The notes beneath the pieces are model-generated. The model did not search any database. It worked only from the letters and a program-made list of their open reading frames with translations, and was not told where the DNA came from. A stretch of 64,000 nt of DNA from Nageia nagi (lineage: Eukaryota; Plantae; Pinophyta), in contig JBITNC010000001.1 in assembly GCA_050084985.1 (NCBI GenBank), positions 27,032,001-27,096,000 of the forward strand. The letters run 5' to 3'. Positions 1 to 64,000 of the stretch are shown piece after piece; the stretch's first letter is position 1; every line of letters begins with the position of its first letter. Made by a program: the position numbers and the translations under genes.

Positions 1-950
1 GTCAAGCAACATGCATCCTTCTAAGATGAAAATGATTTATTACATAAATTTTCAATGGTATTGTTACATGTAGTAACATAATGAACGGAAACAAAATTCT
101 TACTCTTGTCTTGTTCCCATTTTTCATTCCTTTCTTTAATCTTTTCCCATGGAGTGCGACAGGTATTAGCTTCATGGCCTTGTCTATCGCATCTTTTACA
201 ATAGAGAGTATTCCTCTCATCACGATCACCTTAATTAGATCTGCCCCTTGCCTCTATTATTCCTCTTACCATGAACACAGTTGCTGCTTTCACCTCGATA
301 AGAATCATGTGTAAAATTATTTTCCTTTTGAGAAATACACAATGTGTCTAAAGTAGGTTCATTAGTTTTCTTGACAAATGCTTCTCATGTTCTGTAATCT
401 TATCCATCAAAGTATCAAATGTGAAAGACTTCAAGTTACCACTAGCTTGTAAGGATTCAAGATAATTTGAATATGTGGGGTATAATGCCTTAATCAAAGC
501 TACAAGAGTAATATCAATATTCACACTAGTGGAGTCAATGTCATGCATTATTGCTTTAATTTCATAAATCAATGCTATGGGATCATCATTCTTTAACTCT
601 AGGTTAAAAAGTTTCAAATGAAGTTGGATTAAGTCCAATTTAGAATGGGAGTCAAACAAGTCCTTGAGTTTATTTAGTGCATTACAAGCATCATAAATGG
701 AGGTAATATGGTGGTTAAACTCTTCACTAACCGAAGATAAAATCAAAGCATATGCCTTCTTGTTTTTCATGTGCCAAACTGTAAGTTCCTTGGCACCAGT
801 TGATTTGGTAGGTTGATTATCACCATCAAGATGCCAACCCAAAAATTATTGAAAATCAAGCTATGTTTAATTTTTCTAGATCACTCTACCAATTTTTTTT
901 ACCAGTTAACAAATTCCAACAATGCTCACAAGTGAATGCATTTTAACAAA
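1..950 (-). pseudogene. Copia gag (UBN2-type) remnant with decayed zinc knuckles
   Basis: ORF 348-842 'WHMKNKKAYALILSSVSEEF...ALNKLKDLFDSHSKLDLIQL...ALYPTYSNYLESL' has the typical Copia gag pattern. It is frameshifted on both sides. Confidence 0.8.
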
Positions 951-2505
951 ACTTCAATATCTCAAAATTTTCAATTTTTAAGTGATCTTTGCTCAAAAAA
1001 TAAGTTACATAAATTCTATAATTTTTATCAAAATTTATATATTTTCAAGGTTTGAAAATCATATCAAACTATAACCATCAAAATTTTGGATCCAATGAAA
1101 AATATACACTAAAAGTGACAAAAAATGAAGAAGTTATAGCCAAAATACTTGTCAAAAGGTCAAAAAGAAAACTCAAAATTTGACTGGGCATATTTTAGAG
1201 GCAAAATGTGACTGTGCATGTAGGATGATATGGCAGGTGTTGATTGTTGAAATGGTAGTGTTGACTCTATGCTGACCATGCTGATGATGTGGTAGGATGA
1301 CTAGGCAGTGCTGACTGTGTAGATGACAAAGCGGCTAATTAAGCGTAGACGTGTCCAGTTGATTGGTCAACTGGTACCACGTGGGAACACAGGTGTGTAA
1401 TAGAAAGGTCTATGTCAAGGCATCATCAGGGAAAAAGGTGATTTTAACAGGCACGAACTTTTTTGGGAGTGCATGCTGGGGCAGAAATGGTCGATCCCAC
1501 TTCAGAGCTGGACGGGCGCGCATCAAATTCTAGCGATGAACGACCAGCAGGGGGCGCATTGGTAGGTGGTAAGTGCATGTGAAGGGTTCCAAATAGATGG
1601 TAGAGTCTCCATATGGGCTGGGGTTTGGTAAATAGGAGTCACGTGTAGGAGTACGAGAGGCGAGCAAAAATGGTGCGATAGTGTAGGAGGAGCACATGTG
1701 AGGGAGTGGTGGCGCGGTTGGTGGTGGGACGGGTTCCAATGCACAGAATAGGAGGAGTGTAGGCTGAATGTGAAGGGGGTTGGTGTGGCGGGTTGGTTGC
1801 TGGACTCAACCATAGCGTGCAGGGGGGTGCAGTTTTGAATGCACTCCTCTAAATGAACGATGCGTAAAGTTCCTCCACGCAATGCAGGATGGGCTACACT
1901 AGGATCCAACACGGAATTAAAAAATGCATAGGCATAGTTTTCCATAATATTGCTCTGATAAATCACCAATAAACTTTAAAACCACTTGGAAAATACCACA
2001 AATTAGACTCAGAAATCTTGTTCGCAGACTTAAAACTTCAAATCTACATAACTTTACCATTTTTTCTTCAAATTAGGTCATGTTATATATCAAAATGATC
2101 AGAACGATGAGAGGAATCCAAAAATAAGTAATAGATGGATTTTAAGAAACATAATTTATAAAAAATGTATGACAGATTTCAAGAAATTTTTGGACATAAT
2201 CACTCTTTGATTTTCATGGAGGTAAAGAGTCTTTTTCTCATAGCTCTAATACCAATGCCAGGCCTGGATAACTTCAAGATCATCAAATATTGTATTAGGT
2301 TAGAATATTACTTTAATACACAAGAATATTGAATCTTCACATTCACCTTCTTGGGTGACCCTTAAGATACCATGTAACTCTTCATATTCTTCAAGAAATG
2401 ACATTCTAAATTTTAGCACACATAAAGCTACGAATTTACTAAATATAGTAAGTAACTAATACTATACTATATATACCATAATCTCTAAGGATTAGGTGTA
2501 TAATA
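1..2505 (-). mobile_element. Ty1/Copia LTR retrotransposon, 5' part (5' LTR, PBS, long 5' UTR, gag), running off the window start; inserted into the 3' LTR of the large Gypsy
   Basis: The minus strand reads TGGTATTAGAGC (tRNA-iMet PBS) at 2243-2254, next to an LTR terminus (plus-strand TG at 2256). A Copia gag-like ORF lies at 348-842. Homology to the host Gypsy LTR starts abruptly at 2506, which places the LTR at about 2256-2505. Confidence 0.85.
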
Positions 2506-2787
2506 TAAGTTACATTCAAAACTTGCAAATACACAAAAACTAGGGAAATAATATTTAGATAGGTTAATATAAATGTGAATTGAGAAATTTAGATACTTAA
2601 TACTTATAACTATAGAGTATACTTATGTAACATGAATTGATCATAATTTGAACAAGATTATTCATCTTTGAACAAATAAATGGAATCAAAATATAACCAT
2701 AGTCATACACAAAATTAAAAAAAAAAAAAAAAACACAATCATTTGATCTTTTTGATTAAAAATAATATGTACAAAATTATGTCTACA
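2506..2787 (-). repeat. 3' LTR of the large Gypsy (first ~280 bp; remainder displaced by the Copia insertion)
   Basis: Colinear with 25831-26093 (for example TTGATCATAATTTGAACAAGATTATTCAT and TGTACAAAATTATGTCTACA occur in both). Confidence 0.85.
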
Positions 2788-4260
2788 TTTTGGCATCTCT
2801 AGGGGATTTTTGGTAACAAAATTTATAATATAGACCAAAAGAAAATATATTATCCTTGGGTTTCAATATGACCCCTTAATACAATGGCTTTAATTAATAT
2901 TAGCCCATTCTTGGTCTGATCCACTATACTTCTTGAATTTTTCCATATCCCTATGTATAGTTATCATGCTATTTACAATAGAAAAAGAAATATTATTGTG
3001 TTCCTTAGAAAAGTCTTTAGCTACTGACTGTAAAAATATCAAATTTACAAAAGATCAAATTCCTTGGGCCAAATATAAAATTTAGAGGCATCCTTAGAAA
3101 TAGCCTCCACCTTCTTATATATCTGCTTTTTAGTCAAGGGAGTATTGTCCTACTAGAGGTCTGGAATACCCAAATTCTAAAGCTCTTGAAACTTTGCCTT
3201 TATAAGTTGTATTTCCTAAGTTAGAGTAGACTAGGACTTGGAACCTTCCTCAAGGTATGCATATATATGCATAATGGAAGAGGACATGTCTAGGATTTGT
3301 TCTCTTATGCCCAAATTTTCCTTAACCAAAACTTCATTTGTAATGACTTCAAGATTAGCAATTATTGCTTAAGATTAATATTTTCTTGCATTTATGAAGG
3401 CCTTGGTCTGTGAGATATTAGCTGAGATGTTATCAATAGCCTTATGCAATGAAGTGATATAGTTGCAAATAGGGAATAATATCTTCATTTATACAAAAGT
3501 CAATTCCCATAACTTATTTTTCAAACCAACTAGAGTGTCTTTGTTAAATGATGATTTTTCCTTAGCCTCCTTTGCCCTTTGTAATTGAACTATGAGTTGC
3601 TTGACTTGATATTCAAATTGTTTTATTTGATCCTTGGAATTTTGTAGCTCAATTTCCTTGGCTTTAAGTTGCCTCTTGCCCTTTTAGCTGGGTATTCTTC
3701 TTGGCTATTTTTGTATCTTTTTTCTTCAACTCTACATTTTTACCTATCAACAGGGTATCCTTTTGGGCCATTTGTTCCTTATGATTGGTCAGGTCATTAT
3801 CAAGATTAGAAAATTCTTCTTCATTATTTCTTTCTTTATTTATATCTTGATAATTTCCTCCTTTACTCCTACAACCTATTTATCTTTAGCTTTAACTTGC
3901 TCTGTTGCAAAGGTAAGTTCTTTATCTTTTTATCATAGAGAGGCTTGTCTCAAAGCTTTTGATATCTTATTTTTTAATTTTTTGATGTCATTTTTAAACC
4001 CTTCACCTCCTCAATGAGGTTGTTAGCCTTATTTTCAAATATTTTCCTTTGATTAATCTCCTTGTTTAGTTGTGTGGCAAGATTGGTTGCATCAAAAGCA
4101 ACAATAGATGTGGACTGGAACATCAAATTATTTCTAACATGTTATGGTAGGAGGCTTGTATCAATTTTTTTTTATTTCTATCAAGATATAAGGAGCTTTC
4201 GAGGTAGGTGTAACAACTGAATTTTGTACATACCTCATTAACTAAGCAACTGGATCATAA

Positions 4261-7200
4261 TGTTATAAACTTAACATTTGTCTTGAGGCAAAATTGCATG
4301 TTAACTGAGTTTACTTCTCAACTGATGTCTTGTAGATTGGCTAGCTAATCAACCTCTATCCAATCGAACCCCAAATATGCCAATCATTACTCACCCAATT
4401 AGTTAGACCTTGCCAACTGTTCTATAACCTTCTAATTAGGCCCATATTAAAAGTGTCTCAAAACTCATCATTCTTGAGGTATTTTTGGGTGTTTTTATGC
4501 ATTTTATTTTCTTCTTCCAGCTCACCTTGGTGTATTTGACATGTGTAGAAGTTGTTAGCTTTAGTTACTAGGTTTTTAGAATGCTTATAACTTAGTCTAA
4601 TTTTGATTACACTTAAATTACATTGTTCTCTTATAATTTCCTGCAACTCTCACCATTAAAGAGTGAATGAAGCTTCATTATTGAATTTCATGTTGTAATT
4701 TTATGTTTTACATTAATATATATTTTTTCTATTAAGTTCCAATATTGTTACTACATTTTAGCTAGAATTTTATTTATTTAAATTCTCTTGAATTCATCAT
4801 TTGGTATCAAAGCTTTGTTGGGTCTTAATTGGGTTTGAGAAAGCTTGTGGCTTATGGAAATTACAAAGGTTGCTTGTAGAGTCTATGGTTTCCTTATTTT
4901 TAGGTATAATAGTTAGCAATAAAAGCTAATTTATTTCCATTTTAAAGATTTATGGTAGTGATTATGGGTACTATTGTATTAAAATGAAAAATTTGCTCAT
5001 AGGCAAAGATTTGTGGGATATTGTTGATGATGGCTACTCATAACCAGTAGATTGGAGCACTATTTCAATAGATGATAAGAAGGCCAAGACAGAATGTAGG
5101 AGTAAGAACTCTCTTACCTTGTATCACCTCCAAGTAGCTCTTGATAGGATCATTTGTCGAAGAATTACAGGTTTTAAGATAGCCAGAGATGCTTGGAGAA
5201 TGTTGAAGGAATGATTCCAAGGGAGTGACCAAGTAAAAGAAGTGAAGTTATAAACTCTAAGGATAGAATTTGATGCTCTCAATATGAAAGAGACTAAGAA
5301 AGCTTCGTATTAATATGTTAGAGTGAAGTAGATTATAAATAATATGTCTACTCTTAGAGATACCTTAGGAAAGGCAATGGTTATTAAAACAATTCTGAGA
5401 TCTATCACCAAGAAATGGAATCACATTGCTATGATCTTGGAGGAGACTAAGGATATCTCTCAAATGGATATTGACTCTCTCATTGGCTCTCTTATATCAC
5501 ATGAAGAGAGGCTAGATTATGAGCTAATTCAGTCCAATAAGGATGAGAAATCCTTTGCTACAAAAGAAGGTGAATAAAGCTCAAATGGGTAAGGAAGAGG
5601 AAGAGGTAGAACCCAACAGAGAGGTATAGGTAGAGGTAGAGGAATAGGAGGCTCTTCAAACTCAAGAGGAAGAGGTAGAAGAAATAGTGATAAGAGGAAT
5701 GGTCAATCTTTTTACTACAAAAAATATGGACAATATGAGAGGGAGTGTAGAGCTAAGCATAAAGCTAGTGGTGAAGGAAGAGTAGCCAATTTTGGAGAGG
5801 AAGGATATTATGGTGAAATTCTCTTTTTTTCCATTGAGGAGATAGCCAATGTAGCTAAAATAAAAGGTGAAGAATTTTGGTTGTTGAAAATCGGTTGCTC
5901 CAACCATATGACCGAAAAGGGGGAGCTTCTCTCCTCTATTGATCATTCCTATAGGTCAAGCATTAAGATTGACAATAATTGTGTAATAAAAGTTGTTGGT
6001 AAAGGCATGCTTGAGGTGCCTACCAAGCATGGAATGAAGAAAGTGGATGATATTTTATCACACTATGGATATGGCTCATAATTTGCTTATTTTTGGGAAG
6101 ATTATGGAGAACAACTACAAGTTGATTTTTGAAGATAAAAAATATAAATTTTTTGACAAGAATCATGGGAACAAGCTTATTTCTATTGCGCACATGAAAA
6201 CCAATCAATTATTTCCATTGAATCTTGGAGATAAAGGGGATAACTTTATTGCATATGTGGCTATGAATGACATTTCTTCGTTGTGGCATCTCAAATTTGC
6301 CCACTTGAATTTTAACAACTTGAAGTTGTCTCATGGTCTTGTTCATGGTTTGCCTCTTATTGAAGATCCCAAATCTATTTGTGAATATTTTATTTTGGGA
6401 AAGAAAACAAGATAAAAATTTGATCATGGGAAAGCATGGAGGGCCTCATTTCTACTCTAGTAGGTTCATACTAATTTATGTGTACCAATGCAATCTAAGA
6501 GTCTTGGTATGAATTCATATTTTCTCACTTTTATTGATGATTTTAGTAGAATGTGTTGGGTTTATTTTATCAAATATAAAGATGAGGCATTTGTGTGTTT
6601 TAATGAATTCAAGGAGGTGGTTGAGAATGAGTGTGAGCATAAAATTAAATGTGTAAGAAGTGATAGAGGGGGAGAGTATGCCTCAAATGAATTTGTTGAT
6701 TTTTACAAGAAGCATGGAATTAAGAGGCAGTATACTACAACCTATACTCCACAACAAAATAGAATGGTTGAGAAGAAAAATAGAACTCTCATGGAGATGG
6801 TAAGATGTTTCTTGTAATACAAAAAATTGCATAACATGTATTGAGTTGAAGCAATGAGAACATTCAATTATATTTTAAATAGATGCCCAACTAGTACCAT
6901 TGAAGGCAAGACTCCCTTTGAAGCTTAGTATGACAAGAAACCAAGTGTCTGATATTATAGAGTTTTTGGTTGTTTGGCACATGCTCATGTGCTAAAAGAA
7001 AACTAAAATAATAGATGAAAAGAGTGAACCATATGTGTTCATTGCACTTGCACATAGTGAAGAGAGTAAAGCATATAGGCTTTACAATCCCAAAACTAGA
7101 AAAATAATTATGTCAAGGGATGTTATTTTTTAGGAGGGGAAAGTCTATGGACAATAATAAAAATGCATGGTGGATATTGGAGGAGAAGTACCGAACCATG

Positions 7201-9615
7201 AAAACACTTAAAAATTGAAGAATGTGCAGCCCAAGAGATCAAATTATCTTCCAAATATTTAATTTGTGTCTCTAAGTCCTTCATAAAGTCCCTCCAATAG
7301 CTCCAAATCCACTCCCACTTATCCTTCAAGTGGAATTTCTTCCAATGTGATTGAACAAGTGATGAAAAAAAAAGAAAAGAGGTAAGAATCATTTTCAAAA
7401 CCATCCTCCTTCTCAAGTTTTAGATCCAAACTTTCACCAAAATCTTACTAGAATTCAACTTCATGAAATGGAAAAGTTTGTAAAACAATTTAGTGATATG
7501 GAAATAAATGAAGACCCAAAGGGGGAGATAGTTAATTATGCATTGTTTGCAACCCATAATATTGTTATTTTTTTTTATTTTGATCCTTCTTGTTATGAGA
7601 AATCTTGCACTAAAAATGTGTGGTTGAAGGTTATGTAAGAAGAGCTTCACTCAATTGAAAAGAATGATACTTGAGAACTTTATGATTTACCCAAAGGAAA
7701 GAGATGTGTAGGCTCCAAGTGGGTCTAAAAAACTAAATATAACAATTATAGAACAATTGAAAGACAAAAAGCTATATTGGTTTCCAAAGGGTTCACATAA
7801 AAATATGGAGTGGATTATGAAGAGACTTTTGCACTGATTGCAAAATAAGAAATAGTATGAATGCTTCTCTCATTGGTAACCCAACAGAATTGGAATGTAC
7901 ATCACATGGATGTGAAGAGTGCATTATTGAATGGCTACTTAGATAAGGAGGTTTATGTGAAACAAACTCAAGTATTTCACATGCAAGGTAAAGAGAAGCA
8001 TGTGTACAAGATCAAGAAGGCATTGTATGGACTCAAGCAAGCTCTAAGAGCTTGGTACACCTAGATTGATGGATACTTCCAAAGGTTTGGGCTCATTAGG
8101 AGAAAAAATGAGCTAACACTCTATATCAAGAGAGAGGGTAATCATAGTTTTCTTATTTCTCTTTATGTTTATGATTAGATTTATATGAGAAGTAATTCCA
8201 TCATGAATGATAAGTTTAGGATTGATTTGATGCATGAGTTTGATATGAAGGATATAGGACTTATGAGGTACTTTCTTGGCATGGAGTTCCACCAATGTTA
8301 AGATCAAAGTTTTGTTTTCCAAAGCAAGTATATAAGAGACATGATCACAAAATATGTCATGTATAATTGTACTTCTATTTTAAATCATGTAGCTCATGGA
8401 GAGTTTCTTTGCAAAGAAGATGGTGCTTCAAAAGAAAATGTAATAGAATTTAGGATCATTGTAGGTAGTCTCATGTTTCTTTGCAATACTAGGTTTGATA
8501 TCTAATTTGTTATCACAATTATGTATAGATACATGAATGATCCTTCCATTTTACATATGAAGGCTACAAGGCAAATTTTGAGCTATGTGAAAGGCACCAT
8601 TAATTTTGGTCTCCATTATTCTCATGTGGAGAACATGGAACTTGTAGGCTTCAGTGATAGTGATTGGAGAAGCAATCTTGATGATAGGAATTCCACTTCT
8701 GGATAATGTTTCTCACTTGGTTTAGGATTGATTACATGGAGCTCCAAGAAGTAATCTACAATACCACTTTCCTCTTGTGAAGTGGAGTATATTACTCTCA
8801 CAAAAACCATCACTCAAGCATTGTTGTTGAGGAAGTTGCTTAAAGAGATTAGTGAGAAACAACATGGACCAACCATTTTTTACTATGATAATCAGAGTGC
8901 CATTCAATTTACATGCAATCCCATCCACCATAATAGGTCAAAGCACTTTTAATGGAAGTACCATTTCATTCGTGACATAGTGGAAAAGAGATAAATTGAG
9001 CTTCAATATTGCAATACTAAGATCAATTAGGTTGATATATTCATGAAAGGTATTGTCAATTATCAGTGTATTATGCTAAGATACTCCATGGTTAAACCTA
9101 TTCGTATCAAGGGAGAGAATGTTGAAAATTCAACACTTGTTCAAAGGTAAAATTTCATGTTTTCTAAGTTTACTACTCAACCGATGTCTTGCAGAATGGC
9201 TAACCAACCAGCCCCCAAATGTGACAACCAATCCTCACCCAACCAATTAGACTTGACCAATCAGTCTACAACATACTAATTACTTGAAACTCATCATTCT
9301 AGAGGTATTTTTTGATATTTTTGCATTTTTTTTTCTTCTTCCAACTTTCCTTGGCATATTTTACATGTGTAAAAGTAGTTAGCTTTAGTTACTAGATTTT
9401 TAGAATTCTTGTAACTTATTCTAGTTTTTATTACAATTGAATTGCATTATTCTCTTACAACTTCCTGCAACTCTCATCATTGAAGAGTAAATGAAGCTTC
9501 ATTACTGAACTTCATGTTATACTTTCATTTTTTACATTAATATATATTATTCATATTCAGTTCTAATAGTGTTATTACATTTTAGCTCTAATTTTGTCTA
9601 TTGAATTCATTATTT
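4261..9615 (+). mobile_element. Full-length degenerate Ty1/Copia element
   Basis: LTRs 4261-4799 and 9120-~9615 are clearly homologous. PBS TGGTATCAAAGC at 4802-4813. PPT AAGGGAGAGAA at 9109-9119. Candidate TSD CATAA (4256-4260 / 9616-9620); the 3' LTR end is decayed. Confidence 0.92.
4930..9119 (+). pseudogene. Copia gag-pol (gag, PR, INT, RT, RNase H) with many stops
   Basis: gag 5344-5577. PR GCSNHMT in 5881-6081. GAG-pre-integrase LWHLKFAHLN. INT 6488-6817 (YFLTFIDDFSR..VRSDRGGEY..YTPQQN). RT HHMDVKSALLNG..KALYGLKQA in 7861-8064. RH GFSDSDW in 8521-8706. Confidence 0.92.
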
Positions 9616-12600
9616 CATAATGGGTAAAACAATTGGGAGTATCAATTTTAGAATCAAAAGTAGAAACCTCCTCAATTCTCAGAATGGGCACATGATTCAT
9701 AATCTTGAAACCTATCAATAGAGAAGACAATCACATGGGTTTTCCTTATAGAGAAACCAAGGTTATCTTGATAGGAGTTGTTTATTGTACAAGTGTTGTA
9801 CAAGTGGCAACTCAATTTGTAGTATGAATTGGCATTTGAGAAGATGGGGAGACTATGGAATCAAGCATTGTAAATGATAGCGGGGTAATGGGAGCAACAT
9901 GCAATAATGGGGCTATGATGGAAATAATGGAAGATAAATACATAGAATGGATCTAAGCAAAGATATAAGTTCTTACTAGGATTAATTATTGAATCTTTCA
10001 TGGAGAGATTGAAGTAGTTGTAATAGAAACAAATGGTGGCTTTGAAGGAGGAGTCTGTACTAGAGCATTGGATACTTGTCTGGAGGTATTTTATGAATTC
10101 CTATGATATATCCTCTATTTATTTTATTATGGAAAAGGATCATCCAACCTTACCTCAACTTAGTGCTTGAGTGGTCTAGAAGGCCCAAAACTAAAGGCTT
10201 TTATTTGAGCTTTCTTAGGATGGAAACCTTTCTCCATTTTTTCTGTCACTTCTTGATGCCTCTTTTGAGTTTTTTAATGGTTGTAAGAAAGGGAGGTTAA
10301 TCCACATCTGAATTATGTTCATTGAAGCTCAAGACCTTTTCATATTCATGCTTCTCAATATATTTATTGGAAAATTCATCATCATATGAATCTATAATAT
10401 TATGTAGATTTCCCTTTTCAACTCCAAAGACTAAAAAGATCATTTTCTTAACTTAGCTCTAGTTCTTATTTGTGTTGAGTTTATTTGAAGCAACCTTGAT
10501 TAGCTTATCCTTAGATTCATAAAACTCATACTTCTTTTTGAAGAAGATTCTCCATAAGGAATCCTTTGAATAAGTGTCCTAAATGACCATCTTCTTTATA
10601 TCCAAATTAAGTAACTCAACCAAGATGACTTGATCAATAATAGGGTTCCTAAATCTCTCAAATTGCTCATATTTATCTAGATGAAAAGTGATCAAGTTTC
10701 TTTGATTGTTAGTCCTCAACCGAGCCACCATTATATCATCCAATTTGTAATGATAGGTCACATTTATCATGACCAGGCCTAACTTCTTCAATATTTCTGC
10801 AAGTTTAGCAACTTGCTCTTCTTCTTCAAAACAAAAATCTCAAAGGTTTGCCATCAAGTATAAATACTCATTTTCTTGTTGTAAAAATTGAAGTTCTTAT
10901 TTTTCTCATCAATCTGCCTGAAAAACTCAAGTCCAAACACTCTATCTAATACATAATATGGAAGAAAATAAGGCTTCCTTGAGAATCCATAAATTTGAAT
11001 AACATTCCATACCCTATCAAATAGTAATCACCTAATTCTAGATTAGGCATTATGAGCTTAGTCATCACCTATTGGCTAAATCTTGAAATAATTTTTGCCT
11101 AAATGAGTGCCAAAGAAAAAAAAAGAAAATTGGTTACAAATAGGTAATAAGAGGAGGATGAAATCAACTCAATAGTCCAAGAATCCACAAATAAAGGGTT
11201 TCCTTACTCATCTTATTTTTGAGTAGACATGGCTTTTGTATAATAAAAAAGGTAAACAATAATTGACATATAAGGAAATCTCTTTGAATGTTTTAGATTA
11301 CTGAAGGTATCAATAATTTGGTGGGAGAGGAATAGTGGCCAATCAAAGTAGATGAGGGTTTTCTCATGGGAGATTGCACAAGAAGTGGCCATTTATTCAA
11401 ATGTGATCTCTTTATCAAAATCATATCCAAAGAGAATGGATAAAGCAAAGAAGAGGTTCTGTACAGGACCAATGGGAAGAGTATTTATAGAGAAACTTAC
11501 ATGAATTTGGAGGAAGGGGAGAATAGATGCCTTACAATGCTTTGCCTAAGTTTCATGGAAACATTTATGCATGTTATCATTACAGTAAAATTGAAAGGAA
11601 AAATATATTCCTTTTGTAAAGAAGTCAAGGAGGACCTAATTATTTCTAACTCTTAGTCGAGAGGATTGATCAACATATAGCTCTAAGGCTATAATGAGTT
11701 CAAGACTTGGGTGAGTCCTATAAGGAGTAACTACCATGACACCTAAATAATATGCAACTGCACCTATATGCTTGAAAGAAAAATGAAAGGAATTACTATC
11801 TATGGTTATCTTTGAATTTTTATCATACCCATGCAACTCTATATCCCTTATGGCTTCATATGCATCAATAAAATAAATTTTGAACTTATCCTCCTTTTGT
11901 GTCTATTGCACAAAATGATCTTGTTCTTTGGATGCCTTCTGCCTTTGACTCCTTCATAGATATGTAGAGGTAGAATTTTGTGCTTCAAATACCATATAAT
12001 ACTAAGTATCTCTCATATCCTCTATTATTTTGAATATTCACTACTAAATTAGCTACTACGAATTGAATGATTATTGTGGGTATCCATAGTTCTAAACTTC
12101 TCCGAAGGATTGTAAATTTGAGATAAGATTGGCTTTCAAGGTTCTCTGCTTTGGATACTTAGATAAAATGTTAACAATTGAAATTTATTTTAATAGCCTT
12201 ATGATCATAGTTCAACATGATATTATATTTAATTACATTTGGTATTGATACGATGATACAAACTTGATCCCCATGTTGGCATGGTTTGAACTACATTCTC
12301 TTGTCATGAATTGAATGCATGCAACTTGGCCAAATTATTAGGTGTCTATGATATTAAATGGAACCTGTTGATGGGATGTGATTATCTTATTGATGTCATA
12401 TTTAAATAGAATATATGAGATTCAAGATTGCCTTAATGATATCATCCTCCTCTGTACTACAAAATTTCCTTATTCAATTATTGAAGCTATTCAAATTCGT
12501 AAATATATATATGGTAATGTTATGTGGCATTCTTCAATAATAGCCTTGGACTTACTTTCCTTTTGGGAATTAGAATATAAGTGTAGCTATAAGATCCAAA

Positions 12601-12805
12601 AATTAAGTATTATTAAGGGCACATGGATGTCTCCAAAATTTATTCTGTAATTGACTCACAAGGAAGCTAAGGCCAGATGTGAATCATAAATCTGGATATG
12701 CAAATAGCAATTAGTCATGTGGAAATGGATCCAAATAGTAAATATTTATATAGATCATAGATTTTTTATTCCATATGAATAAATATGGATTTATCTGAGG
12801 GGTAT

Positions 12806-15800
12806 TGATTCAAATTGAATCATGTTAGGTTGTCTTTGTAGTAGCAGTACTCATTACAAAGGTATATGTTCTTGGAGATAGGCAAAAGACTAAAATCTAG
12901 AGTTGATTTGCATATAGAACCATGATACTAGGGGCATGTTATACTGTATTTAGGTCATTAATGTTGTGCATCTTGATGAATCAATAGGGGAAATTGAAGG
13001 GACATTGACACTTTGGGCAACTAAGCAATTTAGTGTCTTCAAGCAACATCTTGGAGATGATTCTAGGCTTATTTTAGGGGTATGCTCTTCTTTGATTCCA
13101 CAAAAAAAAGGGGGAGTTGTAAAGAGTTTTAGAATTTTGGGATTGTAAGAATTTGAAGGAATGCCAAGAGTCATTCTAAATTTTTTGTAGTTCTAAAATT
13201 GTTCTTCTTATTGTAGGAGATTATAGTAATTGTAAGAGATTGTATTGTCATTGTGTTGATGGTATTTCTCTATGCATGTAATATTGTAATGTCAATAGAC
13301 AATGAGAAGAGAAGGTTCCAATTCCATGTTATATTAGCCCATATTAGGTGAACCAAGATAAAATCATTGTATTTATCTTGTTGTGTATTTGAGATTGCTA
13401 GTTTGTAATTTTACATTATATAATTTTGAACTTATATGAAATTTGTATGATCTCATAATGGTGAATGTTTTTGCATTTGAATATGTAAGTGAGGATATGA
13501 GTATGCTATAAGAATCTGGTGATTATAGATCACATGGTATCAGAGCTTGTGTGTACAAAATTTAGGGCTAAAATTTTGGGGATTTCATGTTGCCAATGCA
13601 TGATTTTTTATGTTCGAGAGGAGATATCAAAGACTAGAGTTGATTCCATAGGATCCTGAGATTGGTCAAAGGAGAAAAGTGATAGAAATAGATAATGCAA
13701 AGGAGCAACATTCTATTGTTCATACCATGTTGGATGCCAATTTTGAAAGGAGATTTTCAGCAATGGAGAATCATTTAGCTTATTTGGCTAATTTGTTGGT
13801 TGCTAGAGAAAATGTAAATCTCAATCATGGATAACATGATGTAGTTGTAAGACCTGACTCATCATCTTCATCAAATTGAGTTTCATTCAAGGTGGAGGCT
13901 AAAGTGGACATTCCTACTTTTGAAGGAGAGGTTGATGCAAAAAAGTTGAACAGTTAGTTGAAACAATTGGAGATTTATTTCCAAATTCATGGTATTGTAA
14001 ATGATGTTGATAAAATCTCTTTTTCTAGATTAAGGATGAGTGGACATACTTTAGTTTGGTGGGAAATCCATGTAGAAACTATAAATCATGAACACTTATC
14101 AGAAATATCTTCTTGGAATGAATTTAAGGAGTTGTTAAGATATCAATTTTATCCATTAGGATATCATAATAAATAATTGATGAAATGGTAATTCTTTAGA
14201 CAACAAAGAGGGCAAATAGTTCAAGAGTACACTATCGAATTTAGGAACTAAGCTACTTTGCTTGGGGTTTCACTAAAATATCCTTAAACTTTAATGAAGT
14301 ACATTGGAGGTTTACATAGTCATTTGCAAAAGACTATCATGTTGTTTAATCATACTAATCTTGATCAAGTGTGTGTGAAAGTGCACTACTTAGAGGAGGA
14401 TGGTAAAGCAAGGAGATAATATCATGAGTCTAAGAAGGCTTCTAATTCAAGGGAGTATAGGAGAAAGGTAAATCTTACAATAAAAGAAAAGGTAAGCAAG
14501 AAACTAAGACCACAAATATTCAAAGAAAGAAGGTGATAGTAGACATTGTATGGTCATATTGATGATAACTGTTGGAAATTACATCTGGACTTACATCCAT
14601 ATAGGCATAAGAATAAGGATAAAACTAATGCTATGGTTCTTAGAAGTGAAGATATTGAGAGAATTTTAGATGTTGATGAGAGAATAATTGTTCAACCATT
14701 CAAAAGGTTGAAGAGCATCCATACATTGAAGAAAAAATGATTCAATTATCCCCTCTCAAAATCCAAATTAAGAAAACTAAAGTAAATTGCATTGTTGATC
14801 TGGGTTCTAAAGAAAATTTGATTTCAGAGACTATGGTAAGTAATATGGTATTAGAAACTCTCAATCATTCAAATCTCTATCCTTTTGGTTGGGTGCATCA
14901 CAATGCTAGTTTACAAGTCACTAAACAATGTAAGTTGAAATTTTCTATTTGTGCAAAGTACATTGATGAAGTTGTGGCTGATATTTTTCTTTTAGATATT
15001 TATGGTGTTATTATTGGTAAACCTTATGGGATAGAGATGGTATCTATTACAAAAGATTGAACAAATTATGATTGGTAAAAGATTGAAAGGTGTTTCTAGC
15101 TAGTGCACATAAAAGTAGGAAAAAAATATATTTGGTCACTTCCATTTAGGTAAAATGTCTTGTAAATGATTCTAAAAAGTTTGTTATGTTCATATATTGA
15201 AAATAAGAATCTCAAGTGAGGTGAATATCAAGCTATCAATGATGTGTAATATTGATTGTATGTCATTAGCGATATGCAATAGAGAGGAACATATGCAAAA
15301 TTATGTTTGGGAGTTTGTTGACTTATTTAGAGAGCTATAGGGATTACCTCCTATGCAAGATATACAACATGATATTCAGTTGCAACCTAATGCTTCATTA
15401 CTTAACATAGCTTTGTATCAAAAATCAATTTTGGAGTAAGAGGAGATAAAGAGACAAATTTAGGAGTTGGTTGATCAAGGTGTGATCAAACCAAGTCCAT
15501 CTCCATGTGGATCATCTATTATTTTGGTTCCCAAGAAAGATCAAACTTGGAGAATATGCATTGACTATAAAGCACCTAACAAAATCACCATAAAAATCGC
15601 TATCCTTTTCCTTGGATAGATGATCTTTTGGATCAGTTGCAAGGGGTAAGATTCTTCACAAAATTGGACTTGAGGAGTGGATATCACCAAGTTCGAATCA
15701 AGGAGAAGGACATTTGGAAGACTTATTTCAAGACAATACAAGGCCTATTTGAGTGGTTTATTTTTCCATTTGGTTTATTCAATGTATCAACCACATTTAT

Positions 15801-18800
15801 GAGGGTAATGAATGATGTACTTCATCCATTTATTGATTCTTTTGTTATTGTATACTTGTATGATATTATTATTTATAGTTATACTTGGAAAAAACATGTT
15901 GAACATCTTATACAAGTATTTCAATCTTCACATAGGGAAAATTTGTTGTTGAAACATTCCAAATATGAGTTTGGCAAAGAGTCTTTGGTGTATTTGGGCC
16001 ATGTTATTGGTCATGGCCAACTCAAGATAGATCCTAGTAAAAAATGTTATAGTAGATTGGCCAAGGACATCTAATGTAACTATAGTAAGAAGTTTCTTAA
16101 GTGCTATCTAATATTTGATAAAGTTTATTATTGATTTTTATCATGTTGCTTCACCTTTACATGATGTAACCAAAAAGAGAAAAGGTTTCCAATGGAGGAA
16201 ACAACAACAAACATCTTTTGATACTTTGAAATAAAAGATTATTAGTGCACATGTGCTAGCACTTCCTAGTTTGCAAAATTCTTTTTAAGTGGAGACTGAT
16301 GCAAGTGACTATGTCATGGAAGTCATTTTGTTACAAGAAGGTAAACCAATTTGCTATCATTCAGAAAAATTTAGAGGGTATATTTTGAATTATCCTACTT
16401 ATGATAAGGAAATGTATGCATTGGTTCAAGCTATTAAAAAGTAGGAACATTAATTAATGGGGAAAGAGAAAATAATTCATATTAATCATCAACCATTAAA
16501 GTATTTACAAACTCAATCAAAATTGCAACAAACTAGACATTATAGATGGATGGGTTTTTGTTAATAGCATGTAGTATTGATTATGGGCCATTAGCAATGT
16601 GCAAATAGGGTTCAGTGAGTTCTCTCTCATTGCTAAAATTTCTTCCTTTTCTTTTCAAGTCATTTTCAAAGGCATATGTGTAGGATCTTAACTTTGGAAA
16701 AGTGTATGAGCAAGTGTTTTCATATAGGTCAAAGTATGACGATTTGGATGATTTTCATTTGCAAAATAGACTTCTTTATCATTTTAATACATTATGTGTA
16801 CATATAGGTGAAAGGATTGGACTGATTAGAGAAGCACATACTTCAAAGATTGCAGGACATTTTGGGGTTGGAAACACATTGTACAATTTGCAAAGGTATG
16901 TATATTGGCCAAAAATGAAAGATCAAGTTGCCAAGTACATAAAGGGTATTCTTTGTGTTGCACCAGCAAGTCAAGTAATAAGAAATTGGATTTTTATTAC
17001 ACTTCCAGTACCTTCACATCCTTGGGAGAGTATTTCCATGGATTTTATGGGAGGATTTCCTATGAATAAAAAGGGTTATGACTATTTATTTATTGTTATG
17101 GATAGATTCAGCAAGATGTGTGTTTTGATTCCATGTAAGAATACTATAATAGGATAAGATGTTGCAAATTTATTCTTTTCTCATGTTTGGGTTCATTTTG
17201 GATTGCCTAATTCCATTGTTTCAAATAGAGATAGTATATTTTTGGGCAAGTTTTGGACATGTTTGTGGGAAAAGATGGATATAAGGTTGAAGAGGAGTAT
17301 TTCCTTTCATCCTCAAGTGGATGTACAAATTGGGGTGATGAATAGGATAGTGGTTCAACTCTTGAGGGGTTATTATGGCAAGCACCCTAAGTCTTGGGAT
17401 GAACATCTTGAATATATCCAACATTCATATAATAGGGAAATTCATTTGTCCATTAATAAGAGTCCTTTTGAGACTTGATTTGGTTATTTACCACCTTTAC
17501 CTTTTCATTGTATGTTTGAGAAGTAAAAGGATGAAGAAGATTCACTTGAAAAAGAGTGAAAGCAAGCTAAAAAATCTATTGAAAAGATTAGGCAAATTCA
17601 TTTGAAAGTCCAAGAACAACTTAAAACAAGCCAAGCCAAATACAAGATGCAACATGAAAAACATGGAGTTGACCATAAGTTTCATGTGGGAAACCATGTT
17701 TGGTTGCATATTAGTAAGGAGAGGTTACAAGGACATTTAAGAAGTTGAATCCTATAAGGTATGGACCATTTGAGATTATGGAGCAACTAAGTGAGAATGC
17801 TTTTAGATTGAATCTATCAGAATATATGAACATCTATTCAGTTATGAATGTTGAGCATTTGAAAATGCATGAGCTATCTATATTAACTAAAAAATGAAGT
17901 AGGTTTAGATCATATTTTGTCATCTATTGATGAATTAGCTCCTAATACTAAGGATAAACTCAAGGAGGATTCTATATTGCAAAATAAGGTCTGTACTACA
18001 AGAAGAGGTGAGATAGAGATGTGGTTGGTTGGATTGAAAGTACAAAGGCCTATAAAATCCAAGTGGATGGGCAAGTCTAGAGTTGGGGATTTGTATCCTC
18101 ATCTATGCATTTGTGAAACCAAATGCTTTACCATTGGGTAGGTGTGATACAAATTGGATCATGTCAGGTTGTCTTTGCAGGAGCACTACTCATTCTAGAG
18201 GTATATGTTCCTAGAGATAGGCTAAATACTAAAAACTAGAGTTGATTAGCATATAAAACCACATCAATAGCATCATGATATACTATATTCAATATGTTAA
18301 CAGCATGCACCTTGATGAGGTGATAGGGGAAATTGAAGGGACATTGACATTTTAGGTAGCTGAGTGATTTAGTATCTTCAATTGACATCTTGGAGATGAT
18401 TCCAAGCTTATTTAAGGGGCATGCTATTCTTTGATTCCACACAAAAAAAGGGGAATTATAGAGAGTTTTAGGATTTTGGGATTGTAATAATTTGAAGGAA
18501 CACCAAGAGTCATTCCAAAGTTTTTGTAGTTTCAAAATCATTCTTTTTGATGTAGGAGATTGTAGTAATTATAGGAGATTGTATTGCCATTGTGTTAATG
18601 GTATTTCTTTATGCATGCAATATTGTAATGTCCATAGATAATGAGAAGAGAAGGCTTTAATTCCATGTTGGATTAGCCCATATTGGATGAACCAAGGTAA
18701 AATTATTATGTTGATCTTGTTGTGTGTTTGAGATTGCTAGTTTGTAGTTTTAAATTGTGTAATTTTGAACTTATATGCAATTTGTATGATCTCATAATGG

Positions 18801-18872
18801 TGAATGTTTTTTTTGTTTGAATCTATAAGTGAGGATGCGAGTATGCTATAAGAATTTGGTGATTACAAATCA
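12806..18872 (+). mobile_element. Full-length degenerate Ty3/Gypsy element, chromovirus-like
   Basis: LTRs 12806-13532 and 18145-18872 (TG...CA). Exact 5-bp TSD GGTAT (12801-12805 / 18873-18877). PBS TGGTATCAGAGC at 13535-13546. Short PPT at 18134-18144. Confidence 0.95.
13590..18141 (+). pseudogene. Gypsy gag-pol (gag, PR, RT, RH, INT, chromodomain-like tail), disrupted
   Basis: gag 13958-14176. PR CIVDLGS in 14737-15060. RT 15628-16074 ([27 protein letters not shown]). INT 16702-17478 (PWESISMDF..DRFSKM). Tail WLVGLKVQRPIKSKW in 17917-18141. Confidence 0.92.
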
Positions 18873-18992
18873 GGTATGTCCAAAATATAGCTACAATATA
18901 TGCATTTGATCCATTTTTGGCTATCTCTATCTTATTCTAGGTGCAGATGATATGAAAGTTGTATAGACATAGCTGATAAATAGGAACTATAC

Positions 18993-18995
<3 letters not shown>

Positions 18996-19024
<29 letters not shown>
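18996..19024. repeat. (TA)n microsatellite
   Basis: Uninterrupted TA run read directly. Confidence 0.95.
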
Positions 19025-19026
<2 letters not shown>

Positions 19027-19067
19027 TATAAAATCACATATCCCTGATATGTGGTACTATCATTTCC

Positions 19068-22000
19068 TTATAAAATGCTTGAGATATTGGTCATTAACTT
19101 GAATGGGCATGAATTTTCCATTCATGTGGGGTAACTAGTATGTATTAAGTTGCTTGCATTCATTACTAATAAATGGTATTTCCCATAAGGAATCAAACTT
19201 CCTATGTTTACCTAGATTGGATTTCTACTCATTCCATTTTAACACCAAGTCTCCCTTTTTGAACTAAATTAGAGAGGCCTTTTTCTTATTAAACTAGGTC
19301 TTAACAATAGACTATCTCTCTTAGAACCTATCAAAAGCTTTATCTCCTTGCTCTTCCAACTTGATCAACTACATATATCTGCATTGCAATAAATTGGAGC
19401 AGCATAACTTATCTTCCATAAGAATCTCCAATGCAGGAATCTCTATATGCATTAGAAAGATAGCCCTTTTCTCCATACACTAATATATAAGGAGAGGTTT
19501 TAATAGATTCTTTTATACATATTCTATCAATCCAGAGTGCAAAGTCCAACTTCAAGTGTCATTTCCTTGGATTATCTTCTATTATTTTCTTGAGATTGCA
19601 AATAATATTTTTTGTTAGTTGATTTAGCTAGGCCAGTCCCTTATGAATAGTAATTGAAATAGGTCTTCCAAATGATATTATACTTTATGGAAAATTCCAT
19701 AATCTTTGCCCCAATAAAATCATATCCATTATCTAAAACTATTATAGTTGGAATCCCAAACCTTTATGATTAATTTCTCCAAGAATGTCAACACACTATC
19801 TTTATCCACATTCTTTGAAGGGATGGCTTCTACCCATATTGTAAGGTAATCAGTAGTAGTAAGTATAAACTTATGTCCTACAGAAGAATTAGGATTGATG
19901 AATCCTATAAACTCCAAAACCCATTGTTGAAATGGCTCTTCAATAACTACTGGTTTTAGAGGCATGACAACACTTCTTCTTCTACCAACAAATCTAAGGT
20001 ACTTTTCACACTCCTTAGTAGTTTCATGTGAATACTTACACATAGTAGGCTAGTATTACCCCACTTGAATAATTTTTTCAATCATTTTCTATCTAAAATA
20101 ATAAAACACATGAGAATCTTGAATGAAATTATTTCAAAAGAATTGGAACATCAATAGGTTGCTCCAAGTAAGGAGTACTCCATTATAATTTCTTTTGTAG
20201 AGTTTGTTATGAATAATTGTGTAATTGGATGCTTGAAGCTTAAACCTTATTTTGTGAGGAGTAGTTAAATTCTTGTCTTGAAATATCTAATTAATTTTAT
20301 AAGCCATGGCATTAAGAATTCAGACATAAATTCATGTTCCTCATCACTTTTTTGGAAATAAACTTTAACATTATCAAAAGTGGAAGTACTATCATTATCT
20401 GATGTAAAGGTAGTGTCAGAGTTTGATGTAGAATCAATGTCTTGACATAATGCTCTACCTGGCACTTTTTTTGTAGGTCTTATCTCTACATCACATTACA
20501 GTATTTTATTAATCCATCCAACCTTTTCCCCATAATATTATTTTTGCATGATGAAGTTTTGGACATCCAAATGAATGGTATAAATAAGTATCCTATTGTG
20601 TGAGAGAAAATATCTAAACTTCTTTAGGCCTCTCATTATAGCAAAGACTTTTTTCTCAACAAAGGTATATTTGGTTTTTGTATCATACAAAGTTTTATCA
20701 TAAAAAGAGATGGGGTATTCTTGTTCATCTTTTTACTTCTGAGTAAGGACTATAACAATACTCTTTTCCAACCCAAATATATATAAAATGAAGTTTTTAC
20801 TAAATTTTGGGTTCTTTAGCATAGGATAAAAGAGGATGGCCTCTTTGATATTATTGAATGATTCACTAGCCTTTGATGTCCACAAGAATATCACATCTTT
20901 TTTAAGAATGTATAAAATATGCTTAATATTTTGGTAAAAGTTGTGGATGAACTTTCTAATAAAGTTAATATGACCAAGAAATGATTGCAGAGCCTTTTTG
21001 TTAGATGGAAAAGGGAAGTTTCTTATAGCTAATACTCATTCTGGTTCAATAGCCATCCCTTGTTTGGAGACTATGTGGCCTATGAACTTACCCTCTTTAA
21101 TAATAAAGATAGATTTCTTTGTATTTAAAGAGATACCAAAAGCTCTACATTTTTCTAACATTTGTCTAATATGTCACACGTAATCCCTTCCATCCTTGGA
21201 GAAAATAGTGATATCATCTAGGTACACTAGAATTATTTTACTAATCAATGGATTAAAGGCATTATCCATATATTTTTGAAAAGTAGAACCAACATTAAAA
21301 AGGCCCCATTTTCAAAGGCATCCTTTTGAAAACAAAAGTGCTCCATTCTATTATGAATACAATTTTCTGATGATCATTATCCTTGACCAAAATCTAGTTG
21401 AAACATGAGAATCCATCAATCGATGAATAACACTCTGCTTCATTTATTGTATGGAGAATTTGATCCATTAGAGAGATCGAATAATGGTCCTTTAATGATG
21501 TTTGATTAAGATTTATAAAATCAACACAAGTCAAATTTTTTCACTATTTTTCTATACTAGTACCAAGTTAGAGACCCAAGTTGTATTTTTAATGGCATGT
21601 ATGATTTTTGCATCCAATAATTTGATTAATGTTTATTTCATTATTGCCTCTATCCTTGGATTGAATACCCTTTTTTATCTAAATGGGACAATATCCTTTT
21701 TTAGCTTGATAGAATGTTGAATTACATCCATGTTATATTTCTTATGGTATTGGTAATTCCATGCAATTATATCTTGTAATTCTCTTGATAAGAGAATCAT
21801 ATCCTTGATCTCATGTGGAACTAAATCTATCCCAATCTTTACCCTTTTGTTAGGGAGGAAATATATTTCATGATAAGTTTTTCTTTGTTTATTATAGGAA
21901 GAAGTTCTAAATCGATCTTCTATGTTGAACTCCTACTCTAGGGATATAAGGGCTTTTGGGATAAAATTATTTTTTAGTTGAACAATGTCTTTGTTCTAAA

Positions 22001-23755
22001 GGACATCATGTGTGTCTCTAGTATAATTTAAACTCATAGCCTTACAAACAATTTTTTGTATCACAATGGTAGCAGCTCTAGTGTCTACCAAGCAATTATG
22101 TACAAGCCAACCATCCATTCTTAAAGAACTGTAAAATGGATCAGCTCTAATTTTTTCATTCCAAGAATAATTTCTAGCTGAGCTAAAGAAATATTAGGAT
22201 TTCTAGAAGTTAACATAATAGTTTTTAATGATTCTTTTAATAAGTCCACCTGGTCAAGAATTAACAATGCATCAAACATAGATGCTCTTGAAGGAGCTTT
22301 CTTCATCTCATTTACAATATTGAAGGGGTAATTGGTTTAATGCCTACCTTCATAATCTAATTTATATATCCTTTGCTATTGTTGAGAAGTCTCCTCTTTG
22401 TGTACGGGTGACTAAAGGAAATCTCAAGCTTCTAGCCATAAGTTCTCATTCTCATATCTGGGAAGCAAAGTCCTTGGTCCTAGAATGTCATGCATAGTAG
22501 ATATTTCTTCTAATGATGTTTTAACTTGATTATATAGGATATTCTTCTCTTCTTGTAATAGAATAAATTGTTCTTTGTCATAGTGGAGGCTCATCCCTTC
22601 TATTAGTCTTTGGATTTACTTATCTAGTAGATCTTATTTCAACTTGAAAGATAACATCATAGAGAGTTGAATTCATACATACAATATTAGGGAATTCTTC
22701 ATATTTCATGTTCTATTTGGAATTTATAGCCAACTTCTTAGCTTCTTTTGTCATTTTGTAATAATGAATGTAGATTACACAAGTTTCTAGAATGTGAGGG
22801 TCATTACAAACTGAACACTAATAGTCAAGTTTTGCAGTTTGCTCTTGCATGTTAGTAGCTACTGAAGAATTAATTTAAAAACATGTTTGATATTTATCTG
22901 TATAAGGCATTATTCTCTAATTATTGGGCTCATATATCTCATATCTCCTTTTTGGGATAGCTCTATCTTATAACAAGATCTTGTTTTGCATGTCTCTCAC
23001 TAGAGCCTTTAAGTCTTATATCTCAGAGGTTTCAGTAGAAATGGTAGTAGGGTCTACAACTCTTAGTGGAATTGGAGCTAACACAGGTGGGGGTAATACA
23101 AGAGATTTTTACTGAGATGGTATTCCAGAAAAGAGAGGCATCACAATTCTTATGGGTAACTTTCCCATAATTATCAAATCAAACTCAACTTTAATAGCCA
23201 CTCTATATATTTCTAGGAAGGTTGTCACCTTTTCATATCTTATTTGATGAGTTAAAATTGATTAAAAGGACTTAAAATAATACATGTTAGCATGTGAGTC
23301 TTATGGTCTTAAATAAATAGGAACTTTATCTCATGATTTCTTAAACTGATTATTGAAATCAGTTACATACTCTTGGTTTTTCCTTTTGATAGAGGTAAAA
23401 TGAGTAAGCAAGGACATTGGATCAGCAATTTCATCAAATTCATCCATAAATACTCTATCAAGATCAACCAATGAGGTAATAGATACATCCGAGAGGGATT
23501 TACACCAATTTATGATGTTTCCTTTGAAATCCATGGCTAACAAATGAACTAAATATCTTTAGTTATAACATTGTGGTTCCTATCCTGATTAAGGACATCT
23601 TTGCAATGTTCAAAAGTAGATATGGTGTTATCCATACCATCAAAAATATGATTAATATTGACCACCACTTAAGGTATTGTAGCATTAGTGTCTAGATTCA
23701 GGGGACATCCACAATTGAACATTGGAAACTTGGGATGAGCTGCTTGAGAAGCCAT
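19068..23755 (-). pseudogene. gag-pol of the large Gypsy (gag, protease, RT, RNase H, integrase), many stops and frameshifts
   Basis: gag ORF 23331-23543 (YVTDFNNQF). Protease HNCLVDT at ~22080-22110. RT VYLDDITIF at ~21205-21230. Integrase ORF 19729-20043 (PFQQWVLEFIG..HKFILTTTDYLTIWVEAIP). C-terminus VNDQYLKHF at ~19070-19100. Confidence 0.85.
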
Positions 23756-24123
23756 TATAATCTTATGAAGAGGATTAATTAAAGAAGGAAGTAGCAAAGT
23801 TGTAGGTATAGTATCTAGAAACTCATCAGTTTCAAGTATAGTAGGTAATGGTTTCTTCCTAAGTCTCCTTCTAGAATCTAATTCTATAAATATAGGGTGT
23901 TCTTGTAACTCTTTTGCTCTTCTCCTTTCTAGTATAAAACTTGTGAGGAGGAAAAAAATAAATATGTAAGCAAGTCTAAGAAAAAAATATCATACTTAGT
24001 ATAAAATGTAACTTGTAATCATAAAAAGGGTAATCATAAAATCTAACAAAGTTGCCAATAAGGTCTATACAAACCTTATAAATTTCAAACTAGTGGATTA
24101 GATTTCCATTAGGTGTGTCAAAA

Positions 24124-26093
24124 TGGAGTTTATTATTGATTGACCTAATGTAATAAATGAGTTATGCTCATTAACCAATGTAAGTCCTGGATGCGAGATA
24201 CAAACTAGTTATAAATTGATCCTTGGTATGAAGGTCAACTCCTTATCCATTGGGGTTTTGAGTCTAAGGGATATAAAGTTAAGAGATAGAAATGTATAAG
24301 GCTAGATAGGGTGAATTAGCACCATCATAGGAATCATAGGATTTCTAATCCTTTGGTACAGATAATGTTCAAATTTCACAACCATAGGTAGTCTTAGATT
24401 CTTATACTAGTAAAATGACTATAGTACCTAATAGCCTAAGTCAAATCCATGCATTAATTCCTTCCTAGGAACACACAACTATTAGCAACAATCCTAGAGA
24501 GACAAAGATTTCATACACAATCCAAGAGGGAAAATAATATGAGCTCATTATTCCAAAATATAAATAGTAATATTCAGATGGAAATATTTAACATAAATAT
24601 CAAATCTTTTATTTAGTAGGGGTCACTTGTATTTCTAAGAAATTTTTACAAGAATCGATATGGCTTCCCTACCTACTAAATTAATTACAAATTATGAGTT
24701 GTATACATTTATTGATTACAAAATAAGATCTATAGATATTTTTTTTAGATATTTACATATACTAAGTATCAAATCTTCAAAAAATTAGATTGATTCGAAG
24801 TTTCAAAATGAGAAGAATGCCCTTATCTCCTTAATATGAAGGTACGAGTCACATCTTGAAGCTTCTGATAATAAATTCCTCAATTTCCATGCTATCGATT
24901 AATATCTTATTAGGATTAGGGTTTACTTTGAGCAAGCTACATGTATGCAGCTAGACACTCTTTGGATTTAATTGATTTTAGAGTTATTACAGATGATCTA
25001 ATAATATTTGGCCCTTCAATTTGATTAGACTTTAACTGAGATATGGTTGTAAGATTTATTACCTCAATCCATGACCCAACAATCAATTTTTATCTATCAA
25101 GTTTGTGATAGTTGGTAGCTTGATAATCATTTTTTCAATCCTTTTATGCTAATTTTATATTCAAGGGTATTTTATAGTTTGAAGTTGTTACAGTTTTAAT
25201 TCTTGAATCCACACCCTTTAATTCATATCGATTATGGATATTGAAGGCAAATTTGCATTCATTTTGTAATAATTTGTAATGCGAAGCTGATATGATTATG
25301 TAAGTGCTCTCTGGAGTGCGGATTAAGTCTTTTATGGTACGTGGTAGCTTATTTGGGCTCCTTCATGTTTCTCTTCCAAATGATCTAGGGTGTGGATTCT
25401 TTGTATTTTTAATTGCAATTTTGGATTATGGAGTGAAATGTGGCATCATATGATAGGGTATTATTGTGTATGATTGTTACCAAATAAATTTGGACTATGG
25501 GGTAAGATTGTTAGATGAATCTAGGATGTGAAGGTACCATTATGATGTAAGCCTTCTCTAGGATGGAGATTTGTTTATTTTCCTTGCTTTCTTCGAGGTG
25601 CAAAGTTGACATAATGATGTCAACTTCTTCTAGAGTATGGATGTTCTATTTTTTGAACATGGTAAGGCCTTTGTTTTGTAACTTTACAATGCAAAATAGA
25701 TATGATTATGTCATAAGAATTTGAAGTGTGTATTTTTGTTCATTCTGAGCTTGAACTTAGCCAAATTTATTCATTTTGGGTTCCAAAGATATGCTGGTGA
25801 TGTCATGAGTTTCGAAATGCAGATTATGCCTAAGTTACATTAAAAACTTGTAGTAAAAAAAAAACTATGGAAATAATATTTGGATAGGTTAATATAAGTG
25901 TGGATTGAGAAATTAATATACTTAAAAATATAAATTATACTTATGCATCTTGGATTGATCATAATTTGAACAAGATTATTCATATTTGAAAAAAGAAATG
26001 AACATAACCATAGTCATACATAAAATTAGAGCCAAAAAAAATAGTCATTCGATTTTTTTGATTAAAAATATTGTGTACAAAATTATGTCTACA
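24124..26093 (-). repeat. 5' LTR (~1.97 kb) of the large Gypsy
   Basis: Starts TGTAGAC at 26093 on the minus strand and ends CA at 24124, followed by the PBS-like site. Its right-hand ~260 bp match 2506-2787. The left boundary rests on the PBS only. Confidence 0.7.
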
Positions 26094-29000
26094 CATATAA
26101 AGGCACATGGGTTAGAAAACCCACTTAGGTTCACCTTATTATTTGTTAAGCCTTTTCTATTTTAGTTTCCTTATTTATATATTTCTTTTGTTTTCAATTT
26201 CTTTTTCATTTTTTCTACTACATATTTTTCCTATCCGAAGATAATTCTTCTCTTATGGATGCTTGCTTGATGTTTTACTCATATATTTTTATTCAAATTT
26301 ATTTATGTAATGACACCAATGACATGCTTCCTACAGGTACAATGTGCACATCATTGTTTTACCTGAATTCAAATAAAATAAAAATAGGGCTTGTTTATGT
26401 TCTAAATAATAAATCAAATGCATTATATACTATACAAATTCTTTTGCATTTTTAACTCTTTATCTAACATGAAATGTTAGAAATCATAATTTCGTAAATT
26501 TTTTATTTATATTTATGATTACATTGCATTATTTTTTGTATCTTTGTACTCCATCTTGATTACATCCATTACATTGCATTCATTAACAAATATAATGAAT
26601 AGTAAATTAAACCTACTCATCTAATTCCTTCAAGTCATGATCATTTGTGTGCATTCTTTCCACAATAACCTCCCTCATTATAACTTATTGTTGATCTACC
26701 TCTCAGTCACATCAACCATCCTAGATATATTTTAATACTTATCTTCTCTCTTAAGGAGCCACTTCTACCTTTTTTTCCTTCTGACATCTCTCAATATACC
26801 AAATCTAACCAACCTTTTTATCCTCTCCATATTGATAATCTTCTTGTGTCAACTTCATCCTTACTCACCTCTAATAGAGGAGTTATTTCATCTACTCTTC
26901 CCTCATCCATATCTGATAAGAGAAATTCTTCTTCATCAACACATCAATATTCTCTACCATCCCTTTCTTTATCCCCCTCCATCATTCAATATCAATATTT
27001 ATCATTTATTTCACATTATCTCATGTTCCAATGTCCATCCTTCTACATTAGACTTGTACATGACAAATACAAATATCCAATTTGGCACAATAATATCCCA
27101 ATCATTTTGGCATCAATGATCATTAGCCCTTCCTTATTTAGGTAAAAATAATAAATATATATCACTTTAGGGGTACAATAACTCACTCGTTCACATCCTC
27201 ATTGCAACACTAAGCCCACATGTCTAGTGGATTATCGCGATAACTTTCATCCCAAAATCTATGGCTTTTCACCCATATCGCAGGCTCTTGTGAAGGAATT
27301 TTACTTATCTCTTACCAGTTCATCTTACACTATCAATTATACAATCTATCAATTCCCCTCTTTTTCTATCCATTATCTTTTCATCCTCATCTTATGTCAT
27401 CTCTTATCATGTCCTCATTCATTTGATCCTCTTAAGATTGGGGAACATCTTCCCTCATTTCCTTTAAGTGCATCTTCCTTTGATCCTCTTTGGATGAGGG
27501 GACTTATTTACATTCTTGCTTCACATCCCTCACCTATCCCCTCTCCTCTAGAGGATCCCTATCAAAATCAACCCTTACCCACTAACCTACTATATCATAA
27601 TGAGAGAGTTTTATCTTTGTCATTTTGTCCCTCACCTCATCTTTCTTATTCTCCAACTGGGACATTTTCACCTTGGCCACCACCCATCTTATTCTACATT
27701 TTTATTTTCTTCTATAAGAAGGCTAATCCCCACCAAGATCAAGGTTGTTAACATAACCCCTTTTCCCTTTTGTATATACTCAAAATAGTAAAAACAATAA
27801 AAATAACATCAAAAATAATAAAAAATAATAATAATAATAACAAAAATAGAAAAATAACAAAAACAATATAAAAAATAATAAAAACAAAGAAAACAATAAA
27901 AAAAATAGTAAAACAACAACAAAAAATGATCAAAAATAATAAAATAATTTCAATGTACAAAATAACCAAAAACAACATCAAAATGAATAAAAATAGCAAG
28001 AAGATCAAATTATGTACATATCATATATCTATTTTCTATGTCAATTAATTTATCGCTTGTATTTCCTCATCCATTTAATCATACATGTCCCAAAATCATA
28101 TTAGGGACTGCACCACACAATCATAAAAAATCATAAAATCTAACAAAATCAAAAACCTAAAAATAATAAAAATAACAAAATAATCAACAAATCAATCATC
28201 AATCCTTTTATTTATTAAAAAATATTCGCACATTCTTATTATTTGTTTAAATATTATTTTCATTTACTTTTTATGTATTCCTTTCATTTATTTTGTGTGT
28301 TCTTTGTTTTCCGCCTAGTATTATCCACCATGTTGTGTCTCTTTAGTCTTTGTTACATGTTTTCTTTCTCCTCATTTTTTTCTTTCCTCTTTCACTTCTT
28401 GTTTTGTTGTATCTTGTGTCTTTAGTCTTTAAGTTCCATTTTCAAACATGCATCATATCGTCAATCCTCAAACACACCATTTATTTAAGTCAAATAATAG
28501 AAGATCATTTAGAGCTAGAGTGCTTCAACCCTACTATGTTGAAACTTGTCATAATCTATAAATCACTTTCAACATTATCTAATGTAACTTACATTTATCT
28601 TTGAGTTAATCATAAATCCCACCATGAGTTCAATATAGCAAGCATAGACATAACCATGAGTCTTCTAGTTTTGAGGTGATTAATGTTACTTATCCCAAAT
28701 GTTCACCTAACCCAAAGCCTAAGGATCAATAGATGTTATTATTCACATCAAAATAAATATTGTAAAAAGAAAAGAAAAAAAAAAGTAAAAAATAAAAATA
28801 AAATCAAAGCAAAAATAATACCATTAAAATAATTAAAAAATAAGAAGAAACGAAATCAAACGTGTTTTCTCTATCCAATAAGTTGACCTTAAAAAAAAGG
28901 AAAAAATGGATAATCGAAGAGGGAAGAAAAAAACTCAAGGCCTAAATATAGAATAATTACTACGCTGGGGATTTTTCTAAATGTTGCTTATGATCCTTGG

Positions 29001-31400
29001 CTAATGTGATTACAAGGCTACCTTACTCAAACCAAGGTAGTGTGTCTTTACGAACTTTGGTGAGGATAAGTTTGTTTCACAACTTAGGTTAAGTGGTTAA
29101 TCCTTCCTTGCTTTGGATACGCAACAAAAATATATTATGCACACACTCAACTCAAAAATAAACTAACATTATTTCAAGTAGGTCTAGATTTTTTTGAAAG
29201 AACATGATAACCTTTAAACATATTTAATTGAATCCCTTTACTTTGATACTTTTCTCTAGTTTTCCCATTCATTGTGCATATCATCATGGTTTCTATATCC
29301 ATGAGTTTTTCAATCGTCATCTTGTCAATACATATCCCATACTGCTTGTTTATTCTTTAACCTATTGTTTATCTTTGTTCATATTATGTTTTATTATTTT
29401 TTTTATTTGCTTCCTTATTACCATTTTTTGTTGTTTGTTTTAAATTTATTCCCATTAGTTTCTTATTTGACATTCTTTATTCTTTGATTCATTTAGTACA
29501 TAAAAACATAAACTCACATTTATCCATGTATATATCATAATCTGTTGCTATATCAAAGATCTCTCACTTATGCATCCTTCATAAATGAAAAAGCCAAAGA
29601 AAAATAAAAATAAATAGAAACACAAAAGCACATAGAAGAAACAAAAACAAAACCAAATACAAATACAAACTAACATAATAATACAAAAATAATCATTTTC
29701 ACCAAATCATGTCTAGTGGCATACTTTATGCCCACAATGGAATAAAGTCTTTATTTTGTTATCTCCTTTGGCTTCTTTTTCCAAATCATCCATATCTGTT
29801 GTTGGTATCTACTCATTTGTATCTCCTTTTTTCCTATGATTATCTTCTTGTGATCTTATAAACTATCATCATTGTCTCCATATCTTTTTATTTTAAGCCA
29901 CTTGTCAATTATCTCATTGTCCTCATCCATCTCTCTTCCTTAGTCATTTCGACATTTGATGAAGTACACCTTAACATCTTATCATGTTTTACATCATAAT
30001 TAATGCATCATCCTCATTTTGAACGAACATTACTTATCAATGATCCTTATATAAGATTTACATAACCTTACTATACTAAAGCAAAAGTAGATACTTTCTT
30101 CTTTGTTCGCATCCATTCTCCCTATTCTATTTTGCATGTGTGTCATGAACTATAATAGCTTTCCATGGTTATATGGTTACAATTAATGTGAAATCCTTGG
30201 ATGCTCTACATTGACATGGCTAAATACCTATGGTTAGTTGGTTCAGATACATAGCTTTCTTCTTTTATTTTTCTTTTGTCTTCTTTTCCTTTTTTGTTTC
30301 ATTCAAATTTTTTTATAAATCATCTACAATCATTTTTATGTGACTCCTTAAAGTTTGTATCATCGAGGTAGCAATGTGCCTATAGCATCAAACTCTATCA
30401 GAACGAGGGGATATTACATGGTAAATTACCTTCCCTTCATATTTATCTATTTTACACTTTTTACATAAATGGCTTACAATCCTTTCTTTGTAACTACTTG
30501 ACACTCGCATCATCGAGGTGGCAACGCACCCACGTATCAAACTTGACTAGAGCAAAAAGAACTTGTGCATTTATAATTGAAGTTGTTTATCCATAATTAT
30601 TGCTACTTTGGGCTTCAACGCCTAAAATCAAATGCAAGAATCAAAGACTAGTTTTGTTCTAATGAATGGGGCATCCTACATTGACCATGATCACAAATAG
30701 CTTTCATGCTTTATTCCTTTCTTGCAAATGTTAAAGTAATCCATCTTTAATCAACCATCATTCATTTGTCTTCATCATCAATATCATTTCAGGTATTTTT
30801 GCACCACAATGTGTCTTCACACATCATAGTACAAAGAAAGCAAAATGTAGACAAATTTAAAACTACATATTTTCCCTTAATTATAATTAATTAAGTGTTA
30901 ATCCTAATTAATACCCTTATTATTATTTTTAATCAATTAACACATTAATTAACAAAAATAATTATTAATAAATATTACAAACCAAGTAACTATGATGAAA
31001 TCAGTCATAAAGCCTAAAATCATTAAAAAAAAAGTTAAAAAAAGAGCATATTAACATTGTATGATAGAGAATGCACATGCAACATCACATAAAACAAAAA
31101 GCCACTTGAACCTAGTTAAAGTTAGGACACTAACTCAACCCTAGGAGTAAAGTCAAAACGAATCTTGATTAAATCGTAATTAAGTTAAATCATTAAACTA
31201 ATCAAAACATCATTAAAAACATGTGGAGGAAAATGCTTAAACTAAAAGTAACTTACTAAAATAAATGAGGATAATGTCTCTTCTCTCCCCCTTTAGATAT
31301 TTTGTGGTGAGTCACCAATCCAAACATGGTAAAAGAACCCTAATCTTCTAAATGACCTAAAAATTACTTTGAAAATCAACAAAGCAACAAAAGATACTTA
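26094..31400 (+). mobile_element. Non-coding remnant of an Ogre/Tat-like LTR element (3' UTR, PPT, start of LTR)
   Basis: Purine tract AAAGAAAGCAAAA followed by TGTAGACA at 30846, the same terminus type as the large Gypsy. Dispersed repeat CATCGAGGT(A/G)GCAA... at ~30361 and ~30511. Alternating A-rich and T-rich blocks. No recognisable pol domain. Boundaries are approximate. Confidence 0.45.
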
Positions 31401-32714
31401 TCATCCTAATAATGTGAGAACATTTGTTGGACAACTTGCGGTAATATGATATGCAAATCTTTACATCTCTATTGTAAGTGTTTTAAGGTTTTATCATAAA
31501 CTAACATCATATGTTCTAGTGTCTTATTTTTTGTGTTTTTTTTTTTATGTTTGTACAGATATCACATCTTGGTGGAAAGCTCTTTACACCATCACACCAT
31601 CACAGTTTGTAGGAAAGCTCTCCACATTTAGTGGCAACCTAATAAACCCACACATTTCTCAAGTATTCATAGAAATCATTGTACACCATTATACGTATTA
31701 TTGAAAAACCCTCCGTCAATATATTGTGATTGTATATGACACGTATTAACTGTTTTAATGGTAATTTTTATGTGTTACAATAATACCCAAAGGTTAAACT
31801 CAATGATTTCCATCCATGAATTTTTTATTTTGTATTCACTTTTCACATCAATTTGAAACAATCAAACATTATATGCAATTATTATGAACAAAAAATTGTA
31901 ATCACAAGGAAGAGAAAAAAGCACCATGGGCACAAAATATCTTAGCATTGCTATAGATAATGACTTGCCATGATCCCAGATATGAAGTTAGTCTTGCGCA
32001 TCCTGAATGCCCAAACGTTGTTTGTCAAATTAAATTAAACTCTCTACAACATGCTTGGTTCTATGATTTTACAATTTTAAGTAACAGACGTCAAATGGTA
32101 GTTGGATTAAGATGACCAATGGTCACTTATCCAACTAACAAGCTTACCAAACATTCCTATTATTAGTATAGGATCCTTGTCTGATTAGTTTTTACTTCAT
32201 AACTTTACAGTTTTGTTATCATCTTGCCTACTGTTCATAATACAAAATATCATCAGACTATGATTCCACCATGTATTGAAGTTTAAATCCAAACACTTAA
32301 AAGAGAGATTAGTTGATCCTTGTCTGTCAATACAATTATCCATGCTTCACAAATACTTCAATAATTCTTATTTGGATATCATAATCGTAAGATGAGCATG
32401 TGCCTGCAACATGCTTTAGTCCAATGGAAAGTAAAATTTTCTATATATAAAAACAAAAAAAGTACATGAACAAATACAAAGCCATTCTTAAGAATTAGAC
32501 CTGATCTAAGGTAAGCCCAACAAATTCCAGAAAGGAATATTATTACAGACCAGTATGTCTACCATGAAATATAAAATACACCACCTATATACTTGTACAA
32601 ACTGTGGTCATGGACTTCAATCAACAAGTAATGCTAAACGATTGCAACATAATACACTGCATGCTCAAACTTATGTAAAGAAAGATATTCACATAAATCA
32701 GATTAAAATAATTG

Positions 32715-34414
32715 TTAGGTGCTAAAGCAGGCAAAGAATTTCTTGGGCACAACGCCTGACGCACGGTGTTTGGCAGCCCTCTCCTCTGCCTTCAGAACTT
32801 CCTCTCCACGCTTAACCTCTGCCAAAGCCTTCTTTTCTTCTGCTGCCTTGTGGATAGTGGCGATTTCATTTTTCATTTTCTCAACATAAGCTGCCTTCTT
32901 CTTCTCTAATGCCTCCTGCAGACATGACAGCTCAGATACAAGTTCAAACCTCAGGTAGATTGATAGGGTGTTTCACTAACCAAAACCTCAGACAGGAAGT
33001 TTCGTTTAGTATCAGTACTTGCACAATCATGAGCAAAAAATGAAGAAGACTTGCTTCAGACAATGAAGGGCCAAAAGATTGGAAAAAGTGACTAGGATTA
33101 CAATTTGTCCCCTTTAACAAATTTCCATTGATGAAGCTATCCGCAAACTTTATAATGATTGATCCAGAAGAGTTTAAAGGATTTATTCAACAGTTCAACA
33201 ATAGGATATATTCAACAGTTACCCAGATAGACACTGCCATTAGTCATGCCACTATAAACTTATATAAATTTAATTCTGGTACGGAAGAAAAGATTTTACC
33301 TCTGCTTTTCTCAACTTAGTTTCACTTTTAGACTTCTTTGTTGCTTCCCATGCAACTATGTTTGCCACTTTCTTGTGGTACCTAAACCACCAAACTCACA
33401 ATTGAAGAGCACTGTAAGCAGGAATTGTGCAATTGGCCTAATTCTCTTGCATACATTGGAAACAAACTAAAACAATAGGTTGTAATGTCTTTCTATGAGA
33501 CACTCCAGTCAGGGTTATCCCTGCAGGGGACTACATGGACCCTTATTTATGAAACAACTTACTTGTTCTCAGCTTTTGCTTTTTCATTTTCTTCCCATGC
33601 TTTGACCAGAGCTGTTCTCTTCTCTTCATGCAACCTTGCTAATTCAGTATCTAAAGATACAAAACAAAAACAAAAAAAGAAATTTCAGTATATTCAACAT
33701 TTGTGCATTACAGTTTACTGAAAATTCTACGCCAACAGCTTTCACATAGACTATATTCATTTTGCTTAAAAAAGCACAGAAAAAGCAACAATGAAAGATG
33801 TTTCATTGAGCCTTTCAAAAAAAGTTCCAAAGCTATAGCGCAATACACACCCCTGTCCATAGAGTTGTGTTTCTCAGGGACAGACTCGGCTATTGCTTCC
33901 TTCTTCTCTGCTGCCAAAAAAGCACTTAATTGTCAGTAAGAGAGAGATATCTTTTAACCCTTCAGCTTGCATTGGATAGAGCATTCACTTTCATAAACCC
34001 TCAAAAAACTTTACACTATTCAAACGTCAGTAACAGGCGCTTAGCACCTGCAGAATTTCACAAGATATTCCTTACGAAAAGAAACAGAGACCATGAACGA
34101 CATGAATTATTTAGAAAGCTCAACTAACAAGAATTTTCTTAGAAAATACACAGCTTAAGGTATCTATAGCTAGATAGAAATAATTATAATATTGTCATTG
34201 ACCCTTATTTGTTATAGTCATGTAACCTAGGGAAGAAAAGCATATGGACCAATTTCTTACCTTCAACAACCACCAAAGCCTTTGAGTCATCATTTTTGGC
34301 TTGAGTCTCTGGAGCAGGCACTTGGGGAGGTGCTGATGCAGCTGTCTCCTCTGGTACATCCTTGCTGACAACAGGCTCTGTTGTGAGCCCTGATGCAACC
34401 TGCTCTTCACCCAT
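32715..34414 (-). CDS. Remorin, group 1 type (Pro-containing N-terminal region + Remorin_C coiled coil), 194 aa, 5 coding exons
   Basis: Exons 34414-34261, 33910-33851, 33650-33563, 33381-33300 and 32915-32715. All introns are GT-AG with consistent phases; 585 nt ending TAA. Protein: MGEEQ...DDSKALVVVE..SMDRDTELARL..VKAWEENEKAKAENKYHKKVANIVAWE..LEKKKAAYVEKMKNEIATIHKAAEEKKA..KRGEEVLKAEERAAKHRASGVVPKKFFACFST. These are classic remorin motifs. Confidence 0.96.
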
Positions 34415-34429
34415 CACTAACCTTCTTCC

Positions 34430-35900
34430 TTAGGATGATTTGTGAATTGTTCTATATGAGATCATGGAACAAGAAAACGTCTGTTAAGCCTTTTGCCAAA
34501 ACAAAGTCTAAACTGTGAACAGAATAGTGAGAAGATAAAGCTGTATGAATGTGTGGAGGTGCTGGAAATTGGTGTGCTTGATTGGCAAATACTCGCTTTA
34601 TTACAAACTTGGAGAAACATGGTCAGATTGGTTAAAGACTTGAAGTCCAAAAAGGTACAAATTTGAACTAAAATATATTAATTCCCTTGTTCTCACAAGG
34701 TGTCACAAGGTCGTTTGATGAACCTCTGAAAGAGGTCTCATATACCTCTCATAAGCAACAATTACCAGACTGTGATCTTGACTTATACCTTTTACATGCT
34801 TAGTGGATTAGAGGGCTGCCAATTAAAATTTTGATCTTGTACTTTTATGCTGAGGAGGCTTGCTGTTCAAATGCTAACTCACACTTATTAGGATGCAGTA
34901 GTTCAAAACATAGCTGCAGAGGAGTTCTATAGCAACAAATAGCGAAACAGAGCAACTTTCCACAAGAGGCCAGATAATCAGATGGCACAAAGATTGCACC
35001 AAATTCTTGGAGTCACTGCACCTCTAAGAGCCATAAAAACTCAATATTATCACTTCTGCATAGCCATCAAGAGGTTACCGTGCTGGCTATTGGCGTCTCT
35101 GGTATTGTGTGTGTAAACTGTGTGTCGATTGCTGTGGATAAATTCCTAGAGTGTATGAATTGAATCTTGTCCTATCTCATATGATCAACCACCTAGCACA
35201 GTATGATCTAGATTTACTTGTACAGAGGGTCTCAAAAGTCATAGGAAATTATCTGAACCTAAGAACCTATGTTCCTAACACTAAGTAGAACTTATCTCAA
35301 CAGAACAATCTTGAAGCTATGCTCCAGGCTACAATCAGGATTCGTCTTAACAAGACAAATAAATCTATATGCTCCCAATAACAAGTAGGATTCAGTTCAA
35401 CCCCAAGGCTATGCTTCTCATATCAATTAGAAGCATTATAACACAAAAATTTGTGCTCCTAACAACAATTAGGATTCATCTTAATACAACAGAAAGTGGA
35501 CATCACCTCCAGTTACTTCCAAAGTGTATGCCAATTACCGTCAACTCTGATCAAGTACTAAGCTCCAACAAAAATCCCTCAAGATTTAAGACAATTGACA
35601 CAAATGAGTGCGCACCCAACATATCCAGAATCTAATTTTAGCACTACTGATCTGAAAAACCAAAAAGATCCCTTCGGATACAACAGAATTCACGCAAATG
35701 GGTATATGCCTAACCAACCCAAAACACACTTCTGACAAATACTGACCTGAAAAGAGAGAATTCAACCGGATAGCACTTGGGTGCTCTGAAATTCCTGATT
35801 TTGTAAGGAATATGGAATCCTTGCACTAACTTCTCTGTACTTCTTGTTGTATATGATTGGATCTATTCCTGTCCAGTGATAATGAAGTTATTGGAGCTAA
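34430..35900 (-). other. Putative 5' UTR exon and ~1.3-kb leader intron of the remorin gene
   Basis: Minus-strand TTTTCAG|GTCAGT donor at 35746, followed by T/G-rich intron-like sequence. Several candidate AG acceptors lie just upstream of the ATG. The TSS is not determined. Confidence 0.45.
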
Positions 35901-36490
35901 GATTAGGTTATGGAGCTAAGATTCCGTTATCAAGATCAAAATATAACAAGGCTTAGTTGTAATGCTTTTTTCTTTAATGCATTGCTACATTCAATGTGGT
36001 ATTGAACTGCATTATCTATTATGTGGCAGTTGTTCGCTGACAAAGAATGTTCTGCTACGACAGTCTGTCTGACCCTCTTCTCTTAAAGGGAGTGTATCTT
36101 GTTGGCATTGCCAGCATGACAAGGAATCTCTAACCTACTATGGAGATGGGCCTTCTTGCTTCTCGAGAAGCCCGATTCAAAAGACAGCAACAGATAATCC
36201 TGGGCCATGAAATCCGCAAGTAAATCTTATAAATTACTAGCTAGGAAAGAATTCATCTAGAAAAGAAATCCATGGTGAATGGTAAGAGTACCCACGTTGA
36301 TATGTCATGAAACCCACTTGAAGACATAGGAATAGATAATCCTTGGCCATGATCTTCTACTATGGTAAATACTGAACTCCCATCGATTTCTTTATAAATG
36401 TTAGATTACCTATTCGTCTACAGAAACCGAATTGAAAAAGGCACTAGCTTTATCCTAGTCCGTCATATCCAACGCTAAACATAGTAAACA

Positions 36491-36551
36491 AATCTAGTTG
36501 GAGAGGACTTTGTCTATGTTTAGACAATCTAGTTGGAGAGGACTTTGTCTA
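36491..36551. repeat. Exact 26-bp direct repeat (period 35)
   Basis: AATCTAGTTGGAGAGGACTTTGTCTA at 36491-36516 and 36526-36551. Confidence 0.9.
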
Positions 36552-37119
36552 CAATCAAGTTTAAGGCAAATTTGATTCTGGTTTAAGAGTTAAAATAAAG
36601 ATTATTATGTTGAATAACATAAATTCAATTTTAATATATTTAAACTTTTTTTAGTAAAAGGATTGATTAAGTTCTATAATAAATTAAGTAAACTTTAATC
36701 ACTCAATTTGAAGTAAATAGTTACTAAGATAGACTTATATCAACAATTCTTACCTCTACACACAATTGCAACTTTGCTTCCACAAATTTTCCTATAATCT
36801 CCTTGTGTTCTTCTTCACTCTCCCTAGCTCTCTCCCACTTATTTTGGCTCTCCTACGCCCTGCATACTTGCCTGCTCCCCTTTGCTCACCTCCTTGCTTC
36901 CTTTGCGACTCTTCTTCATGTTCACTTTCCTTTCCTTTTCACTCTTTCTCCATGCTCTTTATGTTCTTCACTCTATTATGACTCTCTAAGGTACCATGGG
37001 CACTCTCAATTTGGAGCAGGCTTTGGCCAACTAGTCAAGCCTCTTCAACTTTGAGCACTCTAAAGTAGTGATTGATGTTTTGCTCGATCCAAAAATAGAC
37101 TTCGAAAGTGGTGCAATTT

Positions 37120-37400
37120 TACTCACAATCCTAGAAAACGTGATTCAAACTAAGGAAGAAGTTTATAAAGGATTCCTTTTTGGGAAATTCATGAGTACAA
37201 GACCTAATTTAGCCCTAATTTGAACATGGACAAGCTAGAAATGGAATATTAGAGGACATATTGAGATAAAACTCCTCCCCAAAGACTTCCTTCTCTTCAA
37301 ATTCAAATATGAATTCGACATGGAAAAAGTTCTTCATCATGGACCTTATGAGCATCTTATTCCAAAATGCACCATATGGAAGATAGTCAGACATGTAAGT
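37120..37400 (+). pseudogene. L1-clade LINE ORF1 remnant (DUF4283-type)
   Basis: One frame reads FLFGKFMSTRPNLALI*TWTS*KWNIRGHIEIKLLPKDFLLFKFKYEFDMEKVLHHGPY. It then jumps to HLIPKC, a zinc-knuckle tail, implying an internal deletion. Confidence 0.75.
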
Positions 37401-38358
37401 CATAACTACATGGATAAGCCAAAGGAACAACATGGGGAAAATGCAAGAAGGAACAACCAACCACAACAAAGATACCAACTAATTAATATGTCAAAAAATC
37501 CCTCAAAGAGATAAGGGAAAATTAATACTTTTGTAGCACTCAAAATCCATTTGACTCACTATCAAATTCAGACCATGAAGAGGCTTCCAACCCAAAATCG
37601 AAGAACAAAGGAAATCATTCGCAAAACAATTCCAACATAACCAAATAAGTTATAGTGAACTACACATTGCCTACACTATCTTCAATCCCTGCACCACCCT
37701 CAACACCTACAACCACCCTTACTCTTAAACACACACCTACTCCTTTAGCCCTCCACTCACCACCCCCAACAAAGAATATAATCCATAGTAGTAATGAAGT
37801 TATCCTTATTCTAACAAATTCAAACAAGCAACTTAAGCTAATCAAAACCACTAGAAGCACTCGAAAGACAAAAGATATTGAGAAGAACCATATTGGTAGG
37901 CCCTTAGAAGGTGAAATAAGGCATCATGAAACATCAAAATTAATTATTGATGGGATTCAAACAATCCTAGATAAGGAAGGGGGATTGCTCACCACACGAT
38001 CCTACATGTTTGATAGTCATAACAAAGGATCCACCTTCCTCTAAAAAAGGTGACCATTAAGATTTCCTCAATATGCATTAGAACCTATGTAAATGCAAAG
38101 GACACCTCCAATATAACTAATATATCCATCCAACCAATTGAATTAATACATATGCATTATATCACATGGAACCCTATGCAATGCATACATGACCAACTCA
38201 GAAACATAATTAACTCATGCGAAACGAAGTATCACCACCTCAAAATGAGAAGAATGGTTAACTTCAAAGCTATCATTAAAGATATATGGAGAGTTTCCCA
38301 ATGCACTCACCATCTCCTTGACTTGAAGCTTTGAAAAATAACTCTACAATACCAAAAT

Positions 38359-39507
38359 ATGGAGCCTCATACTTTGGACAAATATTCAAATGATGAAGAA
38401 GTTTGGAAGTTTCTAAAGAAGGGAGGAATGAAAAATTTCATGGAGAGGTGCATAAGAGTGCTCCCAATGGCCATTAAGTTATCTTAAAGGTTTGGAAAGA
38501 AGGCCAGGTGCAAGTGTGGAAGATTAAATTCAAAAATTCTACGAAGGCAATTGCATAAGTGATGGGTCTCAATACATTGGACAAATAGCATATGAAGCAA
38601 AATAAGTTAAAAAATGAGGATATCAAGGTTTTCAAAGGCAAGAAGGATGATGATTATGTCCCTTTTTATAATGGATAGAAAATGGATTCACTCTCATATC
38701 ATTGAAAATAAATTACAAATATCATTATGCAATATATCACTATGGAAGATAGGTATTCCACTGTCTATGGTTATCACTTCATCATGATGAAATATTTTCG
38801 AAGAAGTAAGCCATACATTTTCCCTACTTTTTGTTTAATTCAATTGAAAGCTTAATTACACTGGTCTAGTTTGGAAAAGAGATGGCTCCCATGCACCAAG
38901 GCCTTCTCACTCTCCTCTATAGGTATGCAATTGGTTCCATTCCTGCCACAAATCCCTCCCCTACATAGTCCAATGAACCCTCACCTCATAAATCCATATA
39001 TTTTAGCTCGAAGAAAGGAAGGCTAAATGAAAGGAAAGCAACAAAACCACTATGGAGGAAAATACTGCAATCCTAAAAAAAAACTATCTTGAAGCACTAC
39101 TCTAGATGCAATAAGAGGCAGAAAAAATCTCACTCAAGCACATCCACTAATCCTCCCCATCCTCCTTCAATCTCTCTTCATCCTCTCATTAATTAGACTC
39201 CTTTACCCTCACCCTTCCACTCTCCCATCCACTCAACCCTTGCTCCTTTCTTCTATCCCCTCTCTACCACCCTCCCCCCTCCTCCTTGATGTCGCCTCTT
39301 CGACCCTCCTCACCCCAACAAATAAATTCCCCCTCAATTAGCCCTTCATACGCTCTCCAAGATGCTCCACCACTAAGCTCTAAGACCAAATCCAAAAGTC
39401 AAAGCGAGGAAACGTCAAAGCTCAACTTCAATAAGAAGAAAAGCAAAAGCAAGGAATTAAAGGATGAAGTAGTGAACGATAAAGAGAAAGATATGATATT
39501 AAGCTAA
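38359..39507 (+). pseudogene. Degenerate TE-associated accessory ORF downstream of LINE ORF1
   Basis: MEPHTLDKYSNDEEVWKFLKKGGMKNFMER..WKEGQV..IA*VMGL..IMQYITMEDRYSTVYGYHFIMMKYFR..HQGLLTLLY, followed by a Pro/Ser/Lys-rich tail. Not endonuclease or RT. Confidence 0.55.
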
Positions 39508-39937
39508 TCACTATATGACCACCTGACAACAAGCTACAAGGTCAATCATGCAACAAAATGATCTTATCCAGAAATACTTAGTTCTTTTATGAGGTTTACT
39601 ATATTTTATTCTATGTGTTTCTTAGATACATCATTGAGATTACACGGATAAATCCATAAATTTTATAAATAAATATTACTTTATTTTATTTTTGAAAAAC
39701 AATCAATTAATTTATTAAATATATTTTTATATAAAGTTTAAACTAAAAATTATATAATATAAGATGACATAATTTTTAACATTTTGAGCATCATGAAAAC
39801 CTCAATTCCAATACAAATTGAAAGACCATCTTCTTTTATCATTCACACCCTCACATGCAAGCATTTTTAGCCACATAGTAAAATTACCATGAGATCAAGA
39901 AGTACTTCAATGAGGCACATTCTTAGCTCATTAGCTC

Positions 39938-40009
39938 ATGAGTTGGACATTTGGATTAGGCAAGCAAATATGAGTTGGTCATAGATTAGGCAAGCGAATA
40001 TGAGTTGGA
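39938..40009. repeat. ~30-bp tandem repeat, ~2.3 copies
   Basis: ATGAGTTGG...GATTAGGCAAGC(A/G)AAT units. Confidence 0.8.
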
Positions 40010-40687
40010 TGCGTGTGTCGTTTGGTACTATTTTGACCTGCTTTCAAATTGCAAATTCGTTTGTATTTGTCTCAACATGGAACAAACCTGACCCATTGCT
40101 TAGAAAGTGGACTTCTACTTTTATAAGCCAAATAAGGAGCAAACCATGACAAATCTGTACTTTTAATCATATCAAGAGCAGGAAACATAATGTCAACTTC
40201 TCCAAATGAAGCCATCCCAAATTTGTCTCAAGAAAGTGCACCCTTTTGGCAACTTATTACTGGAAGCAAAATAGCTCACTGCACTTGTTTCCCTATGATA
40301 GGGTTTAGTAAATGGATTTCTTCTTTTATGTTAAAAATTAATATATTTTGTAATTGACTATTCACCAATTGGATGACTAATTTTTCTATTAAAAAATTAT
40401 AACATCAATAATTGCATGGTTTTAAGAGTCTCAATTTTCTTTACCATTAAGAACTGTGAAGTCTAATGCTTTTTATGTTTTGCCATTGTGCTTGGTTGTT
40501 TTCCACTTTTTAAAGAAAGCAATTGTCGTGCTAGTCATGATGGAAAGAGTGGAATATGTGTTGTGTTATGGCACATGCATATAAATATAGAAAAAAAGGG
40601 ATTGTATTTATAAATTAAATTTTGTGTGATATTTTTTTTACTATATTTTATGTATAGTAAAATTCATAAATGTGAAAATGTAATAAA

Positions 40688-40921
40688 TGTATAACGACAT
40701 TAATTATACAAAGAAATTTAAAATAATATAAATTATTCAAATACATTTATAGTATAATAAATTAATGAATTTTATTTTTCTAAATGATTTATGCGTAAAT
40801 TTATTGTATAACGAGATTAATTATACAAAGAAATTTAAAATAATATAAATTATTCAAATAAATTTATAGTATAATAAATTAATGAATTTTATTTTTTCTA
40901 AATGATTTATGCGTGAATTCA
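40688..40921. repeat. 117-bp tandem duplication, near identical
   Basis: Copies start TGTATAACGA at 40688 and 40805, with only a few differences. Confidence 0.92.
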
Positions 40922-42799
40922 TTTAGAATTTTAGAATACTATTTTTAAAACTATTAAATATAGTCTTTGATGTGAAACCATTAAATGAAGATTATATATC
41001 AAGCTTTTACACTTTCATATTATTGAAACGAAAGTAGACACATACTTGGGTGTAATATTTACAGTACTTTTATCATTTAGAATACAAAGAAATAACTTTT
41101 CAAGATTGACCACCTGATTCCCCTTTGCTTACTATTTTAAAATTAAATTTTTTTTATTTTTATTTTTAATTGAGCTTTATTCTCAAGATACTCCCCCTTG
41201 AGGTTGAATGTCAATGTGTTCACTAATTGATTTTCATTACTATAGAACATTAAGTTACTTGCTTCTCACAATCATCTTCTTGATATAGCAATATCTTATC
41301 TCAACATGTTTAAGTGTAATTATGGATTCTTTATCAATTTCAATGTATTTATACTATAACTATGTATGATGGTTGTCCCTTCTTTCTTCTCTTGCAACTC
41401 TTAAAGGATTCTCCTCAATTGCCATGCTTAAGTTGTTGCTAATATTATCATTATATAGTTCACCTCTATTGTTGATAATGTTATAGCTAATTATTTCTTT
41501 GGAGTCCAATTTATGAGTACACTAAAAGAAAAATTATTTTCCATTATCAATCTCTAATCATCTAATGGATTAACATAATTTAAATAATAAGAATTAACAA
41601 GGCTAACAACCTCTGTTGAAGAATAATAGATGGCATAAATCCTTGTAACTTAAACATACATTGATATCATTTTCATGTGAATTTAAGAAGAAGGATCACT
41701 CATGAACCAAGCTAATGAGATACTGTAGACATTTAAAATTGATTAATTATTTATTAATAAATTATATTTTAAGTATCTAAGCTACATATTATTTAAATCA
41801 TGCAAATATATATAATATCAAGACTAATGTGCTAATTAAATGCTAAACATGTGCTAATCAAGGATAATATCTCTTAATCATATTTATATCTAAAATTATC
41901 TTGAAAATATCATTAATATTGCATGTTTTTTTATAATTCTATTGAAATGATTATTATTATTCCAAAGTTAGCTCTCACTCTCTCTTTTATCCTTATAAGT
42001 ATAAAAGGAGGTGCACAACATAATAACTCCTATCGGATATCTTTGATAGGTGGTTCATACTTCGGCTACTACACTTACAGTGTCTCTAGATGGCACCTAT
42101 CTGAGAATTTGTTATGCTCTGAGCTTTACATTACTTTTTATCTTTCTTATTTGATTTCATACTACGAATCTTAGGGCATTAAAAGAGTGAGAAGATTGTT
42201 GACATGATAGCCATGCCATGCTTCATTGCAATCCAAAGCTACATATTTGGAGGGCATTGAGGATTGATTTGGGTCATTCGAATATCCTCACGATAGGCGA
42301 GTGCAAGTTGGGTCCACTTAAGGTGGCACTTAAGGTGGACACTTCTTACTTGAAAAAAAATGGGCTAAAATGAAATTTTAGTTTTTAAAGATCGAAATTT
42401 CATTTTGGTTTCACATCTCGAACTAAAAATGAAATGAAATTTTGATCTTTAAAAACTAAACTTTTATTTTAGTTCAGAGTCTCAAACCAAAAATGAAATT
42501 TTGGTTTTTAAATATTGAAATTTCATTTCATAAAACTATAACCCTAACCAAAAAGCCCCATAGGCCCTCATTCTCTCCTCTCCAAAATAAGATTTCAAGT
42601 CTACGACGATGTGAGACTGTGCTATAGAATGAGATTTCATTTTTTAGTGCCCTAAATTCATTTTACAATGTCCTGCATCCTCCCTACAACCCTTTCCAGC
42701 TATCAAGGTACCTTGTTTCTTCCATGTCCATTTTTTTTGTAATAAAATAAAGAATTTGGTAAACTTTAGGGTTTGGGTTTATTTTTTATTATTTTTTCA

Positions 42800-45700
42800 A
42801 TATTACATGTTAGATGGATCACCTATAGCATCTTGGAATTGGATAATTTATAGGTATTGTAATGTAGATGTTGTAGAAGATGATTCTTGAGCTTTCTCTT
42901 TTTTTGCCTACTTTACAAAAAGTTTTATTTGTTTATGCCCAAGTCTATGTCCATATCAACTAAAGCTATCCCCTACCTACTCATATGAATTTTTAAATTG
43001 ATTATTTGCAATGTACACTATAATTAGACTATGAAAATCTTCCCTTTAAATGCTACCTTTACCTAGAGTATAATCAAATTACTCATTAGATTGCAAACCA
43101 AGAATCTCTTCCTTGCATTTTGGGTGATGAATTAAATGTTATAAGACATGTAGGAGAAATTGAATGAGGGATAAATAATATTAAACTATGTATAAATATA
43201 TAATTTAATGAATTCATAAACCATCTACATATAACATAAACCTTTTGTAAAAATGGGACCTTCACTTGGTCAAATAAAAAATATTTGATCAAATAATCTA
43301 AGAGAAAATTGAATGCTTTCTATTATCTACACACTAGATGGAAAATATGATTATCCTTTAGTTATAAGTTCTTCCATTTTGTGGGTCAAATAATTGGTTA
43401 GTGATTTTTTACTAGGAATAGCCTTCAAAACCTCAAACTTCTCCCTTTAGGTTCCAAAAACTATATTTATATCATTTTTGATAAATTGATCTTCACTAAA
43501 TAAAGGAAGTAATGATACCATAATGACCCCATGGAGAAGATCAAGATCCTAAAAAGAATGCAAAAACTATAATGTGTTATGCCATATATGAATATAAAGG
43601 GTGTTAAAAATGTAGTTGTTCAATAAATCCATTAATTTAAGGAATAAATGATGAAAAGAATAAGACGCATGTGAATATGGTAGAACTCATGGCCAATGAA
43701 GAAGATGTTTATGTCCTTGCAACTAAGTATGCCAAGGAGGAAGATCAAGAAATTAAAAAGATAAAAGAGGATAACAGAAGAAGAAGAAGAGGAGGAATAA
43801 GCACCAAATACTTTTCAGTCTCAAATGTGTAAGCATCCTACTTAATATTATAAGACTTATCTAAAAATCTTTCCAATATCATATATGGGTAATTATTGGT
43901 GTATATTCTAAAACAAGGAGCGTAGTACACAAAGGAAGAAGGGTGATTTCCCTTTATTAAAAGAAAAAAATGATCCATAGACTCATATCTCCTTTCCTAA
44001 TGTATTAGTAGATGTGGATGTAGTTATGAATATCATAACCATTTCCATCATGAATATGTTATGAATTAAGATTGACTGTGAGTCAAAACTATAGTTAAGG
44101 TCCTTAAAGAAAGGTAGAATAAAATATTGAGGATTTATTTTTTATGTATCCATTTTAATTGTTGGAGTTTCTTGGTTTGTACATTTATAAGTAATGAAGA
44201 ATCACTTATTAGCCTATCCCTTTAAGAAGGCCATGGTTAATGAGAGTCTATGCTTGCAACTAATAAAATTAAGGTTGTATGAATTCTTTATTGGATTGGT
44301 TAAAACATTTTGATTCCCCCAACCTCGATGGTATTCCCTGTTAGAATTTGTAATGTAATATTGTATAATATTTCTCTTTAATGTAAATTCACTTAATGCT
44401 TAAAGTATCTTTAGATACCCTCAAGCATTAAGGGAATAAAAATATAAAGAGGAATAAATTTAGAAAGAGAATTAAATATAGAAACACCTTTAACCTTATC
44501 CTTGGGTTAAAGGGAGGTTAAAGGGTCAGTTTCTTTTTATAAATAGAGAGGTACCTATCCTCTCATAGTAATGAAACTATTGTAAAGCTAGATTTAAGGT
44601 TTGGAGAGAGAGGAGAGATTATGTAAGAGAGGTCCTTGAGAATAAGAAGATCTTAGATAGTGAATGTACTCCAAACATAAGGCAACTTTTGAAATGATAA
44701 ACCTTGGTCTATTGCATTACTACCTTAGTATGCAAGTGTACCAATATTAGGATTGTACTTATCTTAATCAATCCAAGTATATCTCAAATATCTTACAAAA
44801 TTTTAGAGTGTAGGAGTGCAAGCATGCTGCAATTCTAGTCTCTCCTAGAATCATTATCTCTCTTAGTTCTAACTCTTAGTTGGTAGATGCTATAGCTTAT
44901 AGGTAACTTATTGGTAATATTCTTTATTTGACCATCTCCATGCCATATATTTCCTTCATTGTGAATTTGTTGGCTTGCTATATGCAAAAGCTATATGTTG
45001 AGCACCTCAATGTAGTTAAGCAAATTTTTAGATATGTTGCAAACACTAAGGATCTTTCTCTCAAGTATGCTAAGTTTTCTTCATTTGTTCTCCAATGATT
45101 CTTAGATTATGACTATGGAGGAGATTGAGATGACATAAAATCAACCTTTGCTTATTTGTTTAGCATTGGTTTAGGTGTTATCTCTTAGGCTTCTAAGACG
45201 AAGCCTACTATTGCTCTCTTTACCATAAAGGTTGAATATCATGCAATGTCACTTGTAGCACATGAAGCCATCTGGTTGAGGCATCTTCTAAAAGAAGTTA
45301 GGTATGAGCAGGTTCATCTATCTCAAGTTTCTTCAAATAATCAATCAATTATTGCTTTTGCAAAGAATCTTATTTTCCATTAGAGAATAAAGCATGTAGA
45401 AATCCAAGCCCACTTCATTAGAGAAAAGGTTCTGGATGATCTTCTACACTTATAGTATTGTCCATCGATCCTAAACTTTGTTGATTTATTCACCAAGCCC
45501 CTTCCTAAATCCCAGTTCTATAATCTTAGGGATTCTATTAGGTTGGTGAAGTTTCCTTTAAAAAGGGAGTAAATGTTGAATCCATTGTATCTACTTCCTT
45601 CTTAATAAAGTTACTAAACTTTTTATGGTTTGTATATTTTGTTTATACATTCCTTTATTTGGTGCTTATAAGTATGGGCTTGGCATATTTGTGATGAATT

Positions 45701-48700
45701 ATAGTTTACCACAAATCCAAGCATATTATATCAAGGAGAAATTCCTTGATGAAACAATTGTAGCTCTATTCATTTGACTTTACCTCTCTTGATTTATTCA
45801 CTAGATCGCTTTAGAAATTTTGTTATGTGCACTTTGAAAGTTTCTTGTGGTTTGTGAAGTTATCCTCAAGGTGGAGTGAAGTTTGAATTCTTTGAATTCA
45901 TGTTTGTGATGATAAATTCATCCTTAGGAGGATATTTTGTTATATAGTGTTGATCTAAATGTACACCTTCATGGTTAGTTCACTCAATGTGAGGAACTCA
46001 TGGTACATTTTTTTGTTTTTGTTATCACTATGTAAGGAATTAGTATATGTTTGTTGGCATTATTTGGTTATCCAGATGTGAATAATTGATATATGAATAT
46101 GCTACTTTTAATTAATTGATCAACATATATTTCTAATATATAGCAAATGACTATAAGTATTAGCTTGGCATCTTTGTGATGACGTATAGTGCATCATCTA
46201 ACTGATCTTATTTATGAGCATCTTGTAGCTTATAGGTTTTATCTTGAGAATTCAGGTTACTTACTTTGACTCATGGAGGTTCACATGTCAACTCAATGTT
46301 TATTGACTACACCTTACAGTGAAATTAGTTATGGTTAATGATTGTATTGTAAACCATTTTCTCAAAATGGTATTATAGTGAGTCTTAAAATAAGATCTTG
46401 CTAATTTTTCAATGATGTGAAAGTCCTCATCTTTGCTTGTATCTCTTTGGAGGAGAACTCTCTCTCTTCTTTCTCTACGCTCTATCCCAATATTACATAA
46501 TTGAGAGTGTTAGAATTTGTAATGTAATATTGTATAATATTTCTCTTTAATGCAAATTCACTTAATGCTTAAAGTATCTTTAGACACCTTAAAGCATTAA
46601 GGGAACAAAAATAGAAAGAGGAATAAATTTAGAAAGAGGATTAAATATAGAAACACCTTTAACCTTACCCTTGGGTTAAAGGGTGGGTTTCTTCTTATAA
46701 ATAAAGAGGTACCCCTCCTCTCATAGTAATGAAATAATTGTAAAGCTAGATTTAGTGTTTGGAGAGAGAGAATAGATTATGTAAGAGAGGTACTTTAGAA
46801 TAAGATCTTAGTTAGTGGATGTACTCCCAAAAAATGAAGAACCACTTTATATCTTATTTTCATTGTGATATTGGCTTATGTTATTGAGTTATTATGTTGA
46901 TGTTGTAAGTGCCTTCTTGAGATCTTGGTAAACTAGAGATTAATTTGGAAAGGGTTAATTTCATCATTCCCCTAGTCTTATTTTTAATATTATTATTAAT
47001 TTCATCCTTTTCTAGTCTTGTAAATGAAGAAGCTAAGGGTTTCTTCCAAAGCTCTTGAGATTTCCCCTTACCTTTTCATTATCCTCACTAAATCCCTAAT
47101 CAGAGAATTAACCAAGTCTAAACACAAAATAAAATTTAAGTGTATTTTGGTTAATAGGAGTTTCCCAACTATCACTTATTCCTAGTTTACTAATGAAATG
47201 GGATTTTAGCAATTACCCTTTCTCTTCAAGATATTAATCATTGCAAGAGTATTCTTCATATATATGAACAAGCATCAGGGTATGAAATCAATAGAATGAA
47301 ATCCATAGTTTTGAACTTAATATACATATGTTGATGCATATAATATTTTGATTCAAATATCTCTCTTGATCAAAGATACTACAAATACCCCAACTTCCTA
47401 TAGTTATATGTGGAACAAACTCCTTTAGATCCCAAAGGAAAGAGAGGCATTTTGATGCCATGGGATTTTAGATACACCACTTTTTCCATAGGACTTATTT
47501 TTCTTTCCTTCAAGTCTCTATTTCCTTTACTAATATTTTAGTCTCCTAAAGGAAGATAAGTTAAAAAATTTATTGGCCTAAATCATAGTTTAGGGAGAAA
47601 CAATCAATATTCTTGAAACTATAAATATTCATTTGGAAAAACTTTTATAGGTCCTAGGATTCTATGTTTTCCCTTGCATCACCATGCTTAATTTTGAGAT
47701 AATGTTTCCATCTTAAATTATATTTACTTACCTACATTGTTTCTTAATGAATTTATATACACATACCCTTAGTTTATATTTGGTAAATAGTTTATCATTT
47801 TCTTAAAATATTAGCTTGATTTAAGATAATTTTTTATAATTATTTTATTACCAAATATAAGTTAAATTATTATTTAGTTATTGTAATTTATGTAAATTTA
47901 TTCTTATAATTGTTAATGTGTGTAGGTGACCTTTTGTTTTCATGGATCTGCCACCTCCATCTCCTCCACATCATGAAAACCCCCAACCTCCACCCCATAG
48001 TCCACCTCATGTAAACCCCCACCTCCAGCCCCTCAATCAAATGAGGCTCACCTTAAAGCAACTATTAATGAAAATATCAATCTCTTACATGATAAAATAA
48101 GTGAATTCTATACTCCTAGTAGGGATCTCTCCCCCCCCCCCCCCCACATGTAATAGTTTGTATCTATGATGTAGACCATAGTTGATACAATTAGGTCCTT
48201 GGATTAGGGTATTGATCATTACCATACATCAAGAGAGGAGACAAGATGGTTTTATGTACATGGTCCTCTTATAAGGAGATTAATGACCTAAAAAATATAA
48301 AATAAATAATATTTGTGTATTTCATTGATTCTAAAATTGGGCAACCAATCATACCTAGCAAACAATTAATTAGTATTAGGTGGTATACCCATCTAGAGAT
48401 AGCCCATCATTTTTGGGATCGATGATGTATGGTATTCAATTAGGATCCACATGGAAAAGGGTACGATATCCTATTGTATTTTTTTTTTAAATGCATGCAG
48501 ATTTTGTATTGCATAGAAAACCCAATTACTTTGATATAATACCATCTCAAGGTATTGGTCTTGGTTGTCCACAAGATAGGCCAGGGGCATGGGTCAATCC
48601 AAATTGACCTACATGTGTTCCACCTATAGTCCCTTCTACTGGTTCTATTGTTCCTACTATTGTTCTTAATTTTATAGTATTTTTAGTGTTAAAGATGTTG

Positions 48701-49790
48701 AGTAAGCTATTAGACACTCTCATTAAACAAGCTACCAATGTGGTAGCTGAGTTCAATGAGCAACATCGTGGAGGATATGATGGATTAGGATATAGTAGCT
48801 CATATATGATGATGCCTCATATGTGCCAACATTGCCACTAGATATATTTTGGGCCCACTCTAGGTGTAGCTATAATAAATTGTGATAAGATTGCTATGCA
48901 GATTCTACTTGTTGGTAATCCTCCTAATACACAAGTAATTAAGTGTGTTTAATATACACATATTTTATATTTAATAAGAATTTTATACAATTAATTTTAA
49001 TTTTTAATATATTTATATTTTTTGGCACAAAGGATGGGCTCTACATCATCAGGTGGATATGATTGAGATTATATTATATCCACTCAAAGACAACATCAGA
49101 CACCTTACAAGATTATCAAATTTACCAAGTTTAAATTGTAGTATTGTATTTTACTTTTGTATGTGTGCACATGTTCATAATATTTTTGTTATTACAAGGA
49201 GTTCATGGGACATTCATGTTCGACCACTCAAAGGGTATGTTGAGTACTCCTTCGATGTCTACTATTTAGGATCTATCACCCATTATATGTATTTTTACAA
49301 ATTAAGTAATAAAATTATACTTTTATTTTTCACTATATATATTTGCAAGTTGATACCATCATTATGATGGGTCTCAATCCCTAGGTTACTCATGAGAAAC
49401 AATTTCACCCTCAGTCATCTTCAGTATTTTAGGTAATTTTTTAAATTAATTTATTTGATTCTTTATTTGATCTACATAAATAATTTCAATTTATGTTTGT
49501 GCTTTATTTGATCTTAAGGATATAGTTTATCAGACCTTTGATGCTGATATAATAGGTACACCATAGGTATATTAGGATTCAATGGAGATGAACATCATGA
49601 TGTGGTAATATATCCTTTTTTGTAGTGTGTACATATAGATTAAATAATTTAAATTAATGATTAAATCAAATTTAAATTTGATTTTACATTTCTTTATCTT
49701 GAACAACATGAGTCTACAGTTTCACCTTCATCACGTGGACCTAAAAGGAAGATTGATTAGGATATAGGTGGATCTAGTTAGATAGGTTGA
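42800..49790 (+). pseudogene. Putative multi-exon accessory gene(s) of the DNA transposon, convergent with the transposase; function unknown
   Basis: Exon-like blocks separated by very AT-rich GT..AG introns. The main exon 47926-~48934 has a Pro-rich start, then RWYTHLEIAHHFWDR*CMVFN*DPHGKGYDILLYF..MHADFVLHRKPNYFD. Several mini-exons lie at 49030-49790. An upstream coding-like block at 42815-43800 has an E/K/R-rich end. Confidence 0.45.
44339..46966 (+). mobile_element. Internally deleted Ty1/Copia element nested in the DNA transposon
   Basis: LTR copies start TGTTAGAATTTGTAATG at 44339 and 46508; the 3' LTR ends TCATCA at 46966. TSD TTCCC (44334-44338 / 46967-46971). The 5' LTR is truncated at ~44675 and fused to RT-end/RNase H (IKHVEIQAHFIREKV, DLFTKPL) at 44680-45570. 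Confidence 0.9.
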
Positions 49791-49877
49791 ATAAGATATT
49801 GCATTTTTGATGACTTAAATATTTTTGTACATGGAATTTGTATTTTTTGATATATATGTATGCATGTAATATCTTGT

Positions 49878-49956
49878 ACTATGGACATTCTTATGGACTA
49901 TGTTATTATGGACATTATTTTGGACTATGGACATTCTTATGGACTAAGTTATTATG
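49878..49956. repeat. Short nested tandem repeat (TATGGAC-based)
   Basis: ACTATGGACATTCTTATGGACTA occurs twice, with additional TATGGAC units. Confidence 0.8.
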
Positions 49957-50550
49957 TATTTTTTGACATATGCATGTTGATGATATTTTTTGGTGGATGT
50001 CGATAAGTTAGACATGTTTTTATGATGTTGTTATGTTGTTATATTGTTATGTTATGAATTAGATGTTGTATCATATTTTTGGAGGTCACAAAATGTATGT
50101 TGTACAAAATTTGTAATTATTATTGGAAACTTTTATCTCTTTTAGTTTTAAATGGTTTTGTTAATTGAATTTTATGTCAATGACATTATGGGACAATTGC
50201 AAATAAGTCATCTAGCTTTAGACGATGATAATTACTTACAAATTGCATCTAAGATTCACTTGTTCTAAAATATATTGATAACACTTAACACTTACTTAAG
50301 TAATGAAATTAAACACATCTTACAATTAATAACAAATATGTAAATATGTATCTAGATAATTCTTATAAAAATCTCCATTAAACTATATTCAAATAAAGCA
50401 ATCCATAATTTATTCTTATTAACTTTTATAAAAGATATTACAAATATGGCTACTAGAGTTTTGTGTTGTCTTACAACAAATGTTAAATTACTTAAGCTAC
50501 TAATATAGAGTTTCATTATAAAATATGTTAATATTACAAAAATTGGCCTC

Positions 50551-50762
50551 TTTTTTCAATGTTGGGTGATCATATTCTCTTTTATACCATCCTTGACATC
50601 TCCCCTAATGTTTCATGGGGTTAATTAAGATAACTTCAAGTTGCTAATACATACTTTCATTAAAATTATATTAATCTTGCAAACTTATGCCTAACTTTTT
50701 CAATTTTAGGTGATCATATTCTCTTTTGCTACCATTCACAATATCTCCCTATTATTACATGT
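50551..50762. repeat. Diverged ~65-bp direct repeat in the transposon interior
   Basis: TTTTTCAAT..GGTGATCATATTCTCTTTT..TACCAT..ATCTCCC occurs twice, ~144 bp apart. Confidence 0.7.
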
Positions 50763-51014
50763 ATATGATTGCTTTAATCAAAGAACCAAAAGGATTATGA
50801 TGAATTCTATATTTAAGATTACTCAATGATTTTAAAATTTTGGTATTTTTATATTTTAGGATTGAACTTCATGTACATTCAATGATACAAAAAGGTTGAT
50901 CAGTCTTGACTATAATCATTTAATTTATAATGTATTAGGTAAGATATAACATTATCAACATATATATGGAAGATAAATGTAAAGTCCATGTTGAAAAATA
51001 TAATATGAAAGGTA

Positions 51015-51087
51015 TGTTGTCTATGGGAATCAAACCCATAACCATGTGGTTAAAATCCATACACTCTACCAACTGAGTTAAGAAAAT
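51015..51087 (-). pseudogene. tRNA-Lys(UUU) pseudogene, full length (73 nt), CpG-decayed
   Basis: The minus strand reads ATTTTCTTAACTCAGTTGGTAGAGTGTATGGATTTTAACCACATGGTTATGGGTTTGATTCCCATAGACAACA. This is colinear without gaps with plant cytosolic tRNA-Lys(UUU) as recalled (GCCGTCTTAGCTCAG.TGGTAGAGCG..TGGCTTTTAACCA..TGGTCGTGGGTTCGATTCCCACAGACGGCG). Most differences are C>T/G>A; the acceptor stem is damaged. Confidence 0.88.
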
Positions 51088-51260
51088 TAAGGGTTAGGGG
51101 TTAGGTATTAAGGGAGGGAGAGGGGAGAAGGGGAGTGGAAGCATATTAGGGACTAGGGGTTAGGTATTAAAAATTAGGGGTTAAGTGTTAGGGATTAGGG
51201 TAGGGGGATAATGGGAGGGGAAGGGGATTGGTGATTATCAATTAGGGGTTAGGGATTATC
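51088..51260 (+). repeat. Degenerate telomere-like (TTAGGG/TTAGGGG) G-rich tract
   Basis: Repeated TTAGGG(G), GGGTTAGG and GGGA runs in an otherwise very AT-rich context. Confidence 0.8.
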
Positions 51261-51336
51261 CATTTTCAAACTAAGATACAAATTTCACATAACTAAATGA
51301 ATAAGAATATTAATTTATAAACTTACCTATATTTTT

Positions 51337-54300
51337 TCAATTTGTTGTACCATCTGCATCCTCATTTTTTTGCAATGCATCCATAATAAGCTTATGTTCC
51401 TCCATAAAAATACTCCATAACACTTTATTATTAGGTATTCCTTTAAATCTATCAAGTTTTATATTTGTTTTCAGTACCAAATATGAGTAGTATATAATCT
51501 TCTTATGTATTTCATAATCTTCATATGCAAGCAATCCATTCTTTCTTTTGAGATATATTCGTAGCCATGTACCAAAAACCACCACAAAACTTGTTGAATA
51601 CTCAAATCCATCATCATAAAATTAAGTATGAGTTAATTTATATTTTTTTTCAACACATCTTAGTAACCAATACTTTGTTCCCTCTTCATTCCCCTTAGGT
51701 GCCACAACAGCATACACATATCTTGCAACCAAAATTTGTATCAATAAAGTATGATATATAAAACTAACATATATACATAATTATGCTTTCATATAAATAT
51801 ATTGAATTAAATATTTTAATTTAAAATGAATTAAATTACCTTCTTTTACAAGGTCCAAAATACGATCATAGTCATCTATCATAAATAATTGATTCTCATA
51901 TTCAATTCCTATTTCATGTTGATCATGTGATTACATAGGTGTCAAATATCTTTGCTTCCATTCCTTGAGCCATTATTTATTTGTACATGCTTTCCAATCA
52001 CTTGCAATACAAAACTAACAAAAACACACAAGCTCTCTTGTTCATATAGTCCATGTTCTTGCATTTGAACTCCTAAATGAATGCCACTTTGTTGATCCAC
52101 TAATTATCTCACAATCATGATGAATTAGAATATTATATTACTCAATTAACCAAAATAATAATCAACTTATATAATTATCACTTGATCCTGTAGATAATTT
52201 TGTATTACACCAATCCATAATTTCATGTGCATCTTTAAATTTGGTTGCATCTTCAAATTTCAATTTCTCTCTAGCAAGAGCTCTTTTAATGCATGCACCA
52301 ACTCCATCATGTTCTTCTTTACCATGTACAACTTCAAAAAGACTCCACATATATTGGATATTATTCTCTTTGTGAACCCTACTTAGCTAATAAAACATAT
52401 ATTCATTTTTAAATTATTCTGTACAATTATCTAACCAAAGTAAATGTTATGCTATTTGAATTTTTCTTTCCTTCAAATTATTGTAAAATAGCTTGAAGCA
52501 ATATTGGATAAACTTTGATGACTGTAATCGATTGTCACTCATGTTGAAATGATACTCCCTCAAATTTTTCTTATTATCTTTTGTACTATCATCTACATGT
52601 CTATATATAATATGAACAAAAATGAAAACTTGCATTGAATTATAATATTGAGATTGGATTTCTTATTGTGATGTAAGAGTATAGTTTTCTGCAAAGCAAC
52701 CACTGATAATATAGTTTCAATTGAAAATGTGTTTCTAAATAAATGAAATTCCCTATCAAGTCACTAAGCATGTTGGGAGTGTTTCACATATTTGGGTAGT
52801 ATCTTAATCTTAAAATAATCCATAAATGTATGCACATTAATATTTTTAATGATCAAATCAACATATTTTCTATTTTTTCCATCCTTCAAAGCATACTTAA
52901 TTTCTTGAATTTTTTAACATCTACTAATTGTTGTCCAAATTCATGTTCATTAATTTCATGTATACATCCTCCTAACAATGAAAAGTTACCACAACTATTA
53001 CATTGTCCAAAAATACATGCTTTTAAATAAAATAATTGCTCATTAAGAGTTTCACAAAATAAAGTCACTAATATTTTCAAAAGGTGTATTAGTAATACCA
53101 CATTCATGCATCAAATTATTAGTATGAAAAGTACAATGAATTCCAAAAATATCATAATAATATCCAAATTGTATATGAGTCTTACAACATACTCTATGTT
53201 TATTAATTTTCATTTACAAAGGTTTGCATTTTTCAAATGATCTTTAACTAATATTAAATGGTAAAAATGATTCACTTGAAATTTTTATATAAATTTTAGT
53301 TTTAATCATATATAATAGGTGTTTAACATGAGGATCATGATTTTTTTATCCTACTCTTAGTTTCAAAACATCTCTAGTATTAGATGAAACCCTAGTATTA
53401 TCATACCAAAAAATTCCAATTAAAGATTTATTTTTGTTATTCAATTTCATGTCAGACCATGGGAGTCTACCACTAAAACTCCAACATTGTTTTATTGGAT
53501 AAATTTCAATACTTTGTATTCTCTTTGTAGCTCTATGCAAATTTTTATGATTTATGTTTAGAAATCCATTAACCTTATAAATGATTTTTTTTTAGTTGAA
53601 GTTGTTTTACTAACTAAAGTTGTTGTTATAGCTTGACATGTCATATTATTATCTTTAGATAGACTCCTCTTCCCTATAGAGTCAATGACACTAGCAATAA
53701 TGGATATAACATATTTAAGGTGTTCATATTTCTTCACACAAACACCTAAAGTTTTCTCTCCTTTTCTCATTTTTTGCATTCTCATTAATTGCAATAAGAT
53801 TTGATATTGAAAACTTAATGTTTGCTTAGAGAAAAATTGATCATATACTATATTTGCATATCTTCTTATTTGTCTCCAAGATTTCTTACCAGGGATATTA
53901 TCTAATCTATTGCTTTCAATTAAAAAAAATACCATCAAAAGAATTATTAAAACTAGGGTTTTTAATATTATTTACTATTTATATTTCTTCATGATTAGAA
54001 TTAATATCATCTACATTATCAAAACGTGGGTTGAAAGACATATCTATATTTGTTTCAATATTCACATTTCACATGTAATTCAAAAACGGATCTAAAGCCA
54101 TACTTGAATTTGTATCTATAGTCATCAAAATTGAAGCCTCATTAACTTGTGGATTTGAAGATGTACTTGGATTTGAAGCTTCATTCAATGTTGGACTTAA
54201 AGAGGTACTTAGATTGGAAACTTCTATCATATCAAGATGTTCCATAATTGCATCATCTATGTTCATCTCTTCAATTACATTCTCTTGATTGTTCTCCTCC

Positions 54301-54455
54301 TTAATTGCAATTGAACTTGATTCTTTAATCCTTGCATATCTATCTCTTTTTCTTTCTACCTTCTCTTTCTTCGCTTGAATTTCTTCATGTGTCATAGTCC
54401 TCCTTGCTCTCTTTGTCTGATGATGTTTTGAACCATTGATTATCAAAATTATCAA
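51337..54455 (-). pseudogene. Sola-like DDD transposase with at least one intron, disrupted
   Basis: Triad contexts V(D)FAENY at ~52681-52700 (1-nt deletion), WLDNCTE*FKN at ~52405-52437 and HGKEEHDGVGACIKRAL in ORF 52162-52350. Cys clusters CIFGQCNSCG and LVCFC..C. Intron donor at 51839, last exon ~51720-51337. Confidence 0.8.
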
Positions 54456-57400
54456 AGCAAACTTAAAAAACTCTCTTTGCTCAAGAATTTCTTCTGAAAG
54501 TGATAGTTTATTTCTTGTGAAAATCCTTCTTTTACCATCTAATATTCTTATTTCACAAAAATATTGTAATAGTTACCACCTTTGACAAGAGATTAAAAAA
54601 TGGAGTACAAAGAGATTCTTCTCAATAATTCTACATTAGAAAAATGTAGGAACATCACTTTCAAAGCTTAGTATGATGTAAAGTATAGACAAGATGATGT
54701 AGAGTTCAGAAAAAGTACTATCCAAAGTACTATTGTTAGTAATGGGTACATAAGGAACAAAATTTTATTTTAAAATGAAATTTCATTCTTTTTTAATGTT
54801 AAAAAAAAATAATAAAAATTTGTTTTGAACCTAAATTTTGTTATTTGAATTTAGGTTTGGGTTTAGCCTTGGAAAAGGCTTGGTGGGCCAAGTCTTAGCC
54901 TTGGACCTACAACTTCTTGTTCATGGCAATGGGAGTGAAACATTGTGATTTCTAATGGATGTTTGATCAAGTTTTCTGAGGAGTTTTTTTACGAAATTAA
55001 AATCCGTTTCAGATCAAAGAGTATAGATTACAAATATGTAATTTTTTTACAATTAGATTATATTTTCTATTTTTAAATTATTTTTCAATGAAATTAGTTC
55101 TTAAACTTGAAAAATTAGGTTCTATTACCTTTTTAATAACTTTTTTTGGGGGGAATTATGAAAAATAATTAGTGTGTAATGTATAGATAATTATCTATTA
55201 TATAATTTTTTTTTGAAAAAAGGATAATTTTAGGTCAAATTATGTGTGTTGTAGATTGGTACTTTTTGAAATAATAATTAGGGCCAGTAAAAAATGAATT
55301 AAAAAAATATTCATGAAAATTTTATGAAAAAATATCCTGACCAATCTTTAGTGTGTCTGGTATCTTTTTCCAAAAGGATTTTAAGAAATATTATATTTTA
55401 AGTCAAATTATGCTTCTCTTAGATGTGCACGGTATGGTCCTAAAATAGTACATTTTAAATAGTGGCTTTTAGAAGAGTCTATCATAAATCAACTTCTATC
55501 AACTGGGTATTGGAATAAATTACATTTTTGAAAACTACACTCCAAGCACTACATTTTCACCCTAGTGATAGTTTTCAAGCTTCCATTTCTAAGGGCTTCG
55601 AAAGTTGAGATCAATTATGAACAAACCTGAAAATCAAGGAAAACATGCCCACTTTTTGCCCATTTCGTAGATCCAACTTCTGGTACTGACCCTATTCTTA
55701 AGTGTCTCTAAGATATCAAAAGACTTGATAATTATTATTCTTAGATTTCTAAGGAGATTATTTATGTTAGGTTGATGTGGTTTTTTGGTGGAAATTACTA
55801 AATCTCTAGCTTATTTATTTGTAGTAATCAATACCTCATTATTATTATGATTATTCCAATAAAGTTATTATGAAATGGTAGGTTATTAATAAGGTTTTAT
55901 TCCATTTTGTTAACTTATGAGAATAGAGGTATTAAACGTTTTTTTTTCAAATGTAATTTTTTTAGTTTCTTTTCTTATCTACACATAGTTATCTATAAAA
56001 TATCATTTATTAGGGTTTAAAAATCATGAATAGAATTAGGAGGTAGTTTGTAAAACTATCCAAGACACATTTTTCTAGGTTGTGAGGGAAGACTTTGGGT
56101 TACACTATTTCATCATTAATGAATGTTGTACAAGATATTTATAAAGGGAAAATGTGAAGAGTGGGATCTTCCTTCCCATTGGAGATGAAAATTTAGGGAT
56201 GTTAAGTCTAAAAAGGGGATATGAGGGTGCACTATATTACGGACCAGGGGATTATTCATTATGATAACATAATTAATTGATGTCTTATTATGGTGAAAGA
56301 AACATTTTAAAACTTTTATTGTAGCTAATTATTTAATCTTAATATACTTATATGATGAAATGAATTATATTCAAGATAACATTGAACCAAGAGGTGATAG
56401 GTTCAAAAGCCATAATAACATTTGTAGAAAATATAATAATATACTTATCTAATTATTATATATTTTTTTGAGTAGTTTAAGGTTGACTTGCAAATGAATT
56501 TGAATTATTATATAGTTTTAAAAGGTTAAAAAATATAAAATAAAGTTGGTAGTGGATAATAATTGGCTAGTATGGAGATTGTGTGACCTAAAATCCGTTA
56601 ACCATTTATTGATTTTATATAAATTAAGAACAAGAGAGAAGGCATTTATTTAATGATGTAAATGTTTTGACTTTGACTTTGATAGTTGATTATTGATTTA
56701 TGTTTGGGCATCATTTGATCTACATCTTTAAGTTTTCAACAAAGAGATCGAATTTGAGAGGCACCTCAAATTTGGTGGATGGTTTGTGGAATTTATCTTA
56801 ACAATTATAATCCTTGATAAGTGAATGAATTTTGAGTTCATTATCTAGGGAATTGAAATGGAATTACATTAATAAAAGTTTGACATCATATGATACCAAT
56901 AAGGGATGTTTTAGGTACTTTCAAAAATATCATGGTAGCTATATGAGAATTATAACTATCTTTAGGTATTATTTTAAAGATTTCATAGCTACATGCAAAA
57001 TGATGTGGTAATTTGGATAATATATAACATGGTGGTTGTGATATTTATGATTGATCAATAAGAAAAAAATTAATAATCTATATACATTTTATACTTGGTA
57101 TGAGGTCAAAGGTATGCATTAGGTATATTAACAAACTAACAAAAATGATAAATTGATGAAAATGAAAAGAAAAACTCTATAATATGAAATCTTGATCATT
57201 TCTTCTTATATTTTATATTTAAATGAAATATTTTTTAAATTAACACTCTTCTAAAAAATCAATCCCTAACAAAATAATAAAAAACAGTTATTACAAAAAT
57301 TCATAATATTAAATAAAAAATTCTTTAATTAATTATTATAAATTCATGTACAGGTCAACTGAAAACACTTCAGAAAGCCCATTAATTAAAACCACATTTT

Positions 57401-58438
57401 AAATGTTCAGAAAAATGGTTTAAATGATCTAACATTCAAACGACGTTATAACTGTTTTAAATTGATTTAACCTTTAATTTATTGTTGCTAAAGCGATTTG
57501 GGCTTTTCTTTGATGAATCTTCTCATCTTCTTACACTAAATTATAAAGGTTGGAAAACCCAGAAGCAAAATAAATATTAAAATATAAAATTCTTTATGTC
57601 ACTACTCGTGACACCTGCGACAAAACTTCTAGATGAAATAGATGAACTTGCAGAACTTTTATGGGGACTGTAAGATGAAAATATCATAATTTTTATTATA
57701 AATTATGTTTTTCTTTCTCTTCCTAAATCCAAAAAAAAGTAGATCACACTTAAACTAATCAAGACTGATTCCCCGGGCGCCTCATTAGATCTACTAACCT
57801 TTGCTTTGGCTTTGAGTGAAAGTTATGAATTAGTTGACTAAAAGGAGCTTCTACCGACTTGTGTGATAACTGGGGCCTTCAAATGGATATGGAAATATCA
57901 TCATTGCCGACTTGATTTGGCTTTTGGATAAGAGTCCAAAACTTTTGCTCAAACTACTCATTAATGATGTATATATCATTGGATGAGGTGGAGGTATTGG
58001 GTGAAAATTGTTGGGCTTGTTGAAGGCATATCTCCTATACAATATCCATTCTTTCAACGTGATGATGTGGAGTTTTTGAGTGGAGGACATGCAATTGTAG
58101 TTGTCAAAGATTCGCCCATGCTTTACCCCACCCATCTTATGATGGTGAAATATTACAAGTGAGGATGACTTGATAAGGCTCAAAAGTAAACTGTATCCAC
58201 ATTAAATAAATAAAGTAAAATTGATTAATTTTAACATGTGATGTAGATGATGAAAGAGGTTAAGGTTATCATCTAATTGTATAAGATAGAATTAGTTTCT
58301 ATAATTGCATGAGTAAGAGTATTTAGAAGAGTAATTTCTGCATGTTATTAATTAATTTTTATTATTTTTCATTAAAAAAAAAGATAAAATTATAGAATAA
58401 AAATATAAAATATTAATTATATAATATAAAAGTTAAAT

Positions 58439-58658
58439 GGTTAATAGTTGTAAGGGGAGTTGGTGAGAAAGTGAATTGTTAAAATTCTTTGATAAAAAAA
58501 GGTAGGTCTCAAGTTGAAATCTCTCCTCCTCACATGCATGGTATCTAAAATCTTATTTAGTTATGGTAGGTACAGATGAGACGGGGATCATCCCCCCAAT
58601 GGACCCTGTATCAGGGGACAAAAGTTCTACCTCATAAGATGGTTTATTCAACAAAAAA
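58439..58658 (+). mobile_element. tRNA-derived SINE-like insertion (~220 bp)
   Basis: GC-richer island with a degenerate B box GTTGAAATC (58513-58521), a 3' poly-A tail and an 11-bp TSD AAAAGTTAAAT (58428-58438 / 58659-58669). The A box is weak. Confidence 0.7.
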
Positions 58659-59839
58659 AAAAGTTAAATCAACTATGAAGATAAGGCACATATGATGCGT
58701 ATAGGTCGTATGGATTATATCTTAATACTAGTTTAGATAGCTTTAAAAAATATCTACAAAACGTTGAGAAGTATCAATTTCAAGGTGTCTATCTTAAATA
58801 ATTTTATACATACATAAATATTATTAAGTAAAAATACAAAAAACATTATAAATAAAGATACAATAAATATCACACAAAATATTATTTATTTAAATATATA
58901 ATAAATATCATATAACAACAATTAAATATATTAAAAAATGTGAATTAATTTCCATCATCCATTTATATAAGTTATAATTATGGATAAATTTCAACCATTT
59001 GATTATTGTTAACGGACACACAAGTGACAAATGAGCTCTCTACCTCCCTCTTGTTTGTCATTGTAGAATGTATCCAGGGTTTATTTTAAGAAAAAAATAT
59101 AATTTCAAATTATATTAACAAAGGCTATTTCAATTTACTTCCGATTAGTAGGTTGGCTATTCTCGTAGAAGAGCGTATAGTAAAAATGACTATTCTAAAA
59201 GTTTAAAAAAAATTATGGAAAAAAAGACAATTCCTAAAAACAAAAATTTCCTAAATATAACATTGATAACAATTCATATAATTTCAAGCATCAAGATTAC
59301 TTATAATAATATAACATCGATAAGAATAATTTTTTATAATATTAATATATATTTCATGCAATTTGCTTTATTACATTTATTGTAAAAATTAGCTATAAAT
59401 ATTTTAACATTATTGATTGACCATTGAAATAATCTCTTAATCTTAAATTTTGATAACAATACAAGTGTTCCCTCCATTAAAATTATAAGATAACCCTAAG
59501 GAGGCTACAATTATAATTTGTACACTTGGAGTTTCTTATACAAGAGCTACTAGAAAAATTTATTCAAAGATCATGATAGTTCATAAAATTAATTCAAGAG
59601 AAATTTGAGGAAATAACTCAATAAGTTCATAAAATTACAAAATACCCCTCAATCTTTGAAAATTAAATAAATACCTTTCAAAGTTTTTAAAATTACAAAA
59701 ATACCCCTACTTTTTTCTTACCTCTGAAACATTATTTATTTAATACAGTATATAACTTTATTTAGCATGAAATACTAGTTGGAACACTCTTACATTTTTT
59801 AAAATAATTAAAAATTGTATTAATATTACCACAAAAATG

Positions 59840-60015
59840 CTCATTCGACATGTTCATTAGTTCCAACCATGTCAATCCCTACTTTACTTTGGGAGAGTTA
59901 GGTGATACCGAGGACCTTCACATGGAAAATGGTGACCCCAATGAGTTCGACAACGATATGCACCTCGACTATACTCAATGATTATTATGTCTTGGAATGT
60001 AAGAGGATTGATGAA
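59840..60015 (+). pseudogene. LINE ORF1-end / ORF2-start fragment
   Basis: ATG at 59978 reads MIIMSWNVRGL, the canonical N-terminus of the plant L1 APE endonuclease. Similarity is lost right after. Confidence 0.55.
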
Positions 60016-62503
60016 AATGGATTAATCTTACTTGAGAATGAACGGATTAAACTATTAAACTACTTCAATAAATGGAATCTTTGGGCATTAATCTAAATGA
60101 TTGTTACATTTGTTAGTTTATTAGCTACATGTAGCCATATTTGTTTAATGAAAGGTGACTATTAATACTTCAAATGTATGGTTGATCTTCTTGATCATGT
60201 TGGATGTCTAGATGCACTAAAAGACTCTATAAATAATATGCTGATAAAAACTTTTTCAACAATTCAAGGATGGACAATGTTCATGTGGATATTACTAGTG
60301 ATTGATTAAAGGATGGTTGCACTAAAAATGGAATAAATTTTTTTCTAACAATTGATTTATATTACTAAAATTTTTTACTACCATGATCCTGTAGTATTAT
60401 AGGCAAACAAGGATACAAGCATAATTTATTTGGTAATTCATCCCAACCTTTTGTTAGATTGCAAAAACTTTCAAATCTTTCTAAGATAAAATTAAAATAA
60501 TAGTTAATGTTAAATAATTCAAGCTATTGATTAGAATTTCATTAAAAATATGGAAAGCTTGGACAGATACCTATCCACAATCTTGATTACTCCTCAAAAA
60601 ACTTTCTTTGTATATAAAACATACAAAAATCACTCAACTCTATTATCCTTATGGATTTAAATAGATTCATATTATTCCCTTAACATGCATCTAAACTTTT
60701 ACTAGGAAAAAACAAGAATACATCTAATGTATCATAATAATTCTATAAATAATCTTATCATTAAAATAGATAATTAAAAATATCATTTGATTTAAAAAAA
60801 ATTGCTAAAATAATTAAATTTCCATATCAAAGTAAATATTTAATAGAAATTTAATTTTAAATTTATAATATAATGAAAATATAATTACATTATGTGAATC
60901 TCAAATCCAACTCATTTATATAAAACCTTTAAGAGTTAAAGAATATTAATCACTCAATACTTAATATTAACTTGCCATCAAAATACTTATATATTGAAAA
61001 TTTTTACAATTTATTTTATTTTTTTTAAATTATTAAATGATTAAATCGTTATGAATGTTTATCACATTATAATGTAGAAAAGGAAGATTCATCCTCCTTT
61101 ATTTCCCATGACATTTGGGTTGTGGAGCCGTTCACATCAAGAGATGGGTGTCCAAAGTTGATGAAAGGTTTATGTCTACGCCAATCATGGAGAAAGTTTA
61201 AAGAGACATACAACGATGGCAAGTGTAGATATCAAGCAAAACGATATTGAGAAATCTCATACGTGGTGAAAGAGGTTTCGAAATTCGGCATGAAGCAATG
61301 GAAGTCCCTAACAAACCCAACCACTGTTGCTGATGTAAATATCTTTAAGCTCAAATATTGATGAGTAAGGACCATATTGGCTGTAATGGTCAGGATGAAA
61401 AGGGACGTATACTTCTCACCATTACAATCATAGGTCATATTATTTTGTGTTTTTTGGAAGTGTGGATTTATCTCCAAGAATTTTAATATTTAACTTATTT
61501 TCAAAATATCATTAGTTATTAAGGGTTTTAGTAAAAAAAATTATTTTATTTTGGTTAAATTGATGATTACATAAATTTATTTTTTAACAAATTCCTTTTT
61601 TAATAATACGAAGGTGATATAGCTTTGAAAATGGTATTTTGATACAAGAGATGGATATGACTCAAAAAGATGTCCATTAGCAATAGCACAAAAAATACTG
61701 GAAAAGCTAATAAGATTATGCATGTTAAAGTTTAATTTTGGTATAGAACTAACAATTTTTTAATTTATTTAATTTCTTTATACTCAAAAATACATATATA
61801 AAAAATTGATTGGTCTTAAGACTTCCAAATGGTGTCTTCTAGTGGCAATTTAATTTTTACACCATAAGGCATCCTCACATTGAGAGTTTGAAGCTTGCTT
61901 GATAGATTGATCATTGTTATGTAGTCCACAGTAGCATCCAGACGATGGAATTAGTTTGAACCGTAGATTTCAAGTTTTAGTTTTGTGAATATTTGATCAT
62001 TGCATTCCATGAAACAATCTAAATCATGCATCTTGTCAAACACTTATGGTGCAGCTCAATGAAACTTATTTTAGGATCCTCGCACCAAGCGATGACTATC
62101 GGATTTGGAATATATAAATTATTTCAGTAAATTTTTACATCGTAGGTGTCTACTCATAGAGTGAGAATGCAAAATTTTCATCAATAGTTGTGAATGTTTG
62201 GTTAACCATTGATTGAAATTAAGCTGTCGAGTTTATGTATAGCACAAATTTGTGCCAGTACTTGTGTCGTCACAAGTATGTAGCATCCATCATATCATCA
62301 TCCACCATACCATCCATGGTTGCTTCTCTTCTCATGTTTTGATCACTATCTACATCATGCATCTTGTGAAAGAATTCATTAGCATCGTCGAGTTTATCCG
62401 TACGATAGAGGGATTGGATGCTCTATTTTTAATATAATAGAGACAACCATTCTTTCATAAGTTTTGTTCTTGCCCTGTTTTATGCTTTATTTTTGTTCTT
62501 AAG

Positions 62504-63365
62504 TGTTAATATCTTAACGGATCATAACTGGATTATGGCTCATTCTTACAAAAATACATTAATTCTACACTGATAAATCGCTTGCACCACTTCGAGGGGG
62601 GCACCTCCTTAAGAATCACTTCTCACATGAAACTCAACTCATTCTTCTTTCTTTTTAATAATAGGAAAACCCCCTATAAATAGCTTTTACAACATAAGTA
62701 ACCAAATGCATAGTGCATATGGGACTAAACACAAGTACTATTTCTAATACATGTTATGGGGTCATAACATTGCCACCCCCTTAAGGAAGCTTTATCCTCA
62801 AAGCTACTACACATTACACACCAACGAAATGTAATACACACCACACACCTAATCTATTAAGGGGAGTCATAGCATTCTTATCCCTTTAGACAAGCTTTAT
62901 CCTCAAAGCTTGCCAAAAATACAAAGTACATATACAATCTATCCATGAATAACAAAGACAAGAGGGAACTAAGGAGTCCAATTTGGCCATAGTAGCGAAC
63001 AGTGCACCAAAGATGAACATGAGCCCATGTATGTATCAAAACTCCACTCCAAGAAGGATGATGCTAATGCCGAGGAAGGAACAAAAAAAAGGCTTTGGAT
63101 GTTACGATCCTAAAAGATCGTAAATGGATTATGGCTTATTCTTACAAAATTAGACTAATTCTACACTAATGGATTATTTGCACCACTTCAAGGGAGGTAC
63201 CTCCTTGAGAATCACTTCTCACATAAAACTGAACTCATTCTTCTTTCTTTTTAATAATAAAGAAACCCTCTATAAATAACTTTTACAACATAAGTAACCC
63301 AATGCATATTGCATATGGGACTAAACACAAGTACTATTCCTAATACATGTTATGACATTATAACA
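62504..63365 (-). mobile_element. TRIM (non-autonomous miniature LTR retrotransposon), 862 bp
   Basis: 266-bp LTRs 62504-62769 and 63100-63365 (TGTTA...TAACA). TSD TTAAG (62499-62503 / 63366-63370). Minus-strand PPT AAGGGGGTGGCAA at 62770-62782. Damaged PBS remnant TCCAAAGCC at 63091-63099. The 330-bp interior is non-coding. Confidence 0.93.
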
Positions 63366-64000
63366 TTAAGAAACTGACTACCTCTATCAACTAAATGGAA
63401 GCTCTATTCTTTAGAGAACCGGGTGGAGAACCTGAAGCCCTCCAATGACATCGACTTAAGGGTTTTAAGGGGTAATATAGTTGATGTTATAGGCGAAGGT
63501 GCTAAAGTGAAAAAAGAAGGTGCAACCTTGGTACCCGTGGATGAGTCCCATTGGCCCGACTCGCCTGATGCGTACCCGATATTTGACTGTGAGCCCATCA
63601 AACAAATGAAATGCTATTTTAACGATACACATTGAACATGATTAATATGTCTCTGCGTGTAGTAGATAGTTGGTTAGCTCAGCCACTTCTTTCATCTTCT
63701 CTAATTTGTACATTCCGCTTTTTATCATAACAGTATCTTGTCAAACACCGTCAATGTAGTCTGCCATTTATTTGTAATAAATTTATCAATAATTTGATCT
63801 TTAGTCTTGAATTTCATAATATATATTTTTAGTACTTTTAATAAAAATGATAGCTCTTGAAAAAGAACTATAATTTATATTCTTAATTTTACATGTAGAA
63901 AAAGAAGTATCCAAGAAATTCAATATTATTTTGTGACTTCTCCATGAGCTTTTCAAACTCTTATAGTTCCATTAATCTAATTGGAGAGAACTTTCCAAAA

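Follow-up and report, generated by a model that had tools for sequence, protein, structure and literature searches.

A decayed copy of an abundant plant DNA-transposon family with a tRNA-like cloverleaf and a telomere-like tract behind its transposase gene

DNA transposons of the Sola superfamily create a 4-bp target site duplication, and the termini of Sola2 typically begin with 5'-GRG, a rule that we take from the preliminary description of the locus studied here. Sola elements (Sola1-3; Bao et al. 2009, summarised in PMC10741241) are eukaryotic DNA transposons, and Pfam contains no Sola model (PMC5751038). The family described below was recognised in a 64-kb window of Nageia nagi DNA (the window being the whole stretch analysed, 64,000 nucleotides), and it resembles Sola in several respects. 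Both possess a DDD transposase without a Pfam family, both appear to be large and variable in size with short, variable terminal inverted repeats (TIRs), and both are rare in flowering plants, with relatives among molluscs, insects and green algae. The GGG with which the right terminus of the window copy starts would also be compatible with the GRG of Sola2. We infer an affinity with Sola, and Sola is a plausible name for the family. To our knowledge, a tail module of tRNA-like and telomere-like sequence has not been described for Sola.

Two other groups of elements provide useful comparisons. As in CACTA and MULE/Pack-MULE transposons, the family carries cargo other than transposase that is inherited in the lineage and amplified in tandem with a variable number of units, and the interiors differ among copies while the ends are kept. 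The transposase superfamily is different, however, and the apparently captured unit is here an entire cloverleaf with a G-rich telomere-like tract directly past the stop codon. Dada transposons, whose target choice reportedly ties them to genes for small RNAs (tRNA, U1, U6) in work ascribed to Kojima and Jurka in 2013, are likewise DNA transposons adjoining tRNA-type sequences. In Dada the RNA gene is a flanking insertion target, whereas the tRNA-like sequence of the present family lies inside the conserved unit, and the upstream flanks of three copies (the window copy and loci L012 and L040) have nothing in common.

Based on Logan contigs and on copies found in metagenomes, positions 50992-55692 of the window represent one decayed member of a DNA-transposon family of high copy number. 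The interval from 51.3 to 55.7 kb was represented by 5,800-20,000 Logan contigs per run in four runs. In the same four runs, depth drops from thousands to about 20 past the bin 55619-55815, and the maximum of 73,646 is reached at 55422-55618, which is the terminal part of the family. We identified 11 independent metagenome copies whose DNA identity to the window copy ranges from 68 to 86%, and all 11 are decayed; the related loci come from plants other than that of the window, and metagenome contigs may be chimeric at low-complexity tracts. The copies nearest to the window copy (L012/L013, 85%) both end short of the tail module. Taken as a whole, 50992-55692 is probably the dead remains of an old insertion from a very abundant family that presumably moved by cut and paste, with a tail module captured as a hitchhiker; the 8.7 kb on its left do not belong to the family.

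The transposase gene extends on the minus strand from about 54.5 to 51.35 kb and is a pseudogene in the window. Its catalytic core and C-terminal half (51346-52719, minus strand) were located by hmmsearch with the family profile A3 and by tblastn of P0059. When stops were scored as X, A3 positions 195-612 matched 52719-51346 in a single frame (E 7.6e-90). The preliminary description had proposed a minus-strand DDD transposase, and this match confirms its identity, but the gene is broken: about ten in-frame stops are spread over 52719-51346 and the first catalytic D is lost (CFAENY), while the second and third are kept (WLDNC and HGKEEHDGVG). Remnants of the N-terminus are present at 52889-54572 (minus strand) as ORF pieces with DNA-level homology to L006, L012, L040 and other copies, and they include a Cys-rich piece (C..G.C..CG) whose motif agrees with the A3 consensus.

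The transposase piece 52165-52386 retrieved 95 relatives, and across 40 relatives the catalytic residues D212, D303 and D345 (DFAENY, SDGC, HGK..DG) show little or no variation. The AlphaFold model of the transposase had a pLDDT of 86.8, and the VIA structural comparison matched its residues 193-397 with the cores of retroviral integrases, Mos1 and IstA at Z values of 8.8-10.8; plain Foldseek returned weak matches only, of the RNase H fold. The family transposase is predicted from this model to be a DDD enzyme with an RNase H fold of the integrase/mariner type. A DDD triad on an RNase H-like core is not unique to Sola. Pfam searches with 18 ORF pieces, each taken singly, and with 20 relatives did not identify any family, and no match was found in PDB sequences with the family profile. 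Only a faint match to DUF7869 in one distant Drosophila relative (E 0.019), along with Atlas neighbours, connects the family to a named model, and our literature search found no paper that mentions 'DUF7869'. In the groups of distant homologues, homology is restricted to the coding block and no termini were found.

On the right, the family ends at 55692: in the three-copy alignment, similarity among the window copy, L012 and L040 vanishes outside this position. The terminus, read on the minus strand as 5'-GGGTCAGTACCAGAAGTTGGATCTAC..., opens the 5' arm (54573-55692, minus strand), which was delimited by the three-copy alignment, an nhmmer profile of the arm and Logan depth. The terminal letters are GGGT, as in the Logan loose-end consensus, AGGT in L012 and GGAT in L040. 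A second terminal repeat of the family type, which starts with AGGC (5'-AGGCGAGTGCAAGTTGGGTCCACTT..., plus strand), was found on the left at 42295-42339 as the best non-self match to the termini of L040, L012 and the right end of the window copy. Its score was 20, compared to a maximum of 18 among 20 shuffled windows, and the 15-mer core of the terminus, with at most two mismatches, occurs in the window solely here and at 55667-55681. The left terminus continues into a near-palindromic tandem repeat with a unit of 12-13 bp (42315-42344 in TRF). It is followed at 42368-42650 by a subterminal region, identified by repeat search and TRF, that is composed of 64-bp repeats with the palindromic motif ATGAAATTTCAT. 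Allowing one mismatch, this motif is located at positions 42515, 42629 and 54775 of the window only, and it is also present in the 5' arms of L012 and L006. Terminus and subterminal motif (42295-42650) are inverted relative to the right end, and the sequences flanking 42295 and 55692 (CGAT and TATT, respectively) do not form a duplication.

These ends are not those originally proposed. The preliminary description had delimited the element at 42323-55708 by 12-bp arms (42323-42334 and 55697-55708, 10/12 identical) with a flanking TAAG duplication. Arms and TAAG do exist in the sequence, but they cannot be distinguished from chance as a TIR with a target site duplication, with 9 such pairs in a search space of 2.0 x 2.4 kb against a mean of 8.5 in shuffled controls. 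The right boundary also misses the family end at 55692 by 16 bp. Family-type termini do lie within 28 bp (left) and 16 bp (right) of the ends first suggested. A clean long TIR emerged neither when the two arms were aligned locally nor from a short-word blast, which was noisy, and the nhmmer profile of the 5' arm did not find a second arm. TIR scans of the loci detected no downstream terminus within 1.8-3.1 kb past the tail module, and a scan for the TIR pattern in the genome and viral contigs yielded chance matches only, in bacterial and viral contigs. None of the loci that we compared yielded a copy complete at both ends.

Behind the transposase gene, and in the same sense, we identified a tRNA-Lys(UUU)-like cloverleaf (51015-51087, minus strand) that matches Rfam RF00005 over its full length (model positions 1-71, 48.4 bits). 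The preliminary description had called it a full copy of the tRNA gene; the cloverleaf is indeed full length, but ARAGORN called no tRNA gene at this position, the acceptor stem is A/T-rich with two mismatches and the anticodon stem contains one mismatch. It does not qualify as a bona fide tRNA gene. Across copies, the acceptor helix is 72% paired and 85% of the cells of the cloverleaf alignment are paired; covariation was not significant with only seven sequences. Like tRNA-Lys(UUU) and the tRNA-derived heads of SINEs, the unit forms a full cloverleaf, has an anticodon loop of CUUUUAA or AUUUUAA and contains A-box-like and B-box-like segments (TAGCTCAATTGG and GGTTCGATTCC), with a T-run downstream in the window copy. 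Unlike them, it presents an acceptor stem foreign to tRNA-Lys, lacks the body and tail of a SINE, and has its repeat tract upstream rather than downstream. That tract, a TTAGGG-like sequence rightly noted before, is found at 51088-51258 (plus strand) and consists of degenerate TTAGGG/ATTAGGG and GGGGA-type units, the transposase strand being C-rich. It includes 7 of the 22 plus-strand TTAGGG of the window and 17 G-runs of at least three each, with 44% G and only 3 C. Past the cloverleaf, the last ~20 nt common to the copies (50992-51014, minus strand) are A/T-rich with the T-run and form the left limit of the conserved core.

The same module was recovered in other copies. Of 9 independent copies, 8 have a C-rich or CCCTAAT/CCCTAAA tract at the corresponding position, and tRNA-like matches lie directly downstream of the transposase in L006 (two), L008/L009 (two), L040 and L007. 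Four independent copies, the window's among them, agree in where tract and cloverleaf lie and how they are oriented, and a fifth (L007) has them inverted; the module is tandemly multiplied in two copies. It is present in two sublineages and missing from L001/L002 and L003, and no tRNA-like match was detected in 36 distant loci (243 kb in total). From the comparison of these sequences, tract and cloverleaf are a family feature and not a one-off capture. The earlier view that they form an organised, inherited part of the lineage holds across copies.

In contrast, the 8.7 kb between the left terminus and the cloverleaf (42.3-51.0 kb) are not a component of the family and are common to no other copy among those compared. 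Besides a truncated LTR retrotransposon and a repeat of ~140 bp, they contain AT-rich DNA in which no genes are recognisable. The presence of a nested LTR retrotransposon had been anticipated: it is internally deleted (44339-46830, plus strand), and its two LTRs (44339-44675 and 46508-46830) share 88.7% identity over 337 nt and both begin with TGTTAGAATTTG. By eye, a reverse-transcriptase tail and RNase H-like motifs read as Copia type, and Pfam returned no match for its pol remnants. A convergent multi-exon accessory gene had also been proposed at 47.9-49.8 kb, but the region (47926-49790, plus strand) offers only short ORF pieces and no evidence of a gene: we obtained no Pfam match and no homologue, Atlas recognition was low, and neither tblastx nor blastn found a match in 80 related loci. 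Finally, two tandem units of ~140 bp (50483-50761) are moderately repeated separately from the family core, and Logan depth peaks in their neighbourhood, near 50833.

The second, inverted family-type terminus at 42295-42650 raises the question of how the 13.4-kb span arose. Given this terminus, the span is either one old copy with a copy-specific interior behind the tail module or two neighbouring fragments of the family, and the two are about equally probable. As two fragments, the span would combine a 3'-truncated autonomous copy (50992-55692) with an unrelated solo end or a remnant of a non-autonomous relative (42295-42650), separated by ordinary intergenic and TE DNA, a reading to which we give somewhat less than an even chance. 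It is consistent with the missing target duplication, although an old 4-bp duplication may have been erased by mutation, and with an interior that other copies do not share. Because terminal sequences are far commoner than the transposase, as the depth at the right end indicates, solo ends should be common. However, in the 64-kb window the left end has no other terminus to pair with, and the lack of a downstream terminus near the tail in other copies suggests that the elements of this family are truly long. It is improbable that the span is instead one organised 13.4-kb element with transposase, accessory gene, tRNA and G-tract as cargo, as originally envisaged. Inverted family-type termini do bracket nearly the same span, and the tRNA-like sequence and the tract are family features. 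Yet the TIR and TAAG are at chance level and off the family boundaries, multi-copy homology ends at 50992-51006 (where blastn matches to L040, L008/L009, L006 and L007 stop) and at 55692, and the accessory gene has neither homologue nor family. In addition, none of the four independent copies that reach 1.8-3.1 kb past the tRNA/tract region contains the left half, and only 5-8 Logan contigs from the same or a close genome cover the junction left of the cloverleaf (50914-50993), compared to 40-90 in the core. The end points of homology and the separation of the two halves are both outcomes that the preliminary description had named in advance as refuting its model. The architecture of a giant two-gene transposon was an over-reading that these data do not support. 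As its nearest relatives (L012/L013) end before the tail, the window copy may nevertheless represent a specific subfamily with a conserved long interior.

Alternatively, the tRNA-like units might not be inherited at all but derive from independent insertions of tRNA-derived SINEs, or from tRNA gene conversions, drawn to the G-rich tract. Their number (one to three) and orientation vary, with L007 inverted, L001/L002 and L003 carry none, and Logan contigs cover the tRNA bin to great depth. Nonetheless, four copies from two sublineages share the same site, sense and homologous flanks (the tract upstream and ~20 nt downstream) as well as the odd A/T-rich acceptor stem, the divergence of the tRNA-like sequences (72-80%) follows that of the element, and the distant relatives yielded none, which makes independent insertion very improbable. 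The module was instead inherited through at least two sublineages. It behaves like a minisatellite, with one to three units, a tract of variable length, one inversion and absence from two lineages, and for this reason we regard it as a tRNA gene and G-rich repeat that were captured and hitchhike with the element, rather than as a tRNA gene in working order. This reading rests on the variability of the module and on the lack of significant covariation among the seven sequences, and capture appears to be its likely origin.

On the minus strand, the unit conserved in the family opens with the terminus 5'-GGGT(C/A)AGTAC.AGAAGTTGGGTCCAC, followed by an arm of ~1.1 kb with palindromic GAAATTTC motifs, which are presumably transposase-binding sites. 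The gene for the transposase, with its Cys-rich N-terminus, predicted integrase-like fold and DDD triad outside any Pfam model, comes next. Within ~20-60 nt past the stop codon lies the C-rich telomere-like tract, and behind it the tRNA-Lys(UUU)-like cloverleaf, which has the sense of the gene. That the G-rich, G-quadruplex-prone tract and the cloverleaf behind the stop codon constitute a functional module of the lineage seems unlikely to us. If they did, the module could be a Pol III unit producing a small regulatory RNA, or a 3'-end signal cleaved by RNase P/Z for the transposase transcript. The G-tract could also stall gap-repair synthesis and thereby generate a copy-specific interior behind it. 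We found no paper in the literature that links telomere-like repeats, a DNA transposon and a tRNA in such a way.

Our results describe a modestly unusual case in which a very abundant plant DDD lineage without a Pfam model retains, across sublineages, a tRNA-like cloverleaf together with a telomere-like G-tract past the end of its transposase gene, and multiplies them. With the family alignment, the predicted fold and the termini, annotators can approach a superfamily that standard domain scans overlook. Such a family could spread telomere-like repeats to interstitial sites, and tRNA-like Pol III units with them, through a large plant genome.

Pieces of a transposase gene lie on the minus strand of the window from ~54.57 kb to 51.35 kb. 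A 74-residue piece (52165-52386) retrieved 95 relatives among 1.84 billion representatives, and P0059, a longer protein relative, aligns colinearly to window 52695-51364. Homologues of P0059 were found in Klebsormidium nitens, the conifer Cryptomeria japonica, bivalves, a snail and insects, and none of them presented a Pfam domain. Another relative of the transposase, P0133 (XP_057867281, Cryptomeria japonica, 505 aa), is annotated in the conifer genome as a plain "uncharacterized protein". Across an alignment of 40 relatives, the N-terminus is Cys-rich and three residues are invariant or nearly so: D212 (DFAENY), D303 (SDGC) and D345 (HGK..DG). The AlphaFold model is confident (pLDDT 86.8); its residues 193-397 superpose on retroviral integrase cores, Mos1 mariner and IstA (Z 8.8-10.8), and the three Asp occupy the positions expected of a DDE/D triad, with the first closing strand 1, the second closing strand 4 and the third opening the helix that follows. 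The window copy matches the profile of the 40 relatives at positions 195-612 (E 7.6e-90) in a single frame with ~10 stops, and its first catalytic Asp is substituted. In the window, then, a DDD transposase gene survives as a dead copy: the preliminary description had correctly recognized a minus-strand transposase of a DDD family, but this copy is no longer intact.

No family could be assigned to the transposase from Pfam, NCBI names or PDB sequences, and the named links were limited to a faint DUF7869 match of a distant Drosophila relative and to Atlas neighbours containing DUF7869. Using a protein-pattern scan of metagenome contigs, we obtained 80 loci. Homology within one distant group (L036:500-3263, L041:690-3390, L042 and L048) is limited to a single block running from an AG acceptor-like start to the stop codon; this coding-only conservation possibly reflects a domesticated or exon-structured relative. 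Some long metagenome contigs present ~750-bp direct repeats ~10 kb apart that flank a distant transposase homologue (L072:3454-4210 and 13434-14189, 85% identical; also L073, L076 and L077).

Copies detectable at the DNA level were L001-L013 and L040, which are 68-86% identical to the window; the independent copies number 11, as L008=L009, L012=L013, L005=L007 and L001~L002. All of them are decayed. The alignment of the window, L012 and L040 runs to 55692 (minus strand 5'-GGGTCAGTACCAGAAGTTGG...) and no similarity was found among them beyond this position. On the left side, homology with L040, L008/L009, L006 and L007 stops at window 50992-51006, and the copies nearest to the window (L012/L013) break off before the tail. 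Contigs from four Logan runs (X1, X2, X3 and X6) were placed on window 50300-56200, with 5,800-20,000 matching contigs per run, including 539 at ≥99% identity in X1. From ~51285 through the bin 55619-55815, summed depth runs into the thousands, and past that bin it falls to ~20; by bin, it is low in the G-tract and high in the tRNA-like sequence, and only 5-8 contigs cover 50914-50993 relative to 40-90 at sampled places of the core. Depth peaks (up to 73,646) at 55422-55618, the subterminal part of the 5' arm, and this points to an abundance of solo ends or non-autonomous derivatives from this family.

These boundaries bear on the giant two-gene element previously proposed at 42323-55708. Its 12-bp terminal inverted repeats (42323-42334 and 55697-55708, 10/12) and flanking TAAG are present in the sequence, but at a frequency expected by chance: nine pairs of this quality were found with the left end in 41.5-43.5 kb and the right end in 54.6-57.0 kb, against a mean of 8.5 with shuffled ends, and TIR/TSD alone therefore has no weight. 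Since similarity among the window, L012 and L040 is gone past 55692, the proposed right end (55708) falls 16 bp outside the element. The 1.8-3.1 kb past the last tRNA-like unit in L006, L008, L040 and L001 presented nothing in common among these loci, no similarity to window 42.2-51.0 kb (blastn and tblastx) and no family terminus. The convergent multi-exon accessory gene (47926-49790, plus strand) was not borne out either: it consists of short ORF pieces with no Pfam match, no homologue and low Atlas recognition. With homology ending elsewhere and the two halves not co-occurring in these four copies, the two-gene reading is mostly refuted.

A candidate left terminus was nevertheless detected at 42295-42339. 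Leaving aside self matches, no other place in the window resembles the family terminus as closely; it reads AGTGCAAG...TTGGGTCCACTT vs AGTGCAAGAAGTTGGGTCCACTT in L040. Its score of 20 exceeds all 20 shuffles (maximum 18), it is inverted relative to the right end, and it is adjoined by 64-bp repeats with a palindromic ATGAAATTTCAT. Within the window, the right arm is the one other place with this motif, which the L012 and L006 arms also contain. The flanks of the termini present no target duplication (CGAT vs TATT). The span from 42295 to 55692 could represent a single old copy whose interior is specific to it or, alternatively, two neighbouring family fragments, and we consider the two about evenly probable.

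The nested element reported as a Copia is an LTR element, as its LTRs (44339-44675 and 46508-46830) share 88.7% identity and the same start, TGTTAGAATTTG; its pol remnants were not recognized by Pfam, so the "Copia" label derives from motifs read by eye. Read in the same manner, the remainder of the window is full of retrotransposon ORFs with gypsy-like RT and integrase motifs and gag-like pieces (14680-17154, 351-845 and 5593-6412), and no host gene was seen. Immediately left of the proposed element is a 117-bp tandem repeat (40688-40925, two copies, 96-98% identical).

The ORF end (...GATGCAGATGGTAC....TGA) is common to all copies. It is followed ~20-60 nt further on the transposase strand by a C-rich tract of CCCTAAT, CCCTAAA or CCCCTT units in eight of nine independent copies (51088-51258 in the window), and then by a tRNA-like sequence of the same sense in the window (51015-51087, minus strand), L006 and L008/L009 (two units each) and L040. 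This sequence is inverted at the contig end in L007, and was detected neither in L001/L002 and L003 nor in 36 more distant loci (243 kb in total); the L004 and L010 contigs stop within the tract. The copies bearing it fall in two sublineages, 76-79% identical. All seven tRNA-like sequences share an odd A/T-rich acceptor stem; over the full cloverleaf, 85% of cells are paired, but covariation is non-significant. Of the 22 TTAGGG on the plus strand of the window, seven fall in the tract, which has 17 G-runs and only three C. ARAGORN did not call a tRNA for the window copy, and its description as a tRNA gene is not correct. Tract and tRNA-like sequence recur behind the transposase ORF across copies, and are therefore organised parts of the family, as previously suggested, rather than a chance capture. 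Because the number of units varies, one copy is inverted and two lineages lack the tRNA-like sequence, we favour a captured minisatellite that hitchhikes with the element over an essential component, while a function is still conceivable.

In L006:3997-4520 and L008:4187-4850, tract and tRNA-like unit form a tandem array of two to three repeats with a ~240-300-bp period, and may constitute a transposon-borne minisatellite in formation. L001:2370-2749 and L002:2566-2945, whose contigs come from different samples, match at 99.7% identity through the end of the transposase and diverge inside the C-rich tract, with canonical CCCTAAA runs farther on in both; either a pair of young copies or a fork of the assembly in low-complexity sequence could account for this.

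Sola elements encode DDD transposases, generate 4-bp TSDs, span 2 to >15 kb and are seldom found in flowering plants (PMC10741241, reviews). Their transposases lack a Pfam model (PMC5751038), and across 1007 plant genomes Ginger and Sola together represented 9 of 3203 active clusters (PMC12973397). The window family fits this description in its catalytic triad, lack of a Pfam model, GGG terminus and taxonomic spread, and a Sola affinity is plausible. It is best described as a putative Sola-like plant family in which a tRNA-like/telomere-like tail module has been inherited.
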